Below are positions 1 to 64,000 of a stretch of 64,000 nt of DNA, piece by piece. Location of the stretch: the NCBI GenBank assembly GCA_963755905.1, contig CAVWLM010000006.1, positions 869,431 to 933,430 on the forward strand. Direction: 5' to 3'. The notes beneath the pieces were generated by a model. That model made no database searches. It saw only the letters and a program-made list of their open reading frames with translations, and was not told where the DNA came from. The stretch comes from an uncultured delta proteobacterium (GTDB lineage: Bacteria > Desulfobacterota > Binatia > Binatales > Binataceae). The number at the start of each line of letters is the position of its first letter. The stretch's first letter is position 1. The position numbers were made by a program, and so were the translations under genes.

Positions 1-1
1 C

Positions 2-937
2 GAGATTGGGGTCCGCCCAGCCGAACGTGCGTGGCTGAGGTCCCGAGCGGCGCTTAACGCGCTTTACCAACTGACTCGACAGGAGAGGATTCACGCTTCG
101 ATGAGTCTGCGACCGTCGGTTTATCTTGCGGGGGATGTTCTCGACGCGCGAGGACTCGCTAAAGAGGCGCGGGCCCGTGTACGGCTCGGATTGCCCAGCC
201 AGTATCTCGACCGGGATGAGCTCCGCGCCCGGTTCGACTTGTCGCGAGCGGCGGCGATTGTGAGCACCGAGAGTGTAGCCGCGGACCCGCGGGCCCTCGC
301 GTCTGGATTTCTCCGGCGAGCTCAACAGCTCGGCGCACGGCTTTTCGCTCCTCACGAGATCGTCGATATCCAATCCGGGAAACGCGCCGCACTGACGGTG
401 ACCAAAGATGGCTTCACGATCGAATCTCGACAAATCGTGCTCTGCACGGGTTACGAGTTGCCGAAAATCGTGCCCGCCGATGGACACAGCATCGCCTCGA
501 CCTGGGTAATTGCTACCAAGCCACAGCCGAAACATCTCTGGCCGAGCGAGTGCTTCATCTGGGAAGCGAAAGATCCATACCTCTATGTGCGCGCCACCAT
601 CGACGGACGCATCATTTGCGGCGGCGAGGATGAAGAATTTACCGACGAGCCCCGACGCGATGCCAAGCTCGGTGCAAAGGTAAGAATTCTTGAGAATAAG
701 CTCGCTAAGCTTTTGCCGAAGGTCGACTCACGCGCGAAGTTCGCATGGACCGCGTCGTTCGGTCAGAGCAAAACGGGGCTGCCAAGCATCGGTTCAATTC
801 CTGGTTACACGCGTTGTTACGCCGTAATGGGTTATGGCGGCAATGGAATCACATTTTCGATGCTTGCCGCGCAGATCATTTCCGCCTCCATTGGAAGACG
901 ACGAGATCCGGATGCGGGACTGTTTGCATTCCTCTGA
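2..937 (+). CDS. FAD-dependent oxidoreductase (DAO family), 5'-truncated by window edge
   Basis: The reading frame is open from nt 2 through the listed ATG at 101 with no stop. The protein looks like the C-terminal two thirds of a DAO-type flavoprotein (tail ...CYAVMGYGGNGITFS...). The N-terminal GxGxxG dinucleotide fold is absent, so the gene starts upstream of the window. Confidence 0.7.
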   Translation, partial: EIGVRPAERAWLRSRAALNALYQLTRQERIHASMSLRPSVYLAGDVLDARGLAKEARARVRLGLPSQYLDRDELRARFDLSRAAAIVSTESVAADPRALASGFLRRAQQLGARLFAPHEIVDIQSGKRAALTVTKDGFTIESRQIVLCTGYELPKIVPADGHSIASTWVIATKPQPKHLWPSECFIWEAKDPYLYVRATIDGRIICGGEDEEFTDEPRRDAKLGAKVRILENKLAKLLPKVDSRAKFAWTASFGQSKTGLPSIGSIPGYTRCYAVMGYGGNGITFSMLAAQIISASIGRRRDPDAGLFAFL

Positions 938-1155
938 CGATCGCATCGCCGATTCTCATTGATTCTATACAACTGAGGCGGGCCTTCGAGCCGCAAAACT
1001 GTGGGATCGACTGACTAGTCAACGCCGATATAGTTGCTGAACCTGTGCGTCGTTCGGGTCGGGCGTCCCAGGGCGCTCGGCATACCCCTCCACGCTTATA
1101 AGACCAAAGTCCCATTTTCTCAAGTTACCGGCGCTGACATGATCACCGGCTCACC

Positions 1156-1710
1156 ATGCTTTCACGGAGATGGCTAATGGAACACGAGCGCATTTGGAGA
1201 AGTCATAAAGGCAGGGTCGGTGGCGCGCTCGCGATGGCGACCCTCCTCGTCCTTCTCCTGACTGGATCGCCTCTCGCGCAGGACATCTACGCCTATCCCG
1301 CGAAAGGACAAAGCCAGACGCAGCAGGACCGTGATCGCTACGAATGCCATTCATGGGCGGTAAAGCAAACCGGATTCGATCCGAGCAGGGCTCAGGGTGT
1401 CGCTTCTGGTACGGGACCCGCGTCGAATCAACCGCCGGCGCAGGCGCATGTCGTAAAAGGCGCCGCGCGCGGCGCCGCGCTCGGCGTGGTAGGGGGCGCG
1501 ATAGCGGGCAACGCAGGCAAGGGCGCCGCCGCGGGCGCGGCGATGGGTGGGCTGGCCGGCGGAATGCGCCGGCGCGATCAAAAGATCCAGCAGAATCAGC
1601 AACAGCAGGTCAACGCTCAAGCGGCGGCTAATTCACAGCAAAACCAACGCAATGCCTATCATCGCGCGATGGCCGCGTGCCTGACAGGACGCGGCTACAC
1701 CGTTAACTGA
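1156..1710 (+). CDS. Secreted glycine-zipper protein (YMGG-like)
   Basis: Hydrophobic signal-like stretch MATLLVLLLTGSPLAQ. Long glycine zipper GAARGAALGVVGGAIAGNAGKGAAAGAAMGGLAGG, a Q-rich tail and conserved Cys pairs (YECHSWA / AMAACLTGRGY). The true start may be an internal Met. Confidence 0.6.
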   Translation: MLSRRWLMEHERIWRSHKGRVGGALAMATLLVLLLTGSPLAQDIYAYPAKGQSQTQQDRDRYECHSWAVKQTGFDPSRAQGVASGTGPASNQPPAQAHVVKGAARGAALGVVGGAIAGNAGKGAAAGAAMGGLAGGMRRRDQKIQQNQQQQVNAQAAANSQQNQRNAYHRAMAACLTGRGYTVN

Positions 1711-1906
1711 GATCACTTTCCGATGAGCCTATCGATCCACTTATCGGTTGCTGCGGTTGGCAGTTCCTGGGTAAGCAGGACCAAAGTCTCATTGAATCAT
1801 CCGGATTCTACAGCCACATAGGTTACATGAAGTAGGTCTTTTATCATCATCTCATGGATCTCATGGGCTGTGCGTACAACAGCCCTCCAAAGTCGCAGGC
1901 ATTTTT

Positions 1907-2671
1907 ATGAACGAAGCCAGACCCGTGCCATCCAACACGATGCCCCAAGGCAGACGGTCGAGCCGTCTCAGGAGGCCGCCGCTAAAAACTTTCCGCCCTC
2001 GAGACTCCCGAAAAGTCGAGGCGTGCGCGACGAACCAGAGTATCACGGTCGCAACGATTGAAGACGATAAGCGCGTTCGCCGGGCGATCGTCCTTTCGAT
2101 TGCCACTGCTGGCTTTAAAAGCGAGTCTTACGCCTGCGCGGAGGAATTTCTGGACACCGCCAATGCAAAGGATTTTGACTGCATTCTGGTGGGCATCAAT
2201 CTCCCGAGGATGAACGGCCTGGAACTGCAGGAGGAACTCAACCGAACAGTACCGTATGCGTCGATCGTTTTCATCACTGGCCATAACGATCTGCCTCTCG
2301 GAATGCGTGCGATGAAGAGAGGTGCCGTAGATGTCCTTGAAAAGCCGATTGACGATGAAACACTATTGAACTCGGTAGCACGTGGTGCCTATCTCTCGCG
2401 TAAGCGCCGTGCTGAGCATAACCAGCGTATCGAACTGGAAAAACGCTACGGCTGCCTCACGCCTCGCGAATGCGAAGTCTTCGATCTGATCACCGCCGGG
2501 TTGCTGAACAAACAGGTAGGGGCCCGATTGGGAACCACGGAAAGGACCGTGAAGGCGCATCGCGAGAGGGTAATGAGCAAGATGCTCGCCGGCTCGCTGG
2601 CCGACCTTGTACGTATGGCCGACGTCCTTCAGATTCACCCCGCTCGCGCGCAGGCCGCCCCAGCCGGATGA
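1907..2671 (+). CDS. FixJ/NarL-type response regulator (REC + LuxR HTH) with atypical receiver
   Basis: Receiver motifs IEDD, ITGHND (Thr) and LEKP (Lys). C-terminal LuxR HTH (LTPRECEVFDLITAGLLNKQVGARLGTTERTVKAHRERVMSKM). The phospho-acceptor position reads ILVGINLP, i.e. Gly not Asp. An R/P/S-rich N-terminal extension of about 45 aa is present. The start is uncertain (ATG 1907 or 1940), and there is no in-frame ATG/GTG/TTG closer to the receiver. Confidence 0.8.
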   Translation: MNEARPVPSNTMPQGRRSSRLRRPPLKTFRPRDSRKVEACATNQSITVATIEDDKRVRRAIVLSIATAGFKSESYACAEEFLDTANAKDFDCILVGINLPRMNGLELQEELNRTVPYASIVFITGHNDLPLGMRAMKRGAVDVLEKPIDDETLLNSVARGAYLSRKRRAEHNQRIELEKRYGCLTPRECEVFDLITAGLLNKQVGARLGTTERTVKAHRERVMSKMLAGSLADLVRMADVLQIHPARAQAAPAG

Positions 2672-3058
2672 GCCAGACAGACGGCTGAATCGCGCGCGCA
2701 ACGCCGCCTGGCGGCTGCTACGTGCCACGGATCAGCGTGGTCCTCCTCTGTTCAGTCAGTGAAATGTCAGGCCCCTACTTCGAAACGCACGAATCAAAAA
2801 ATAATGATCCAGATCTGCTAGGACTGGCGAGCCGGCGCGCGACTCGAGGTTTACATTGAAATCAGTTCGGTGTATCGCAACCGGTTGGAATATGATGTGG
2901 CGCGAAAGCTTTTCATCCCGTGCGCATGGTGAAAATCGATCGGCAATTGAGTTTGGAGAATTAAAACGGAAATTCCAGTCAAGGCCGAGTCGGTCAGCGC
3001 CGGTATCTCCGAGCCCGGACCGGCAGGCTCCGGAGGACTGAGTAACCTCCAACTCGCC

Positions 3059-4237
3059 GTGATGGCGATAGCTGCGGCCGTCACGGCCGCCAATCTCTAC
3101 TATTGCCAGCCGCTCCTGAGCCAGATCGCTGACAGCCTTCATATGACCGAGCGCCAGACCGCCGATATTCCCATGCTTACTCAGGTCGGCTACGCACTGG
3201 GACTTCTGTTCTTTGCGCCGCTGGGCGATATGGTCGAGCGGCGCGAACTGGCGACGGTTCTTCTGATGGTCGTTACGGTGTCGCTCGTGGGCACCTCGTT
3301 GGCGCCGAATGCGCAGGTGCTGCTGGCAACCTCACTGGTAACCGGGATGTTCTCCGTGGTTCCGCAAGTGATGGCGCCGATGGCATCCGCGCTGTCGAAG
3401 GCGCAAGCGCAGGGGAGAGCGGTGGGAATCGTGATGGGCGGCATGCTCATCGGAATTCTGCTCGCGCGCACAGTGGCCGGATTCGTCGGCACCTGGTTCG
3501 GCTGGCGCGCGATGTATGTGGTCGCGGCGGTGATGATGGTGGTCATCAACGCACTGCTGCGAGCGATTTTGCCGATTAGCCGACCCACGGCTCGAATCCG
3601 ATACCGGGAACTCCTTTCGTCGCTAATACCGCTCGCGCGCAAGCTGCCGGCGTTGCGCCAGTCGGCGATCATGTCGGGCTTCGCCTTCGGGGCTTTTAGC
3701 GCTTACTGGACTACACTGGTTTTCTTTCTGGAGACGCCGCCCTATCACTATGGTGCGCAGATGGCCGGATTGCTCGGTCTGGCTGGAGTCGCCGGCGCGT
3801 TGGCGGCTCCGACGGTCGGATGGCTTTCCGACCGCGGCTATCCGCGGCTGGCATCGGGATGCGCGCTGCTAATCGGGATGATCGCGTTTGGCCTGCTCTG
3901 GACTGTTGGAGGAACGATTGTCGGGCTCGCCATCGGAGGCATCGTTCTGGACCTCGGCACGCAGGCCAACCTGGTCACCAATCAGACGCGCATCTACAGG
4001 TTGATCCCGGAGGCGCGCAACCGCATCAACACTGTCTTCATGGTCACATACTTTATTGGTGGCGCGCTCGGCACCTTCCTGTCCGGCTTCGCATGGAGTC
4101 TGTGGCAATGGAACGGCGTATGCTTCTTGGGCATTTCGTTCTTTGGCGCCGCGCTAATCGTATGGGCTGTCGGAAGCTGGGAATCAGAACACGGAAGCGG
4201 CGTCTCGCGACGGTCCGAAGCCATGCCGGCGACGTGA
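3059..4237 (+). CDS. MFS transporter
   Basis: 392 aa, multi-pass hydrophobic, with the MFS loop motif FAPLGDMVERR between TM2 and TM3. GTG 3059 or ATG 3062 start; TM1 looks short. Confidence 0.8.
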   Translation: MMAIAAAVTAANLYYCQPLLSQIADSLHMTERQTADIPMLTQVGYALGLLFFAPLGDMVERRELATVLLMVVTVSLVGTSLAPNAQVLLATSLVTGMFSVVPQVMAPMASALSKAQAQGRAVGIVMGGMLIGILLARTVAGFVGTWFGWRAMYVVAAVMMVVINALLRAILPISRPTARIRYRELLSSLIPLARKLPALRQSAIMSGFAFGAFSAYWTTLVFFLETPPYHYGAQMAGLLGLAGVAGALAAPTVGWLSDRGYPRLASGCALLIGMIAFGLLWTVGGTIVGLAIGGIVLDLGTQANLVTNQTRIYRLIPEARNRINTVFMVTYFIGGALGTFLSGFAWSLWQWNGVCFLGISFFGAALIVWAVGSWESEHGSGVSRRSEAMPAT

Positions 4238-4498
4238 CCGCGCGCGCAAGCCACCCCCGCTCGTCGCAAATGCCGCGAATTCCGCGCCTGGCGATGACCC
4301 CCGCTATTGTACCAAAGTACAATAGCGCCCCCGAAAAAAACGGACGACTCTTAATGCGCTGAGGAGCGCGATGGCGGGTTGCGCCCGCGAGGAGTCCGGG
4401 AATCGGAGACCGCGAGGCGGGCTGAGAGCGTTTGTGGTCGCAAGTGAATTGGAGCGGCGTCGCTTGGCGACGCGGCGGCGGAGCAAGCAGGAGAAAGA

Positions 4499-5794
4499 AT
4501 GATCGAGAGTAATTCGTCGAACCGGTTGGCGACCCTGGTTGCCTTGCGCGTCGGAGCCTATGCCCTTGCGGCCGTCCTCTTTCTCGTACCTCAACTGTTG
4601 TGGGCCCAGGGGGCGGGCCAATTCGAACAGCCGCCGATCATTAACGCCTCTCAACTTTTGCCCCAGAGCGAGCTTTCTGGCCCCGGATTTCACGTCGAGC
4701 AACTGGTGCCGACCAACGGCGCGATGGGCCAATACACGATCGTCGCCGACGCGTCAGTGTTTCAGGACGATGCTGGAACCTACGAGGTCCAAAGCCTCAA
4801 TCTTTTAAAGATACGACTGTCCGAGATACCGGCGATCGCATATCTGGAGAACGTAAGTAAGACCGGGGTATTTGCGAGCTCGCTGGCCCAAAGCGCGGCG
4901 CGCCCGGTTACGGCCGCGGCAAATATGGTTATTCATCCGATGGACACGGTAACCGGACTGCCCAGTGGAATTGGCAGTTTCTTCGACCGCGTCACGATGG
5001 GCGCCGGGGCAATAGCTTCGTCGGCTACGAATTCGTTCGGAAGCGGGAAAGCCGCGGGTCAGACCGCCAACGCTACGATGACCGCGCTGGGTTATGATCA
5101 GGTTCGCCGGGACCTCGCGAGAAAGCTGCACGTAGATCCTTACAGCTCCGATCCGATTCTCACTAAGAAACTGAATTCGGTTGCCTGGGTGATGTTCTCG
5201 GCCCGCCTCACGGTCGATGCGGCCATGATGGCTGTTCCCGCCTCGATCGTCATCAGTGGCGTGGAGTTCACTAACGACCTGGTCTACCAGACTCCGAAAG
5301 GGGATTTGATCATCCTGGTGCAGAACAGCCTTCAGAGTTTCGGCCTTAGCCAGGAGGAGATCGTCTCCTTCACAAGCAATTCCGCGATTCCATTGAGTCT
5401 GCAGGTTTCCGTGATCGAAGATCTCAAAGGCCTCGGCGAGATTCCTGGCCGCCGAGCCGCGGCGGTGGCTGTGGGCAACGTGATGACAGAGTACCAGGCA
5501 CGCTTCCTGGCCACTTCCCTGCACATGCTCAATCAATGGGGCCAACAGAAGAGTCCGATCACGCAACTTCAAGCTCCCGGGGTGCTGGTTGCCCACGATC
5601 AGAATGGCACCGTGATAGTGCCCGCTCCGGTCGACTACGTGTCGTGGACCCCGCGGATCGCCGGCTTCGTGACCACTCCCGCACTGCTCGCTCTTCAGCA
5701 TCGCGTGTTGTGGATTCCCGCTCAGATGACGCCTCTTGCACAGCAGCAACTGACGGCCAATGGCTGGACGGTACACCAGAGCGCACAGCCTTAG
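4499..5794 (+). CDS. Hypothetical secreted/membrane-anchored protein
   Basis: 431 aa. N-terminal hydrophobic segment LATLVALRVGAYALAAVLFLVPQLLWAQGAG. Composition is protein-like, and the antisense ORF 4805-5776 is R-rich. No family recognised. Confidence 0.6.
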   Translation: MIESNSSNRLATLVALRVGAYALAAVLFLVPQLLWAQGAGQFEQPPIINASQLLPQSELSGPGFHVEQLVPTNGAMGQYTIVADASVFQDDAGTYEVQSLNLLKIRLSEIPAIAYLENVSKTGVFASSLAQSAARPVTAAANMVIHPMDTVTGLPSGIGSFFDRVTMGAGAIASSATNSFGSGKAAGQTANATMTALGYDQVRRDLARKLHVDPYSSDPILTKKLNSVAWVMFSARLTVDAAMMAVPASIVISGVEFTNDLVYQTPKGDLIILVQNSLQSFGLSQEEIVSFTSNSAIPLSLQVSVIEDLKGLGEIPGRRAAAVAVGNVMTEYQARFLATSLHMLNQWGQQKSPITQLQAPGVLVAHDQNGTVIVPAPVDYVSWTPRIAGFVTTPALLALQHRVLWIPAQMTPLAQQQLTANGWTVHQSAQP

Positions 5795-6053
5795 TACCCA
5801 GTACGTCTCTTCTTGGTCACTGGACCGGCGTCCTTGAACTTGGGGGCGCCGCTTTTCCCGATACTTAAGCCACTTGGTCGCTCTCTATTGTACTAACTAT
5901 CTTTAGCAGCCCGATCGAAGGCCCAGTGCCGCAGCACAGCCATCGCGACAGTTACGCAAAGCACTCATTGAAGGTGACAGGTTCAGTTTGACTCAAGGCG
6001 CATAAAGTGTGGTTTGATGGGGCAATCGCCGAAACGTTCAAGCGAGGTAGTGT

Positions 6054-6866
6054 ATGTCACTATGGGCCGAAGGTGTCCGCTGCTGCGCCGTCTTGAGTTT
6101 CGATCTCGACGCTGATCTGTTCTGGAAGGTTTGGCTCAACGGAAAGCCGTCCCTGCTGGACCGCTCGCAGGGCGAATACGGGCCCAGGGTTGGCCTACCC
6201 CGCATTCTCGCGATGCTCGCGCGCAACGACATTGAGGCGACTTTCTTCGTGCCGGGGCGCATAGCCGAACGATATCCGGACGCCGTGCGGTCAATTGCCG
6301 ACGCAGGTCATGAGATTGCCCATCATGGGTACGATCATGAGGACTTCTCGAAGCTCTCGGCCAACGAGCAGCGCGAGGTTCTCGCCAGAGGATCGCAGGC
6401 GCTGGAGGCTGTTACGGGACGCGCGCCGCGCGGCGCCCGTTTGATACCGGGTGAGGATACCGCGGCCATCGTTCATGAGGCCGGCTACCTGTATTCGAGC
6501 ATCATGATGGACGCGGAAACGCCCTACCGTTACGTCATCGATGGAAAGGCCAGCGATCTTATCGAGCTGCCAACGACGTTCGCCCTGAATGACTCTTCGT
6601 GTTTTGCCTACAGCTTTGGTCTGGCGAAGCCGCTCCTCACTCCCGGTATCGTAGAGGCTATGTATCTCGAGGAGTTCGAAGCCGAATACGAAGAACGCGG
6701 CTTCTGCATGTTCATGTTACATCCCCAGCTTATCGGACGTCCCGGACGGCTGCGCATGCTGGAGCGCGTGGTGACTCACATGAAGTCATACGGGGACGTG
6801 CTTTTTACGACGGCGGAAAAGGTAGCTGAACGATGCCGGCAGGTACTACCACGGGATGGTGCATAG
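6054..6866 (+). CDS. Polysaccharide deacetylase (NodB homology / PuuE-like) family protein
   Basis: FDLDAD... and ATFFVPGRIAERYPDAVRSIADAGHEIAHHGYDHE motifs match the NodB domain (Asp, His-His metal triad). GAGG sits 8 nt upstream of ATG 6054. Confidence 0.8.
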   Translation: MSLWAEGVRCCAVLSFDLDADLFWKVWLNGKPSLLDRSQGEYGPRVGLPRILAMLARNDIEATFFVPGRIAERYPDAVRSIADAGHEIAHHGYDHEDFSKLSANEQREVLARGSQALEAVTGRAPRGARLIPGEDTAAIVHEAGYLYSSIMMDAETPYRYVIDGKASDLIELPTTFALNDSSCFAYSFGLAKPLLTPGIVEAMYLEEFEAEYEERGFCMFMLHPQLIGRPGRLRMLERVVTHMKSYGDVLFTTAEKVAERCRQVLPRDGA

Positions 6867-7315
6867 TAGACGTGTATTAGATGTTCATCTTGGCCTAAGC
6901 GTTGCAGCCATCGTTTGGAGCGCTCAGGCTTCAAACCCGATTGCCAGTTTGCGTTTCTCCGCTTGAGCTTGCGCGACTTTGCGAAGCGGCAGCATAAAAC
7001 GGGCGCCGCCGACTCGAACTGTGTGGCCGTCGATGCTTCCGGAGAACAATTCGCTGCGCCAGGGTTTTGAAGCGAGCGCCGAAGCCGCATTCGACGTGGT
7101 CGCCACCAGAAAGCTGGCAGCTTCATCCTCCAGAAAGACCAATGGGGCAAAGAGAAAGCCCGCCGCTTCGGCCCGCGGCAAAGAATAAACGCCTCATGTC
7201 CTTCCGCGCGCTCGTACGCGCGAGGCCCGCGCGCACATCGCGAAAGATTCAAAGCGGCTCGCGCGGCGGTCCGCTCATACGGTTGCGAAAAGCGGTATCG
7301 GGCCGATTGCGCTCG

Positions 7316-10300
7316 TCACGGCTGCGTAGCCAGGCCGGCCGCAGTCACGTCATCTCGAGCGGGCGCTTGCGGATTGGCCGGACGCTTTGATTGCAGGTAC
7401 GGCAAGAGCGCTTTCGCCACCGAATCGACGAAATGCTCCTGCAGCATCGTCGAATGTCCACCATCAACGTCGACGCACGTGACGCCAGGCGCGACAATGC
7501 TCCAGCCGAACGTCTTATCGGCGTAGATATCCCGATATGGTGTGTCCGCCCCTTCGCCCGTCCGCGCGCGCACGAGCACGATAGCTGGAATCGATAGCGG
7601 CTTCGGCGTATAGCGCGCCTGGGCGGAATAATAGATCTGACTGACGTTGAGTTCCTGCACGAGCCTGGGCCAGGCGAGGTCGCGCCTCAGCACCTCGCGC
7701 AGCAAGCGAAAGCGGGCGCCGACCCACCACTGATTGCCGCGTTCCGAGACTTTCCAAAGCAGCGCACCGGTAAGCTTTTGCCTGATCGCGCGGGTCACCG
7801 CGAAGGCCCGCTTCAAAGGCGCGGGCTCGCTCTTTCGAGCATCCGCAATAGCCTGCTTCAGCCGGGCACGGCGCTGGTCGGCGAAGCGCCCCGGTCTCTC
7901 AGCGGTCCTTGGCAAAGCGCTTTCAAGCAAGGCCAGGAACTCGACCCTTTCGCCCGCGTTAACGAGTTGCCAAGCCATTTCGTAAGCGATCGTGCCGCCT
8001 GCGCACAGTCCCGCGAACAGATAGGGACCATGCGGCTGCTTGCTGCGGACTCTTTCGACATAAAACGCGGCCATATCTTCGATCGTGGTGTGAGCGAGCG
8101 GTACCCCTGCGATGCGCCGGGGCTCGATCGCGAATACCGCGAGGTCTTCTGGCATGCGACGCGCGAAATTCAAATAGAGCAGTGTTTCTCCGTCTCCATC
8201 GTGGACGAAGAAAAGGCTGCGCGGCCCGCCGCTCCTGAGCTCGATCAGTGCTCCGCTGCGGGAATTCGAAGGCGAGTTCGAGGGCGAATTCGGATGGATC
8301 GACGGATTTAATCCAGGCGTCTCGATCGACGACGGATATTCCCCAATCGTTGGAGTCACGCCTTCACGAATTCGATGGGCCAGCTTTTCAATCGTCGGAG
8401 CCTCGAAAATCGTGGCCGAGCTGAGTTGCACGCCGTAGGTTTTCTTGATTTTCGCGGACAGGCGCATCGCGGTAAGTGACTGTCCACCCATATGGAAAAA
8501 GTCGCTCTGCGGGGTAAGCGACTCCGCACCGAGCAGCTCCCGCCACCACTCCGCGACCGTGCGCTCGACTTCGTCACGCATCGCCTCGGCACTGTCCGGC
8601 TTGCCACTCGCGGCGAGGACCGCACGGAGAGGGCGCGCCCGTTCAAGGGCTGCAAAATCCGAGGGGAACACGACGACGTTCGCGCTGTATGCGCCATCGA
8701 GGACGCGCTGGAATGCCGCGATACCTTCAAGCGAAGAGATGCTGTCGCGCGATTCTCCCGTTTGCTTCCCGCTTCCGCTGTTTGCGATGACCGTCGCTCG
8801 CGCGGACGTCCTTTGAGCATCAAGGCTCAGGCCGTCGCGAATCTGCCGCATCATGAATTCCCGGATCTCGATCAGGACGTTGCCCTCGTCGTCCAGGATG
8901 TCGGCGTCGAAGATTGCGACCAGGCTATCCTCGACCGTGTCGGGACGGATACGAAGATAGCTGTGGCATCGAGCGGGCAGAGGCTTCTTCACGCTGATCC
9001 GCCCATAGCCCATCGGCACATAGGCGCGATTCAGGCTCTCGTAGTTGGGGACTAGAAATAAGGCGGCGCCGGTCGCCATATCGAGCAGCGCGGGATGGAT
9101 CTGATGATCACCGAGGTCGCTATGGAATTCAGGCGAGAGTTCCAGGTCAGCCAGCGCTTCTCCATCACCGAAAGCTATTCGACTGAGCGTGCGCCAGCGC
9201 GGGCCAAAGTCGAAGAAACTTTCCTGTATGCGATTCTGCCGATGGGCGAAGGTCAACTCGCGCAGGGCGCATCGGCCTCGCAGTTCGGCGAGATCATAAG
9301 CGGTTGTCCCGCCGCCGCGATCCTGAACCACCCGCGCGGACGCACATTCCGACCAGCCCGTTCGAGTTTGCACCAGCGCCGCGAATTGATGATCCGAACC
9401 ATTGCGGCGAAGTGACATCCGCAGCCGCCGTGTTTCGCCGGACGCGACCTCGAGCGGCAGCTTGAATTGGAGATCATGGATCGAGATTTGTTCGGGCGGG
9501 ATAAGTTCCTGGGCCGCCTTCAGGATCATCTCGATGTAGCCCGTGCCGGGAAAGACCCCGACGCCGCCGCGGGTGCGATGTTCTCGAACGACCCAGTCGT
9601 CTGCCAGGCTCAGTGTGATATCAAAGGCCGCTTCATCGTCACTGGCGCCGCCGATCTTAAACCCCTCCGGTTCGAGAGATGGTTCGTCCAGCACCCGTTC
9701 GCGATCGGCAGCCATCCCAGCATCGGTCCAGCGGGGGAATTGCAGCGCTATCACCGGGTAGGACCTGTCTCCCGAACGGGTGCGGGCAAACGCGTCGAGA
9801 AAGGCGTTCGCTGCCGCATAGTCCACCTGTCCGGCGGGCGCGAGCACAGAACTCACTGACGAACACAGCATCAGATACTCGAGCGGTTCGCTGGCGAAAA
9901 CGCGTTCGACCACCAAGGTCCCGCGGACTTTCGGGGCGAGAACCGCCGCCGCATCGTCGAAAGACTTGGTCAAGAGCGGGGCGTCGGCGATCGTCCCTGC
10001 GGTATGGATGACGCCCGTCACCGGGCCGAAATGCCGATGGATCGCGGCCAGTGCCGAGACCATAGCCGCTTCATCGGTCACATCGGCGGCGACCGCCATC
10101 ACCCGGGTACCATTTCGTTCGATCGACTCGATTTTCCCAAGAGTGATAGCCAGTGCCCCGCCGGCTTCTATCAGCCGCGGCCATTCCTCTCTGGCAGGCA
10201 GGCCGTTGCGCGACAGTAACACCAGGCGCGCCTTCGCTGACGAATCGGCGATCGCATCGGCCAGCGCGAGGCCGATACCGCCCAGCCCACCCGTAATCAC

Positions 10301-13300
10301 GTGAACTGCTCCGTCGCGCAGCCTTACCTGACTGCGCTTGCGCGCGAGTGGCTCGTAACGGCGCACGAAGCGCCGGCCGCGGCGATAAGCGACGAGGGGG
10401 TCGCGATCATTGGCGTCGAGTTCGGTGATGATCGGCCGCGCGACTTCGCCGAGCGCGCGGTCGCGCCTGCCGTTGCTTGCGGCAGCGACCGAAGGCATCA
10501 GCAAGTCGATCCGCAGGCATTGCAAATCGGGCAATTCTTTCGAAATTACGCCACAAGGTCCGGCGAGCAGCGCCTGCTCCGGACGATCGGATCGTTCTTC
10601 TTCCGGAGCCTCGAGGCCGTTCGAGCAGGCGGCGAATCGCACGCCGCTCGTAGCTTCGAGTTCCGCCGCAAATGCCTGGGCGAAGAAAAGGACGCTCCAG
10701 AAGCTCGCGGCCTCCGCCTCTTTGAGATCGTCGAGACCGGTGTGCGCCGGCGACAGATCGCCAACGCTCCACAGGTGCAGAATCCGCCGGGGGAGAGAAC
10801 CATCGACACCAAGGGCCGAGGCCAGTTGATCATAGTCTGCCCGGCGGGCCGGCGCGATTTGAATTTCGTCTTTGCCCTGCCGGGTGAAAGCCTCGCCGGC
10901 GCGGACAATAGTTACCTTTTCCCCTCGATCGCGCAGGATGGCGGCGGTGCAATCGCCCAATCCCTGCGCATCCGCGAAAATCAACCACGGACCGGTTGGA
11001 CTACTGGCGGGACCATCGGACCCGGGCAACTCCGCTTCTTTCCATACCGGACGAAACAGCCCAATACCCTCCGCTGCCGCCAATTCCGTTGTGGAGGAAT
11101 CCGGAATTGACGCCACTGGGGCTGACGGGTCGGGATCAATCCAGAAGCGCCGCCGCTCGAACGGATAGCCTGGCAGGGCCACCCGATGACGCTGCTCGCC
11201 GCGATGGTACCGGCGCCAATCGACGGGGCAGCCCGACGCCCACAGCACGCCCAGGGCACGCAGGAAACTCGCATCCGCCGGTGTGTGATCCCTCGCGCCA
11301 GCGAGCGTGTTGATCGTCTGAACGGCGGCGGGCCGCTCAGGATGTTGTGCGATCAGGGATGACAGAGTGCGGCCCGGACCGGCTTCCAGGAAAAGGGCGG
11401 CGTCCGCCTTTAGCAGTGCCGAGGCGCCTTCATAAAAGCGGACGGTGCCCCGTAACTGGCGCGCCCAATAAGCGGGCTGGCTCGCCTCCGCCGCGGCAAT
11501 CCAGTTTCCGGTAGTGCTCGAAACCCAGCGCAGGGACGGCGGTTGAGCCTCAAATCCGCCGATGAAGTTGGCGAATGGCTCCACTATCGGATCCATCATC
11601 GGAGAATGAAACGCGTGGGAGACGTGGAGCCGGCGCGAGTGAAGCTGGCGCCGCTTGAACTCGGCTTCCAATTCTTCGACCGCGTCCGCCGGACCAGCGA
11701 CAACACATTCGTCTTGCGCGTTCACGCTCGCGAGTGAGCAGCGATCATCGAGCAGCGGCGCGACCTCGCTTTCCGCCGCCGCCACTGCCGTCATCACGCC
11801 GGCCGGCAAACTCTGCATCAGGCGTCCGCGTTCGGCGACAATCCGCAAAGTATCATCGAGCGAAAACACTCCGGCAATACAGGCGGCCGCGAACTCGCCG
11901 ACGCTATGGCCAATCATCGCGCTGGGGACGATTCCGAGTGAAGTCCACAACCGCGCCAGCGCATATTCGATGACGAAAAGGGCGGGCTGGGTAATTCGCG
12001 TCTGTGCCAGCAGAGCGGCGGCAGCCGGCTCGGCTTCGGCGGCGGGAAAGATCGCACCGAGCAGATCGATTCCAAGATGAGGCCGCAGAAATTCACAGCA
12101 GTACTCGACGGTCGAGCGAAATTCCGGCTCGCTCTCGAAGAGTCCGCGCGCCATGCCCGGATATTGCGCGCCCTGGCCGGGAAACATGAAGACAACGGCC
12201 TGCCGGCTCTCGGACGCCATTCGCGTGATGACCGCCGCTTCATCCGCTTGGCGTATCGCCGCGGCCGCTTCACGACCGCCGCGGCAGACGACCGCACGCC
12301 GATACGGTAGCGCCGCACGCCCCAGATGGCAGGTGAAGACAACGTCGCTCAGCGATGCTGACTCGCCGCTGTCGAGATAATCAGCCAGGTTGCGCGACAT
12401 CGTTTCGAGGGCGGCCGGCGTCTTGGCGGAGAAAGTCAGCAACTCGCAATTTCGCGGCGGACTCGCGGCGATGGGCGGCGGCGCCTCTTCGAGCACCACG
12501 TGCGCATTGGTGCCGCCTATTCCGAGGGAGGTAACGCCGGCGCGGCGAACGCCGGCCGCCGGCTTCCATTCGCGCAGCGTGGTTGGGACGAAGAATGGGC
12601 TCTCGGCAAAATTGATTAGTGGGTTGGGCTGCTTCCAGTTGGGAGCCGGCGGAATCTGACGATTCTTCAAGGCGAGTGCCGTCTTGATCAGGCCCGCCAC
12701 CCCTGCCGCCGCGTCGAGATGGCCCACGTTGGCTTTCAGGGACTCGACCGCGCAGACGCCGCGGCGGCTGGTCCTGCGAAAGGCTCGCGTCAGAGCCTCC
12801 AGTTCGATCGGATCGCCAACGGTGGTGCCGGTGCCATGGGCCTCGATATAGGAGATCGAATCGGCGTCCACTCCGGCCGCGCCCATCGCTTCAGCGATAA
12901 CTTCGGCCTGGCCGGGGACGCTTGGAGCGAGAAACCCGACCTTGCGGGATCCGTCGTTGTTGATCGCGGTGCCACGAATAATCGCCGTGATCGAATCACC
13001 GTCGCGCAGAGCGTCTTCGAGACGGCGCAGCACGACGACGCCCAGGCCGCTGCCGAAGATGGTTCCGCTCGACTCCGCGTCGAAGGGCCGGCAATGGCCG
13101 TCGCGAGAGAGGATTTCTCCCTCGCGATAAAGGTAGCCGCGCCCATGTGGAATTTCGATCGTGACACCGCCCGCCAGTGCCATATCGCACTCGCCGCTAA
13201 GCAACGACTGGCTCGCCAGATGTACCGCCACCAGCGAGGTCGAGCAGGCGGTCTGCACCGCCAGGCTCGGTCCCGTCAGATTCAACTGGTAAGAAACCCG

Positions 13301-13792
13301 CGTCGCCAGAACATCCTTGTCGTTGCCGGTCTGCTTCAGCACAAAGAGCCCGGCTTCGCTGACCAGCTTGCGGTTCGCGAGCAGGTTGTGAATCAGATAG
13401 GTGTTCATGCCGGAGCCGGCATACACCGCGATTCGGCCATCGAATTGCTCGATCGCCCAGCCCGCATGCTCGAGCGCATGCCACGCGCATTCAAGGAACA
13501 GGCGATGCTGCGGATCCATGATCGCGGCATCTTTCGGGCTGAAGCCGAAAAACGCGGCGTCGAAAAGATCGATGTCATCGAGTATCGCGGCGGCTTTGAC
13601 GTAGGCGGGATTGCGCAAATCGTCCGCGTCAACTCCCGCCGCGAGTAACTGCGCGTCGGTTGGGCGCGCGATGGATTCGATCCCGCCGGCCAGATTGCGC
13701 CAGAATTGATCGATATCCCGCGCACCCGGAAAGCGCCCAGCCATCCCGATGATCGCGATGCCGTCCTGGCTCAAACTTGAGGGTTCTTGCAT
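7316..13792 (-). CDS. Single-module type I polyketide synthase, KS-AT-KR-DH-CP-TE
   Basis: 2158 aa. KS: DTACSTSL, EAHGTGT, KANVGHLDAAAG. AT: GHSVGE and HAFHS (malonyl type). KR: ITGGLGGIG, YAAANAF. DH: HRTRGGVGVFP, FGPRW, HPALLD. Carrier: FFHMGGQSL. TE: FFVHDGDG, GLCAGG, DGGHS. Confidence 0.95.
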   Translation of the reverse strand: MQEPSSLSQDGIAIIGMAGRFPGARDIDQFWRNLAGGIESIARPTDAQLLAAGVDADDLRNPAYVKAAAILDDIDLFDAAFFGFSPKDAAIMDPQHRLFLECAWHALEHAGWAIEQFDGRIAVYAGSGMNTYLIHNLLANRKLVSEAGLFVLKQTGNDKDVLATRVSYQLNLTGPSLAVQTACSTSLVAVHLASQSLLSGECDMALAGGVTIEIPHGRGYLYREGEILSRDGHCRPFDAESSGTIFGSGLGVVVLRRLEDALRDGDSITAIIRGTAINNDGSRKVGFLAPSVPGQAEVIAEAMGAAGVDADSISYIEAHGTGTTVGDPIELEALTRAFRRTSRRGVCAVESLKANVGHLDAAAGVAGLIKTALALKNRQIPPAPNWKQPNPLINFAESPFFVPTTLREWKPAAGVRRAGVTSLGIGGTNAHVVLEEAPPPIAASPPRNCELLTFSAKTPAALETMSRNLADYLDSGESASLSDVVFTCHLGRAALPYRRAVVCRGGREAAAAIRQADEAAVITRMASESRQAVVFMFPGQGAQYPGMARGLFESEPEFRSTVEYCCEFLRPHLGIDLLGAIFPAAEAEPAAAALLAQTRITQPALFVIEYALARLWTSLGIVPSAMIGHSVGEFAAACIAGVFSLDDTLRIVAERGRLMQSLPAGVMTAVAAAESEVAPLLDDRCSLASVNAQDECVVAGPADAVEELEAEFKRRQLHSRRLHVSHAFHSPMMDPIVEPFANFIGGFEAQPPSLRWVSSTTGNWIAAAEASQPAYWARQLRGTVRFYEGASALLKADAALFLEAGPGRTLSSLIAQHPERPAAVQTINTLAGARDHTPADASFLRALGVLWASGCPVDWRRYHRGEQRHRVALPGYPFERRRFWIDPDPSAPVASIPDSSTTELAAAEGIGLFRPVWKEAELPGSDGPASSPTGPWLIFADAQGLGDCTAAILRDRGEKVTIVRAGEAFTRQGKDEIQIAPARRADYDQLASALGVDGSLPRRILHLWSVGDLSPAHTGLDDLKEAEAASFWSVLFFAQAFAAELEATSGVRFAACSNGLEAPEEERSDRPEQALLAGPCGVISKELPDLQCLRIDLLMPSVAAASNGRRDRALGEVARPIITELDANDRDPLVAYRRGRRFVRRYEPLARKRSQVRLRDGAVHVITGGLGGIGLALADAIADSSAKARLVLLSRNGLPAREEWPRLIEAGGALAITLGKIESIERNGTRVMAVAADVTDEAAMVSALAAIHRHFGPVTGVIHTAGTIADAPLLTKSFDDAAAVLAPKVRGTLVVERVFASEPLEYLMLCSSVSSVLAPAGQVDYAAANAFLDAFARTRSGDRSYPVIALQFPRWTDAGMAADRERVLDEPSLEPEGFKIGGASDDEAAFDITLSLADDWVVREHRTRGGVGVFPGTGYIEMILKAAQELIPPEQISIHDLQFKLPLEVASGETRRLRMSLRRNGSDHQFAALVQTRTGWSECASARVVQDRGGGTTAYDLAELRGRCALRELTFAHRQNRIQESFFDFGPRWRTLSRIAFGDGEALADLELSPEFHSDLGDHQIHPALLDMATGAALFLVPNYESLNRAYVPMGYGRISVKKPLPARCHSYLRIRPDTVEDSLVAIFDADILDDEGNVLIEIREFMMRQIRDGLSLDAQRTSARATVIANSGSGKQTGESRDSISSLEGIAAFQRVLDGAYSANVVVFPSDFAALERARPLRAVLAASGKPDSAEAMRDEVERTVAEWWRELLGAESLTPQSDFFHMGGQSLTAMRLSAKIKKTYGVQLSSATIFEAPTIEKLAHRIREGVTPTIGEYPSSIETPGLNPSIHPNSPSNSPSNSRSGALIELRSGGPRSLFFVHDGDGETLLYLNFARRMPEDLAVFAIEPRRIAGVPLAHTTIEDMAAFYVERVRSKQPHGPYLFAGLCAGGTIAYEMAWQLVNAGERVEFLALLESALPRTAERPGRFADQRRARLKQAIADARKSEPAPLKRAFAVTRAIRQKLTGALLWKVSERGNQWWVGARFRLLREVLRRDLAWPRLVQELNVSQIYYSAQARYTPKPLSIPAIVLVRARTGEGADTPYRDIYADKTFGWSIVAPGVTCVDVDGGHSTMLQEHFVDSVAKALLPYLQSKRPANPQAPARDDVTAAGLATQP
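7373..8230 (-). other. Thioesterase domain with Cys at the nucleophile position (aa ~1855-2140)
   Basis: LFFVHDGDGETLLY and GPYLFAGLCAGGTIAYEMA. Cys1930 is codon 8003-8005 (plus strand gca, i.e. TGC). Candidate catalytic His in VDGGHSTM (codon 7454-7456). Confidence 0.8.
8363..8590 (-). other. Carrier protein domain with PCP-like GGxS motif (aa ~1735-1810)
   Basis: DFFHMGGQSLTAMRL; Ser1772 is codon 8477-8479. It is followed by the PNSPSNSPSNS linker. Confidence 0.8.
8843..9640 (-). other. PKS dehydratase (PS-DH) domain located after the KR (aa ~1385-1650)
   Basis: WVVREHRTRGGVGVFPGTGYIEM (catalytic His1405, codon 9578-9580), FFDFGPRW, and HQIHPALLDMATG (catalytic Asp). Confidence 0.75.
9758..11005 (-). 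other. PKS ketoreductase domain (structural + catalytic subdomains, aa ~930-1345)
   Basis: NADPH motif VITGGLGGIGLALA and catalytic Tyr in VDYAAANAFLD. It lies directly after the AT and linker and before the DH. Confidence 0.8.
11243..12196 (-). other. PKS acyltransferase domain, malonyl-CoA type (aa ~533-850)
   Basis: GHSVGE with Ser630 (codon 11903-11905). The HAFH specificity motif (SHAFHSPMM) is classically malonyl-specific. Confidence 0.8.
12488..13765 (-). other. PKS ketosynthase domain (aa ~10-435)
   Basis: Cys183 in TACSTS (codon 13244-13246) plus both catalytic His motifs are present, so it is a condensing KS and not a KSQ. Confidence 0.85.
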
Positions 13793-13810
13793 TGGCCGCC
13801 GTATCAGGCT

Positions 13811-15682
13811 TCAGGTTTGATCTTTTGCGAGATCGGCCGGGCGTCGGCGCCGGGCCAGGGCGGCCCGTCGTGCGGCGCCGCGTTCCATGCCGCTCTCCGA
13901 GGCGGAGTCGCCCGCGGCGCGGCTGCTTACGAAAGACGCGAGCGCACTCACCGTGGGATGCGCAAACAGGTCGGTAATTTTAAGCGGCCGGTCCAACACC
14001 TCGCGCAAAGTGGCGGCGGCTTCAGCGACGATGAGCGAAGTGGCTCCGAGTTCAAAGAAATTCTGGTGCAGTCCGACGATCGCACCCCCGAGCACATCGC
14101 CCAGCACGGCCGCGACTTTTTTCTCGATGATCGTGGCGGGTGCGGCGATTGGGCTTACCGCGCCGGCGGCAGCGGCCGGATCCGGCAGCGCCTTGCGATC
14201 GAGCTTGCCGTTGGGCGTGGTGGGTAGGCTGGGCAGGAAAATGAATGCGGCCGGGACCATGTACTCCGGCAATTTGCGCCGCGCGAGGATGCTCAATTCG
14301 TCAGAGGTGATGGCGTGGCCTTGCTCCGCCACCACGTAGGCCGCAAGTTGAACGACCCCCGAGCGCGCGTACGAAATGACGACGGCCTGCGCTACAGCCG
14401 GATGCTCCCGCAAGACCACTTCGATCTCGCCGGGCTCGACCCGATAACCGCGGATCTTGATCTGCTGGTCCGCACGGCCAAGAAACTCGAGCGAGCCATC
14501 CGGCCGATAGCGGCCGAGATCGCCGGTTCGATACAGCCGTTGTTCCGGCGATGCCCCAAAGGCCATCGTCACAAAGCGTTCCGCGGTCAATTCCGGCCGC
14601 TGCCAATAGCCTCGCGCGACTCCGTCACCGCCAATATAGATCTCGCCGGTTTCGCCATCTGAACACGCGCTGCCATCTTCGCCGACGATGAATACCTGCG
14701 TATTGGCGATTGGCCGGCCGATGGTGACCGGCTCTTCGGGCGTGACTCGCGCGGTGGTCGACCAGATAGTGGTTTCCGTGGGCCCGTACATGTTGAGCAG
14801 ATCGCCCGCGATGGTGCGCGACAGATAATGCGCCAGCGCGAGCGGCAAGGCTTCGCCGCCGAGGAGCAGTTTGCGAAGCAATCGCAGGGACTCAACCACC
14901 CGCGGCCGCCGAACCAGCAACTCGGCCATCGTCGGCGTACATTGAAGATGCGTCACGCGATGGCGCTCCATTTGCGCGGCGACGCCATATTCGCCGGCGG
15001 CCAGGAGCTTTTCCTCGTCGCCCTGAATCACCACGGTAAAGCCGCGCGCGAGCGTCCAGAGCAGTTCCAAAACGGAAATATCAAACGAGATACTCGTCAC
15101 CGCCAGCCACACGCCCGGCCGCGTGCCCAGGACTTCATCCATTCCCACGAAGAAATTGGTGACGTTGCGATGCTCGACCATCACGCCCTTGGGCGTACCG
15201 GTCGATCCCGAGGTGTACATCAGGTAAGCGAGACTGGACGGTTGCGCGCCGGCGATTTCCACCGCTCCGAAACTGTCCGGTCGTTCGCGCGGCTCGTCGA
15301 TTAGAATGATGCGGGCCGGGTGGTCGATGAAACGCGGCGCCAATCCGGTCTCAGTGATCACGGCGGCGGCTCGGCTGTCGTGGACCATGAAGGCCAGCCG
15401 CTCGGCCGGGAATGCGGGATCCAAAGGCAGGTACGCGGCTCCCGCATGCAGCACGGCGAGCATGGCGATCAGCATCTCGAGCGAACGCTCGAGGCAAACC
15501 CCAACCACGCACTCCGGGCCCACGCCGCGTTGCCGCAGGTGCGCCGACAGCTTTGTCACCGCGTCAATCAATTCGCCGTAGTTCAACTCGCGATCGCGGA
15601 AAATCGCCGCGGTGCGCGCTGGAGTAAGACGCGCCTGATGCTCGATTATTTCGTGAATCAATGGCGATTGATCTGCTTTCAT
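13811..15682 (-). CDS. Stand-alone NRPS adenylation-PCP didomain, predicted glycine-activating
   Basis: A-domain core motifs LAYLMYTSGSTGTPKG, FDISVLE, NMYGPTETT, GEIYIGGDGVARGY, YRTGDLGR, KIRGYRVEPGEIE and PNGKLDRKAL. PCP motif FFELGATSL (Ser549). No C domain. The hand-extracted Stachelhaus code is DILQLGMIWK. Confidence 0.93.
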   Translation of the reverse strand: MKADQSPLIHEIIEHQARLTPARTAAIFRDRELNYGELIDAVTKLSAHLRQRGVGPECVVGVCLERSLEMLIAMLAVLHAGAAYLPLDPAFPAERLAFMVHDSRAAAVITETGLAPRFIDHPARIILIDEPRERPDSFGAVEIAGAQPSSLAYLMYTSGSTGTPKGVMVEHRNVTNFFVGMDEVLGTRPGVWLAVTSISFDISVLELLWTLARGFTVVIQGDEEKLLAAGEYGVAAQMERHRVTHLQCTPTMAELLVRRPRVVESLRLLRKLLLGGEALPLALAHYLSRTIAGDLLNMYGPTETTIWSTTARVTPEEPVTIGRPIANTQVFIVGEDGSACSDGETGEIYIGGDGVARGYWQRPELTAERFVTMAFGASPEQRLYRTGDLGRYRPDGSLEFLGRADQQIKIRGYRVEPGEIEVVLREHPAVAQAVVISYARSGVVQLAAYVVAEQGHAITSDELSILARRKLPEYMVPAAFIFLPSLPTTPNGKLDRKALPDPAAAAGAVSPIAAPATIIEKKVAAVLGDVLGGAIVGLHQNFFELGATSLIVAEAAATLREVLDRPLKITDLFAHPTVSALASFVSSRAAGDSASESGMERGAARRAALARRRRPADLAKDQT

Positions 15683-15721
15683 GCTGGCTTCATGGTCGAA
15701 TGCGGCCTCATCGGCCGCGTT

Positions 15722-17479
15722 TCAAGCGCGAGTGACGAGCGCGTCGCCGAGAAACAGGCAATCGATACCGGTTCCTAGGAAGGTTTCGATTGCTTCGCGC
15801 GGAGTATTTACGATCGGTTGGCCCTTCACGTTGAAGCTGGTGTTCAACACCATCTCGCGGCCAGTGACCGAACCGACCTCGCGCAACAGTTGGTGAAATT
15901 CCGGATTGTCTTCGCTCGCCACGGTTTGCACGCGCGCCGATCCATCCACATGAGTAATGGCAGGGAGCGCCGCGCGATACTGCGGACGAACCATCACTGT
16001 CGCAATCATGTAGGGCAGCGCCGTTCCCGGCGCGAGGTCGAACCATCGATCGGCCTGCTCGATTGAGACCGCCGGAGCAAACGGACGAAACGCCTCGCGC
16101 AGCTTGACCATCGCGTTGACCCGGTCGCGCATCTCGGGCCGGCCGGGGTCGGCAAGGATACTGCGGTTGCCCAACGCCCGCGGCCCGAACTCCATCCGCC
16201 CGCGGTACCAGCCGAGTACTTCTCCATCCCGGATCCGCTCGGCGGCGGCCTTGGCCACCCCGCGGAAATCATCGAAGCGGCGCACGCTCACGCGGCCGGA
16301 AAAATCGGCAAGCGCGGCTTCAATCGCTGTCCGATCGTAGACGGGTCCGAGAAAGGGCGTCGGCATGCGGCGCCGCTCGGGAAGCCCTCGCAGCGAGGCG
16401 CGAAACAGTGCCGCGCCGAGCGCGGCGCCATCGTCGCCGGCAGCCGGCTGGACGAAAATCTCGTCGAATAATCCTGACCGCATCAGCAGGCCGTTGGCGG
16501 TGCAGTTCAGGGCTACCCCGCCCGCCATCGCGAGTCTTCGCAATCCCGTCTGTTCGGTATAGTGACTGCAGATGTGGCGGACCACGCGGTTCAGGCAGTC
16601 CTGCAAAGCCGCCGCGAGGTCACGATGAGCTTGCGTGATTTCGCCGTCCGGCTCACGCGCGGGAATGAGCCTGTCGGCCAGCCATTCCCGCGTTTTCAGA
16701 TAATTTTCGCGTTCATCACGGGTGCGATTGAGCCGCAGTATCGGAATCCGCACCGCGCCCGCGGGACGGTATTCCACCATCTCATCAAAGGCCGCCTGGT
16801 AGCGGCGGGGATCGCCGTATGGCGCCAGACCCATGATCTTGTATTCATCGGAATTGAAATCGAAACCGAGATGAAGCGTTATCAACGAGTAAAGAATACC
16901 GATCGAGTCGCTGGCCGAGATTTGCCCAAGGCGGCGCAGTTCACCATTGCGGGCGTGGAAGATCGAGGCGCCTTGAGTTTCTCCCATCGCATCGATCACA
17001 ACGGTCAGGCATTCATCCCATCCTGAGGCGAAGCAGGCGCTTGCCGCATGGCATAGGTGATGGCTTACCTGGTGGACATTCTCGAGCGGAAAATCAGGCG
17101 CGAATTCCTCCACGCCGTCGAGAAAAGCTTCCTTCGAGAAGACTTCGGCGAAAAGGCGCTCGCTTACAGGGTCGAGCGAGTAAATTTCCTCGAACGGTTC
17201 GTAGTTGAATGCATGAGCGATTTCGCTCACGTCCGAGAGGCCTATACCGGCTTGTCGCAGGCAAAAGGCCGCCGCCTCGCGGGGAAAGGCGCCCGAGTGT
17301 TTCTGGCGATTGAAGCGTTCTTCAGCGGCGGCGGCGACGATCCGGCCGTCCACAATTAAGGCGGCGGCGGCGTCGTATCCTTGTGAGATGCGATATTCCC
17401 GTTCATCAAGATATGGCCAGTTCTCGCGTTTGAAACGAAGGGAATTGGCAAGCCCGCTGATTCCTAGGATGGCTGTCAT
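15722..17479 (-). CDS. Carbamoyltransferase (NodU/CmcH family)
   Basis: 585 aa. N-terminus MTAILGISGL...DAAAALIVDGRIVAAAAEERFNRQKH is typical of the NodU/CmcH/TobZ-type ASKHA domain, and the C-terminal half is YrdC-like. It is the first gene of the operon, 39 nt upstream of the A-PCP. Confidence 0.9.
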   Translation of the reverse strand: MTAILGISGLANSLRFKRENWPYLDEREYRISQGYDAAAALIVDGRIVAAAAEERFNRQKHSGAFPREAAAFCLRQAGIGLSDVSEIAHAFNYEPFEEIYSLDPVSERLFAEVFSKEAFLDGVEEFAPDFPLENVHQVSHHLCHAASACFASGWDECLTVVIDAMGETQGASIFHARNGELRRLGQISASDSIGILYSLITLHLGFDFNSDEYKIMGLAPYGDPRRYQAAFDEMVEYRPAGAVRIPILRLNRTRDERENYLKTREWLADRLIPAREPDGEITQAHRDLAAALQDCLNRVVRHICSHYTEQTGLRRLAMAGGVALNCTANGLLMRSGLFDEIFVQPAAGDDGAALGAALFRASLRGLPERRRMPTPFLGPVYDRTAIEAALADFSGRVSVRRFDDFRGVAKAAAERIRDGEVLGWYRGRMEFGPRALGNRSILADPGRPEMRDRVNAMVKLREAFRPFAPAVSIEQADRWFDLAPGTALPYMIATVMVRPQYRAALPAITHVDGSARVQTVASEDNPEFHQLLREVGSVTGREMVLNTSFNVKGQPIVNTPREAIETFLGTGIDCLFLGDALVTRA

Positions 17480-17848
17480 TTGGCTTATTAAACGCTAGTG
17501 TTGGCCGCTTGAGCCAATCTAACATGAAATAAATATCATTGACCTTCTTATAATGCGCGTTGAGCGCGTCTGGGTCAAGACCGAAGTTTCTGGCTTAAAA
17601 ATAGCGCGGATACAGCTTACGCGAGGCTATACGGAGGCACGCTTCGCGGCCGATTGCATAAGCAACTCTATCGGATCGAATTAGCTTGGTGTCTTTCGGT
17701 CCGGACACGTGCATTTTTTAGGGCAGGATGGGACTCGGACGGTCGACCCCGGATATGGTCTTCAGGAGGCGCATGGCGCCCCGGTATCGGCCGGGACGCC
17801 GTCCTCTAGGTTGCGTCAAGCGACGTGGCGGCGCGCAGTTCGATGGGA

Positions 17849-19048
17849 TCAGTCGCGACAGGCACCCGCCAAACTGCATACGGCGACGCTTCTGCGGCCT
17901 TCGCGGAGATCGTTGCGGTCGTACCCATTGGTCAGATAGCCGAAGGAAATCCCGGTCGCCGGATCAGCCCATCCGATTTGCCCGCCGAAGCCCGGATGTC
18001 CGAAGGCTTCGGCCGAGTTCGTGCGTCCGAAACCGCGCAGATTCGCCTTGCCGTCACCGCCTGCGATCACGATTCCGAGTGCCCGATTCGCGGTTATGCC
18101 GCGCGCCTGATCGATCAAATTTCCACTGCGGATGCGCCGCGCCTCGCGCAACATCTCCGACTGCCAGATACGCGTGCCGTCATATGCCTTACCGTCATCG
18201 AGCAGGGCCTGGTAGAAGAGCGCGATATCGCCGGCCGTGGTCATCAGGCCCGCGGCCGGAAAATCCATCTCGCGGAGCTTCGGGTCGTTCATTTCCAACA
18301 CCACGTCCTCGTTGATGGAGTCCAGGTTGCCGCGCGGGGGCGTTACACCGAGCTTCCGATACTCCTCCTCCTTGGCGGGTTCACCGACCCACTTCACGTC
18401 GGCTAGCCGGTGTTGGATCGAGCGTGGCAATCCGATTCGCAGATCGGGCAGTCCGAGAGGCTCTGCGATTCGTTCACGCACGAAGTCGCCGAGACGCTTC
18501 CCCGTGATGCGCTCGATCGCATCCGCAATCGGCCAGTAATTCGCGTGTATATGGTAAACGAACTTCTCGCCCGGCGGATTCACGGGACGCCACTGGGCGA
18601 AGCGTTCCAGCCGCAGTTTGCGATCGCCCCAATCCTTGAAAGAGCCTGGCGCAACCGGAATGCCCGCGGTATGAATCAGCAAGTGCTCGATCGTCGTGGA
18701 CTCTTTGCCGTTGGTACCGTACTCCGGCACGTACTTGACGATCTTGTCCGCGGGACTGATTTTTCCTTCCTGGATGAGAAGCCATAGGGCCGACGAGGTT
18801 ATCGCCTTGGTCGCTGACATCGCGACGAAAACGGTCTCGTCGGTGGCCGGCTTGTCCACGCCGCCTTGCATCGCGCTGCCGAAAGTTTTCATCGCCGCGA
18901 TCTTGCCGTTGCGGGCGATTGCCACCTGACATGCTGGAAGAACGCCGTCTTTTACATCGCGCTCGGCGCGATCCATCAGCGCCTGCACCTTGTCCGGATT
19001 GAGACCTACTTCGGTCGCGCTATCAGCGAAGAATTTTTCCTCAGGCAT
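17849..19048 (-). CDS. Serine hydrolase, beta-lactamase/transpeptidase fold (class C / EstB-like)
   Basis: SxxK motif in VFVAMSATKAITSSALW, with the length and layout of class C beta-lactamase-family esterases. Confidence 0.85.
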   Translation of the reverse strand: MPEEKFFADSATEVGLNPDKVQALMDRAERDVKDGVLPACQVAIARNGKIAAMKTFGSAMQGGVDKPATDETVFVAMSATKAITSSALWLLIQEGKISPADKIVKYVPEYGTNGKESTTIEHLLIHTAGIPVAPGSFKDWGDRKLRLERFAQWRPVNPPGEKFVYHIHANYWPIADAIERITGKRLGDFVRERIAEPLGLPDLRIGLPRSIQHRLADVKWVGEPAKEEEYRKLGVTPPRGNLDSINEDVVLEMNDPKLREMDFPAAGLMTTAGDIALFYQALLDDGKAYDGTRIWQSEMLREARRIRSGNLIDQARGITANRALGIVIAGGDGKANLRGFGRTNSAEAFGHPGFGGQIGWADPATGISFGYLTNGYDRNDLREGRRSVAVCSLAGACRD

Positions 19049-19255
19049 CGGGCACTCCCTTTTGAGCGTTTCAGCCGCACGCGAGCGCGACGGCTAAGAT
19101 GCGTGATTCCTGAAGTGCTGCATGAACACGCGCGTCCCGGAATGTATGCGGCGCCATTGGCGATCAGCAATAGGCTGGTGGCATCTCGGGATGCGGGAAC
19201 AAATCGCTCCTTCTCACTTCCGTCTGTTCGCCACGCCGCTCGGACTATAGCAACG

Positions 19256-20319
19256 TCAATCTTCACACGGAAAATACGGCAACAAACCCGTGTCGGGGTG
19301 ACAGTTGACGTATTCGAATAACTGGCCTTCAGCCGGCAAAACGGAAACCTCGTGCCAGAGCTTCAACTTGAGATTCGATCCGTGCTCCCGCGCCATCGTC
19401 AGGAATTTTGAAAAGATCGCCAGATGCGTGGGATGAGTCGAGGACCATTTCTCCAGGTGTCCCAGCGTCAGGAAATAGCCCAAACCGAAAGTCCTCTTCA
19501 GAGGCGAACCGTCGCGGTTCGTTTCTTCGGCGAAACGTAGGTCACAGCATCCGGTTTCGTCCGGGTGATCGCGCAGAAAGCTCATTCCCTCGAGAAGCGC
19601 CGGTTGCACCGACTCTCTATATTGGGCCAATTCGGGGCCTGCACAATTGGTCCAGTCCTGCCCGGAGCGAATGATTGCGAGATTCTCCGGGACCCTGACC
19701 CTGAGCCGACGGTTCGCCCTGGCCGTTGCGCCTAGCCGTGGAAGACGCTCGCCAAGAGGGCTAAGGAGACCGTCGTTGGCTGAGACCGGGATGCGGTCGC
19801 GCATGCTGCCCCAATAATTGTGCTCGCGGATGGGACCTATAACCGGACAACCGCCTGTCTTCGCCACACCGATCAGACAATCGTAAGTGAAGAGGGTCTC
19901 GAATCGGTTAGGCGGGATCTGAGAATCTCGCGAAAATGTCCTTGCCCATCGTTCAGACGGGCCGGATCGCTCCACCAGGCCGCGAAACCGGACTTGTCTT
20001 TCCATCTTTCGTAGCTGGCGGGATCTGTCCAGTACGCGGATAAAAGGAAATTGCGATATCCGGCACGATCGACAAAATTTGCGCTTTCGATGTTCGCGGG
20101 AGCGTCCGCGGAATCCAAGAACTCATCCATTTGCGACCCAGGTCGCCCATGATCGTGCGATTCAAACTGCGTCCCGAAGTATGCCATCACGACTGGCGTC
20201 GTCAGTTGCGCGAAACTGACCGACCAGGCTGGCGCAGGTGGCCTCCAATCCGGAGGCATGAATCGCGGTGAGGGCGAAAGAGCAACCAATTCCCGCCGCT
20301 CGTCCAGCTTTTTGCCCAT
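19256..20319 (-). pseudogene. oxd: Aldoxime dehydratase (Oxd family) interrupted by a single-nucleotide frameshift
   Basis: ORF 19873-20319 encodes the Oxd N-terminus (...AYFGTQF...YWTDPASYERW...WWSDPARLNDGQGHFREIL). ORF 19256-20005 in another frame continues with ...IPPNRFETLFTYD...HNYWGSMRDR...RSGQDW...THPTHLAIF...LWHEVSV...YVNCHP. The span is 1064 nt (3n+2). The junction is near 19918-19923. Confidence 0.8.
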
Positions 20320-20454
20320 GGCGCCCTTACCTCTTCAAACCTGGCCGGTCACCTTTGACTGAATTGCTCGAAGAGGCGCTTAACTAAAGACGATCGGGAC
20401 GCGGCGCTCAGCGAGTTTCAGCCATCCGGAATCGGGCTTCTTTCGATCAAGAGT

Positions 20455-21705
20455 TTACATCTCTGCTGTACGCTTGACGTTCTCGCGCGCGAGATCGATT
20501 TGCAGTTTGGAATCGGCGGCCCGAACTTCTTTCGGTTTGCTGCCAAGTTCCTGGCGTACGATGTTTGCTCCCTCCACCATGGAGACGGCTTTATGAAAGG
20601 CGACCATACGATTGCAGCCCTGCCGGCCAAATCCACAATCCGTCGACAGGACGATCTGCTCAGGATCGATGAACTTCATCGCGCGTCTGATATCCGCCGC
20701 AACTTCCTGTGGCGTTTCAACTTGTATGTACCGATGACTGATAACTCCGAGCGCCACTTTTTTAGGCCACTTCCTGCCTTTGTATGTTCCAAATAGTTCG
20801 AGGTCCGCGAAGTTGCGCTCTTTCATTTCGACAGTCCAGACATCGCCATGCATTCGTTCCATGTAGGCCTCGAAAGTATGGGAGTAGGACGTATCGTCCA
20901 CGACTTTCTGCATATTTGGGTTGCCCCAGCAGGTGTGGATCCAGACTTCAACATTCTCGAGCCCCTGAACTTCCCGATTGTGCGCATCAACGAGGAAGTC
21001 CAGGAAACCCTTGTCGGTTTTTGTCGTTGCGGCCAGATGAATCAGCGGATCTTCGATCTGGATCACCTGGCATCCAGCCGCAGCGAGCTCGCGCAGTTCC
21101 TCGTTAGCCGCCACACTCATATCCCAGATCAGCTCGCGTTTGTCCGTCTTGTACTTGTCGGTTTTGACTTCGAGCATCGAGGCGAGGACTTGTGCGCTTA
21201 CCGTGCCAAACTTCACCGGCCGGGTGGTTTTAGCCTGCGCCACGCGCCAGATCTTGGCAAACTCCCACGACCGTCCATGCGAAAGCTTTTCTACTACCGC
21301 GGGATAGCGCCAGCCACCCATGACCTCGTTCAAAATGGATCCGGGTCGGTATGTCCATTCTTCACTCGTCGCATAGCTCTCTTCCCGCGAAACGCCCACC
21401 ATGCGTTCGGCCGGAAACAATAGCCATGACAGCCCGCCGAGATCTTCGTCCAGGTGATAGTCGCCGTTTGTAAGAATATCCAGACCGGCCTGTTCTTGGT
21501 CGGACAGGACGGAAGCAACGGCGTCTAAAAACTTTTCTCGATAATCGACATCTTTCATCGCATCGGAAAGCCGCCTTCCCCAAAGGCTTTTGTCGAACCA
21601 TCGTGGACGCGGCCATGAGCCCGTTACCGTGGTCGGAAATAACTGGTTCCGTGTGGCGTTGTACACTTCGTCCTTCCTCCGTTGTCTTGGTGCAGGTTTC
21701 AGCAA
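20455..21705 (-). CDS. Cobalamin-independent methionine synthase (MetE C-terminal/Meth_synt_2)-like protein
   Basis: 416 aa. TTVTGSWPRPRWF, HTCWGNP and STDCGFG motifs are Zn-ligand positions of the MetE-like/URO-D-like fold. Confidence 0.8.
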   Translation of the reverse strand: MLKPAPRQRRKDEVYNATRNQLFPTTVTGSWPRPRWFDKSLWGRRLSDAMKDVDYREKFLDAVASVLSDQEQAGLDILTNGDYHLDEDLGGLSWLLFPAERMVGVSREESYATSEEWTYRPGSILNEVMGGWRYPAVVEKLSHGRSWEFAKIWRVAQAKTTRPVKFGTVSAQVLASMLEVKTDKYKTDKRELIWDMSVAANEELRELAAAGCQVIQIEDPLIHLAATTKTDKGFLDFLVDAHNREVQGLENVEVWIHTCWGNPNMQKVVDDTSYSHTFEAYMERMHGDVWTVEMKERNFADLELFGTYKGRKWPKKVALGVISHRYIQVETPQEVAADIRRAMKFIDPEQIVLSTDCGFGRQGCNRMVAFHKAVSMVEGANIVRQELGSKPKEVRAADSKLQIDLARENVKRTAEM

Positions 21706-21736
21706 CCGTTGTGGGAGCTGTGCCCAGGTCGATTTT

Positions 21737-23023
21737 CTAGGCCGCCAACTCGTCGCGTCGTGCGCGGACGCGCTGGAATGGCTTATAAAATGATCCGTCC
21801 TTCATGATCGCCAGCAAGTTTGCACGGTCCTGGAACAAGGTGAGATCATAGACGGGATTACCGTCCACCAGCAGAATGTCGGCGAGATAGCCAGGAGCTA
21901 TACGTCCTAACTTCTCGCCCGATTGCCCAGCCCATGCTTCGCCGCCCCATGCGGTGGCAGCGCGCAGGGCTTCCCACGGCTCGTAACCGAACAGATACAC
22001 GAAATGCTCGAGGTCGCGCGCCTCGGTGCCGTGGGGCAGCCAAGCGAAGCCATAGTCTCCGAAGGGCAGAACCTTGATACCGGCCGCGCGCATTTTACGA
22101 ATGACCTTGATCCCTTCTTCGAGCTCGCGCTTGTTGCCGATCATCTCGGCGACATCCGTAGTAATGCCCCACGCGGAAGCCTCGTAAGTGGTGTTGTAGC
22201 GCGCGGCGATTGCCGGTGACACATAATGCTTGTGCTTCACCTGTTCCAACCGCTCGATCGTCTCATCCGTTGCGAAGGTTGCGTGCAGGATCAGCTCGAC
22301 CCCATGCTTCATACATTGACGGACAGAAGAATCCGCGTGCGCATGAGCGGCGAGGCGCTTGCCGACATTAAGTGTGGTCTCGCAGATCGCCGCCACCTCC
22401 ATATCCGTCATCGGATTCTGGTCGGCCGCCATCCGCGGGTAACAGAAGCTGTCACCTGAATTGTTAAACTTGATGAGATCGACGCCCTCGCGGATCATCG
22501 TGCGCACAGTTTTGCGAAACTCGTCCGCCCCATCGCATATAATCGAGATCGAGGGGTGTTCCTGAGCGTATTTGTTATCGTCGGCGAGACCACCGGTCAC
22601 GGTAAGTTCGGGAGAGCACGCGAGCAGGCGCGGCCCCGGAATCTTCCCTTTGTTGATCTCATTGCGAATTACTATGTCCAAACGGGGCTTTGCCGAAGCC
22701 GCGCCGATCGCCGACGTAAACCCCATGTCAAGCGCGAGCTTGGCGTGGTGCATCGTGAGGAGAACGTGCTCTTCCACCGGCAGGGCGGTCAATTCGGCTA
22801 CCGAGGCACCGTTGGCGTAGGACAGGTGAGAGTGAGTATTGACGAGTCCTGGCATGAGCGTTGCGCCGCCGGCGTCTACGACTTCACATCCGGTCCTCTG
22901 CAGGGTTTGCCCGGGCTTAGCAACTGCTTCGATCCGGTTCCCCTGTACCAACACTTCACCGGGGACGAGATTTGCCTCCGTACCCTCAAAAATCGCAACG
23001 TTCGTAAACAAGATTCTGGCCAT
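21737..23023 (-). CDS. Amidohydrolase family protein (metal-dependent hydrolase)
   Basis: Starts at internal ATG 23023 (MARILFTNVAIFEG...) preceded by GGAGA. LMPGLVNTHSHLS is the His-x-His metal motif. The upstream 90 codons of the tracked ORF are R-rich and not protein-like. Confidence 0.85.
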   Translation of the reverse strand: MARILFTNVAIFEGTEANLVPGEVLVQGNRIEAVAKPGQTLQRTGCEVVDAGGATLMPGLVNTHSHLSYANGASVAELTALPVEEHVLLTMHHAKLALDMGFTSAIGAASAKPRLDIVIRNEINKGKIPGPRLLACSPELTVTGGLADDNKYAQEHPSISIICDGADEFRKTVRTMIREGVDLIKFNNSGDSFCYPRMAADQNPMTDMEVAAICETTLNVGKRLAAHAHADSSVRQCMKHGVELILHATFATDETIERLEQVKHKHYVSPAIAARYNTTYEASAWGITTDVAEMIGNKRELEEGIKVIRKMRAAGIKVLPFGDYGFAWLPHGTEARDLEHFVYLFGYEPWEALRAATAWGGEAWAGQSGEKLGRIAPGYLADILLVDGNPVYDLTLFQDRANLLAIMKDGSFYKPFQRVRARRDELAA

Positions 23024-23046
23024 GGTATTTTCTCCAATCCTGGGTT

Positions 23047-23442
23047 TTACCAGACCGGTCCTTTTTCGCTTTCCACCCGCAGCTTTATCGGCATCACCGT
23101 CGCGGCAAGCTTGTCCCGCAGCCGCAATGGCAATTGGTCGCGCGCTATATCTCCGTTTTCGGTTTCCGCGTAGCGCGCGGCAACTTCGAATAGAGCGGGA
23201 ACGTCGCCAACGTCCAATCCCGAAAACCGCAGTGTCGCTTTGCCCGGCGTCCGTAAAGTCGCGTTGCAAGGAGTTGGGCACCCCATTAGACATTCAACGC
23301 ATCGAATGGGCCGAGCTAATCCTAGATCTCGAGCATAGCTCTCCGCCGCATCGGCGAGGTCGCGACCGCGTCGTCGATCAGTGACCGACGCGGCATAGCG
23401 CGAGCACGTCACGCACACGTAGAGCAGAGGCGAGGCATTCAC
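23047..23442 (-). CDS. DUF1636-type predicted metal-binding protein
   Basis: 131 aa. Cys clusters YVCVTCSR and CVECLMGCPTPC are typical of DUF1636. The GTG start overlaps the upstream stop (GTGA). Confidence 0.6.
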   Translation of the reverse strand: MNASPLLYVCVTCSRYAASVTDRRRGRDLADAAESYARDLGLARPIRCVECLMGCPTPCNATLRTPGKATLRFSGLDVGDVPALFEVAARYAETENGDIARDQLPLRLRDKLAATVMPIKLRVESEKGPVW

Positions 23443-24248
23443 GACCTGATGTCCTGGGCGCGCCCTCGCTGCCGCAAGGTCGCGAAAAACTTTGCCAGCA
23501 AATAGTTCGAGTGGCTTGCGCGTTCAATCGTGGGCCAGTGACCGCAACCTGGCACGACCGCGAGTTCGACGTCCGCCAGGTTGCTCGCCATTGCGCGTGC
23601 GGTATCGACTGGGGCCGTCTTGTCGGAGTCGCCAGTTACTAATAGAACCGCGCATCGGATTCCCGTCAAATCAACAGCCGTTGCAGAGGCCAGCGCCTCG
23701 CAATTTTTGGCATAGCCCTCGGGTGACTGAGTCATGATCGATTCGCGTACGAAGGCCAAAGCGGCCGGTTGGTGGGTACGCACGTCCTCGGCGATGCCGT
23801 TGGCAACTATGGTGTCGGCGATCGGCCTCATCCCATGTTTTCGCGCGTTATCGGCGCGCGTGCGCAGGGCATCGCGGGCGGCTGATGGAGGTTCCGGAAA
23901 AGCACCGAACAACGCCAGGCTAACGACTCCCTTGGGCCAGCGCGCCGCGAAATGCTGACAAATGATAGTGCCCATAGAGTGCCCGACCAGATGAAATCGT
24001 TCGATGCCCAGTTGAGTCGCTACGTGGGCAAGGTCTTCGACATGCCGCTCGATGGTCAGTCGCTCGGGTAGCGGCGATCGTCCCGAGCCGGCCAGGTCGT
24101 AAGCGACGACCCGATGATCGTGCTTCAAGACATGAGTTTGCGGAGCAAAAGTGTTTGAAGTTCCGCCGAGTCCATGAACGAAGAGGATGAAATCGCCCGA
24201 TCCTCCCTGGTCGTCGATAGAAAGCCCCCTCGCTGACTCCTGGACCAT
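23439..24248 (-). CDS. Alpha/beta hydrolase (enol-lactonase-like)
   Basis: FILFVHGLGGTSNTF (oxyanion HG), nucleophile elbow VGHSMGT and C-terminal GCGHW His. Confidence 0.85.
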   Translation of the reverse strand: MVQESARGLSIDDQGGSGDFILFVHGLGGTSNTFAPQTHVLKHDHRVVAYDLAGSGRSPLPERLTIERHVEDLAHVATQLGIERFHLVGHSMGTIICQHFAARWPKGVVSLALFGAFPEPPSAARDALRTRADNARKHGMRPIADTIVANGIAEDVRTHQPAALAFVRESIMTQSPEGYAKNCEALASATAVDLTGIRCAVLLVTGDSDKTAPVDTARAMASNLADVELAVVPGCGHWPTIERASHSNYLLAKFFATLRQRGRAQDIRS

Positions 24249-24533
24249 ATCCCTTCTCCATTGCGACGGTTGTTGTTCCGCCGCATCGACCGGTTCAATG
24301 CACCGGCCTCAAGTCCGTTGGATACACGATGTCGGGCGATCTGGCAAAGGTGCCTCGGCTGCAAATGCCGCTCACGGCCGACAGGCGCACCCTTGGTCCC
24401 ATCGTGTTACGGTTACGTCTCGAGAAAAAAGCGTGATGTCGGCCTGGCTGGGGCTCGATCAAGCGTCGAGATATCGAATATTCATCCTCGGTGCCCGACC
24501 CTCATTGACTTCCCCCAAGCCCAATTGTAGGCC

Positions 24534-24555
24534 ATTGGTTGCAAACTGAACCAAT
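24534..24555. promoter_or_regulatory. Perfect 7-bp inverted repeat ATTGGTT-N8-AACCAAT, candidate GntR operator
   Basis: Read directly from the sequence. It lies in the divergent intergenic region between the hydrolase operon (start 24248, minus) and the GntR gene (start 24674, plus). Confidence 0.35.
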
Positions 24556-24673
24556 AGAACACGCGCGTCTTGATTGTCAAGGCAATTTGGCGAATTAGGC
24601 TGATGCCTTGCTTGTGAGATGCTCCTGGCCGCGAGTATATTGGCTCATCATTGGATCATTTAATGAACCAGCA

Positions 24674-25387
24674 ATGAACGCGACGAACATTCGACGGCGT
24701 GCGCATCAAAGAGTCGCGGACGTCCGGACTTTCATTTTGGCGAATATCGCAAAGGGCCTCTGGAAACCGGGCGACAAGCTGCCAACCGAACGCGAGCTAG
24801 GTGCGCGTTTTCGTTTGGCTCGAAATACCCTGCGCCGAGGGTTGACCGAATTGGTGGAAGAGAGGCGGATTACCCGCCAGGTGGGTCGCGGCACCTTCGT
24901 TGCCCCCACAGAGCCAAACGGCGCCTCCCAACTGACAATTGAGGCAGACCTTGCAGCGCGCATTCTACGCGCAAGTCCGGCCGAGGTTATGGATCTGCGA
25001 TTGATGATCGAGCCCCAGGCAATCGAACGTGCAACCGCACGTGCCACAGGCGACGACCTGGACGCTATGCAGGAGTGCCTGAAACGCGGCCACGCGGCAC
25101 GGTCAGTGATGGAGTTCGAGCACTGGGACGCGGCACTTCACAAGTGCATCGTCGCCGCCGCGTCTAATACTCTGCTCGCGACGCTCTATGATGCAGTCAA
25201 CCTGGTCCGGCACCAGGCTGAATGGGGTCGGCTCAAGGAACGCACCCTGACGTCAGAACGCAGAAAAGCCTACGAGGCACAGCATCGGCGGATCGTAGAG
25301 ATGTTGTGCGATCGTGATCCCGAAGAAGCGGTTGCGGCTCTGCGTAGCCACCTCATGTCGGTTCGCCGAAACTTACTGGGCGAGTGA
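24674..25387 (+). CDS. GntR family transcriptional regulator (FadR/FCD subfamily)
   Basis: The wHTH KLPTERELGARFRLARNTLRRGL is followed by an all-helical FCD-type domain. ATG 24674 is preferred over the upstream TTG 24608. Confidence 0.85.
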   Translation: MNATNIRRRAHQRVADVRTFILANIAKGLWKPGDKLPTERELGARFRLARNTLRRGLTELVEERRITRQVGRGTFVAPTEPNGASQLTIEADLAARILRASPAEVMDLRLMIEPQAIERATARATGDDLDAMQECLKRGHAARSVMEFEHWDAALHKCIVAAASNTLLATLYDAVNLVRHQAEWGRLKERTLTSERRKAYEAQHRRIVEMLCDRDPEEAVAALRSHLMSVRRNLLGE

Positions 25388-25408
25388 TTTTCCTGATTTG
25401 ACGCACGA

Positions 25409-26287
25409 TTAAATTCGGTCCGTCAGGCCCGGGATGAAAAGCGGTTCCATCGCATAGTTCGCAACGTCGGCTTCCATCGCCTCGCGCGCGGGCGCCGTGG
25501 GCGACTCGAGAGCGGCTTCCAGAATGTAGCGCAGGATCGTCGTGTCGCTCGACGTGTTGAGAAAGAGCCCTGGCCGGCTCAAGACAAAATGGACGGCCCG
25601 GCGCAGAGCATCGCGTTCGCGCAAAGGCTCGTACCAACTATATTTAGGCTCGTTCCCGTTATGCCATCGTCGTCGCGCGGCGGACTTGATTGTCTGAGTG
25701 GCGACCCCGCGCTCCTGGCACAGCTTAACCAGCGCCTCGACATCGGCTGCGTATTGCGGAATTGCCAACATCGTGAAGTTGTATGGAAACAAGACGGAGT
25801 CGAAAGCGAATCGATCAAGGCTGCGCAGATGCATCGCGGCAATCTGCGAGCCATGGCCTGTAACACCGATGAATCGCACGAGCCCCTCCGCGCGCGCCTC
25901 GATCAGCGCTTCGAGCGCGCCGTGCGATCCGAAAGCCGTTTGCCATTCGGCTTCCTCGGCCAGGTTGTGCAACTGGATAAGATCGATCTGATCGACCTTC
26001 AGGCGTTCGAGCGAGCGATGGAGGCTCGTCCGTGCGCCCTCGTATGTCCGATCCCCCGTCTTGGTCGCCAGGAAAAAATCTTTGCGATGCTCGCGCATCC
26101 AGGGGCCGATTCGCAGTTCCGAATCGCCATAAGAGGCGGCGGTGTCGATATGGTTGATGCCATACTCGAGCAGCAGATCGAATATCGGGTTGGCCTTATC
26201 CTGTGTCATCTTGCCGAGCGCCGCGGCTCCAAAAATAACGCGTGTGCTTCGATGGCCGGTGTTTCCGAATGGGTGTTTCGCGATCAC
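25409..26287 (-). CDS. Aldo/keto reductase
   Basis: GNTGHRSTRVIFGAAALG...GINHIDTAASYGDSE is a typical AKR N-terminus (Asp-Tyr catalytic region). Confidence 0.85.
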   Translation of the reverse strand: MIAKHPFGNTGHRSTRVIFGAAALGKMTQDKANPIFDLLLEYGINHIDTAASYGDSELRIGPWMREHRKDFFLATKTGDRTYEGARTSLHRSLERLKVDQIDLIQLHNLAEEAEWQTAFGSHGALEALIEARAEGLVRFIGVTGHGSQIAAMHLRSLDRFAFDSVLFPYNFTMLAIPQYAADVEALVKLCQERGVATQTIKSAARRRWHNGNEPKYSWYEPLRERDALRRAVHFVLSRPGLFLNTSSDTTILRYILEAALESPTAPAREAMEADVANYAMEPLFIPGLTDRI

Positions 26288-26360
26288 GTTCCACCTCGGC
26301 TTTGATGTCTTGCGCGATTCCTATCCAGCATCCCGGATTGCGGAACCGCCCCGCGCGGGC

Positions 26361-27068
26361 TTATTTCGTGCTTTTCGCCTCGTCACTACGGCGGGCGTCG
26401 GGAACAAGGTATTCGCTGACGTGACTGGGCAATGCAATCGTCGGATCGAGTTTCTCATCGGCGATTGCCGGACCCGCTTCGAGCCGCAGCGGAATTACGC
26501 CCGCCCAGTGCGGAAGCGAGTAGTCGGCTTCTTCATCACCAGGGCCGCCGGTTCGGATTTTTGCCGAAGCTTCCGTCAGCGGAAGCTCGACGACTAGCGT
26601 TGCAGCGAGTTCCTCAGGCGATGGTTGGCGCACACCTGACCAGCGGCCGGGCACGACATGTTCGACCAGCGCACGCAGCACCTCGAGCTTTCGCTCGGCC
26701 TCGACGATTCGAGCCGGCCCGATAACAACCACTGACCTGTAGTTGATCGAGTGATAGAACGCGGAGCGTGCGAGTACGAGACCATCGATGTGCGTGATAG
26801 TTACACAGATTTCGCCGCCCGCCGTCGCCGTACGGAGCATATGATTCGCTCCCGCCCCGTGAAGGTAAAGGTTGTCGCCGATTCGCACATGCAGAGTCGG
26901 GATCACGCGCGGCACGTTGTCGACGATGAATCCCACATGACACACCAGCGCGCGGTCGACGATCGAGTAAATCGTATTCTGGTCGTAACTGGCGCGCTTC
27001 GCATAGCGGCGCAAGCGCGTTCGAGGAGTTGGTGCGAGTTCTTTCATTTTGATCCTATCGATCGGCAT
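26361..27068 (-). CDS. Pyridoxamine 5'-phosphate oxidase-like FMN-binding protein
   Basis: RLRRYAKRASYDQNTIYSIVDRALVCHVGF... is typical of the PNPOx-like (Pyridox_ox_2) split-barrel family. Confidence 0.7.
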   Translation of the reverse strand: MPIDRIKMKELAPTPRTRLRRYAKRASYDQNTIYSIVDRALVCHVGFIVDNVPRVIPTLHVRIGDNLYLHGAGANHMLRTATAGGEICVTITHIDGLVLARSAFYHSINYRSVVVIGPARIVEAERKLEVLRALVEHVVPGRWSGVRQPSPEELAATLVVELPLTEASAKIRTGGPGDEEADYSLPHWAGVIPLRLEAGPAIADEKLDPTIALPSHVSEYLVPDARRSDEAKSTK

Positions 27069-27179
27069 CGCGACGCACGAATATTAACGCGCATCTGGCG
27101 TGCGCAAGGAACAGTCCACATCGAAACTCACCGTTCCATCAGCGGTAGTCGTTGTCTTCGAGCAGCAGAGTATCCAGCG

Positions 27180-27198
27180 ATTGACGGATCGCGTCAAT
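27180..27198. promoter_or_regulatory. Inverted repeat ATTGACG-N5-CGTCAAT in the divergent region upstream of the HTH/PBP regulator
   Basis: Read directly from the sequence. A 10-nt direct repeat CACGAATATT also flanks it at 27076-27085 and 27213-27222. Confidence 0.25.
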
Positions 27199-27373
27199 TC
27201 GCGGGCGCAAGCCACGAATATTTTCTCGAAGTACTGACATACAACTAGTCGCTTCGAAGCGACCCTCTCCACTTGGCAGACGTTGAATCCCATTCAGCCG
27301 ATGGGACAGGGGGCTTTTCGACTTTACGCCAGTTCCGAAACTGTGCCATGATAAGAGCGTTCTGCTTTCTAAC

Positions 27374-28504
27374 ATGGCAAGCGACAGGCTCAGCAAAACC
27401 ATTCGACACGTACGGGCTCTTCGTGGATTGACGCAGGCCGAGCTCGCCGGACAGGTCGGCATTTCAAGGCAGGCTCTGGCTGCCATCGAGTCGGGAACCT
27501 ACCAGCCGAACGTCGCCGTGGCGGTCCGGCTGGCGCGCGTTGTCGGTATAACGGTGGAAGAGCTTTTTGGTGACACCGAAGAAGATTACGAGCATCGTAT
27601 CGACGCGTGCTGGAAGAAGTCTCCCGCCGTTACCGCCAATCGTCAGCGGGCAGTGCTCGCCCGGGTGGGTGGAAAGATCGTGGCGCTGGCCCAGCCGAGC
27701 GCCTGTTTGACGCTGCCGGTTTCGAGCGGCATCTGCGTAAAGACCGCGGGCGCCCGGGCATGCGTCTCAACACGCCTACTGGATAATGAAATCGACGCGA
27801 CACTCATTATTGCCGGGTGCGATCCGGCGGTTGCGATCCTGATAGCGTGGATGGCCCGGGCCGGCTCCCAGATAAACGCCGTTGCTTTTCCCTGTTCAAG
27901 CGGTAGGGCTCTGGCGGCGCTGGCCGACGGATCGATCCATGTGGCCGGCGCGCATTTGCGCGACCCGGAGAGCGGAGATTACAACCTCGCGCCGGTGCGC
28001 ACTGCTATTGGCAAAGGCCGTATATGCGTAGTCAATTTCGCGCGGTGGGAGGTGGGACTTGTCACCGCGGAAGGCAACCCGCGCGGAATTCGCGATTTCT
28101 GTGATTTGGCCCGGAGCGATGTGCGAATCATTAACCGAGAACAGGGTTCGGGAGCACGTCAGGCCTTGGACGAAGCACTTTCGGAAGCCGGCCTAAGGCC
28201 GAGCCTGATAGCGGGATACGAAGATGAGGTCGCGGGTCATCTCGAGGTTGCCGCGGCGGTGCAAAACGGAGAGGCGAACGCCGGCGTGACCATCCGGGTC
28301 GCGGCCGAAGCCTACGGCCTCGGCTTCATCCCGTTGCGGGAAGAGCGTTATGATCTGGCCATCCCTGAAGCCGAGCTTGAATCAGCGCCGGTGAGCCGAA
28401 TGTTGGACGCGCTCAGTTCGCGCCGCTTCGCCCGCGAGGTGGAGCAGCTTTGCGCCTACGACACGACGCGAATGGGCGAGGAGCTCGCCCGAATCGACTG
28501 TTAG
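27374..28504 (+). CDS. Transcriptional regulator, XRE-type HTH fused to ModA-like PBP_like domain (COG1910 type)
   Basis: N-terminus LRGLTQAELAGQVGISRQALAAIESG is an HTH_3. The C-terminal ~250 aa show the COG1910/PF12727 pattern (GSIHVAGAHLRDPESGDYN...INREQGSGARQALD...GYEDEVAGHLEVAAAV..G.A.AGV...AAEAYGLGFIPL..ERYDL). Confidence 0.75.
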   Translation: MASDRLSKTIRHVRALRGLTQAELAGQVGISRQALAAIESGTYQPNVAVAVRLARVVGITVEELFGDTEEDYEHRIDACWKKSPAVTANRQRAVLARVGGKIVALAQPSACLTLPVSSGICVKTAGARACVSTRLLDNEIDATLIIAGCDPAVAILIAWMARAGSQINAVAFPCSSGRALAALADGSIHVAGAHLRDPESGDYNLAPVRTAIGKGRICVVNFARWEVGLVTAEGNPRGIRDFCDLARSDVRIINREQGSGARQALDEALSEAGLRPSLIAGYEDEVAGHLEVAAAVQNGEANAGVTIRVAAEAYGLGFIPLREERYDLAIPEAELESAPVSRMLDALSSRRFAREVEQLCAYDTTRMGEELARIDC

Positions 28505-28533
28505 ACCAGGATTTGAGAAGGAGGGTTCAACCA

Positions 28534-30039
28534 ATGGCAGCGGCAGTTAAATCATTCGAGAGTGCCGCGGCAGGAGCGACTGCCGCATCTCGCGAGTTCC
28601 TCAAAGATTCACCCAAGAAGCTCCTGATCGATGGCAAATGGGTTGCCGCAAAATCAGGGAAAACTTTCGAAACGATCAATCCGGCAAATGAGGAAGTTCT
28701 TGGCTTGGTCGCGGAAGGCGACAAGGCCGATGTGGACGAAGCCGTAAAGGCGGCGCGTAACGCGTTCGAGACCGGCAAATGGCCGGCGCTGGGACCGCAT
28801 AAGCGCGCGCGGTACCTGTTCACCATCGCCGATCTGATTGAGAGCCACGCTGACGAACTTGCCGAGTTGATAACGCTCGACAACGGAAAGCCGATCGGGG
28901 AGTCGATCATAGAGGTCGGCAGGACCGCTGACACGTTCCGCTACTACGCGGGCTGGGCAACGAAATTCTACGGCGAGACCAATCCTTCGGATCCGGGAAT
29001 TTTCAACTACACGCTACGCGAGCCGATCGGCGTTTGCGGCCAGATTATTCCCTGGAATGGTCCGCTCGCCACCATCAGTTGGAAAATCGCTCCAGCCCTG
29101 GCCTTCGGCAACACTTTGGTCTTGAAGCCGGCCGAGCAGACTCCGTTTCCCGCGATTCGGTTGGGAGAGTTGATCTGCGAGGCGGGAGTGCCCGATGGAG
29201 TGGTCAACATCGTTACGGGCTTCGGTCCAACTGCCGGAGGCGCAATAGCGGCGCATCCCGATATCGATAAGGTCGCGTTTACCGGTTCGACTGAAGTCGG
29301 AAAACTTATCCTTCAGGCTTCGACCGGCAATCTCAAGCGGGTCTCGCTTGAACTGGGCGGCAAATCGCCGAACGTCATCTTCCCGGATGCGCCTATGGAA
29401 CAGGCGGTCGCGCTCTCGGCGACAGGGGTTTTTCGTAACCAGGGGCAGGTGTGTTGCGCAGCTACGCGCATGTTTGTGCAGGAACGAATCTATGACGAGT
29501 TCGCCGAGCGCATCTCCGCCAAGGCGAACGAGATAAACCTGGGCCAGCCGCTCAATCCGGCGACCACCATGGGTCCGCTGGTTTCCAGCGAGCAACACGA
29601 GCGCGTGCTGGGCTATCTGAAGCTGGCAAGCGATGAAGGCGCAACGGCGAAAGCCGGGGGCGAGCGAGGGCCGCAGGCAAAGGGCTATTTCGTAAAGCCG
29701 ACCATCTACACCGACGTCAAAAACGAAATGAGAATCGCGCGCGAGGAGATCTTCGGACCGGTCGCGGTGCTGATTCCGTTCAAGGACGAAAACGACGCGG
29801 TCCTGCAGGGCAACGATACCACTTACGGGCTGGGCGCCGGAGTGTGGACGCAGGACGTGGGCCGGGCGCACAAGGTCGCGCGCGCCCTGAAAGCGGGTTC
29901 GGTATGGGTGAATTGCTACGGAATCATCGATCCGATTTCACCCTTCGGCGGCTATAAGGAGTCGGGTTTCGGCCGCGAATTGGGCCGCCACTCGATCGAT
30001 CTCTACACCCAAATCAAATCCGTTTACGTGAAGCTCTGA
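28534..30039 (+). CDS. NAD(P)+-dependent aldehyde dehydrogenase, paralogue 1
   Basis: ATG 28534 is preceded by GAAGGAGGG. Motifs: FTGSTEVGK, catalytic Glu LELGGKSP, catalytic Cys NQGQVCCAATR, EEIFGPV. Confidence 0.93.
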   Translation: MAAAVKSFESAAAGATAASREFLKDSPKKLLIDGKWVAAKSGKTFETINPANEEVLGLVAEGDKADVDEAVKAARNAFETGKWPALGPHKRARYLFTIADLIESHADELAELITLDNGKPIGESIIEVGRTADTFRYYAGWATKFYGETNPSDPGIFNYTLREPIGVCGQIIPWNGPLATISWKIAPALAFGNTLVLKPAEQTPFPAIRLGELICEAGVPDGVVNIVTGFGPTAGGAIAAHPDIDKVAFTGSTEVGKLILQASTGNLKRVSLELGGKSPNVIFPDAPMEQAVALSATGVFRNQGQVCCAATRMFVQERIYDEFAERISAKANEINLGQPLNPATTMGPLVSSEQHERVLGYLKLASDEGATAKAGGERGPQAKGYFVKPTIYTDVKNEMRIAREEIFGPVAVLIPFKDENDAVLQGNDTTYGLGAGVWTQDVGRAHKVARALKAGSVWVNCYGIIDPISPFGGYKESGFGRELGRHSIDLYTQIKSVYVKL

Positions 30040-30114
30040 GCTTTGCAGGCTGCCGGCCCGATGCCGGCCGTTGGATTAATACAAAAAACGTTCGTCCTAT
30101 ATCGGAGGAGAAAA

Positions 30115-31617
30115 ATGGCAGCAGCAGTTCCATCAATAGAAAAGGCGGCCGCCGGCGTCAGCTCGAGCGCGGTACTGGGATTCCTCAGGAAGCCCAAGCT
30201 ATTGCTGATCGGCGGCAAATGGGTGCCCGCCAAATCGGGAAAGACCTTCGAAACCATCAATCCGGCCAACGAGGAGGTCCTGGCGCTGGCGGCGGAGGGC
30301 GACAAGGCCGACGTCGACGAGGCGGTAAAGGCCGCCCGCAACGCGTTCGAGAATAGCAAGTGGCCAAAAATCGGTCCGCATCAGCGGGCCCGTTACCTGC
30401 TCAAGATTGCCGATCTGATCGCGCAGAACGCGGACGAGCTGGCGACGTTGGAGACGCTCAACAACGGAATGGCTATTTCACTCGCCCGCGCGATGGTCGC
30501 CGGCGCGGTCGACGTGTTTCGCTACTACGCGGGATGGGCGACCAAGATCTACGGCGAAACCAATCCCTCCGACCCGTCGATGTTCAACTACACGCTGCGC
30601 GAAGCAGTGGGCGTCTGCGGCCAGATCATTCCATGGAACGGCCCTATCGCGATGTTCGCCTGGAAGATCGCCCCGGCGCTCGCGTGCGGCAACGTCTCGG
30701 TCCTTAAGCCCGCCGAACAGACTCCGCTCACCGCGTTGCGTCTGGGAGAGCTGGTGCTCGAGGCAGGGATTCCGGAAGGCGTGGTCAATATCATCACCGG
30801 ATTCGGTGAGACGGCCGGCGCCGCAATCGCCAACCACCCGGATATCGACAAGGTGGCGTTCACCGGCTCGACTGAAGTTGGAAAGTTGATCCTGCAGGCC
30901 TCGGCGGGAAACCTGAAGCGCGTTTCGCTGGAACTGGGCGGCAAGTCACCCAACGTAATCTTCGCGGACGCCGATCTCGAGTCCGCGGTTGCCACCTCGA
31001 TGTTTGGCTTCACGATGTTGTCCGGGCAGGTATGCTGCGCGGGAACCAGAGTCTTCGTTCAGCGCGATTTCCAGGATCGCTTCGTCGATGCTCTGACCCG
31101 TTACACCTCCAAGGTCAAGGCGGGAGATCCGCTCGATCCGAAAACCACCGTCGGCCCGCTGGTGTCCAAGGAACAGTTCGACCGGGTGAAAGGCTATCTC
31201 GAACTGGGCAAGCAGGAAGGCGCGACCACGTCGGTTGGCGGCGAGGTCGGAAAGGGCAAAGGGTTCTACGTCGATCCGACTATCTTCACCGGAGTGAATA
31301 ACGACATGCGGATCGCGCGCGAGGAGATCTTCGGCCCCGTGGCCTCGGTGATCCCGTTCAAGGATGAAAACGACGCTATCCTGCAGGGTAACGACACGAC
31401 CTACGGCCTTGCCGCCGCGGTCTGGACCAACGACGTGGGCCGCGCCCACAAGGTTGCGCGCGCATTGAAGGCGGGAACCGTGTGGGTCAATTGCTACAAC
31501 AACATCGATCCGATCTCACCCTTTGGCGGCTATAAGCAGTCGGGCATCGGGCGGGAGCTTGGGAAGTACGCGATCGATCTCTACACGCAGATTAAGTCGG
31601 TCTACATAAAGCTCTAA
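30115..31617 (+). CDS. NAD(P)+-dependent aldehyde dehydrogenase, paralogue 2
   Basis: ATG 30115 is preceded by GGAGGAG. Same motifs as paralogue 1 (LELGGKSP, SGQVCCAGTR, EEIFGPV), and the protein is colinear with paralogues 1 and 3 over its full length. Confidence 0.93.
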   Translation: MAAAVPSIEKAAAGVSSSAVLGFLRKPKLLLIGGKWVPAKSGKTFETINPANEEVLALAAEGDKADVDEAVKAARNAFENSKWPKIGPHQRARYLLKIADLIAQNADELATLETLNNGMAISLARAMVAGAVDVFRYYAGWATKIYGETNPSDPSMFNYTLREAVGVCGQIIPWNGPIAMFAWKIAPALACGNVSVLKPAEQTPLTALRLGELVLEAGIPEGVVNIITGFGETAGAAIANHPDIDKVAFTGSTEVGKLILQASAGNLKRVSLELGGKSPNVIFADADLESAVATSMFGFTMLSGQVCCAGTRVFVQRDFQDRFVDALTRYTSKVKAGDPLDPKTTVGPLVSKEQFDRVKGYLELGKQEGATTSVGGEVGKGKGFYVDPTIFTGVNNDMRIAREEIFGPVASVIPFKDENDAILQGNDTTYGLAAAVWTNDVGRAHKVARALKAGTVWVNCYNNIDPISPFGGYKQSGIGRELGKYAIDLYTQIKSVYIKL

Positions 31618-31720
31618 ACAGAGCTCTAACTTCAACACGCGAAGGCGGCTGTTTCGATTGTCGGCACAGCCGCCTTCGTTCGCAACGATCCTCTCGAACT
31701 CGAATAGCGGAGATTCTGAC

Positions 31721-33229
31721 ATGGCAGCCACAGTTCCCTCGATCGAAAAAGCCACGCAAGGCATAAAAGAAGCCGCGGTATTGGAATTCCTGAAGCGCTC
31801 GCCGACCAAGCTGTTGATCGGCGGCAAATGGGTGCCCGCCAAATCGGGCAAGACCTTCGAAACCATCAACCCCGCTAATGAGGAAGTGCTCGCGCTGGTG
31901 GCCGAGGGAGACAAGGCGGACGTCGACGAGGCGGTCAAGGCCGCGCGCAAGGCGTTCGAAGAAGGCAAGTGGCGGACCATCAGCCCGCATCAGCGGGCGC
32001 GCAATCTGCTCAAGGTGGCCGACCTTATCGACAAATACGCGGAGGAGTTGGCTGAACTCGAAAGCCTGGATAACGGCAAACCGGTTTCGCAGGCGCGCGT
32101 CATCGACGTTGGCGGCTCGGCCGGCATCTTTCGCTATTTCGCGGGATGGCCGACCAAAATCTATGGCGAGACCAATCCTTCGGATCCGTCGATGTTCAAC
32201 TATACGCTGCGCGAACCGGTGGGCGTTTGCGGACTGATCATCCCGTGGAATTTCCCATTGATGATGGCCGTGACTAAGCTCGCGCCCGCTCTCGCGTGCG
32301 GAAATACGATGATCCTGAAGCCTGCCGAGCAAACTTCGCTTACCGCGGTCAGGCTGGGCGAACTAATCCAGGAAGCGGGAATTCCGGACGGCGTGGTCAA
32401 CATCATTACCGGCTTCGGTCCTGGCGCAGGAAGTTCCATCGCCGAGCATCCAGATATCGACAAAGTGAGCTTCACCGGCTCGACCGAGGTCGGCAAGCTG
32501 ATTCTCCAGGCTTCGACGGGTAATCTGAAACGGGTCTCGCTCGAACTCGGCGGCAAATCCCCGAATATCATCTTTCCCGACGCGGATATGGGACTCGCGG
32601 TGCGCAATGCGATGAACGGGGTGTTCTACAATTCCGGGCAGGTGTGCGCAGCCGGCACGCGAATCTTCGTGCAGCAAGACATTTACGACAATTTCGTCGG
32701 CGAACTTACCAAGGCGAGCGCGAGCCTCACGCTCGGCGATCCGCTCGATCTCAAGACCAAGCTGGGGCCGGTGGTTTCGCGCGAACAGTTCGACCGGGTG
32801 AAGGGCTATCTCGAAGTTGGCAAACAGGAAGGCGCGCGAGTGGCGATCGGAGGCGAAGCGAGCGGCGGGAAAGGGTACTACGTCAAGCCGACGGTCTTCG
32901 CCGACGTGAACAACGACATGCGGATCGCGCGCGAGGAGATCTTCGGCCCGGTTGCCGCGGCGATTCCGTTCAAGGACGAAAACGACGCCGTGTTTCAGAG
33001 CAACGACACGACCTACGGGCTCGCAGCCGCGGTCTGGACGCGCGACATCAGCCGGGCGCACAAGGTCGCCAGGTCGCTCAAGGCGGGCACTGTATGGGTC
33101 AACTGCTACGGTATCGTGGACACCGTGATGCCTTTCGGCGGCTATAAGCAATCGGGCTTCGGCCGCGAAGGAAGTCAACACGTGCTGGATTTGTTCACGC
33201 AGATCAAATCCGTCTACATAAAGCTGTAG
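31721..33229 (+). CDS. NAD(P)+-dependent aldehyde dehydrogenase, paralogue 3
   Basis: ATG 31721 (MAATVPSIEKA...). Motifs: LELGGKSP, SGQVCAAGTR, EEIFGPV. Confidence 0.93.
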   Translation: MAATVPSIEKATQGIKEAAVLEFLKRSPTKLLIGGKWVPAKSGKTFETINPANEEVLALVAEGDKADVDEAVKAARKAFEEGKWRTISPHQRARNLLKVADLIDKYAEELAELESLDNGKPVSQARVIDVGGSAGIFRYFAGWPTKIYGETNPSDPSMFNYTLREPVGVCGLIIPWNFPLMMAVTKLAPALACGNTMILKPAEQTSLTAVRLGELIQEAGIPDGVVNIITGFGPGAGSSIAEHPDIDKVSFTGSTEVGKLILQASTGNLKRVSLELGGKSPNIIFPDADMGLAVRNAMNGVFYNSGQVCAAGTRIFVQQDIYDNFVGELTKASASLTLGDPLDLKTKLGPVVSREQFDRVKGYLEVGKQEGARVAIGGEASGGKGYYVKPTVFADVNNDMRIAREEIFGPVAAAIPFKDENDAVFQSNDTTYGLAAAVWTRDISRAHKVARSLKAGTVWVNCYGIVDTVMPFGGYKQSGFGREGSQHVLDLFTQIKSVYIKL

Positions 33230-33265
33230 CCGTTCGGGTGGAATCCAGTTCCCCGTATGTCACAA

Positions 33266-33306
33266 TGAGGTTGGGCGCTAGCCATTGTGGGTGGCGCCCA
33301 ACCTCA
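33266..33306 (+). terminator. Hairpin (13-bp stem, 15-nt loop) downstream of the third ALDH
   Basis: TGAGGTTGGGCGC (33266-33278) pairs perfectly with GCGCCCAACCTCA (33294-33306), followed by GTCCTTTATCG. There is no strong U-tract. Confidence 0.45.
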
Positions 33307-33353
33307 GTCCTTTATCGATTAGGTGTATGCCTGACAAATTGGGTGCATGAGCG

Positions 33354-34382
33354 ATGCAGTACACGAAACTTGGAAACACCGGCGTCACCGTCTCGAGAAT
33401 TTGCCTCGGTTGCATGAGCTATGGCGGCGGGGAACTGCCGTCGTGGACCTTGCGCCGCGACTGGGCGCTCGGCGCCGAAGAAGCGCGCGAGCACTTCGCG
33501 ATCGCTCTGGAAGCGGGCGTCAATTTTTTCGATACGGCGGATGTCTACTCGGTCGGCGGAAGCGAAGAGATAACCGGGCGCTGGCTCAACGAGATGGCGT
33601 CGCGCGACGACATCGTGCTTGCGACCAAGGTCTTCGGCCCGATGGGTCCCGGGCCAAATCGCCGCGGACTCAGCCGCAAGCACATCCTCGAAGCCTGCGA
33701 CAATTCATTGCGCCGGTTGAAGACTGACTATATCGACCTGTACCAGATCCATCGATGGGATTATTCGACCCCGATCGAAGAGACGCTGGACGCCCTCGAT
33801 TCGCTCGTGCGCGCCGGCAAAGTCCGTTATCTCGGCGCGAGCAGTATGGCGGCCTGGCAATTTTCAAAGGCGCTCTACCTGGCGAAGGAACACGGTTGGC
33901 ACCGCTTCGTGGCGATGCAGAATCACTACAACCTGATCTATCGCGAGGAGGAACGCGAGATGAATCCGCTGTGCGTGGATCAGGGCGTCGGGCTGATTCC
34001 CTGGAGTCCGCTGGCACGCGGGTTTCTCGAGGGCGGCCGCAAGCGCGAACGCGGCGAAGGGCCGACCAAGCGCGCCCAGACCGACCAGATGCAGAAGGAC
34101 ATGTACTTCCGTGACGATGATTTCGAGGTCGCGGCAGTGGCTCAGAAAATCGCCAAGGAACGCGGCGTGACGGCCACCCAGATCGCATGCGCCTGGATTT
34201 TACAGGCGCCGGGCGTGACCGCGCCGATTATCGGCGCCACCAAGACAAATCATCTGAAACAGGCTTTCGAAGCGGTCGACATCAAACTCAGTGCCGAAGA
34301 AGTCCAGGCCCTGGAAAAGCCCTATCGGCCGCATCCCATTCTCGGCCACGAACAGGCCTCGGCGGCAAAGTTGCTGAAGTAG
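33354..34382 (+). CDS. Aldo/keto reductase (Tas/YajO-like)
   Basis: MQYTKLGNTGVTVSRICLGCMSYG...GVNFFDTADVYS...LYQIHRWD is a typical AKR11/12-type sequence. Confidence 0.9.
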   Translation: MQYTKLGNTGVTVSRICLGCMSYGGGELPSWTLRRDWALGAEEAREHFAIALEAGVNFFDTADVYSVGGSEEITGRWLNEMASRDDIVLATKVFGPMGPGPNRRGLSRKHILEACDNSLRRLKTDYIDLYQIHRWDYSTPIEETLDALDSLVRAGKVRYLGASSMAAWQFSKALYLAKEHGWHRFVAMQNHYNLIYREEEREMNPLCVDQGVGLIPWSPLARGFLEGGRKRERGEGPTKRAQTDQMQKDMYFRDDDFEVAAVAQKIAKERGVTATQIACAWILQAPGVTAPIIGATKTNHLKQAFEAVDIKLSAEEVQALEKPYRPHPILGHEQASAAKLLK

Positions 34383-34475
34383 CGGATTTCGCGAACGGCC
34401 GATCGGAATTCTTGCTCAAGGCAATAGCTAGGACGACAACTCTCGTTAGGCGAGGTCCAGCTACCTGAGCCTTCG

Positions 34476-34985
34476 CTACCTGGCCTCTTCCACCACGAGG
34501 GTGGTTACCTGGCGCACCCAGCGCGCGTGGCGCTTCTCGCCGGGGACGATCAGGCGAAAAGGCCCTTCCGGCGCGGCCATAGCGTGTCCGTCCCGTCGGT
34601 CCGCGAGGATGATAACCCGGTCCGTAAAGTCAGGATCGAATTCGGGCAGCGCGAACACGACCCGATAACCGTCAGCCGCATCGGCGATGACGTAGAGCCG
34701 CATCTGCGGTCCCCGAAGCCGCTTGCCGAGCGGTGCTCCCGCTCGTCGCAGAAGTTCGACCACAGGAACGCCGTCGTAGGCGACCGGGCTTCCCTTTTCG
34801 TCGGTGACTGCCACATGCTTGCGCGGCAGCGCCTGGAGGTCGGCCTCGCTCAGGACCAGAGTCCGCTCGACCTTTCCAGCGACGCGTAAAGATGCGCTCG
34901 CGGCCGGCGCGGGCTGGCCCTGGGCCGGCGGCGAAGCGATGAATGCTATCGCGAGGAAAATAAACGCGAGCGAGTGCCAGTTCAT
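34476..34985 (-). CDS. Small secreted molybdopterin-binding (Oxidored_molyb) domain protein
   Basis: Signal peptide MNWHSLAFIFLAIAFIASPPAQG. Then LRVAGKVERTLVLSEADLQALP...YDGVPVVELL...ADGYRVVFALPE...GPFRLIVPGEKRHARWVRQV, which matches the single-domain YedY/sulfite-oxidase-like fold. Start taken at ATG 34985. Confidence 0.65.
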   Translation of the reverse strand: MNWHSLAFIFLAIAFIASPPAQGQPAPAASASLRVAGKVERTLVLSEADLQALPRKHVAVTDEKGSPVAYDGVPVVELLRRAGAPLGKRLRGPQMRLYVIADAADGYRVVFALPEFDPDFTDRVIILADRRDGHAMAAPEGPFRLIVPGEKRHARWVRQVTTLVVEEAR

Positions 34986-35028
34986 AACCGCCGCGCGTCG
35001 CCGCCAGGAACAGTAGCCAAACACTCGT

Positions 35029-35235
35029 TCAATCCTTCTGAATCATGACCTCAGTCGCTTTTATCACCGCGGTCACTTTGTCGCCTTTTTTCAGGCCTAG
35101 TTCTTCGGCGCTGCGTTTCGTGATTACAGACTCGACAAGATTGTCGCCGACCTTGACCGTAATCAGCGCGGTCACTGTTCCGAGCAGTACTTCGACGATC
35201 TCGCCTTTGAGATGGTTGCGAGCGCTAAGGGCCAT
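35029..35235 (-). CDS. mop: Molbindin (Mop/TOBE single-domain molybdate-binding protein)
   Basis: 68 aa. SARNHLKGEIVEV..G.V.A.I.VKVGDN.V.SVITKRSAEELGLKKGDKVTAVIKATEVMI is the classic Mop/TOBE sequence. GGAAGGAG RBS. Confidence 0.8.
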   Translation of the reverse strand: MALSARNHLKGEIVEVLLGTVTALITVKVGDNLVESVITKRSAEELGLKKGDKVTAVIKATEVMIQKD

Positions 35236-35568
35236 GGCGGATCTCCTTCCTTCGAGGGCAGAGTTTCACTCACCGCCCATCGTTACACAGTCGCTCCAAG
35301 ACATCCTGCGAGGGATGATCATAGCGAAATCCATCGGGGTTCATAAGCCCACGGTGGGGGCAGGGTTAACTCCAAGCCGTCATTTTTCGATTAGCATAGG
35401 GTGGCCTTTTTGCTATTGGGGTCCATAGGGAGCAGATGGCAGAGAGCCTATCGTCTCACCTGGGCAACATATGTGCACGGCGTGATCGAATACGAGCGAA
35501 CCCGCTGAGCGGCAATTCGTGGCAACGCCGCGAAGCGTGCGCAATCGAAGGCGAGGGGAGAATCAAAC

Positions 35569-36504
35569 GTGATCACGAATAACGACACTCCGAAGTACGC
35601 CCTCGTCGCGCTGATGCAGAACGTGTTGGCCGGCGCGTTTTCATCACCGGCGCCCCTAGCGAGCATCAAGTCGACCGACGGCAGCAATCTTTCGCAGGAG
35701 ATACGCAGCGGGGTGGCGATTCCGCGGCATCTGATTCTGGATTGCACGCCGATGCTCGATCTCCTTTCGCTGACCCAAATCGGCAAGCTGGCCGTCCCCC
35801 CAAGCGAAGAGTTGTTCCCGGCGATTCTAAAGTTCCTCAAGGATCCGGCGGGCGAGGTCACGCGAATTTTCAGCGGCAACGATCCGGCCGATATCTCGGG
35901 CCGGCTGCTGCAATTTTTCAACGGCCGCAATGAGCTCAAGGACCTGTCGGGGATGCTTGGATCGTTCCTGGAGGGACAATTCGGAATCGCGTTGTCGTTG
36001 GTGACGACGCTCAAGAATCTCGCCGATCCGTCTCTGCCGCGCCTGGTGACCGACAGCGTGATGCAATACTTTTTCGGCCCCAATGGCTTCAGCACGGTAG
36101 ACGAGATCAGTATCGCACCGCCGATGAATCTCAGCGGAATTCCGAAGAACCTGGGAGATCTGAAGGGGTTTCTGTCCGAAAAGAACGCGGAACGCTACGT
36201 GCGCGATGTAATCAGCGTGGTCGTGGAAGCCACCGGTGACTTTCAATACAAGCTGCGCGACCGTTACGGCCGGATGATTGCGCAACTCAGCGCGGCGCAT
36301 CAGGAGACGGCCAAGCGATGGTTCAAGGGCTTCGCGGCGATGGCGGAAGCGGGGCTGTCCAGCGCGGTCGAGGAAACGTTGCTCGGCATCGGTACTTTCC
36401 AGGGCAACAAACTGGTGGCGGCTTCGGCCGGCGCCTACGCCGGGACGACGGCGCGCAAAATGACGCAACACGTTTTCCTGAGCGAGATGGCGGTGGGGTT
36501 GTAA
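35569..36504 (+). CDS. Hypothetical protein (no family recognised)
   Basis: 311 aa with a GTG start after GGGGAG. Strong GC3 bias in this frame and balanced amino-acid composition. The overlapping minus-strand ORFs (35448-36095, 35827-36471) are R/A-rich shadows. Confidence 0.5.
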   Translation: MITNNDTPKYALVALMQNVLAGAFSSPAPLASIKSTDGSNLSQEIRSGVAIPRHLILDCTPMLDLLSLTQIGKLAVPPSEELFPAILKFLKDPAGEVTRIFSGNDPADISGRLLQFFNGRNELKDLSGMLGSFLEGQFGIALSLVTTLKNLADPSLPRLVTDSVMQYFFGPNGFSTVDEISIAPPMNLSGIPKNLGDLKGFLSEKNAERYVRDVISVVVEATGDFQYKLRDRYGRMIAQLSAAHQETAKRWFKGFAAMAEAGLSSAVEETLLGIGTFQGNKLVAASAGAYAGTTARKMTQHVFLSEMAVGL

Positions 36505-36633
36505 GGCGATGCAGCGGATGATTTGCCGGCCGGCGCGGATACTTGACGTTTTTTCGTTCGGCGCGAAGGATGGCGCCGGACTGGCCGCTGGAGACTCCAG
36601 CGGCTTTTCGATCAGCGCAACAACGGAGGAACG

Positions 36634-37071
36634 GTGATGTCATTTTTGGCTGATCGCGCGCTTCAGGATCGCTTCGTCGCCGCGCTCAACGCGCATCCGG
36701 GCTTCAACGAACAGGCGCAATGGTTCGATGGATCGGTATTGCTTGAAGTCGGGACCGATTTGCTTTGGCTGAAGATCTATAAGGGCAAGGTAATCGACCA
36801 TCAGCCGGCGGTCTCCCCTTTCGGCTACACCTTCAAATTCTCGGGCAGTGAGGCTTCCTGGAAATTGCTCGTCGGCGGGCAAAGGCTGTGGGCGGATCTC
36901 ACTTTCCCCGGCAAGCGCTACTTCGACGACGACCCTACGCTTTCGACCGCGGGCACGCCTCACGTCGAAATCAGCACCGAAGGGAACCTGCTCGAAGCGG
37001 GGCGCCTGTCAGAAGCGATGTTCCAAATGGCCTACGTCCTGCGCGACTGCGTGCGCGGAAGCTCGCGCTGA
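36634..37071 (+). CDS. Hypothetical protein, tentatively SCP2 sterol-carrier-like fold
   Basis: 145 aa. The pattern FDGSVLLEVGTDLLWLKIYKGKV...FKFSGSEASWKLLVGG...ISTEGNLLEAGRL resembles SCP2 domains. It lies 14 nt upstream of the hydrolase gene. Confidence 0.45.
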   Translation: MMSFLADRALQDRFVAALNAHPGFNEQAQWFDGSVLLEVGTDLLWLKIYKGKVIDHQPAVSPFGYTFKFSGSEASWKLLVGGQRLWADLTFPGKRYFDDDPTLSTAGTPHVEISTEGNLLEAGRLSEAMFQMAYVLRDCVRGSSR

Positions 37072-37085
37072 AGGAAGTTGGTATT

Positions 37086-37898
37086 ATGGCAAGCACCGAA
37101 GATATTCGCGGACACTATGTCAAAGTAAACTCGACCAGGATTTTCTACGACGAGATTGGCGAGGGATATCCAATAGTCTGTGTTCACACCGCCGGAGCGT
37201 GCTCGCTCGAATACACATATCTTTTGCCGTTGCTGGCCGAACAGGGGTTTCATGCCTATGCGCTGGATCTCCCGGGCCACTTCCGATCCTACCCGGTGAA
37301 CTGGAAGCCGCATCGGACTATCCATGAGCACGCCGAGTTCGTTCACGCGTTCGCCAATACGCTCGGGCTGAAGAAGCCGGTAATCATGGGCTGCTCGATC
37401 GGCGGCGACATCACGCTCGATTACGCCGCGCATCACTGGCGCGAGATGGCCGCGGGCATACCGATGGAGGGTCTGTCGCGATCGCCGACCTTTCCGAGCC
37501 CCGCCGGAGTGACTCATCCGGCCTGGGGACCGGGATGGCAGGACCAGTTGGAGCGGGCGGCGACCGAATCGCTCAATCGTAACTGTTCGGCGGAAAAGAT
37601 TACCGAGTTGCGCTGGCAGCATCGAGGTCCGCAGGTCAGCGCGGTGGGCGACCTGGTGGCCTGGGCCACGCATGACGTACGCGCGCTGCTCGGTGCCGTC
37701 GAGTGTCCGATGCTGGTGATATGTGGCGAGGACGATTTCTGGGTGCCAAAGCCGCTGGTCGAGGAGACCGTCAAGCTCCTGAAAAACGCGGAGGTCGCCT
37801 ATCTCAAGGGTATCGGACACTATCCGATGTTCGAGGATCCGGCGCTTACCGCCAAATTGACTACGGACTTCTGCCGCAAACATTCTATATTGAAGTGA
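37086..37898 (+). CDS. Alpha/beta hydrolase
   Basis: ATG 37086 after GAAGGAAG. IVCVHTAGACSLEY, nucleophile elbow MGCSIGG, and C-terminal GIGHYPMFE. Confidence 0.85.
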   Translation: MASTEDIRGHYVKVNSTRIFYDEIGEGYPIVCVHTAGACSLEYTYLLPLLAEQGFHAYALDLPGHFRSYPVNWKPHRTIHEHAEFVHAFANTLGLKKPVIMGCSIGGDITLDYAAHHWREMAAGIPMEGLSRSPTFPSPAGVTHPAWGPGWQDQLERAATESLNRNCSAEKITELRWQHRGPQVSAVGDLVAWATHDVRALLGAVECPMLVICGEDDFWVPKPLVEETVKLLKNAEVAYLKGIGHYPMFEDPALTAKLTTDFCRKHSILK

Positions 37899-37982
37899 TC
37901 CAAGCCGGGCATCCGATTCGCGCGATTCACTGTATCCGCACTGGCGCTGGCGACACTATATTTCAGGACGTTGGGGGACCGG

Positions 37983-38558
37983 TTAGTCCCGCGCCGCCGG
38001 CGTGGCCGCCGAAGGCGGCGCCTCGGATGCACTCGAGGCGGCGGGATGTGAACCGACCGGCACGACCTTCACTCGCGCCACGCCTTTGTGGGTGATCCCG
38101 ATCTTCTCGGCCGCGCGCTTCGATAGATCGAGGTCGCGGCCGTGAACAAAGGGACCGCGGTCGTTGATTAGCACTTTGACCGAGCGGCCGGTGGCTGGAT
38201 TAACCACCTCGACGGTCGAGCCGATCGGCAAAGTGCGCGAGGCAGCCGTCAGGCCGTTGGGATTGTATGGCTCGCCGCTGGCCGTTGGACGACCGGCGGT
38301 GCGGCTGCTTTGATATGAGGCCTTGACGATCTTCGCCGGCTTGGCGCTTGTCTCAGGGGGTGCTGACTGAACCACCGGCGGAGGCGTCGGCGGCACCGGC
38401 GGCAACGCTGTTTGGGTGGCGCACGCCGCCAACGACATCGCAAGGCAAACGCCGATACCCGCGAGCGTGGCGCGACCGTCGGCTCGCAAGCGGTTGATTC
38501 TCAATAGCTGGAGCATCGAGAAGCCTCCGCGGGCGAAGTTGTGCACAGGATCCATCAT
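37983..38558 (-). CDS. rlpA: Septal ring lytic transglycosylase RlpA-family lipoprotein (DPBB domain)
   Basis: Lipobox LAAC. DPBB core GRPTASGEPYNPNGLTAASRTLPIGSTVEVVN..TGRSVKVLINDRGPFVHGRDLDLS..AA. The start may be the internal Met at 38516. Confidence 0.85.
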   Translation of the reverse strand: MMDPVHNFARGGFSMLQLLRINRLRADGRATLAGIGVCLAMSLAACATQTALPPVPPTPPPVVQSAPPETSAKPAKIVKASYQSSRTAGRPTASGEPYNPNGLTAASRTLPIGSTVEVVNPATGRSVKVLINDRGPFVHGRDLDLSKRAAEKIGITHKGVARVKVVPVGSHPAASSASEAPPSAATPAARD

Positions 38559-38713
38559 TCAGCTCTACCATGATCTCGCACCATTATGATCTCGCGCGAC
38601 TCTGGCCGATGTCAGTTCCTGGCAACGCTGGACACTATGAGCGACTATGTGTAACTGGGAGTCTGTGGATGCTCGCGCGCCAGTAGAGCGCGTCGGCATG
38701 GGAGGATCGAAAT

Positions 38714-39187
38714 ATGGATCTCGAAGCAATCGAACGGCGGCTGACCCGTCTGGAAGACATCGAGGCGATCAAACAGCTTAAGGCCAGATACTGCGAAATC
38801 TGCGACGACGATCACAATCCGGAAAGAATAACTTCGGTATTCGCCGAAGACGGAGTCTGGGAGAGCGCCGAGTTCGGGACCGGCAGAGGGCATGCGGAAA
38901 TTCGCAAACTTTTCCAGGGATTCCAAAAGCTGATCGAATTTTCGCAGCACAATGTCATGAACCCGATTATCGAAGTTCACGGCGACAAGGCCACCGGCGA
39001 ATGGTACTTCATGGGTCCTTTCAAGTTTCGCCAGGGCGACCAGGCGAGATGGATAGCGCTGCAATACAAGGACGAATACGTAAAGCGCGACGGCCAATGG
39101 AAATACAAGCACTTGCGGATCAACCTGAGGTTGCTCGCGCCCTATGACGAGGGGTGGGCCAAGCAGCGTATCGTCGCAGTCAAGTAG
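38714..39187 (+). CDS. NTF2-like / SnoaL_4 family protein
   Basis: LEDIEAIKQLKARYCEICDD...FAEDGVWES is typical of SnoaL-like NTF2 proteins. Confidence 0.75.
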   Translation: MDLEAIERRLTRLEDIEAIKQLKARYCEICDDDHNPERITSVFAEDGVWESAEFGTGRGHAEIRKLFQGFQKLIEFSQHNVMNPIIEVHGDKATGEWYFMGPFKFRQGDQARWIALQYKDEYVKRDGQWKYKHLRINLRLLAPYDEGWAKQRIVAVK

Positions 39188-39359
39188 AAGTCGCGCCCGG
39201 AGTTAGTAGCGGCCGAAGTAGTACCGCGTCGCGACCGAACTGTGACCGCAGGGCGAAGGCGACCGGCCTTATTCGCCTTGAGGAGAGACTCTATACAAAG
39301 AAAGATGAAACCGCGCCCGCAAGTCACTCAAAGGTCTCTCGCGGCAAGGGGAAATCATT

Positions 39360-39776
39360 GTGGACTCACAGCTTGAAGGATTTCTCAACACTTTGGGCGA
39401 GGCCGAGCGCGCCGGCGGCCGCGTCCTGCACGAACTGACCGCCGAAGCCCGCTCGCTGGAACTGCGCGAGTTACTAAAGAAAGCCGGCCACGATGAGGGC
39501 TACTACGCGGGCGAGCTTGCCGCCCATGTCCGCCGCCTCGGTGGCGCACCTTCCAACAAGACCGGCGACTTTGTCGAGAAAGTGCGCGCCGCGGGCGACT
39601 TCCGCGCGAAGCTTGAGCTGCTCAATCGTGGCCAGCGCTGGGTGATCCGTAAGATCGAGGAGCACCTAGCCTCTATTCCCGACCCCGGACTGCGCGCTTT
39701 TCTCTCGGTGATGGCCAAGGGCCATTACGTCAATATCGGCGCCCTCGAGGAGGCGCTGAAGGAGGGTCTGCTCTGA
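39360..39776 (+). CDS. Hypothetical helical (possibly ferritin-like) protein
   Basis: 138 aa, GTG start, predicted all-helical. No confident family. Confidence 0.45.
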   Translation: MDSQLEGFLNTLGEAERAGGRVLHELTAEARSLELRELLKKAGHDEGYYAGELAAHVRRLGGAPSNKTGDFVEKVRAAGDFRAKLELLNRGQRWVIRKIEEHLASIPDPGLRAFLSVMAKGHYVNIGALEEALKEGLL

Positions 39777-39832
39777 GCGCTTCCGCCCCGCGCGCCGCCA
39801 CGCCGCGCTCTCGCATAGTTTTCTGTCTGATC

Positions 39833-40786
39833 GTGTTCGCCATCTCCATGGCCGCCTCCGCTCCCGCTGCGGATAGTCCTTCGCTCGGGCCGGGCAGCAA
39901 TCGAGTGGATATCCAGTATGGCGGGATTGCCCGCAGTTATATCGTCCACGTTCCCCCGCAGGCCTCCGGCGAAGGCGCCTTGCCGGTTATCCTCAATTTT
40001 CACGGCGCCGGCAGCAACGCGACGCAGCAGGAGCATTACTCCGGGATGGACGCGACGGCCGATCGCGACGGATTCGTCGCCGTCTATCCGAACGGGACCG
40101 GGCGCGGAACGCGAATGCTGACCTGGAACGCCGGCGGATGCTGCGCGTACGCGGCCTTCCACGAGATTGACGACGTCGGCTTCACCCGGGCGTTGATCGA
40201 CGATCTGGCGACGCGCGTCCGGATCGACCGCGCGCGAGTCTACGCGACCGGCATATCGAACGGCGGCATGATGTCGTTTCGGCTCGGGGTCGAGGCCTCG
40301 GATCGTATCGCCGCGATCGCGCCGGTGGAAGGCGCGCTGGTGGTTCAAACCTCAGGACCTGCGCGTCCAATGCCGCTGATGCTTTTCAACAGCCTCGATG
40401 ACCGCTACGTGCCCTACAACGGCCGCGTCGGACTGCTCGGACGTCTGTCGCACAAGACGGCCTACCCGAGCGTCCCGAGCGTGGATGAAGAGGTGGCGCG
40501 ATGGCGCGGCTTTGACGGCTGCCCGCGAGACCCGCAGGTCGCGCCGGCGTTGAAAGGTGCGCCTAGCTCGCCGGACGAGGGCAAATCCGCCACGCGGTAC
40601 GAATGGGGACCATGTGCCGGCGGCACCAGGATCGTGCTGTGGAAGCTAGCCGGTTCGGGTCACGTATGGCCGGGCGCGGGGCTAAACGTGGTGTGGCTCG
40701 GGCCCGCCACGCAGGTGATCAACGCCAACGATCAGATGTGGCAATTCTTCCACAACTTCTCCGTGCCGTCAGGCAAGGGTTCGTAG
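39833..40786 (+). CDS. PHB depolymerase-family esterase (LpqC-like), secreted
   Basis: LPVILNFHGAGSNA...DGFVAVYPNG...WNAGGCC...DDVGF...ATGISNGGMMS. The frame is open upstream to about 39773 and encodes more of the signal peptide (IVFCLIVFAISMAASAPA), but no ATG/GTG/TTG is present there, so the start is uncertain. Confidence 0.8.
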   Translation: MFAISMAASAPAADSPSLGPGSNRVDIQYGGIARSYIVHVPPQASGEGALPVILNFHGAGSNATQQEHYSGMDATADRDGFVAVYPNGTGRGTRMLTWNAGGCCAYAAFHEIDDVGFTRALIDDLATRVRIDRARVYATGISNGGMMSFRLGVEASDRIAAIAPVEGALVVQTSGPARPMPLMLFNSLDDRYVPYNGRVGLLGRLSHKTAYPSVPSVDEEVARWRGFDGCPRDPQVAPALKGAPSSPDEGKSATRYEWGPCAGGTRIVLWKLAGSGHVWPGAGLNVVWLGPATQVINANDQMWQFFHNFSVPSGKGS

Positions 40787-40802
40787 GCGCGAGTGACGCG
40801 AG

Positions 40803-42005
40803 TCAGGGCCGCTTCAATGGCGGCAGCATCTCCGCCGCGTCCAGCCCCAATTCAAGCATCCCCACCGTACCGAGGCAGAAATCGCCGGGCGGAAATTGGA
40901 TCGGCGCGGTCGCTCCGTCACGAAAAAGCCGCTCCAGTGGAGAGGTCTTGAAGATCGCGTGTGCGCCGCCCAGGGTCAACGCCGTGCGCGTGATGCGCGA
41001 TACCGCCTCGCCCACGAAGTACTTCGCGCGGAACATCGCGGCAAGCGCGGCCGCCGTCGGCCCCTGCGTATCGCTCATCCACGCCGAGTTGTAGACCATC
41101 AGACGCGCCGCTTCGAGGTCGACGCTCATCTCCGCCACCCGCCGGCGCACGTCGGGATGGTACGCGAGCGGCTGCACGTAGCCGGGAGGAATCCTTCCCT
41201 TGAGCACCCTGACGACTTCCTTGTACGCCGCGGCCCCGACCCCCAGGTAGACCGCGGTGTAGGAGGCCCACAGCCAGTTTGCTCCGTCACGGATGAAAGA
41301 GGGAAAGTCGTCGGTGCTGTAAAGTCCGCCCTCCTCAGTTATCCAGCAATCCTCGAGTAGCACGTTTTCACTACGCGTCGCGCGCATGCCGAGCGTATCC
41401 CAGACATGCTCAATCCGCCGGCCCGGGGCGTCCGACGGGATGAGCACCAGGATGCCCGCGGTGGGGGCTTCAGACTCTTCCGGCCGGGCCAGCAGCGCGC
41501 AATAGTCGGCCGCCTCGATCATGGAAGCAAAGGACTTTTTGCCGTTGACGCGGTAGCCTCCCTCGACGTGGCGCGCGCGGGTCGCGGGGATGCCGTGCGA
41601 GGCGGCGAGGCCGGAGGTCTGCGGCTCGGAAAAATTCCCGGCGATAAGCTTGCGCTGCTTGACCACCAGGTCGGCGATATGGCTTTTGGTCGCCTCCGGC
41701 ACTGCCGCAATCTCCATCAACGGACCGACGATCGACAGATGCATGTTGAACGCGAGCGCGGTCGCCGGACAGCCCCCGGCGAGTTCCTCCACCGCCATCG
41801 ACCACGGGAGCAGTCCAACGCCCCCGCCGCCTCTGTCCTTGGGCACGTTCAGCTCGTAAAAGCCCTCGCGCCGCAGTGCTGCGTAGTTCTCCATCGGACT
41901 GCTTGCCTCGCGATCATGGGTGGCCGCCCGGGTGGCGAATTCCGCCGCCAGCCGCCGCGCTCGCTCTTGCAGTTCTCTGGCATCTGCAGTGATTTGAAAA
42001 TCCAT
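40803..42005 (-). CDS. Acyl-CoA dehydrogenase family protein
   Basis: 400 aa with typical ACAD N, middle and C domains (...REGFYELNVPKDRGGGG...; C-terminal four-helix region). Confidence 0.9.
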   Translation of the reverse strand: MDFQITADARELQERARRLAAEFATRAATHDREASSPMENYAALRREGFYELNVPKDRGGGGVGLLPWSMAVEELAGGCPATALAFNMHLSIVGPLMEIAAVPEATKSHIADLVVKQRKLIAGNFSEPQTSGLAASHGIPATRARHVEGGYRVNGKKSFASMIEAADYCALLARPEESEAPTAGILVLIPSDAPGRRIEHVWDTLGMRATRSENVLLEDCWITEEGGLYSTDDFPSFIRDGANWLWASYTAVYLGVGAAAYKEVVRVLKGRIPPGYVQPLAYHPDVRRRVAEMSVDLEAARLMVYNSAWMSDTQGPTAAALAAMFRAKYFVGEAVSRITRTALTLGGAHAIFKTSPLERLFRDGATAPIQFPPGDFCLGTVGMLELGLDAAEMLPPLKRP

Positions 42006-42130
42006 CGCTCGCGCCCCCTATGCCGGCCAGGATCGCCCGCTGGATTGTTAGCAAAGATCGTGCGAGAGCCGAGAGCAAAAACAAAAGTCGCCCCGCTCGG
42101 CGGACAGGTTCGGGCGCGGGCCCGCGCGCG

Positions 42131-42442
42131 CTATCGGTCCTTGAGTGGACGGCCCATCTGCGCGTCGCGCCGCCGTTCGCCGTGCGGCGACGAGGCCGCC
42201 CGGGCCCGGACGGCGCTCAGCAGATGCGCGACCTCGGCCTTAGTGTTCACGGCATAACGCTCGAAGTCCGCACCGCTCCTTAGGTCCGCGAACAAACCGC
42301 CCGGGTCTTCATGGAAATGCAGAAAGGCGGTCCCGCCGCGATAGAAAATGCCGCGCTTGCGTTCGACGAGGCCGGGAACCGTCCGTAGCGCTTCGAGCGC
42401 CGGTTCCAACGCTTCGAGCGCTCGTGGCCCGGCGTGCTTCAC
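42131..42442 (-). CDS. Hypothetical small protein
   Basis: 103 aa (...GIFYRGGTAFLHFHEDPGGLFADLR...) with good GC3 bias. Family not recognised. Confidence 0.4.
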   Translation of the reverse strand: MKHAGPRALEALEPALEALRTVPGLVERKRGIFYRGGTAFLHFHEDPGGLFADLRSGADFERYAVNTKAEVAHLLSAVRARAASSPHGERRRDAQMGRPLKDR

Positions 42443-42541
42443 TGGATTCTCGCCGATTTGCTCGCGCTCGCCTCTCGCAGGATCCGCCCCGCACGGCGTA
42501 GCGATACGCCGCGGGACTCGCTGCGGGACGGCGCTCGGCTC

Positions 42542-43819
42542 TCAGCCGTGATGCGTTTCGATCACCATGTTGCCTGCCGCGACCTTGGCGTCGTCGGCCG
42601 TCCCGCCGCGCAGTAGGACGCCCTCGGCATAGAGCGCGGCAAGTTCGTTATCCGGTAGCGCGAGCATCTCGCGCAGCACCGCGTCGTTGTCCCCGCCGAC
42701 GCGCGACGCTTTGACATCGGTGCGGTCGGGCCAGTCGGAGAACTTGACCGGCATCCCGGGCACGTCGAACTCGCCGAGCGCCTCGTCACGCACGCGCCGG
42801 ACGGTCTTGCGGCCGCGCAGATGCGGATGCTCCATCGCCTCTTCCAGTTTGAGCACGGGAGCGCAGGGGACGCGCTCGCGGTCGAGCACGGCGATAGCGG
42901 AGTCGCGGTCGGGAAAAGTCGCGAGCCATCCTTCGATAATCTCGCGCAGAGCCGCGTTGTTCTTGACCCTGCGCCCGTTGGTCGAGAAGCGCTCGTCCTT
43001 CATCAGATCGGGATGGCCCATCGCGCGCAGCAGGCGCGGCATCTCGTGCTGTTGCGCGATCAGCATGATATGGCCGCCGTTGGCCTTGTACACACCGCAC
43101 GGGCTGCCCGCCGGATGCATCGAGCCGGTGCGCTTGGGATGGTAGCGGCCGGGACGCAGCGACAGCACTGGGACGAACAGCTCGTGCATGTGAAAGTAGG
43201 TGTCCATCAGCGACGCGTCGAGATATTGGCCCCTGCCGGTGCGCTCGCGCGAGAGCAGCGCGAAGCCTACCGCCATCGCGGCCGCCACGCCGGTCGAGAT
43301 GTCGCCGATTGCCATCGAGGGCACGATCGGCGCGCGGTCGGGCTCGCCGAGCTGGTCGGTGACGCCGGCCAGCGCCGACCCGATATAATCGTAGCCGGGA
43401 CGGCGGCTGAGCGGGCCGTCCTGCCCGGCGGCCGAGATCGAGCACATCACCAGCCGCGGATTGATTTTTTTGAGCGCCTCGTAGCCGAAGCCCATCTCGG
43501 CGATCACGCCGGGCGCGAAATTTTCCACCAGCACGTCGATCTTCGGGATCATCGCGAGCAACAATTCCTTGCCGCGCGGATTGCGCAGGTCGACGCCCAG
43601 GCTGCGTTTGCAGTGGTTGTGCTGGAAGTAATAGCTGCTCATGCCGTCCTTGACGATTCCGAGCTGGCGCACGTGATCGCCGTCAAGCGAGCGCTCGACC
43701 TTGATGACGTCGGCGCCGAGTTCGCCCAGGATGCGCGTGCAGGTTGGGCCCGCCACGTAGTGAGTGAAATCGAGTACGTGGAAACCCTGGAGCATCTGCG
43801 GCTGTTCCTGCTGTGTCAT
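42542..43819 (-). CDS. Family III CoA-transferase (CaiB/BaiF)
   Basis: LQGFHVLDFTHYVAGPTCTRILGELGADVIKVE is the canonical N-terminus, and an Asp-containing central motif GDISTG is present. Confidence 0.9.
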   Translation of the reverse strand: MTQQEQPQMLQGFHVLDFTHYVAGPTCTRILGELGADVIKVERSLDGDHVRQLGIVKDGMSSYYFQHNHCKRSLGVDLRNPRGKELLLAMIPKIDVLVENFAPGVIAEMGFGYEALKKINPRLVMCSISAAGQDGPLSRRPGYDYIGSALAGVTDQLGEPDRAPIVPSMAIGDISTGVAAAMAVGFALLSRERTGRGQYLDASLMDTYFHMHELFVPVLSLRPGRYHPKRTGSMHPAGSPCGVYKANGGHIMLIAQQHEMPRLLRAMGHPDLMKDERFSTNGRRVKNNAALREIIEGWLATFPDRDSAIAVLDRERVPCAPVLKLEEAMEHPHLRGRKTVRRVRDEALGEFDVPGMPVKFSDWPDRTDVKASRVGGDNDAVLREMLALPDNELAALYAEGVLLRGGTADDAKVAAGNMVIETHHG

Positions 43820-44057
43820 GTCTGGTCCTTGCCTGATTGTGACCGGTCTTGGCCTGATTTCGGTCTGATTTTCGCGCGTCCTGAAGCCGTGCGCTTCAAT
43901 CCTCTGCCGCGCGGACTCCGGACGCCATCATATAAACCCTTGGGCCGCGATGTCCAAGCGCGGGCGCGGCGGTCCCAAGAACGGCAACGCCAGAGGGCCC
44001 GACGTTCGTATCAGCGTATCCGCATATTGTCCGCGTATCACGCGCGCACCACCCGCG

Positions 44058-44540
44058 TCATCCGCGAGCGCGGCATTCCGGGCAAAGCCCATACAGTTCC
44101 ATCTTGTGATGGCTCAGCGTGACGCCGAGTTCGCGCGCGACCGTCTGCTGGAGTTGCTCGATCGCGTCGTTTTCAAATTCGATGATCCTGCCGCAGCGCT
44201 CGCAGATGAAATGGTCGTGATGATGGCCGCCGGCCACTTCGTAGCGCGCCTGGCCCTCGTCGAAATGGCGCTCGTAGAGCAGGTCGCATTCCTTGAGCAG
44301 GCGCAACGTGCGGTAGATAGTGGCGTAGCCGACGTGCGGATTGATCTTTTTGACTTCGGCGTAGAGTTCCTCGGCGCTGATATGCCGATCCAGCGCGAAG
44401 AAAACGCGCGCGATATCGTCGCGCTGGCCGGTCGACTTGAGCCCATGCCCTTTGAGGCGCCTATGGAACTCCGCCATCCGCCGCTCGATCTCGCCGGACT
44501 CCGGTTGGCGCACGGCTGTGCGTTCCTCGAGGCGTGGCAT
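44058..44540 (-). CDS. Fur family transcriptional regulator
   Basis: GLKSTGQRDDIARVF...ISAEELY...GYATIYRTLRLL...HHHDHFICERCGRIIEF...LYGLCPEC. The HHHDH and two CxxC motifs are present. Confidence 0.9.
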   Translation of the reverse strand: MPRLEERTAVRQPESGEIERRMAEFHRRLKGHGLKSTGQRDDIARVFFALDRHISAEELYAEVKKINPHVGYATIYRTLRLLKECDLLYERHFDEGQARYEVAGGHHHDHFICERCGRIIEFENDAIEQLQQTVARELGVTLSHHKMELYGLCPECRARG

Positions 44541-44556
44541 AGTGGTGGCGCTAGGA

Positions 44557-44937
44557 TCAGCCGGGGCCGGCCTGTTCGGGGCCGCCGGTTTGGTCCGATT
44601 GCCCGGACGGGCTGGATTGGTCGGACGGGTTGGAATGGTCGGCCTGGTTTTGCAGCAGGCGCCGCGCGGCGGGCGAGAGGTAGAGCGCTTCGAGATCGCG
44701 CGTGCGGAGCGCCTCGAGCAGCACCTCGAGCTGATCGGCGGGGCGCTGGGCGGAATCGATTATCAGCAGGTCTTTTTCGCGCAACCGGCAGGCGCCCCCG
44801 CGCGCTCGATAGCCGACCTCGCGCAGTAGCCGCTCGCGCCTTACCTGCAAGCCCAGGCGCTCAGCCGCCTGCGCAAGCTCCTCCACCATCGCCGCGATTC
44901 GCGCGCCGCCCCTTAGTTCACCCATCTTGCAAAGCAC
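44557..44937 (-). CDS. Hypothetical protein co-transcribed with fur
   Basis: 126 aa, ending 16 nt upstream of the fur start. Low-complexity S/P/Q/D C-terminal tail. No family recognised. Confidence 0.45.
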   Translation of the reverse strand: MLCKMGELRGGARIAAMVEELAQAAERLGLQVRRERLLREVGYRARGGACRLREKDLLIIDSAQRPADQLEVLLEALRTRDLEALYLSPAARRLLQNQADHSNPSDQSSPSGQSDQTGGPEQAGPG

Positions 44938-44958
44938 CTTGTGGCAACCTTATACGTG

Positions 44959-44976
44959 GTATCGACTGATCGATAC
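44959..44976. promoter_or_regulatory. Perfect palindrome GTATCGA-CTGA-TCGATAC between the fur operon and usp
   Basis: Read directly from the sequence. It is centred in the 74-nt divergent intergenic region and followed by GCGATAACG. Confidence 0.3.
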
Positions 44977-45011
44977 GCGATAACGCCAGATCGAGCGGGA
45001 AGGCCGGACCG

Positions 45012-45848
45012 ATGATCAAGCGCATCGTCGTAGGCGTCGACACCTCCGAACACTCCCGCGTGGCTCAGTCCTTCGCCTTCGCCCTGGCGCGCCGCCTGGG
45101 CGCCACCCTCATCGGATTGCACGTCGTCGACATCGTTTCGATCGAGGGCTCATTCTTCCATGATATCTCAGGCTCGCTCGGACTAGAACCCTACCTCGAT
45201 TTCTCCTCCAAGATGCGCGAGATGCTGACCGTGCGCGGGCGGGCGGTGGTGGACGAGTTCTGTGCGGCGGCGGCGCGCGAAAAGATTGTGGCCGAGCCGC
45301 TTATCGACATGGGCGTGGTGGCCAATCAGATCTGCGAGCGGGCCAAAGCCGCCGACCTCGTGATGATCGGACATCGCGGCATCCACGAGCGTTTCTCGAC
45401 CGGACTGCTGGGCTCGACCGCCGAGAGCGTCGCGCGCAAGAGCCCGCGGCCGTTATTCGTATCGCCCAAGCGCCTGCGCGAGATCAAAAGCCTGACCCTC
45501 GCCTACGACGGCAGCGATCGGGCGTCCAAGGCGATGCACGCGGCGGCGGAATTCGCGAGCGAACTCGGCGCGCCGCTCACCGTGATAACCGTCGCGCGCG
45601 AGGCGCGGATAGGCGAGCGGGTGCTCGCCGAGGCGCGCCATTACCTGGAGCCCTACCGCGTCGGGGCTTCGTTCAAATTGCTGAACGGCCATGCGGACGA
45701 GGAGATCGTGCGTTTCCTCAACCAGAGCGAGACCGACCTGCTGTTTATCGGCGCATACGGTCACAGCCGGATAATCGAGATGGTATTGGGCTCGACCACC
45801 GAGTACGTACTGCGCAATGCGCCCTGCCCGGTATTTTTATCGCGCTAG
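45012..45848 (+). CDS. Universal stress protein, tandem Usp domains
   Basis: IVVGVDTSEHS... and LAYDGSDRASKAM... start two Usp domains. C-terminal GSTTEYVLRNAPCPVF. Confidence 0.85.
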   Translation: MIKRIVVGVDTSEHSRVAQSFAFALARRLGATLIGLHVVDIVSIEGSFFHDISGSLGLEPYLDFSSKMREMLTVRGRAVVDEFCAAAAREKIVAEPLIDMGVVANQICERAKAADLVMIGHRGIHERFSTGLLGSTAESVARKSPRPLFVSPKRLREIKSLTLAYDGSDRASKAMHAAAEFASELGAPLTVITVAREARIGERVLAEARHYLEPYRVGASFKLLNGHADEEIVRFLNQSETDLLFIGAYGHSRIIEMVLGSTTEYVLRNAPCPVFLSR

Positions 45849-45882
45849 AACGTCTTAAAGGCCATAAAAGTTCCCAGGCAAG

Positions 45883-45911
45883 TTGACACTTTTTGCTTGA
45901 CAGCATAACTT
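45883..45911 (+). promoter_or_regulatory. Candidate sigma70-type promoter (TTGACA-17 nt-TAACTT) upstream of the OmpA-family gene
   Basis: TTGACA at 45883-45888 and TAACTT at 45906-45911 with 17-nt spacing. Pattern match only. Confidence 0.3.
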
Positions 45912-46011
45912 CAAATGCTGTTTTCAACCGTCGATTGCTCTGGGGGTTGGGCAATTCGCGCAGCGATTTGCAGTCGGTTTCGGCCTGGCAAATCAAGAGG
46001 AGTTGCGGAAG

Positions 46012-46668
46012 GTGCTAAGAAAAGTCGGAACCTACCTGCTTTGCGTGGCGATCGCCGGTTCGGCCGCCGGATGCGCATCGCGGACACAGAGCTGCCTGCT
46101 TGGCGCGGGCCTGGGTGCTCTCGCGGGCGGCGGCATCGCCGCGGGCGCGATCGCGGACGGCCATGGAGGCTCTAAATCCTACGAGATTGGAGTTCCAGCC
46201 GCCGCCGTTGGCGGCGCAATCGTGGGCGGGATCATAGGATGCATGGCGTACAAGGAACCGCCGCCGCCTCCTCCGCCTCCACCGCCGCCGCCGCCTCCCC
46301 CGCCACCGCCTCCACCACCGCCGGCGCCGGAGAAGATCATCCTGCGTGGCGTGCACTTCGACTTTAATAAGTACAACATCCGTCCGCAGGATGCGGCAGT
46401 GCTTGACGAGGCCACGGAAACGCTCAAGTCACATCAGAGCGTGACCGTCAACGTCAATGGCTATTGCGACGCGATCGGTTCGGTCAGGTACAACCTTAAG
46501 CTGTCCGAGCGCCGGTCCAACGCGGTCGTCAAATACCTGGCAGACCACGGCGTCGCGGAAAGCCGCTTGAGCCCGCACGGTTACGGAAAGACGGACTTCG
46601 TTGCCACCAACAAGACGGCGGAAGGACGTGCCCAGAACCGCCGGGTCGAGCTGGTTCCGAACCAGTAG
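46012..46668 (+). CDS. OmpA-family lipoprotein with glycine-zipper and poly-proline linker
   Basis: Lipobox AGSAAGC and a G/A-rich zipper, then 22 consecutive Pro. The OmpA_C domain follows (GVHFDFNKYNIRPQ...NGYCDAIGSVRYNLKLSERRSNAV..YL...GYGKTD...NRRVEL). GTG 46012 has better RBS spacing than TTG 46003. Confidence 0.85.
   Translation: MLRKVGTYLLCVAIAGSAAGCASRTQSCLLGAGLGALAGGGIAAGAIADGHGGSKSYEIGVPAAAVGGAIVGGIIGCMAYKEPPPPPPPPPPPPPPPPPPPPPPAPEKIILRGVHFDFNKYNIRPQDAAVLDEATETLKSHQSVTVNVNGYCDAIGSVRYNLKLSERRSNAVVKYLADHGVAESRLSPHGYGKTDFVATNKTAEGRAQNRRVELVPNQ
46258..46323 (+). repeat. 22 consecutive proline codons (mixed CCG/CCT/CCA/CCC)
   Basis: Counted codon by codon in the sequence. Mixed synonymous codons argue for protein-level selection rather than simple slippage. 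Confidence 0.95.
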
Positions 46669-46692
46669 ACTCTGACAGTCAAATCTGAACGG

Positions 46693-46725
46693 CGGCCGCA
46701 GCTCCCATCATGGGAGCTGCGGCCG
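46693..46725 (+). terminator. Strong hairpin (15-bp perfect stem, 3-nt loop) after the OmpA-family gene
   Basis: CGGCCGCAGCTCCCA-TCA-TGGGAGCTGCGGCCG begins 25 nt after the stop. There is no U-tract, which is common in GC-rich genomes. Confidence 0.55.
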
Positions 46726-47160
46726 GTTCCTGCGGGCACGTTCGCGAAGGTCCGAGGAACCGAAGTCTCTCTGGAAAGCGATCCTCCACAAAAAGTGCAG
46801 AGGCCGGTTCTCCGGTCATCCTCAGCGAAGCAGTCCGCGGGCGGACTCGCTAGTGCCACTACCATATGAGTGACCACGCCAAAGGTAGGAGCCTCAGTAC
46901 CACTACCGTATAAATGGCCGCGCCGAATGCGCGGCCGCGCGAAGATATGTCGTTGTCTGCGGCAGGACGGCACCTCCCCGAACAATCCGTTTGCGAACAA
47001 GCTCCGCAGTTCCCTATGCTCAACGGCGGCGCATAGCGAAGGCATGCGACTTCAACAGAACGGATCGGTCCGTAGTAATTTTGTTTTCAGCCGAGGCAGC
47101 CCGCGCCTTGCGGTTCGGGCGGCCGACGGACCGCCTGGAATCCGCAAGGGAGACACAGAC

Positions 47161-48628
47161 GTGAGCAGGGACCTTTCAACCAACCCCACAATTACAGCGT
47201 CGTTCGCGCGGCTGATTCGCACGGGCGGCATCCTGAGCGTGGCGCTGGCGCTGATAGTCGCATGCGCGGCTCTGGCGCGGGCGCAGGATGCCCGCGACAC
47301 GACTCGCGCGGACATCGACCAATGGCTGGCGAAATATGGCGATGCCAAGCCCGACTTCAAACCCGGCGACGTGCTGACCGACAAGGATCTGGAGCGAATC
47401 CGTCCGTTCATCATGCCCGGATATGTCGAGCAATATAAATTTCCCGGAATGCACATGGAGATCATCGCGGCGCGCGACCACACTCCGCGCAAGGACTACA
47501 TGGATTGCACCGAGAAATACCAGGCCCAAGTCCGGATGAATGCCGACGGATCGATGGACAATTATTTCTGTGGACAACCATTCGCGGACGCCTCGCTGAG
47601 CACGGCGGATCCGCTTGTCGGGATACAAAGCGGCGTGGAACTTCGAGGCCCGCTGGTGGAACTACGGACCAATCATCATGAGCGTTCTCTTCCTGTATGA
47701 CCGATTCGGCGGCAACCATCAGGGAGAAGTTCCCAACACCATCGAGGCGCCACCGGCCGGCTGGATCAGCGGGCTGGACTACCATAGCAAGTTGCCTAGC
47801 GACGCGCCGAAATTCTTCGGCGGCGGCGGCACCTTTATCAAAACCGCGAATATCCTTTACGAGCGCGTCTACTTCAGCCACCTCGCGCCGCGCGCCAACG
47901 AGGGCGGACTGCTCCCGCTGCCGGAAGCGAAGGACGTATACTACAAGGAATTCTCCGGCTTCTTCTCGCCCTTCGACCTGCGAGGCCAGGTCTTCATCAC
48001 CTATCGCTACAACGATCCGCATCGCGCGGACGATGCCTGGGCCTACGATCCACAGTCGCGGCGCGTACGGCGGGTCTCAGTCGAGGTCAAAGAGGATTCG
48101 CTCGGCGGAAGCGATCAGACCAACGAGGATTACTACACTTTCTCCGATCGTATCGCGCAATGGAAATTCAAATTCCTTGGATGGAAAAACATGCTGGTGG
48201 TTCTGGATGGGAAGAACGACTACGGACATTTCTATGGCCCCAACGGCAATCTTCCCGATGATGTCTGGTCAGTCCGCCGCATGGCGGTGGTCGAGCGCAT
48301 CTCCAAAAAGCCCGATCATCCGTACAGCAGCGTTGTCATGTTTTGGGATTCTCAGAACTGGCATCCATGGATGGCGGCGACATTCAACCGCCAGCACAAA
48401 TTGTGGAAGACGATCACCTACTCCGGGCGCTGGACCGAAGATTTCAAAGAGTGGGCCGAGATCAATCATGGCGTCGAGTCGACTCAGATCCAGGCGATCA
48501 CGGCAACCGACTACGTGAACCAGCGGGCGACGCTGTTCGCGGATTTCGGGACCGGTTACCCGACGGCAAATCTTAAGCAGGTGGGTAAGATTTTCGATAT
48601 CAGCAAACTCGAGGAGTTTCATCGCTGA
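47161..48628 (+). pseudogene. DUF1329 / LolA-like outer-membrane lipoprotein-sorting family gene with a single-nt frameshift
   Basis: ORF 46870-47700 carries the signal peptide and N-terminal part (...ADASLSTADPLVG). ORF 47615-48628 in another frame continues YKAAWNFEARWWNYGP...AWAYDPQSRRVRRVSVEVKEDSLGGSDQTNEDYY.... The span from GTG 47161 (RBS AAGGGAGA) is 1468 nt (3n+1). The junction is near 47621-47624. Confidence 0.7.
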
Positions 48629-48699
48629 GTTTCACGCGCGGCGGCCGGCGTACCGTCAAACGCGATGCGTCGGCTAGCAATCGATTTGTGAACTGCGCG

Positions 48700-49010
48700 G
48701 CTTTGCGAATTGTGCCGCTTTGACACATGACAACTGCTCACGGGAGTTATTTGGCAGGCTATATCAGATACACACTATCTCGGGCTTTGTTTCGCAAGTT
48801 TTCTTTTACTTTGTCTGTCTCTCTCTCTCAGTACGAGGCTATTTTATTTCGAGATAGTCTGGAGGATTTTTCCTCTTCCATTTGGGCTTCGTATCTTGTT
48901 ATGCTTTCTCTCGCCATCAGCATAATCTTTAGTTGACCTCCAGAGTTGAGTAGTCATGACACTAAATAAAAAGAAGTTGTCTAAGAATATCAGCAACCTG
49001 CGGGCAGGCC
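48700..49010. other. AT-rich compositional island in a convergent intergenic region
   Basis: Hand counts for the five 60-nt lines 48721-49020 give 43, 45, 37, 43 and 45 % GC, against a visibly much higher background. It contains (TC)6 at 48818-48829. Only short, unconvincing ORFs are present. Confidence 0.6.
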
Positions 49011-49373
49011 GTCCCAATTCCCTGTCGTGGCTCTCCAATTCACAGTCGGCGAAAGAAACTGCCAAGGTCGCCGGTACCCTCTTTTCATTGAAGCCGGCAA
49101 CCTCAGCCAGCAGTTCTTCCCGAGGAGCCTTTGGCTTCACAAGTTCAGGTACTGCTGAGCAGCGCGACTTTCGTGATCGAATGCGCTACGGGCGGGCACG
49201 GACGATGCGCGAATAGCGCGTGCCGATGCCGCTGTCACAAGTCGCGGCCGCGGGCGCGCGCCCGGCGCCGCTTGAGCATCTAAGCTTTCGCTTTCATTAA
49301 AACCGCTCACGCCGCTCATCGCCGCGAGGCCCACTTCGAGGCGGCGCCGCAGCGGGTCTCGAAGCCATCGCGG

Positions 49374-51509
49374 CTAAGTCATCGATGGCTTTGCGGTGGC
49401 CGTCCCGCTCTTCACCTTCGTAAGCAGCGCAAGCGACCTCGCCTCGAGCGGGAATTGCTCCGCGCCTTGAAAAAAAGCATCGGTAGTCGCGCTAGCCGTA
49501 TCGAGAGCTATTCGCCACGCGTCGCCATCTTCAAGAGCCGGCAATAGAAATGGAATCTTTTCGTGGTGGCTGTTGAGCAGGAGCACGAAGTCGTCATCGA
49601 CGACCGGCCGCCCACGGTCATCGTCCTCGTTGGTCGTATCGCCCTTCAGATAAAGGCCGAGGCACCGCGCCTCCGATTGATGCCATTGCTCGTCGGTCAT
49701 CTCCTGACCGCCGGGAGTTAGCCATACGATATCCTTGGCGCCCGGCCCGCTGAAGAAACTGCGCCGGCGGAAGCTGGGATGAGCCTTTTTGAATTTAATC
49801 AGCTCCTTCACAAAGGCGAGCAGTTCATGATCGTCTTTCTCGGGGTTCCACGGCATCCAATTGATTTCGTCATCCTGACAATAGGCATTGTTGTTGCCAT
49901 TTTGGGTGCGGCCGAGTTCGTCGCCGGCGAGGAGCATCGGCACGCCTTGTGAGAGGAACAAGGTCGCGAGGAAATTGCGCTTCTGGCGTGCCCGCAACGC
50001 CAGGACCACGGGGTCGGTAGTTGGTCCCTCCACCCCGCAGTTCCAACTGCGGTTATCGTCGGTGCCGTCGCGGTTATCCTCGAGGTTGGCCTCGTTATGC
50101 TTGCCGTTGTAACTGACCAGATCCTGGAGGGTGAACCCGTCATGGCAAGTGATGAAATTGATACTGGCGTAGGGACGCCGACCGCTTAGCTCATACAGGT
50201 CGCTCGAGCCAGTGAGCCGATAGGCGAGGTCCGCGATCAAGCCGCCATCCCCCTTCCAGTATGAACGCACGGTATCGCGATATCTGCCATTCCATTCGGT
50301 CCACAGAACCGGGAAATTTCCCACCTGGTAGCCGCCCTCGCCGATATCCCACGGCTCGGCGATGAGCTTGACCTGCGAAAGTACGGGGTCCTGGTGGATC
50401 ACGTCGAAGAAAGCGCTCAGGCGGTTAACCTCGTGAAGCTCGCGCGCGAGCGCTGCGGCAAGGTCGAAGCGAAACCCGTCCACGTGCATTTCCACCACCC
50501 AGTAACGGAGGCTGTCCATCAGCAGTTGCAGCACCCGCGGATGCATCATGTTCAAAGTATTTCCGCAGCCGGTGAAATCCATGTACAGGCGCGGCTGATC
50601 GGGCAGCAGGCGGTAGTAGGCGCTGTTGTCGATTCCACGGAAGCTCAGCGTCGGGCCAAGATGATTTCCCTCCGCGCTATGGTTGTAGACGACGTCGAGA
50701 ATGACCTCGATTCCGGCCGAGTGCAGCCGCTTCACCATCGATTTGAATTCATTGATTACGCCGGTGGCCGAGTAGCGCATGTCGGGCGCGAAGTAACCAA
50801 TCGAGTTGTAGCCCCAGTAGTTTTTCAGCTTCTTCTCGATCAGCGTTCGATCGTCGACGAAAGCATGCACCGGCATCAGCTCAACCGCGGTGACACCGAG
50901 CCGCTTGAGATATTCGATAGAAGGGTCGGTCGCGAGTCCGGCGTAAGTTCCGCGCAAATGTGCCGGGATGTCAGGATGCAACTGGGTGAAGCCCTTCACA
51001 TGTAGTTCGTAGATGATCGTATCGTGCCACGGAGCCCGCGGCGGCCGGTCGTCGCCCCAGGTGAAGGCTGTATCGACCACGCGGCATTTCGGCATCCCGG
51101 GCGCGTCGTCGCGCCGATCCATCGTCAGGTCTTCGCGCGCGCCGCCGACGCGGTAGCCGAACAAGGCGTCGCTCCACTTGATACCGCCCTCGATATGCTT
51201 CGCGTAGGGATCGAGCAGCAGTTTATTTGGATTGAAGCGGAGTCCCTGTTTCGGATCGTAGGGCCCGTGGACGCGATAACCATAGAGCAGTCCGGGCCGC
51301 GCTTCCGGGAGGTAACAGTGCCATACCTGGTTGGTCTGCCAGCGCATCGAAATCCGTTCGGTCTCCCGCCGGGTTCTCGAATCGAACAGGCAGAGTTCGA
51401 CCTGCTCCGCATGCTCGGAAAAAAGGGCAAAATTAACACCTTCGCCGTCCCAACTTGCGCCGAGCGGCTGCGGTTGCCCGCGCCATACAGCAGTCTTTGA
51501 ATGATTCAT
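49374..51509 (-). CDS. glgX: Glycogen debranching enzyme GlgX (GH13)
   Basis: 711 aa. N-terminus GQPQPLGASWDGEGVNFALFS, and GH13 regions DVVYNH, GFRFDLA, AEPWD, FITCHDGF. Confidence 0.95.
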   Translation of the reverse strand: MNHSKTAVWRGQPQPLGASWDGEGVNFALFSEHAEQVELCLFDSRTRRETERISMRWQTNQVWHCYLPEARPGLLYGYRVHGPYDPKQGLRFNPNKLLLDPYAKHIEGGIKWSDALFGYRVGGAREDLTMDRRDDAPGMPKCRVVDTAFTWGDDRPPRAPWHDTIIYELHVKGFTQLHPDIPAHLRGTYAGLATDPSIEYLKRLGVTAVELMPVHAFVDDRTLIEKKLKNYWGYNSIGYFAPDMRYSATGVINEFKSMVKRLHSAGIEVILDVVYNHSAEGNHLGPTLSFRGIDNSAYYRLLPDQPRLYMDFTGCGNTLNMMHPRVLQLLMDSLRYWVVEMHVDGFRFDLAAALARELHEVNRLSAFFDVIHQDPVLSQVKLIAEPWDIGEGGYQVGNFPVLWTEWNGRYRDTVRSYWKGDGGLIADLAYRLTGSSDLYELSGRRPYASINFITCHDGFTLQDLVSYNGKHNEANLEDNRDGTDDNRSWNCGVEGPTTDPVVLALRARQKRNFLATLFLSQGVPMLLAGDELGRTQNGNNNAYCQDDEINWMPWNPEKDDHELLAFVKELIKFKKAHPSFRRRSFFSGPGAKDIVWLTPGGQEMTDEQWHQSEARCLGLYLKGDTTNEDDDRGRPVVDDDFVLLLNSHHEKIPFLLPALEDGDAWRIALDTASATTDAFFQGAEQFPLEARSLALLTKVKSGTATAKPSMT

Positions 51510-51802
51510 CGCGATTGTCAGTGAAGAACCTGTTATTCCGGTATTTTAGACGATGATCGGCACTCCGTGCCGGACCTCGAGTCCGGAGACCGATTAGTCG
51601 GCGGACAGTGGTGCAAACGCAGACGCTTCGAGCCGTAACCGCGTCCCGTTTTGCGGCACCGGACTATAAGATACTTTGTCCGCCAGGTAAGCAAGAAAAT
51701 TTTTTGGACTCTCCAAGATCGCTCAGAACCGGCCGGATAGGCCCGGAACGGTCAAGCTCGCACCTCCCGACTTGGTCTCGCTTAGTGCTAAACTGTCGCA
51801 CG

Positions 51803-52501
51803 ATGAAGGGCGAGCTTAAGTCCCGCGCCAACGGCCAGCCTGGCGCACGATCGAGGGACGGGTCACGCGCGGGCCGTCTGGCTCATCATTTACAGCCGAA
51901 GCGCTCCGCGTTGATCTGTGGAGTGATCGCGCTCGCCGCCGTCGCCAGCGGATGCTGGATGCCCGCGATGGAATTGGCGCCGTACGCGATCCAGGCAATC
52001 GAAGCGGCCGGCGGCGGCGTCGCTCATCTCGCGGAAGGCGGCGCGGCGGCGCACGCGCAGAAGGGCAAGCCGCCGCCGGACACCGATGTTTGCGACGAAC
52101 TGTCGCTCGAAATTCCGATGCTCGTCGAGTTGAGGACGGATGGGAGCGGCGTCACCCGGTATCGCGAGTTGAGTCTCGGCGGCGAAGACCTCGACGCCCA
52201 GTGGGAGGCGATGCCGAACCAGGACACGCAGAACGGCGGATGGAAACTGGCGACCAACTTCACCAAGATGAACTTTCAGCCGCCGCTGCAGAGCGAACTC
52301 ACAGCCAATTCGGTCTCCTACGTCGCGTACGCCGCGTCCGATGCACGCGACGCGACCGAGCAGGATCAGTTAAACGCTCTCACGATCGGCTTTGGCCCCG
52401 CCCTGGGGACTTTCACGTGGAATGAGCGCGCTTTCCGCTACGCGCTGGTGCACAGGCTGCCATGCTTTCCCCCACCGCCCGAACCGATCGTGAGCCGGTA
52501 A
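51803..52501 (+). CDS. Hypothetical lipoprotein
   Basis: Start taken at ATG 51803. Lipobox AAVASGC. No family recognised. Confidence 0.5.
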   Translation: MKGELKSRANGQPGARSRDGSRAGRLAHHLQPKRSALICGVIALAAVASGCWMPAMELAPYAIQAIEAAGGGVAHLAEGGAAAHAQKGKPPPDTDVCDELSLEIPMLVELRTDGSGVTRYRELSLGGEDLDAQWEAMPNQDTQNGGWKLATNFTKMNFQPPLQSELTANSVSYVAYAASDARDATEQDQLNALTIGFGPALGTFTWNERAFRYALVHRLPCFPPPPEPIVSR

Positions 52502-52581
52502 GCAACCTGGCGCATCGGCGTCACCAAATCGCGCAAGCTTCAATGATTCGCGAGCGGGCGAGGGTGGGGCGGGGACTCGTC

Positions 52582-53010
52582 CTATCGCGGCAAAGCTATC
52601 TCGGCGCCGGCCGGCTCGACCGCAATTCGTTCGCCCACGCGTATCCGTTGCGCCACTCGCACGACCTCGTAATCGTGCTCCGCCACGATCGATGTAACTT
52701 CGCCTTCGCACCGCACCGTCTCTCCCGCGAAGACCATCGCGCGTAGACGAAAGCTCATCCGGCGAATGAACGCGCGCGGCCCCAGCCAATCCAGTAGTGC
52801 CTCGGCTAGAAGCGCGCCGAACATCTGCCCGTCCACGATCGGTCCCGCGATTTTGCGCGCGGCGGTGTACGCGGGTTCGTAGTGGAGACGATGCCAGTCC
52901 CAGGTGGCGCCGCCGTAGGCGACCATCCGCACCTGCGTCAACGTGCGCTCCAGCGGCGGGATGGGTGTTCCGGTTTCGATTGCTCCCGCGGCGGGTGACC
53001 GCAGGCTCAT
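52582..53010 (-). CDS. MaoC-like (R)-hydratase hot-dog domain protein (C-terminal-type subunit)
   Basis: 142 aa. ...VRMVAYGGATWDWHRLHYEPAYTAA...GPIVDGQMFGALL.... Its ATG overlaps the upstream stop (ATGA at 53007-53010). Confidence 0.8.
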   Translation of the reverse strand: MSLRSPAAGAIETGTPIPPLERTLTQVRMVAYGGATWDWHRLHYEPAYTAARKIAGPIVDGQMFGALLAEALLDWLGPRAFIRRMSFRLRAMVFAGETVRCEGEVTSIVAEHDYEVVRVAQRIRVGERIAVEPAGAEIALPR

Positions 53011-53519
53011 GGGAGAGCCTCCACCGGCTGGAAGATCAGCGTCTCGCGGTTCCGCGCGAGCATATCGCCCCGTTGGTTGACATAGGTGGCGACCGAGATC
53101 ACCACCAGCATCGATCCGCCGCGCGACGACTCGTGTTCCGAAATGTCCTCCAGCAGCCAAGTAACGTTTATGCGATCCTCCGGCATTACGGGACGAAAAA
53201 ATTCGTAGTCGTGTCCGCCACGGATCATCCGGCATCCTTTGATTGGCAATTCCCAGGTATGGCCGACATAGCCGTCGTGGTCGGGCGGCCGATGCGCGTA
53301 CTGACAGGTCTCACAGACAAAGGTCGGTGGCGCGATGATCGAAGGATAGCCGGCAGCGCGAGCGTAGGCGTCGTCGACATAGAGCGGATTGTCGTCACCG
53401 ATTGCGAGCGCGAAGTAGCGAATCGAGGCTCGCCCGATCTCTTCGGGCGCAGCGTAACTAACCTCGCGCCCGATCCATCCCCGAAGCTCCTCTGTCAGCA
53501 ATGCGCCGATGGCCGTCAC
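53007..53519 (-). CDS. MaoC_dehydrat_N / FAS1-like hot-dog domain protein (N-terminal-type subunit)
   Basis: ...TEELRGWIGREVSYAAPEEIGRASIRYFALAIGDDNPLYVD.... The proposed GTG 53519 overlaps the stop of the RidA gene (GTGA). The start is uncertain. Confidence 0.65.
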   Translation of the reverse strand: MTAIGALLTEELRGWIGREVSYAAPEEIGRASIRYFALAIGDDNPLYVDDAYARAAGYPSIIAPPTFVCETCQYAHRPPDHDGYVGHTWELPIKGCRMIRGGHDYEFFRPVMPEDRINVTWLLEDISEHESSRGGSMLVVISVATYVNQRGDMLARNRETLIFQPVEALP

Positions 53520-54721
53520 TCCTTTGAGCCGGCGCTCGCGCCGCGAGGGATTATCGCCAGCGAGTCGACTTCGATCTGGCACTCGGGACGCAACAACGTC
53601 TCGCACACGCATCCGGTGGAGGCTGGAAAAGGCGCGCGCAGAATTCGCGAGCGCACACCAGCCACCTCGCGATAGCGCTCGAGCGCGGCCGGCGTGATGT
53701 ACTCGATGGTCTTCGCGAGATGCTCGGGACCGCCGCCAGCGGCCGCGACCACGCGCAGGATGTTGCCGTAAACGTAGGCGGCCTGCGCCCCGACGTCGCC
53801 CGCATGCATCGGCGCGCCACTCTCCGGATCGAGCGCCGTGTGCCCCGCGATAAAAAGCATGTCGCCGGCGCGCACCGCCGGGCTGTAAGTCAACTGTGCG
53901 TAACGCGCCCAACCCGGATTCACCGCGGTGGGCTGATGATGCGAAGCGATGAAATCGACCTGGATCAGCGCGTCGCGATGCGCCACGCGCCGCATTATGA
54001 TGCCGGTCGCCGCGGGATAAACCGGCCCGAGGAATTCTCGGCGTACGTCAGCCGTGAGCTTGTAATTCGGCAGCGCCGCCGGCGCCAGGTAATCGACGGT
54101 TTTGACGACACGGTCCATCCCGAGGCCAAGCGCCCCGAGCACGCGCGCCGCTCGCTCGAAAATCGCACGCGTCTGCGCGACCGGATCGCCTGGCGCTATC
54201 ACCGCGCCCGCGTCATCCACCGGCATGATCGAAGAGAGATAGACGAAGCCGCCGGCGACACGCGCCGGAGCCAACGCGGGCGGCCATCCGCTCGTCGCGT
54301 GCAGCGGCTCCGTGGACGGCTCCGCTTCGACCTCGATTTCGATCAGCGCCTGCGGACGCAACAGGCGGTTTACCACCACGGTGTTGAGCGCCGGACGATT
54401 GGCGCCAAACAACTCGGCGCGTGCCGCGGCCGCCTCGGCGTAGTTCTCTATCCCATCCGGCGTGACGTATTCGACCACGCGCACGATGTCGGCCAGGCTC
54501 TGCCCGCCCGCTTCAAGGATCGCCGCGATTTTTGCCCAGGCCGTGCGCGACTGTTCGCGCATACCGCCCTTGACCACCATTTCGCGCGCGGCGGCGTCGT
54601 ACTCAGAGGCGGAATGGCCCGAGAGCAACGCGCGTTCGCCAACGGCGAGTCCGAGCGAGAACGTGTAACGCGAATAGTCGTACCACGGAAACTGACGCGG
54701 CTTCAGGGCTGAACGTTCCAT
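53516..54721 (-). CDS. Triple-domain RidA/YjgF/L-PSP family fusion protein
   Basis: 401 aa containing three tandem YjgF-like units (aa ~13-134, 145-259 and 271-390). Each ends in the typical beta-strand motif (ALIEIEVEA / ALIQVDFIA / CQIEVDSLA) and each has a G.S/H.. core. Confidence 0.8.
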   Translation of the reverse strand: MERSALKPRQFPWYDYSRYTFSLGLAVGERALLSGHSASEYDAAAREMVVKGGMREQSRTAWAKIAAILEAGGQSLADIVRVVEYVTPDGIENYAEAAAARAELFGANRPALNTVVVNRLLRPQALIEIEVEAEPSTEPLHATSGWPPALAPARVAGGFVYLSSIMPVDDAGAVIAPGDPVAQTRAIFERAARVLGALGLGMDRVVKTVDYLAPAALPNYKLTADVRREFLGPVYPAATGIIMRRVAHRDALIQVDFIASHHQPTAVNPGWARYAQLTYSPAVRAGDMLFIAGHTALDPESGAPMHAGDVGAQAAYVYGNILRVVAAAGGGPEHLAKTIEYITPAALERYREVAGVRSRILRAPFPASTGCVCETLLRPECQIEVDSLAIIPRGASAGSKE

Positions 54722-54878
54722 CGCGCCATGATGCTCCCGCGCCGCAATGGCGCTACTTCTTGAGCCGGCGGGCTCGTGGCGGGCACGCCACTGCGCCGCG
54801 CCTCTTGTCCGCCAGCGCGGACCATGCGATTAGCTAGCTGTGTAGCTGTTAGCACTCCGATGAAGTCGAGGCCAGAAC

Positions 54879-56561
54879 ATGACGTACGACATTATCATCA
54901 AGGGCGGAACGATCGTTGACGGCACCGGGACTCCGCGCTTTAGCGGGGATGTCGCGCTCGTAAACGGGAAGGTCGCCGAGATCGGCCGCGTCAGCGAAGG
55001 CGCCGCCGAAACTATTGACGCCCGCGGCCTGGTCGTCGCGCCCGGCTTCGTCGATCCGCACACCCATTATGACGCCCAGATCTGCTGGGACCCCCTTATC
55101 ACGTCGTCCTCGTGGCACGGCGTAACCTCGGTCGTGATGGGCAACTGCGGCGTTGGAATCGCGCCGTGCAGGCCCGAGGTGCGGGAGATAGCCGCCTGGG
55201 ATCTGGTCAACGTCGAGGCGATCCCATTCGACGTCTTGAGCAAGGGAATCACCTGGGAATGGGAAAGCTTTCCGCAGTTCATGGACGCGGCCGCGCGCCG
55301 CGGGTCCGGCATCAACCTCGGCTTCTTGGCGCCGCTGACTCCGTTTCGCCATTTCGCGATGGGTGAAGAATCGATGGAGCGTGCGGCGACGCCGGCGGAG
55401 ACCGCGCAAATCGCGGCGCTGCTGCGCGAGGCCGTGAGCGCCGGCGCGATGGGCTTCTCCACCACCATCTCGGCGCAGCATATCGGTTACAAAGGCCGTC
55501 CGCTCGCCTGCCGCAACGCCAGCCGCGACGAACTCAAGGCGTACGCCGGCGTGCTCGGCGAGCTTGGCCGCGGCGCGATGGAAGTGTCGCTGACCAAGGC
55601 GCCGGGGATCCTCGCGGAGGACGAGTACGAATTTCTCGACATGCTTTTGAGCGCAAGTGGCCGGCCGGCGACCTGGCTCGCGCTGCTCGGCCGCGACGAC
55701 GATCCCGATGCCTGTCTCAAGTCGCTTGACCGGGCCGAGCCGTTGGTGCGCCGCGGCGGCGTGCCGCAAGTCACTTGCCGGCCGCTGATCGTACAACTCA
55801 ACCTGCGCGAGCCGTTCATCATGGCCGCGATGCGCACCTGGAACCCGGTGTTCAACCAGCCGCCGGAAGTCCAGAAGAATTTCTACCGCGACCCGGGCTT
55901 TCGCGAGAGCTTTCGCCGTGAGCTCGAACGTCCGGGAATTTTCTCCGGCCGCTGGGAGCGCATGGAAATCAAGGAGGTCGGCAATCCCGCGCTGCGCGCG
56001 CTCGAGGGCCGCACGGTCGCCGAAGTCGCGCGCGAGCGCGGCCGCGACGGTCTCGACACCTTCCTCGACCTGGGGCTCGAAGACGATCTGCAAATCGAAT
56101 TCAGTTATGCGGTGTTTAACGCCAACGAGGATCGGATTCCCGAACTGCTGCGCGATCCGCGCACCATGCTGGGATTGTCGGACGGCGGCGCCCACGTCGA
56201 CATGCTGATCGACGCCGGCTACACGACCTACCTGCTCGGCACCTGGGTCCGCGAACGCCAGGCGCTGACCCTGGAACACGCGATCAAACGCATCACCTCG
56301 GAGCCCGCCGACTTCTTCGGGATGCGCACGCGCGGCCGCTTGAAACCGGGGATGGCCGCCGACGTCGCGATCTTCGATCCCAACACGGTGGGTTCGGCTT
56401 TGCGCGGCACGATGCGCAACGATCTGCCGGGCGGCGGGCGGCGCCTGGTCATGGAAGCGCGCGGCATGTACTGCACGATCGTCAATGGGCAGGTGCTCTA
56501 TCGCGAAGGCAAGCCCACCGACGCGCGGCCGGGGACGGTGCTGCGCTGCGGCAACTGTTAA
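54879..56561 (+). CDS. N-acyl-D-amino-acid deacylase (D-aminoacylase) family amidohydrolase
   Basis: YDIIIKGGTIVDGTGTPRFSGDVALVNGKVAEIG...APGFVDPHTHYD is typical of the D-aminoacylase / Amidohydro_3 family. 560 aa. Confidence 0.88.
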   Translation: MTYDIIIKGGTIVDGTGTPRFSGDVALVNGKVAEIGRVSEGAAETIDARGLVVAPGFVDPHTHYDAQICWDPLITSSSWHGVTSVVMGNCGVGIAPCRPEVREIAAWDLVNVEAIPFDVLSKGITWEWESFPQFMDAAARRGSGINLGFLAPLTPFRHFAMGEESMERAATPAETAQIAALLREAVSAGAMGFSTTISAQHIGYKGRPLACRNASRDELKAYAGVLGELGRGAMEVSLTKAPGILAEDEYEFLDMLLSASGRPATWLALLGRDDDPDACLKSLDRAEPLVRRGGVPQVTCRPLIVQLNLREPFIMAAMRTWNPVFNQPPEVQKNFYRDPGFRESFRRELERPGIFSGRWERMEIKEVGNPALRALEGRTVAEVARERGRDGLDTFLDLGLEDDLQIEFSYAVFNANEDRIPELLRDPRTMLGLSDGGAHVDMLIDAGYTTYLLGTWVRERQALTLEHAIKRITSEPADFFGMRTRGRLKPGMAADVAIFDPNTVGSALRGTMRNDLPGGGRRLVMEARGMYCTIVNGQVLYREGKPTDARPGTVLRCGNC

Positions 56562-56618
56562 ACCGCGCCGCATCTCGGCCTCGGGTCGAAGCGGCAAACT
56601 GAGGAGAACGCGCACACG

Positions 56619-57401
56619 ATGGGCAAGCTGGACGGCAAGGTTACCTGTATCACTGGAGCGGCCTCCGGGATCGGCGCCGCCACGGCGCGTCTGTTCGCCG
56701 CCGAGGGCGCGCGCGTGATCATCGCCGACGTCGACGAAACCGGCGGCCACAACGTCGCCGCCGAGATCGGTTCCGCCTCGATCTTTCTAAAGACCGACGT
56801 GCGCGATCCGCGACAGGTCGAGGCGATGGTCAAATTCGCGGCCGAGCGTTTCGGCCGGCTCGACGTGTTGCACAACAACGCCTTCTACGCGACCTGGGGC
56901 GCGGTTGCCGAAACCTCGATCGACGGATGGCTCAAGACCATCTCGGTGACGCTCTCGGGCGTGTTCTACGGGATGCGCTTTGCGATTCCGCAGATGATTG
57001 CGCAGGGCGGCGGAACGATCGTCAATACCGCCTCGATCTCGGGGCTCTACGGCGACTACCGGCTAGCCGCCTACAACGCGGCCAAAGGCGGAGTGGTCAA
57101 CCTGACCAAGGCAGCGGCGATCGAGTACGCCCGCAAGAACATCCGCATCAACGCGGTATGCCCCGGCGGAATCGAAACGCCGCCGGTGCTGGGCATGCTC
57201 GCCCTCGCGCCCGACCCGGCGCGCGCGCGCAAAATCGCCGACGAGCACCATCCGATCGGCCGCCTCGGGAAGCCCGAGGAAATCGCGCGGGTCGTGCTGT
57301 TCCTCGCCAGCGACGACTCCTCGTTTATGACCGGCAGTATCGTGGTTGCCGATGGCGGCGCCACTGCGTGGACCGGGATGCCCGGGCCGCGTCCGGAGTA
57401 G
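56619..57401 (+). CDS. SDR family oxidoreductase
   Basis: ITGAASGIGAA, NNAF, and the catalytic Tyr-x3-Lys as YNAAK. Confidence 0.9.
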   Translation: MGKLDGKVTCITGAASGIGAATARLFAAEGARVIIADVDETGGHNVAAEIGSASIFLKTDVRDPRQVEAMVKFAAERFGRLDVLHNNAFYATWGAVAETSIDGWLKTISVTLSGVFYGMRFAIPQMIAQGGGTIVNTASISGLYGDYRLAAYNAAKGGVVNLTKAAAIEYARKNIRINAVCPGGIETPPVLGMLALAPDPARARKIADEHHPIGRLGKPEEIARVVLFLASDDSSFMTGSIVVADGGATAWTGMPGPRPE

Positions 57402-57433
57402 ATCACCATGAACAGGCGGAGAACGGCAAAGAA

Positions 57434-58663
57434 ATGCCCGCGGAAAAATTCTCGCCGAGATTTTCGGAAGGATATTCGGACGCATATTCGATGACCGACA
57501 TGCTGCAGGATATCCGCGTCGTCGAGTTCAGTGACGGGTGCTCCGCCGCTTTTTGCGGCCGGCTCTTCGCGCGCCTGGGCGCGAACGTCCTGCTGGTCGA
57601 ACGGCCGCGCTCCGGTAGCGCCGTGCGATGGGAGCCGCCGTTCCTCGACGATCTTCCTGGAGTCGAGCGCGGCGGCCTCTTCATGTATACAGCCTCGGGC
57701 AAACGCAGCCTCACGCTCGATCCGATAAGCCCCGACGGCGCGGCGATCCTGCGGCGCCTGCTCGAGCGCGCCGACGTGCTAATCGACGATCGCGAACTCT
57801 CCGCCAGCAGCGCGCCCGCGGAAGACGTCAATCCGCGGCTGGTGCGTCTTGCGTTTCGCCATTTCACTCTCGGCGGGCCGTATGAGAAATGGCTCGCGAC
57901 CGAGCTTCAGCTTGCCGCGCTTGGTGGATGGGCGGCGCAGCTAGGCCAGCCGCGGCGCACGCCGCTGGTGAGTAACAGCCGCACCATGACGGCATTCGTC
58001 CCCGGCGTGGTCGGCGCAATCGCGGCACTGGCGGCCGTGCGCGGCGCGCGCGAACAAGGCCGCGGCCGGCGTATCGACGTGGCCGCGCAGGAAGCGATGG
58101 TCTTCACCACGCGCTTCAATGAAACCTTCCTCTCTTACACCGGCTACGAAATCAAACGCGCGGGCGATAAATTCGCCGGATGGGCCGCCTATCGCACGTT
58201 CAAAGCGGCCGACGGCGACGTCACCGCCGCCGCCGCGACCGACGCCCAGATCGAAAAGCTGATGGAAGTGGCGGGAGTCGACGATCCGCGCTTCAAGACC
58301 CGCAAGGACCGCGAAGCGCGCATCGACGAGTTCGGTGTGGAGATCGGCCGCTGGACCGCCGCGCACAGCCGTGACGAGATTTTCAAGCGATGCCAGGAAG
58401 CTCGCGTTCCGATGGGCAAGGTGAACCGGATCGACGAAATTGCCGCGATGGAACAGGTCCAGGCGCGGGGTTTCTTCGAGGAGATCGATCATCCGGTTGC
58501 CGGATGCCGCCGCTTTCCTGGCGGGCCAGCCAAATTCAGCGGCGAGTGGCCGCGGCCGCGCCGCGCGCCGCTGCTCGGCGAGCATACCTCGGAGATTCTG
58601 ATCGATGAGCTTGGATATGCGGCCGCCGACCTCGCGACCCTCGCCGAGCTGGGTGTTATATGA
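57434..58663 (+). CDS. Family III CoA-transferase (CaiB/BaiF), divergent paralogue
   Basis: IRVVEFSDGCSAAFCGRLFARLGANVLLVE is the N-terminal Rossmann-like motif. The start is ATG 57434 or ATG 57491. The long tracked ORF from 56927 is an artefact overlapping the SDR gene. Confidence 0.8.
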   Translation: MPAEKFSPRFSEGYSDAYSMTDMLQDIRVVEFSDGCSAAFCGRLFARLGANVLLVERPRSGSAVRWEPPFLDDLPGVERGGLFMYTASGKRSLTLDPISPDGAAILRRLLERADVLIDDRELSASSAPAEDVNPRLVRLAFRHFTLGGPYEKWLATELQLAALGGWAAQLGQPRRTPLVSNSRTMTAFVPGVVGAIAALAAVRGAREQGRGRRIDVAAQEAMVFTTRFNETFLSYTGYEIKRAGDKFAGWAAYRTFKAADGDVTAAAATDAQIEKLMEVAGVDDPRFKTRKDREARIDEFGVEIGRWTAAHSRDEIFKRCQEARVPMGKVNRIDEIAAMEQVQARGFFEEIDHPVAGCRRFPGGPAKFSGEWPRPRRAPLLGEHTSEILIDELGYAAADLATLAELGVI

Positions 58664-59895
58664 GCGCCGCGCCGCTGCCGCTCGAGGGAATCCGCATTGT
58701 CGACTTTACCGCCTATTGGGCGGGGCCGCTGCCGTCCGCGATCATGGCCGACCTCGGCGCGGAGGTGATCAAGGTCGAATCGATCCAGCGGCCCGATCAA
58801 TTCCGTATCGTCGCCGTCCCGGGCGACCCGGCGGAAATCTACGAGCTGTCGCCGCCCTTCAACGCTACCAATCGCAATAAGCTCAGCCTGACGCTCGATC
58901 TCGCGCGGCCCGATGGCGTACGGCTGTTCAAGGAACTGGTCCGGCGGAGCGACGCGGTGGTGCAGAACTATTCGCCGCGCGTGATGCCCCAACTCGGGCT
59001 CTCCTACGAGACCCTGCGCGAGGTCAATCCGGCGATCGTGATGGCGTCCGTGTCGGGCTTCGGCCAGGAAGGGCCGTGGCGCGACTACGTTTCGTTCGCC
59101 GCTATCGGCGAGGCGCTTTCCGGAATCTCGGGCCTGAGCGGATACACCGGCGAAGGCGCGCTGATCCATGGCGTGGGCGTCTCCGATCCATTCGCGGGCT
59201 ACCTCGCGGCCTTCGGCACGCTCGCGGCCGTGCATCACGCGCGCGCCACGGGCGAAGGCCGGCACGTCGACGTCTCCCAATTAGAGGCGAGCATGCAATA
59301 CATCGCCGACGCGCTTATCGAGTTCGAGTTCACCGGGCGCGGGCGCGAGCGGGCGACCAGCGACGACTCGGCGATGGCGCCGCACGGCGCGTTCCCGGCT
59401 CGGGGCGAGGATGCGTGGATAACGCTAAGCGTCGCGACCGAGCAACAATGGCGGGCGTTGCTGGCGGCGATGGACACTCCCGGATGGGCCGCCGACGCGC
59501 GCTTCGCCACGCCGCTGCTCCGGCGGCGCAACCGCGAGGCGCTCAACGAACAGGTCGCCCAGTGGACCGCGCGCTTCGACCGCCACGAACTCGCGCACGA
59601 CCTGCAATCGCGCGGCGTTCCGGCGGCGCCGGTGCTGGCGCCTTCGGACCTGCTAAAGGATCCCGGCCTCGAGGCTTCGGGATTTTTCCAGTACGTCGAT
59701 CATCCGGCCGCCGGGCGCCATCCTTATCCCTCTTTTCCCGCGCGGTTCGAGGGAGAGCATCCGCCGATCACAAGGGTCGGTCCGATACTCGGCGTAGACA
59801 ATCACTACGTCCTGTCGAAAATCCTGGGACTGAGCGATGCCGAGATCGCGCGGCTGGAAGCGGAAAAGATTATCGGCAACCGGCCGCTCTATTGA
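58660..59895 (+). CDS. Family III CoA-transferase (CaiB/BaiF)
   Basis: GIRIVDFTAYWAGPLPSAIMADLGAEVIKVE and the GVSDPFAG motif. The ATG overlaps the stop of the preceding CoA-transferase (ATGA). Confidence 0.9.
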   Translation: MSAAPLPLEGIRIVDFTAYWAGPLPSAIMADLGAEVIKVESIQRPDQFRIVAVPGDPAEIYELSPPFNATNRNKLSLTLDLARPDGVRLFKELVRRSDAVVQNYSPRVMPQLGLSYETLREVNPAIVMASVSGFGQEGPWRDYVSFAAIGEALSGISGLSGYTGEGALIHGVGVSDPFAGYLAAFGTLAAVHHARATGEGRHVDVSQLEASMQYIADALIEFEFTGRGRERATSDDSAMAPHGAFPARGEDAWITLSVATEQQWRALLAAMDTPGWAADARFATPLLRRRNREALNEQVAQWTARFDRHELAHDLQSRGVPAAPVLAPSDLLKDPGLEASGFFQYVDHPAAGRHPYPSFPARFEGEHPPITRVGPILGVDNHYVLSKILGLSDAEIARLEAEKIIGNRPLY

Positions 59896-59926
59896 ACGCC
59901 GGGCCCGGTCGATTTCAGACCCTGTT

Positions 59927-60769
59927 TCATACCTGGCCGATCAATTCGCGCCCCGCTTCTTCGATCGCGCGCACGAACTTGCCGCTATCACGCGTGTGCG
60001 GCGCGACTACTATCCGATTGACGCCAAGCTCCGCATAGCGCCGTACCAGATCGCGCGCGGGTTGCTCCCTGGGTGTGACGCTTATCTCGATCTCCTCGAA
60101 ACGGCGGCCGTGTTCGGCGCATGCGCGCCGGATGCCTTCGATACATTGCGCGGCGGCTTCCAGGCTGAGCCCATAGCCGAACCATCCGTCGGCCAGTCGC
60201 GCCGTGCGGCTGAAGGCATGCGGAGTCTTGCCGCCGAACACGATCGGCGGATGCGGCCGCTGCACGGGACGGGGCTCGGCGCGCACGCCGTCGATCCGAA
60301 AGAAGCGGCCTGAAAAGCGCGGCCGATCCATCGTCCACAACGCTTTCATCACGCCGAGAGCTTCCTCCGCGCGCAACCCCTTGTGGTCGAACGGCATTCC
60401 TAGCGCCGCGAACTCGACGCCCAGGTTGCCGATTCCGACGCCGAAGATAAGCCGTCCGTTAGAGAGCACGTCGATTGACGCCAATTGTTTGGCCAGCACA
60501 ACCGGATTTCGCAGCGGCACGATGATGATGCCGGTCGCGAGGCGCAAGCGCCGGGTATGCGCCGCGGCGAACGCCATCGTCGCGCACAGGTCGACGAGCG
60601 GCGTGGCCGGCGGCAGCGGCGAGGGCGCCGCCTGCGGATCGGCGAGCACGATATGCTCTCCGCCCCATAGGCTGTCGAAGCCGGCCGCCTCGGCGGCGCG
60701 CGCGGCCGCCGCGATCGCCTCCGGCGTCGTGCAGGGCGGCAGGTTCATTCCGAAGACGCCGAACTTCAT
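59927..60769 (-). CDS. LLM-class (luciferase-like) flavin/F420-dependent oxidoreductase
   Basis: Start at ATG 60769 (MKFGVFGMNL...). GFDSLWGGEHIV, and the length (280 aa) and pattern of LLM F420-type enzymes. The upstream 259 codons of the tracked ORF are R/G-rich and overlap the crotonase gene. Confidence 0.85.
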   Translation of the reverse strand: MKFGVFGMNLPPCTTPEAIAAAARAAEAAGFDSLWGGEHIVLADPQAAPSPLPPATPLVDLCATMAFAAAHTRRLRLATGIIIVPLRNPVVLAKQLASIDVLSNGRLIFGVGIGNLGVEFAALGMPFDHKGLRAEEALGVMKALWTMDRPRFSGRFFRIDGVRAEPRPVQRPHPPIVFGGKTPHAFSRTARLADGWFGYGLSLEAAAQCIEGIRRACAEHGRRFEEIEISVTPREQPARDLVRRYAELGVNRIVVAPHTRDSGKFVRAIEEAGRELIGQV

Positions 60770-60801
60770 CGGATCGCTCCGTCGGCCCGCCGGCGCGCCG
60801 A

Positions 60802-61524
60802 TCAGCCGCGGTCGAGCAGGAGATCGAGCCTGAGCGCGTGGCCGCCCCTGCTGACCGCGTTGACCGTCGCCTTGACTCCCATCACCGCGACCGGATTTTT
60901 CGCCGCTATCACGCTCGCCATCTCGCGCACCGCCGGGTAAAGCTCCTCCTTCTTCACCACCCGATTCACGAGCCCCATCGGCAACAATTCCTCCGCGGTG
61001 TAGCGGCGGCAGGTGATGATGATTTCCTTGGCGATCGCGGGACCGCTCTGCGCCGCCAGCAGCGTGGTCGCGTCCGGGCTGAGCGGCACGCCGAGATCGA
61101 CTTCGGGAAACCAGAACTGCGCGCCGGCGACCGCGATTCGGATATCGCAGCCGAGCGCGACGCCCCATCCGCCGCCGATCGCATAGCCGTTGATCGCCGC
61201 GATCGTCAGCACCTCCAGGTTGGCGAGCAAGGTAAGCGCCCGCCCGATAAGACGGGTGCGGCGCGTCGAGAGCAGAGCAAACCGGCGTTGACGCTCCAGC
61301 GGGTCGGTTACATCCTTGAGGGTCGTGAGGTCGGCGCCGGCCGAGAAGGTATTGCCGCTGCCGGTGACGATCAGCACGCGGACCTCGCGGTCGTCGCGCA
61401 CCTGATGCAACAGTCCCTCGAACTCCAGCACGACCTCTTCGTTGAGTGGATTGCGCTTCTCGGGCCGGTTGAAAGTCAGGGTTGCGACCCGGCCTTCTTT
61501 CTCGAGCAGGAAACTTCCCGCCAT
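60802..61524 (-). CDS. Enoyl-CoA hydratase/isomerase (crotonase) family protein
   Basis: VATLTFNRPEKRNPL...VLIVTGSGNTFSAGADL...AAINGYAIGGG. Confidence 0.9.
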   Translation of the reverse strand: MAGSFLLEKEGRVATLTFNRPEKRNPLNEEVVLEFEGLLHQVRDDREVRVLIVTGSGNTFSAGADLTTLKDVTDPLERQRRFALLSTRRTRLIGRALTLLANLEVLTIAAINGYAIGGGWGVALGCDIRIAVAGAQFWFPEVDLGVPLSPDATTLLAAQSGPAIAKEIIITCRRYTAEELLPMGLVNRVVKKEELYPAVREMASVIAAKNPVAVMGVKATVNAVSRGGHALRLDLLLDRG

Positions 61525-61751
61525 GACGCTTTCTCCTATTCGGCAAAGTCTGACGATCGCTCTGGGAGCGGCCGGCGCGAGAGCATCCGCCGCCCGGCGA
61601 GCGATTTCGCCGCTATCTTATCAACGATGCCGAGACTGCCTTAAAGCGGTCAAACTTGACAACCCAAAAGGCGCTTGTCTTACTGCTGACTGGACGTTTT
61701 GCCGCGTTTCGTGTGAAAGCGTGACGCGCCCTGTTCCGCCCGGACGACTGC

Positions 61752-62978
61752 ATGAGCCTTAGCCACCCGACCCACGTACTCGACGGCTACAAAGTCCTCG
61801 ACTTCACCCAGTTCATAGCGGGACCCACTGTCACGCGGATGATGGCGCAGATGGGCGCTGACGTTATCAAGGTGGAAATCGCGCCCGACGGCGACCGCAC
61901 TCGGGTGCTGCCGTACTACCGCGACCATCGCAGCGGCTATTTCATTCAGCAGAACCTCGGCAAACGCAGCCTCTGCCTGGACGTCAAAAATCCCGCTGCG
62001 CTCGCGATTCTCAAGGAACTCGTGTCCAAGGTGGACGTCGTGGTCGAGAACTTCGCGCCAGGAGTCATCGCGCGGATGGGCCTGGACTACGAGACCGTGC
62101 GCTCGCTCAACCCGCGCATCGTGATGTGTTCGGTCTCGACCTTCGGCCAGCAGGGACCGCTCGCGCATCTCCCCGGCTACGACTTCATCGCGCAGGCGTA
62201 TTCCGGCATCACCTACATGACCGGCGAGGCGGACGGCCCACCGTACTTTCCGGCCGCGGCGCTCGGGGACGTAAGCACGGGCGTGCACGCGGCGTTGGCC
62301 GTGGTGGCGGCCCTGCTGCATCGCGAGCGCACCGGCGAGGGCCAGTACCTCGACATCGCGCTGCTCGACGCCTACTTCCACTGCCATCACACGACAATCC
62401 AGATGTACAGTTTGAGCGGTGGCGAGATTAAGCCGGAGCGCAGCGGCCATCATCTCGCCTACTCCGCGCCGTGCGGGATGTTCAAAGGGCGCGAACACTA
62501 CATCATCATCATCGCAGGCGTCGAGCATCAGTTCGCGCAGTTGTGCAACGCGATGGGGCAGCCCGAACTCGCGCGCGACGATCGCTTCAGGACCAGTCCG
62601 CGCCGAATGAAAAACCTACCCGCGCTGATCCGCGTCATCGAGGAATGGCTCGCCTCGATGCCGAGCGACGACGCGGTGATGGAGCGGCTGGCCGAGTATC
62701 GCGTGCCGGCCGCGCCGGTGCTCTCGCCCGACGAGGCGCTCGCGCTTCCGCATCTTCGCCAGCGCGGCACGGTCACCACCGTCGACGATCCGATCCTTGG
62801 CAGCTTCGATCTTCCGGGTTTTCCGCTGCACTTTTCGAGCTTCCCCGAGCCGGCCGGCGGCGGCGCGCCGCTGCTCGGTCAGCACAACGAAGAGATACTC
62901 ACTGGCTATCTCGGCTATTCGCGCGAGAGGGTTGGAGAGCTCGAGAGCGCGGGCATCCTGCATCGCAAGCCGCGCTGA
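61752..62978 (+). CDS. Family III CoA-transferase (CaiB/BaiF)
   Basis: LDGYKVLDFTQFIAGPTVTRMMAQMGADVIKVE and GDVSTG. 408 aa. Confidence 0.9.
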   Translation: MSLSHPTHVLDGYKVLDFTQFIAGPTVTRMMAQMGADVIKVEIAPDGDRTRVLPYYRDHRSGYFIQQNLGKRSLCLDVKNPAALAILKELVSKVDVVVENFAPGVIARMGLDYETVRSLNPRIVMCSVSTFGQQGPLAHLPGYDFIAQAYSGITYMTGEADGPPYFPAAALGDVSTGVHAALAVVAALLHRERTGEGQYLDIALLDAYFHCHHTTIQMYSLSGGEIKPERSGHHLAYSAPCGMFKGREHYIIIIAGVEHQFAQLCNAMGQPELARDDRFRTSPRRMKNLPALIRVIEEWLASMPSDDAVMERLAEYRVPAAPVLSPDEALALPHLRQRGTVTTVDDPILGSFDLPGFPLHFSSFPEPAGGGAPLLGQHNEEILTGYLGYSRERVGELESAGILHRKPR

Positions 62979-62984
62979 CCGCGG

Positions 62985-64000
62985 CTACGATCGCATCACC
63001 TCGCGGTAGTGGCGCCAGATACCGCGCTGGGTGGTTTCATCGGTTTCATGGCCAGCAATCGTGCCTTCGCGCTCGCGATGTTCGCGATGGAGCCCGCGGC
63101 GCAACACCAGCCATTCGTTGGTTCGCGCGCGAAAGCCCTCCTGGTTGCGTTCGTACGCCTCGAAATCGTCGGGCGCCACGCGGCCCGCCGGCCCGTGAAT
63201 CAGATAGGTCTCGGCCAGGCGCCGCCGATTCATCTCCTCGGGCGCGCCTTTTAGCATCGCCGGATAGTAACAGACGATCGTCTCGTCCACGCTTACCGGC
63301 TGGATGACCCGGAACTGATTAAGTATGAAAATGAGATTGGGGAATATGCAGAAGTGCGGTCCGCCAATTTCTATAATCTCACGCGCGCGATCAGCTCCGT
63401 AGCGCTCCTCCATCGCGCCTGTGTACTGCCGCCATGCCTCCACGCTCCATCCCTGAGGCACCACCCGCCCGCCACGCTCCCGGTTCACCGGCGTCAGGTC
63501 GAGTTGCGCGCTGCCGCCGCCCAGGTCCCGCGCGAGCGCGTCCGTGTGCTCCCCGAAAACCGATTCCATGTCGACCTTGCGCTCCTTGGTGATCAACATC
63601 ATCGCCGCGTGGTGCAGGATGTTTGGATGGTAGCCGTCGACCGAGTTCTCGAGCGCCATCTTCCAGTTGCCCCTGAACGAATGCTTGAGCACTCCTGAGC
63701 GCAATACCACTTCGCCCTCGGGCGACAAATTCACGAACTGGTCGATTAGTCCCGCGGCCTTGCCCAGCCGCTCCTGAAGGCCCGGCCCCGACGCACTCAT
63801 GCTGCCGAAGATGAGTCCGCGGTAGGTCGCCGTCCGCGCCACCCGCGCGAGCGGATAGTCGTTGCGGGAGAACGAACCGTCGTAACCGGCGGCATACGGG
63901 ACTCCAACCAGCGCGCCCCGATTGTTGTAGGTCCATCCGTGATAGGCGCAACGGAACGCGTGCGCATTGCCGCGTTCGCTCTGGCATACGGTGTTCCCGC
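62985..64000 (-). CDS. Rieske-type aromatic ring-hydroxylating oxygenase alpha subunit, N-terminus outside the window
   Basis: The frame stays open beyond the tracked GTG 63842 to the window edge. By hand it translates to ...VCQSERGNAHAFRCAYHGWTYNNRG... (second half of the Rieske CxH...CxxH motif). The catalytic domain has ENSVDGYHPNILHH (mononuclear Fe His pair). Confidence 0.85.
   Translation of the reverse strand, partial: GNTVCQSERGNAHAFRCAYHGWTYNNRGALVGVPYAAGYDGSFSRNDYPLARVARTATYRGLIFGSMSASGPGLQERLGKAAGLIDQFVNLSPEGEVVLRSGVLKHSFRGNWKMALENSVDGYHPNILHHAAMMLITKERKVDMESVFGEHTDALARDLGGGSAQLDLTPVNRERGGRVVPQGWSVEAWRQYTGAMEERYGADRAREIIEIGGPHFCIFPNLIFILNQFRVIQPVSVDETIVCYYPAMLKGAPEEMNRRRLAETYLIHGPAGRVAPDDFEAYERNQEGFRARTNEWLVLRRGLHREHREREGTIAGHETDETTQRGIWRHYREVMRS

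Follow-up and report, generated by a model that had tools for sequence, protein, structure and literature searches.

What might an assembly line made up of a carbamoyltransferase (CT), an A-PCP protein and a single PKS module produce? The question is raised by three adjacent intact genes of an uncultured soil Binatia, all on the minus strand of the 64-kb stretch of DNA analyzed here (hereafter, the window) and separated, as originally predicted, by gaps of 39 and 18 nt. An intergenic region of 369 nt lies 5′ of the CT, and the genes and their possible transcription signals are as follows:

15722-17479, minus strand: CT ORF, 585 aa
13811-15682, minus strand: A-PCP ORF, 623 aa
7316-13792, minus strand: PKS ORF, 2158 aa
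17550-17578, minus strand: sigma-70-like promoter match (TTGACC, 17 nt, CATTAT), ~70 nt upstream of the CT start
7159-7182, minus strand: terminator-like hairpin with T-rich tail, ~134 nt past the PKS stop codon

The promoter-like match was the sole one between positions 6000 and 19500 (1 found vs. 2.9 expected), and terminator-like matches numbered 11 (12.3 expected); it is position alone, upstream of the CT and past the PKS, that makes either signal suggestive. For the genes themselves we dismiss chance, given that the ORFs are long and intact, E-values go down to 1e-88 and synteny is kept in many genomes. Very probably they represent a real minimal assembly line for glycine, malonyl and carbamoyl units. 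The chances are about even that they form a functional, self-contained operon, running from CT to A-PCP to PKS, that turns glycine and a single malonate into a small C4 acid bearing a carbamoyl group.

The CT carries both Pfam domains of its class, Carbam_trans_N (E 1e-50, 173 bits; cut-off 24 bits) and Carbam_trans_C (E 6e-67, 225 bits; cut-off 27 bits), arranged as follows:

~16406-17377, minus strand: Kae1-like N domain
~15728-16243, minus strand: YrdC-like C domain

All metal-site residues (H140-x3-H144, D163, D350) are present and conserved, and the best PDB relatives are NovN (E 1.6e-114, aligned end to end over residues 35-584), GdmN and TobZ. Its domains, metal site and full-length similarity assign the predicted protein to the NodU/CmcH/TobZ family; NodU proper was rejected (NF041651, 139 bits vs. 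a cut-off of 1000). The CT is the best-conserved gene of the trio, with at least 66% identity among the best 120 clusters, and no CT-A-PCP fusion was found among its best 120 relatives. The two-domain Kae1-like and YrdC-like build and the metal-site residues are common to NovN, GdmN, TobZ and StdF. The first three, the closest solved relatives, are all O-carbamoyltransferases acting on hydroxyls of finished or late intermediates, unlike the role proposed here, and StdF, a NodU-like CT, was shown to N-carbamoylate a primary amine (PMC13174530).

The second gene encodes AMP-binding, AMP-binding_C and PP-binding Pfam domains, and its A domain matches TIGR01733 at 441 bits (cut-off 317):

~14204-15643, minus strand: A domain (TIGR01733; code by alignment to GrsA)
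~13928-14119, minus strand: PCP, Ser549

Alignment to GrsA gave the Stachelhaus code DILQLGMIWK (D201 = GrsA 235, K493 = 517). Compared with the glycine-code table (DILQLG[L/M]IWK), this is predicted to be a glycine-activating NRPS adenylation domain. The code is near-universal in the family, DILQ[L/F/C]G[M/L][I/V]WK being present in 118 of 119 relatives, and a glycine code is likewise found at loci L004, L006 and L013. Before extension, the amine is the only acceptor that glycine has available.

The third gene encodes a single cis-AT type I module with the layout KS-AT(malonyl)-psiKR-KR-DH-carrier-TE. Pfam detected the N and C parts of ketoacyl-synt, Acyl_transf_1, KR (residues 1162-1356), PKS_DH_N/PS-DH (1383-1654), PP-binding (1745-1808) and Thioesterase (from 1859):

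12638-13762, minus strand: KS, intact Cys183-His319-His358 triad
11252-12193, minus strand: AT, GHS630VG and HAFH 726-729
9725-11059, minus strand: psiKR (~10670-11059) and catalytic KR (9725-10309)
8831-9646, minus strand: DH, His1405 in HRTRGGVGVFP and Asp1571 in HPALLD
8369-8560, minus strand: carrier domain, NRPS-type (FFxxGGxS), Ser1772
7403-8218, minus strand: NRPS-type TE, Cys1930 in GLCAGG (codon 8003-8005), Glu1957, His2113

With the KS triad, AT Ser630 and carrier Ser1772 all in place, the protein is predicted to be a type I PKS elongation module, and its KR lies ahead of the DH, a non-canonical order that departs from KS-AT-DH-psiKR-KR-ACP. The best solved KS relatives are KS or KS-AT entries (8xju/8xjy, 7zma, CurL, 4wky, 4oqj). 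HAFH, as opposed to YASH, marks a malonyl-CoA-specific AT, and the motif predicts that specificity here. The KR, whose region matches NF047870 (KR prefix), has TGGLGGIG, Ser1312, Tyr1325 and Asn1329; because Asp1270 closes an “LDD” motif and the Trp motif is absent, it appears B-type-like. Its closest solved counterparts come from trans-AT PKSs (PksJ, MlnE), and those of the DH are the CurF, GphF and CurK DHs. His1405 and Asp1571 are kept in all aligned relatives, so that, with a spacing of HxxxGx5P (one residue over the consensus HxxxGxxxxP), the motifs predict an active dehydratase. Both KR and DH are closer to the domains of modular PKSs than to those of enediyne or PUFA iterative synthases, and the best solved relatives of the carrier domain are PCPs.

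The TE has a G-x-C-x-G nucleophile elbow, with Cys1930 as nucleophile and Glu1957 where Asp is usual. Its best solved match is the AB3403 TE of A. baumannii (PDB), likewise an NRPS-type TE with a G-x-C-x-G motif and its Cys aligned at the matching position. ObiF and SulM are further NRPS TEs with a cysteine nucleophile, and such TEs are associated with strained-ring formation; the present one differs in ending a PKS module and in its acid residue, Glu rather than Asp. The Cys is found in 10 close relatives plus L009, L010 and L017, and Ser in 48 others. The domain has been swapped among lineages, which makes the proposed release chemistry less certain.

These features bear out the original prediction of a glycine A-PCP, a KS-AT-KR-DH-CP-TE order (in agreement with Pfam) and extension with malonyl by a module whose AT (GHSVG, HAFH), KS, KR, DH, carrier and TE motifs are all intact. 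Release by the TE was also predicted; the domain is indeed intact, and its cysteine nucleophile had been overlooked. Where a GABOB-like or 4-aminocrotonyl chain had been offered as alternatives, family-wide conservation of the DH His and Asp makes the dehydrated 4-aminocrotonyl type likelier than the GABOB type.

Searches of the entire 64-kb window (tblastn, motif scans and neighbor Pfam annotation) recovered no C domain, MbtH, PPTase or other NRPS/PKS parts, extending to the whole window what had been said of the operon. An exporter had likewise been reported missing from it, and the sole nearby transporter, an MFS gene at 3059-4237 on the plus strand (opposite to the trio), is not kept beside the trio at other loci. 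The trio itself recurs with differing flanks within Candidatus Binataceae and in some Acidobacteriota. Synteny among the Binatia, Acidobacteriaceae and other loci is limited to the three genes, the KS is 68–85% identical across lineages, and gene order is altered in L122 and L095 (PKS then CT). Recurrence with different flanks and at times a different order argues that the trio is a self-contained cassette. The check for conservation across genomes that had been called for came out positive. No characterized pathway matching the trio was found, as foreseen, yet its description as an orphan does not hold, because it is a widespread, conserved cassette with a sister cluster. Some relatives are fragmented (L003, L005, L006), and another is reduced to an A-PCP-TE fusion beside an integrase.

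The CT orthogroup also occurs outside the trio. In all 18–19 classifiable metagenome loci it adjoins an adenylating enzyme and a carrier protein; 6–7 of these loci are the trio, and 12 have the arrangement LLM, amino-acid-type A, carrier protein, hexapeptide transferase, CT. A Bryobacteraceae CT, 67% identical to that of the window and placed by the tree within the trio-linked CTs, has a DUF218 gene as its coupled partner; its neighborhood is of carbohydrate type, with no A-PCP or PKS inside 10 kb, which indicates that the orthogroup is not exclusive to the trio assembly line.

In the sister version, a formyltransferase-A(monooxygenase)-PCP fusion replaces the CT, and GT2 and PPTase genes are added. 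Its hosts are Sphingobium sp. Leaf26, Novosphingobium, Methylibium, Rhodobacteraceae (Tabrizicola, Pseudogemmobacter) and a Chloroflexota MAG. The PKS architecture is that of the window (KS 58–64% identical), the same glycine code is found in the A domain just upstream, there is no C domain, and the sphingomonad and Methylibium versions share the Cys-type TE. The differences are the luciferase-like monooxygenase nested within the A domain and the GT2 and PPTase genes missing from the window, and because of the extra monooxygenase and GT2 the two products would not be mere formyl and carbamoyl analogs. Among 17 loci, 10 had the CT and 7 the formyltransferase-monooxygenase fusion, none had both and none had neither. 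Most sister (F-type) loci, as well as Binatia loci L004 and L008, show translational coupling between GT2 and the PKS, and the surroundings repeatedly include GT4, sugar-transferase and polysaccharide-export genes. The F-type loci fit a roseobacter-conserved PKS/NRPS cluster with an NRPS, a PKS, a glycosyltransferase and a PPTase (PMC5014874), the two being equated by gene content and not by the sequence of the published locus. That cluster has been on record since 2007, going by a citation in PMC5014874, and the most recent paper found, from 2016, still assigned it no product. The window itself was rejected as a member and is a relative only, since its 64 kb hold no GT2 or PPTase and the CT is extra.

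We propose that the A domain adenylates glycine and charges its own PCP, with a PPTase supplied from another part of the genome. The CT would turn carbamoyl phosphate and ATP into carbamoyl-AMP, as in TobZ, NovN and GdmN, and move the carbamoyl group onto the amine of glycyl-S-PCP, giving N-carbamoylglycyl-S-PCP; this starter cap would be the functional equivalent of the formylation domain in F-A-PCP loading modules. To our knowledge, no member of the NodU/CmcH/TobZ family caps a carrier-protein-bound amino acid as chain starter. The KS would accept the capped glycyl unit and condense it with malonyl from the cis-AT; with no C domain, it must take the PCP-bound starter directly, the hand-over from glycyl-S-PCP that was originally predicted and for which conglobatin and phthoxazolin, with their formylglycine loading modules, offer a precedent. 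The B-type-like KR would then reduce the 3-keto group and the DH would leave the PCP-like carrier loaded with an (E)-4-ureidobut-2-enoyl thioester, from which the Cys-His-Glu TE would free 4-ureidocrotonic acid, unless the urea closes a ring onto the enoyl or thioester carbon. N- and O-carbamoylation had both been envisaged. The position of the CT, the fact that it and a formylation domain exclude each other, and its repeated occurrence beside A and carrier proteins favor N-carbamoylation on the PCP before extension, and late N- or O-decoration is probably the lesser route; even so, we put capping on the PCP no higher than evenly balanced. The exact product is a tentative assignment. Still more doubtful is a version in which a NodU-type CT caps glycyl-S-PCP in trans and the ureido-enoyl thioester closes, through TE-mediated attack or an aza- or oxa-Michael addition, into a small cyclic urea, with 2-oxoimidazolidine-4-acetate, 2-amino-oxazoline and 1,3-diazepinedione as candidates.

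Known systems offer partial parallels. In oxazolomycin OzmO, conglobatin CongA and phthoxazolin PtxE, glycine on a PCP is N-capped and goes straight to a KS, which adds malonyl. Their cap is a formyl group from a fused F domain rather than, as we propose for the trio, a carbamoyl group from a free-standing CT, and they start long trans-AT lines, whereas the trio has just one cis-AT module, closed by a TE. Statine-type hybrid modules join an amino acid thioester to one malonate and ketoreduce it to gamma-amino-beta-hydroxy acids, which matches the GABOB logic; unlike the trio, they lie inside long NRPS lines, take peptidyl substrates and are without an active DH or carbamoyltransferase. The oxazole systems use an OzmP/CongE-type ATP-dependent cyclodehydratase for the oxazole, and the trio is without an SGGKDS-motif protein; neither an F domain nor the SGG[KR]DS motif was found in the window, which sets it apart from the OzmO/OzmP type. 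F domains modify glycine while it is on the PCP, and the KS that follows adds malonyl to the formyl-glycyl unit (PMC4504003, PMC5764310).

The CT might instead act late, once uncapped glycyl-S-PCP has been extended and ketoreduced, on the 3-hydroxyl of a 4-amino-3-hydroxybutyryl chain on the carrier or after release, giving an O-carbamoyl-GABOB type or a carbamate that becomes an oxazolidinone or a leaving group. The solved close relatives, all O-carbamoyltransferases, an intact KR that would make a hydroxyl, and the 67%-identical CT whose carbohydrate setting suggests a hydroxyl acceptor there all speak for this. The DH residues conserved family-wide, however, lead us to expect the hydroxyl to be lost, the exclusivity of CT and N-formylating domain and the A/carrier pairing point to the aminoacyl stage, and on chemical reasoning a 4-amino-3-oxo or 3-hydroxy thioester left uncapped would tend to self-lactamize; we judge late O-carbamoylation unlikely. 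An iterative module or a product that is not free, i.e., a ureido-polyenoyl chain or a C4 unit placed on a sugar or glycan via the Cys-TE and/or a glycosyltransferase, such that the cassette decorates a glycoconjugate or makes a glycoside, appears distinctly unlikely. It would account for the GT2 coupled to the PKS (L004, L008 and most F-type loci), the recurring glycan-type genes, the non-canonical KR-before-DH order and the hexapeptide acyltransferase, of the acyl-carrier-protein-donor kind, in the second CT context, and Cys-TEs are suited to acyl transfer. Yet GT2 is absent from the window and from L002, L003, L005, L006, L013 and L090, the KR and DH look modular rather than enediyne- or PUFA-like, and the operon has no enoylreductase or acyltransferase.

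Were the CT a mere conserved neighbor with an unrelated substrate, the A-PCP/PKS product would be uncarbamoylated (4-aminocrotonate, a pyrrolinone or a tetramate-type lactam). The orthogroup does occur without the PKS and the sister clusters function without any CT, but the tight 39-nt spacing, the CT-A-PCP-PKS linkage kept across phyla through varied flanks and gene orders, and the presence of a CT or an F domain at each locus, never neither, make this very improbable. Least credible of all is an inactive evolutionary remnant. Such a reading would draw on the fragmented L003, L005 and L006, the integrase-associated A-PCP-TE fusion and the lack of a nearby PPTase; against it, the three window ORFs are intact with complete catalytic residues, the sequences are strongly conserved (CT at least 66% among the best 120 clusters, KS 68–85% across lineages), and the fragmentation is seen in long-read MAG assemblies and may be sequencing error.

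If N-carbamoyl capping on the PCP proves correct, it would give the CT family a new role, matching for carbamoyl groups what NRPS formylation domains do for formyl groups. Should the ureido-enoyl thioester be cyclized as well, the pathway would represent a novel thiotemplated route to cyclic ureides, made by most Binataceae, and may provide a hint as to what chemistry the roseobacter cluster performs.

The three minus-strand open reading frames of the original prediction matched its coordinates exactly, and are separated by gaps of 39 and 18 nt; the non-coding stretch 5′ of the first gene measures 369 nt:

15722–17479, minus strand, NodU/CmcH/TobZ-type carbamoyltransferase (CT), 585 aa
13811–15682, minus strand, A-PCP protein, 623 aa
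7316–13792, minus strand, PKS, 2158 aa

Pfam and NCBIfam agreed with the enzyme types proposed earlier, namely a two-domain NodU/CmcH-type CT, an amino-acid A domain with its own PCP, and a single PKS module. The sole promoter-like match precedes the CT start by ∼70 nt, and ∼134 nt past the PKS stop there is a hairpin trailed by a T-rich stretch; neither scan rose above chance overall, though both matches are well placed, and the signals are compatible with a single transcription unit. An Rfam search of the whole window matched no family, which leaves no RNA element such as a riboswitch 5′ of the CT gene.

The cassette had been described as an orphan, but it recurs in many loci and is lineage-wide, being present in more than 100 sequence clusters of the Binatia lineage; the relatives of the window carry the labels Candidatus Binataceae or Binatus. 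The order CT, A-PCP, PKS was found again where the A-PCP is 70, 66, 55, and 54% identical, and also where the PKS C-terminus is merely 31–37% identical, including in an Acidobacteriaceae MAG. On two metagenome contigs (L122 and L095) the CT gene is placed after the PKS gene, not ahead of the A-PCP gene. Flanking genes are unrelated from locus to locus, and a tblastn comparison of all window ORFs with eight trio loci limited conservation to the three genes. The predicted absence of a C domain, MbtH, and PPTase held over the entire 64-kb window, in which no further KS, A, C, PCP, or TE and no OzmP-type motif were found. Given this trio-only synteny and the lack of other assembly-line parts in the window, membership in a larger assembly line is ruled out, and we conclude that the cassette is self-contained and under selection. 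Literature searches on the trio, Binatota biosynthetic gene clusters, the formyltransferase–monooxygenase fusion described below, and PDB entries 8XJU, 4OQJ, and 4WKY returned no characterized counterpart; a Pseudovibrio paper was dropped as a lead, its subject being colibactin.

Neighboring genes considered as further cluster members (β-lactamase-fold esterase, aldoxime-dehydratase-like, amidohydrolase, PuuE-like deacetylase, and MFS genes) were ruled out because they are not conserved beside the trio. The polysaccharide-deacetylase-fold gene at 6054–6866 (plus strand), convergent to the PKS gene, most resembles the allantoinase PuuE among NCBIfam models, below the cut-off; PuuE is a ureide hydrolase, an intriguing match beside genes that may make a ureido acid, but other trio loci do not retain this neighbor. 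Directly upstream of the operon (17849–20005, minus strand) are a LipE/EstB-like beta-lactamase-fold esterase gene and a heme-type aldoxime-dehydratase-like gene, neither of them kept beside the trio in other genomes. Further away, three tandem full-length aldehyde dehydrogenase paralogs (529, 524, and 523 aa; 28450–33229, plus strand) are preceded by a PBP-like/HTH regulator and followed by an aldo/keto reductase. The region 40803–63842 has a higher GC content (0.65–0.66) and encodes four family III CoA-transferases, an acyl-CoA dehydrogenase, an SDR, a luciferase-like monooxygenase, and a ring-hydroxylating oxygenase alpha subunit, resembling a catabolic island that would act on an organic acid or aromatic compound. 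Within it, a 401-aa protein (53516–54721, minus strand) has three RidA/L-PSP (endoribonuclease L-PSP) stretches per chain, an unusual tandem.

Aligned to GrsA, the A domain gives the code DILQLGMIWK, a glycine code by GrsA numbering and the specificity-code table; the pattern DILQ[L/F/C]G[M/L][I/V]WK is present in 118 of 119 database relatives, which bears out the glycine assignment made in the original prediction. Some Binatia A-PCP orthologs (P0030, P0043, and P0110; e.g., L090:8001–10622) have an extra N-terminal segment of ∼245 aa with weak condensation-domain similarity, which may be a remnant or docking element and is missing from the window protein. A glycine-type A-PCP-TE fusion (P0027, 877 aa; L088:8001–10634) occurs without CT or PKS and adjoins phage-integrase and transposase genes; probably a remnant left by rearrangement of the cassette, it is uninformative here.

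In the PKS, Pfam and NCBIfam place the domains in the order KS, AT, KR structural subdomain, catalytic KR (1162–1356), DH (1383–1654), carrier (1745–1808), and TE. Since the KR lies ahead of the DH, this is not the canonical cis-AT order.

Catalytic residues and motifs of the PKS, read from the sequence
KS: Cys183, His319, His358
AT: GHS630VG and HAFH, a malonyl-type motif
KR: TGGLGGIG, Ser1312, Tyr1325, Asn1329; Asp1270 last in an LDD motif, without the Trp motif, B-type-like
DH: His1405 and Asp1571
Carrier: Ser1772, in an NRPS-style FFxxGGxS motif
TE: Cys1930 (GLCAGG; codon 8003–8005), Glu1957 (codon 7922–7924), His2113

The DH His and Asp are kept in all aligned relatives. The KR-DH order had raised the possibility of an iterative synthase of the enediyne or PUFA type, which was ruled out because both domains match those of modular PKSs: the KR is nearest to those of trans-AT PKSs (PksJ, MlnE) and the DH to CurF, GphF, and CurK. 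Among solved KS structures, 8xju/8xjy are presumably ClbI and 4oqj/4wky presumably oxazolomycin KSs.

The TE Cys nucleophile is common to the ten closest PKS relatives and to the sphingomonad and Methylibium sister clusters described below, whereas 48 more distant relatives, spanning at least two other TE lineages, have Ser instead. This pattern indicates that the release domain has been swapped while the remainder of the assembly line stayed constant. Glu1957 replaces the Asp of relatives and is limited to the closest subclade (the window, L002, P0121–P0123, and P0126). The best solved relative is the TE of the A. baumannii NRPS AB3403, to which the Cys aligns at the equivalent position.

A genome scan also recovered the PKS architecture of the trio in Sphingobium sp. 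Leaf26, Novosphingobium, Methylibium, Tabrizicola, Pseudogemmobacter, another Pseudomonadota MAG, and a Chloroflexota MAG, with KS domains 58–64% identical to that of the window. In the two cultured strains of this sister family, Sphingobium sp. Leaf26 and Pseudogemmobacter lacusdianii, and in five of its MAGs, the gene preceding the PKS fuses a formyltransferase, an A domain split by a luciferase-like monooxygenase, and a PCP (F-MOx), and the A domains again have the glycine code. Most sister loci have a GT2 glycosyltransferase gene after that for the PKS, as a rule accompanied by a PPTase gene; Leaf26 (L017:878–15519) and P. lacusdianii (L015) both have the fusion, PKS, and GT2, to which Leaf26 adds a PPTase and a sugar transferase. 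Because of the extra monooxygenase and GT2, the sister product is not simply a formyl analog. Two Binatia loci (L004 and L008) have the CT version together with an orthologous GT2. An analogy to NodBC-like lipo-chitooligosaccharide synthesis (CT, GT2, and deacetylase) was dropped, given a deacetylase that lacks conservation and a GT2 of generic type. Judged by gene set, the sister loci match the hybrid PKS/NRPS cluster conserved in roseobacters, noted, in the citation given by PMC5014874, since Martens et al. (2007), the product of which was still unidentified in 2016 (PMC5014874); no product identification was found in the literature after 2016.

The CT is the most conserved member of the trio, each of its best 120 database clusters being at least 66% identical; no CT-A-PCP “Rosetta stone” fusion occurred among these best 120 relatives. 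Of 80 CT-encoding metagenome loci fetched, 33 had a CT at least 59% identical: 6–7 contained the trio, 12 a different operon, and the others were too short for classification. The second operon (e.g., L116:6263–14736; also L103, L106, L109, L111, L113–L115, and L121; CT ∼62% identical to that of the window) encodes a luciferase-like monooxygenase, a stand-alone adenylating enzyme with amino-acid-type Asp235 and Lys517 (code DLFFLCLIAK), a 97-aa carrier protein, a hexapeptide-repeat acyltransferase, the CT, a flavin monooxygenase, and an ATP-grasp enzyme. We know of no characterized counterpart. As the classifiable loci have either the trio or this operon, the CT orthogroup is habitually partnered with aminoacyl-carrier-protein chemistry.

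We favor N-carbamoylation of glycyl-S-PCP as a starter cap, the acceptor being one that we infer. Among 17 loci with a trio-type PKS, the CT is found in 10, the F-MOx fusion in 7, and both in none. F domains formylate the amine of a PCP-bound starter, which is glycine in conglobatin, oxazolomycin, and phthoxazolin, and the formyl-glycyl unit is then extended with malonyl by the following KS (PMC4504003, PMC5764310). This mutual exclusivity, the aminoacyl-carrier partnering, the amine as sole nucleophile of glycyl-S-PCP, and the in vitro carbamoylation of a primary amine by the NodU-like StdF (PMC13174530) together argue for the N-cap. Residues 35–584 of the CT align with NovN (E = 1.6e-114), GdmN, and TobZ, with metal-site residues kept, and all three are O-carbamoyltransferases; carbamoylation at the 3-hydroxyl is an unlikely but credible alternative. 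A CT functionally unrelated to the assembly line would fit the Bryobacteraceae CT (L091:10001–12383; 67% identical): within 10 kb of it there is no NRPS, A-PCP, or PKS, its translationally coupled partner is a DUF218 gene, and GH130, PilZ, and UDP-glucose dehydrogenase genes are nearby. This CT nests among trio-linked CTs in a neighbor-joining tree. We nonetheless consider a lack of functional connection very improbable.

Under the favored N-cap, glycine would be loaded onto the PCP and N-carbamoylated there, and the KS would add one malonyl unit to the capped glycine; B-type ketoreduction and dehydration would yield (E)-4-ureidobut-2-enoyl-S-carrier, which the Cys-His-Glu TE may release as the free acid or a cyclized urea. 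An N-cap would also block self-lactamization of a 4-amino thioester. We give this route as a whole, from glycine loading through TE release, about an even chance of being correct, and the exact product a lower one. Glyco-genes recur near several cassette versions and the acyl product may end on a sugar; an iterative or glycoconjugate-directed product is nonetheless rather improbable. That the cassette is an inactive remnant is scarcely credible.

Minimal hybrid NRPS-PKS lines, N-capped glycine starters, and TobZ-type carbamoyltransferases are already known, and the cassette is not categorically new. What is new is the combination of those parts within three genes, a free-standing CT in place of a formylation domain, the KR-DH-PCP-TE(Cys/Glu) tail, and the prevalence of the cassette across an uncultured phylum. 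If the CT caps PCP-bound glycine, this would be a new starter modification in NRPS-PKS logic and would widen the acceptors of TobZ-like enzymes by a further class. With only three genes in 10 kb, the cassette is suited to heterologous expression and is a worthwhile, tractable target. Once solved, it would give a handle on the sister cluster of roseobacters and sphingomonads, whose product went unidentified from 2007 to at least 2016, and the cultured carriers of that cluster offer a tractable experimental entry to the whole family. The Binatia (Binatota) are abundant uncultured soil bacteria whose secondary metabolism is hardly described, with three clusters in total in one survey; as the cassette is so widespread among them, its product probably belongs to their normal biology and is not a rare antibiotic.
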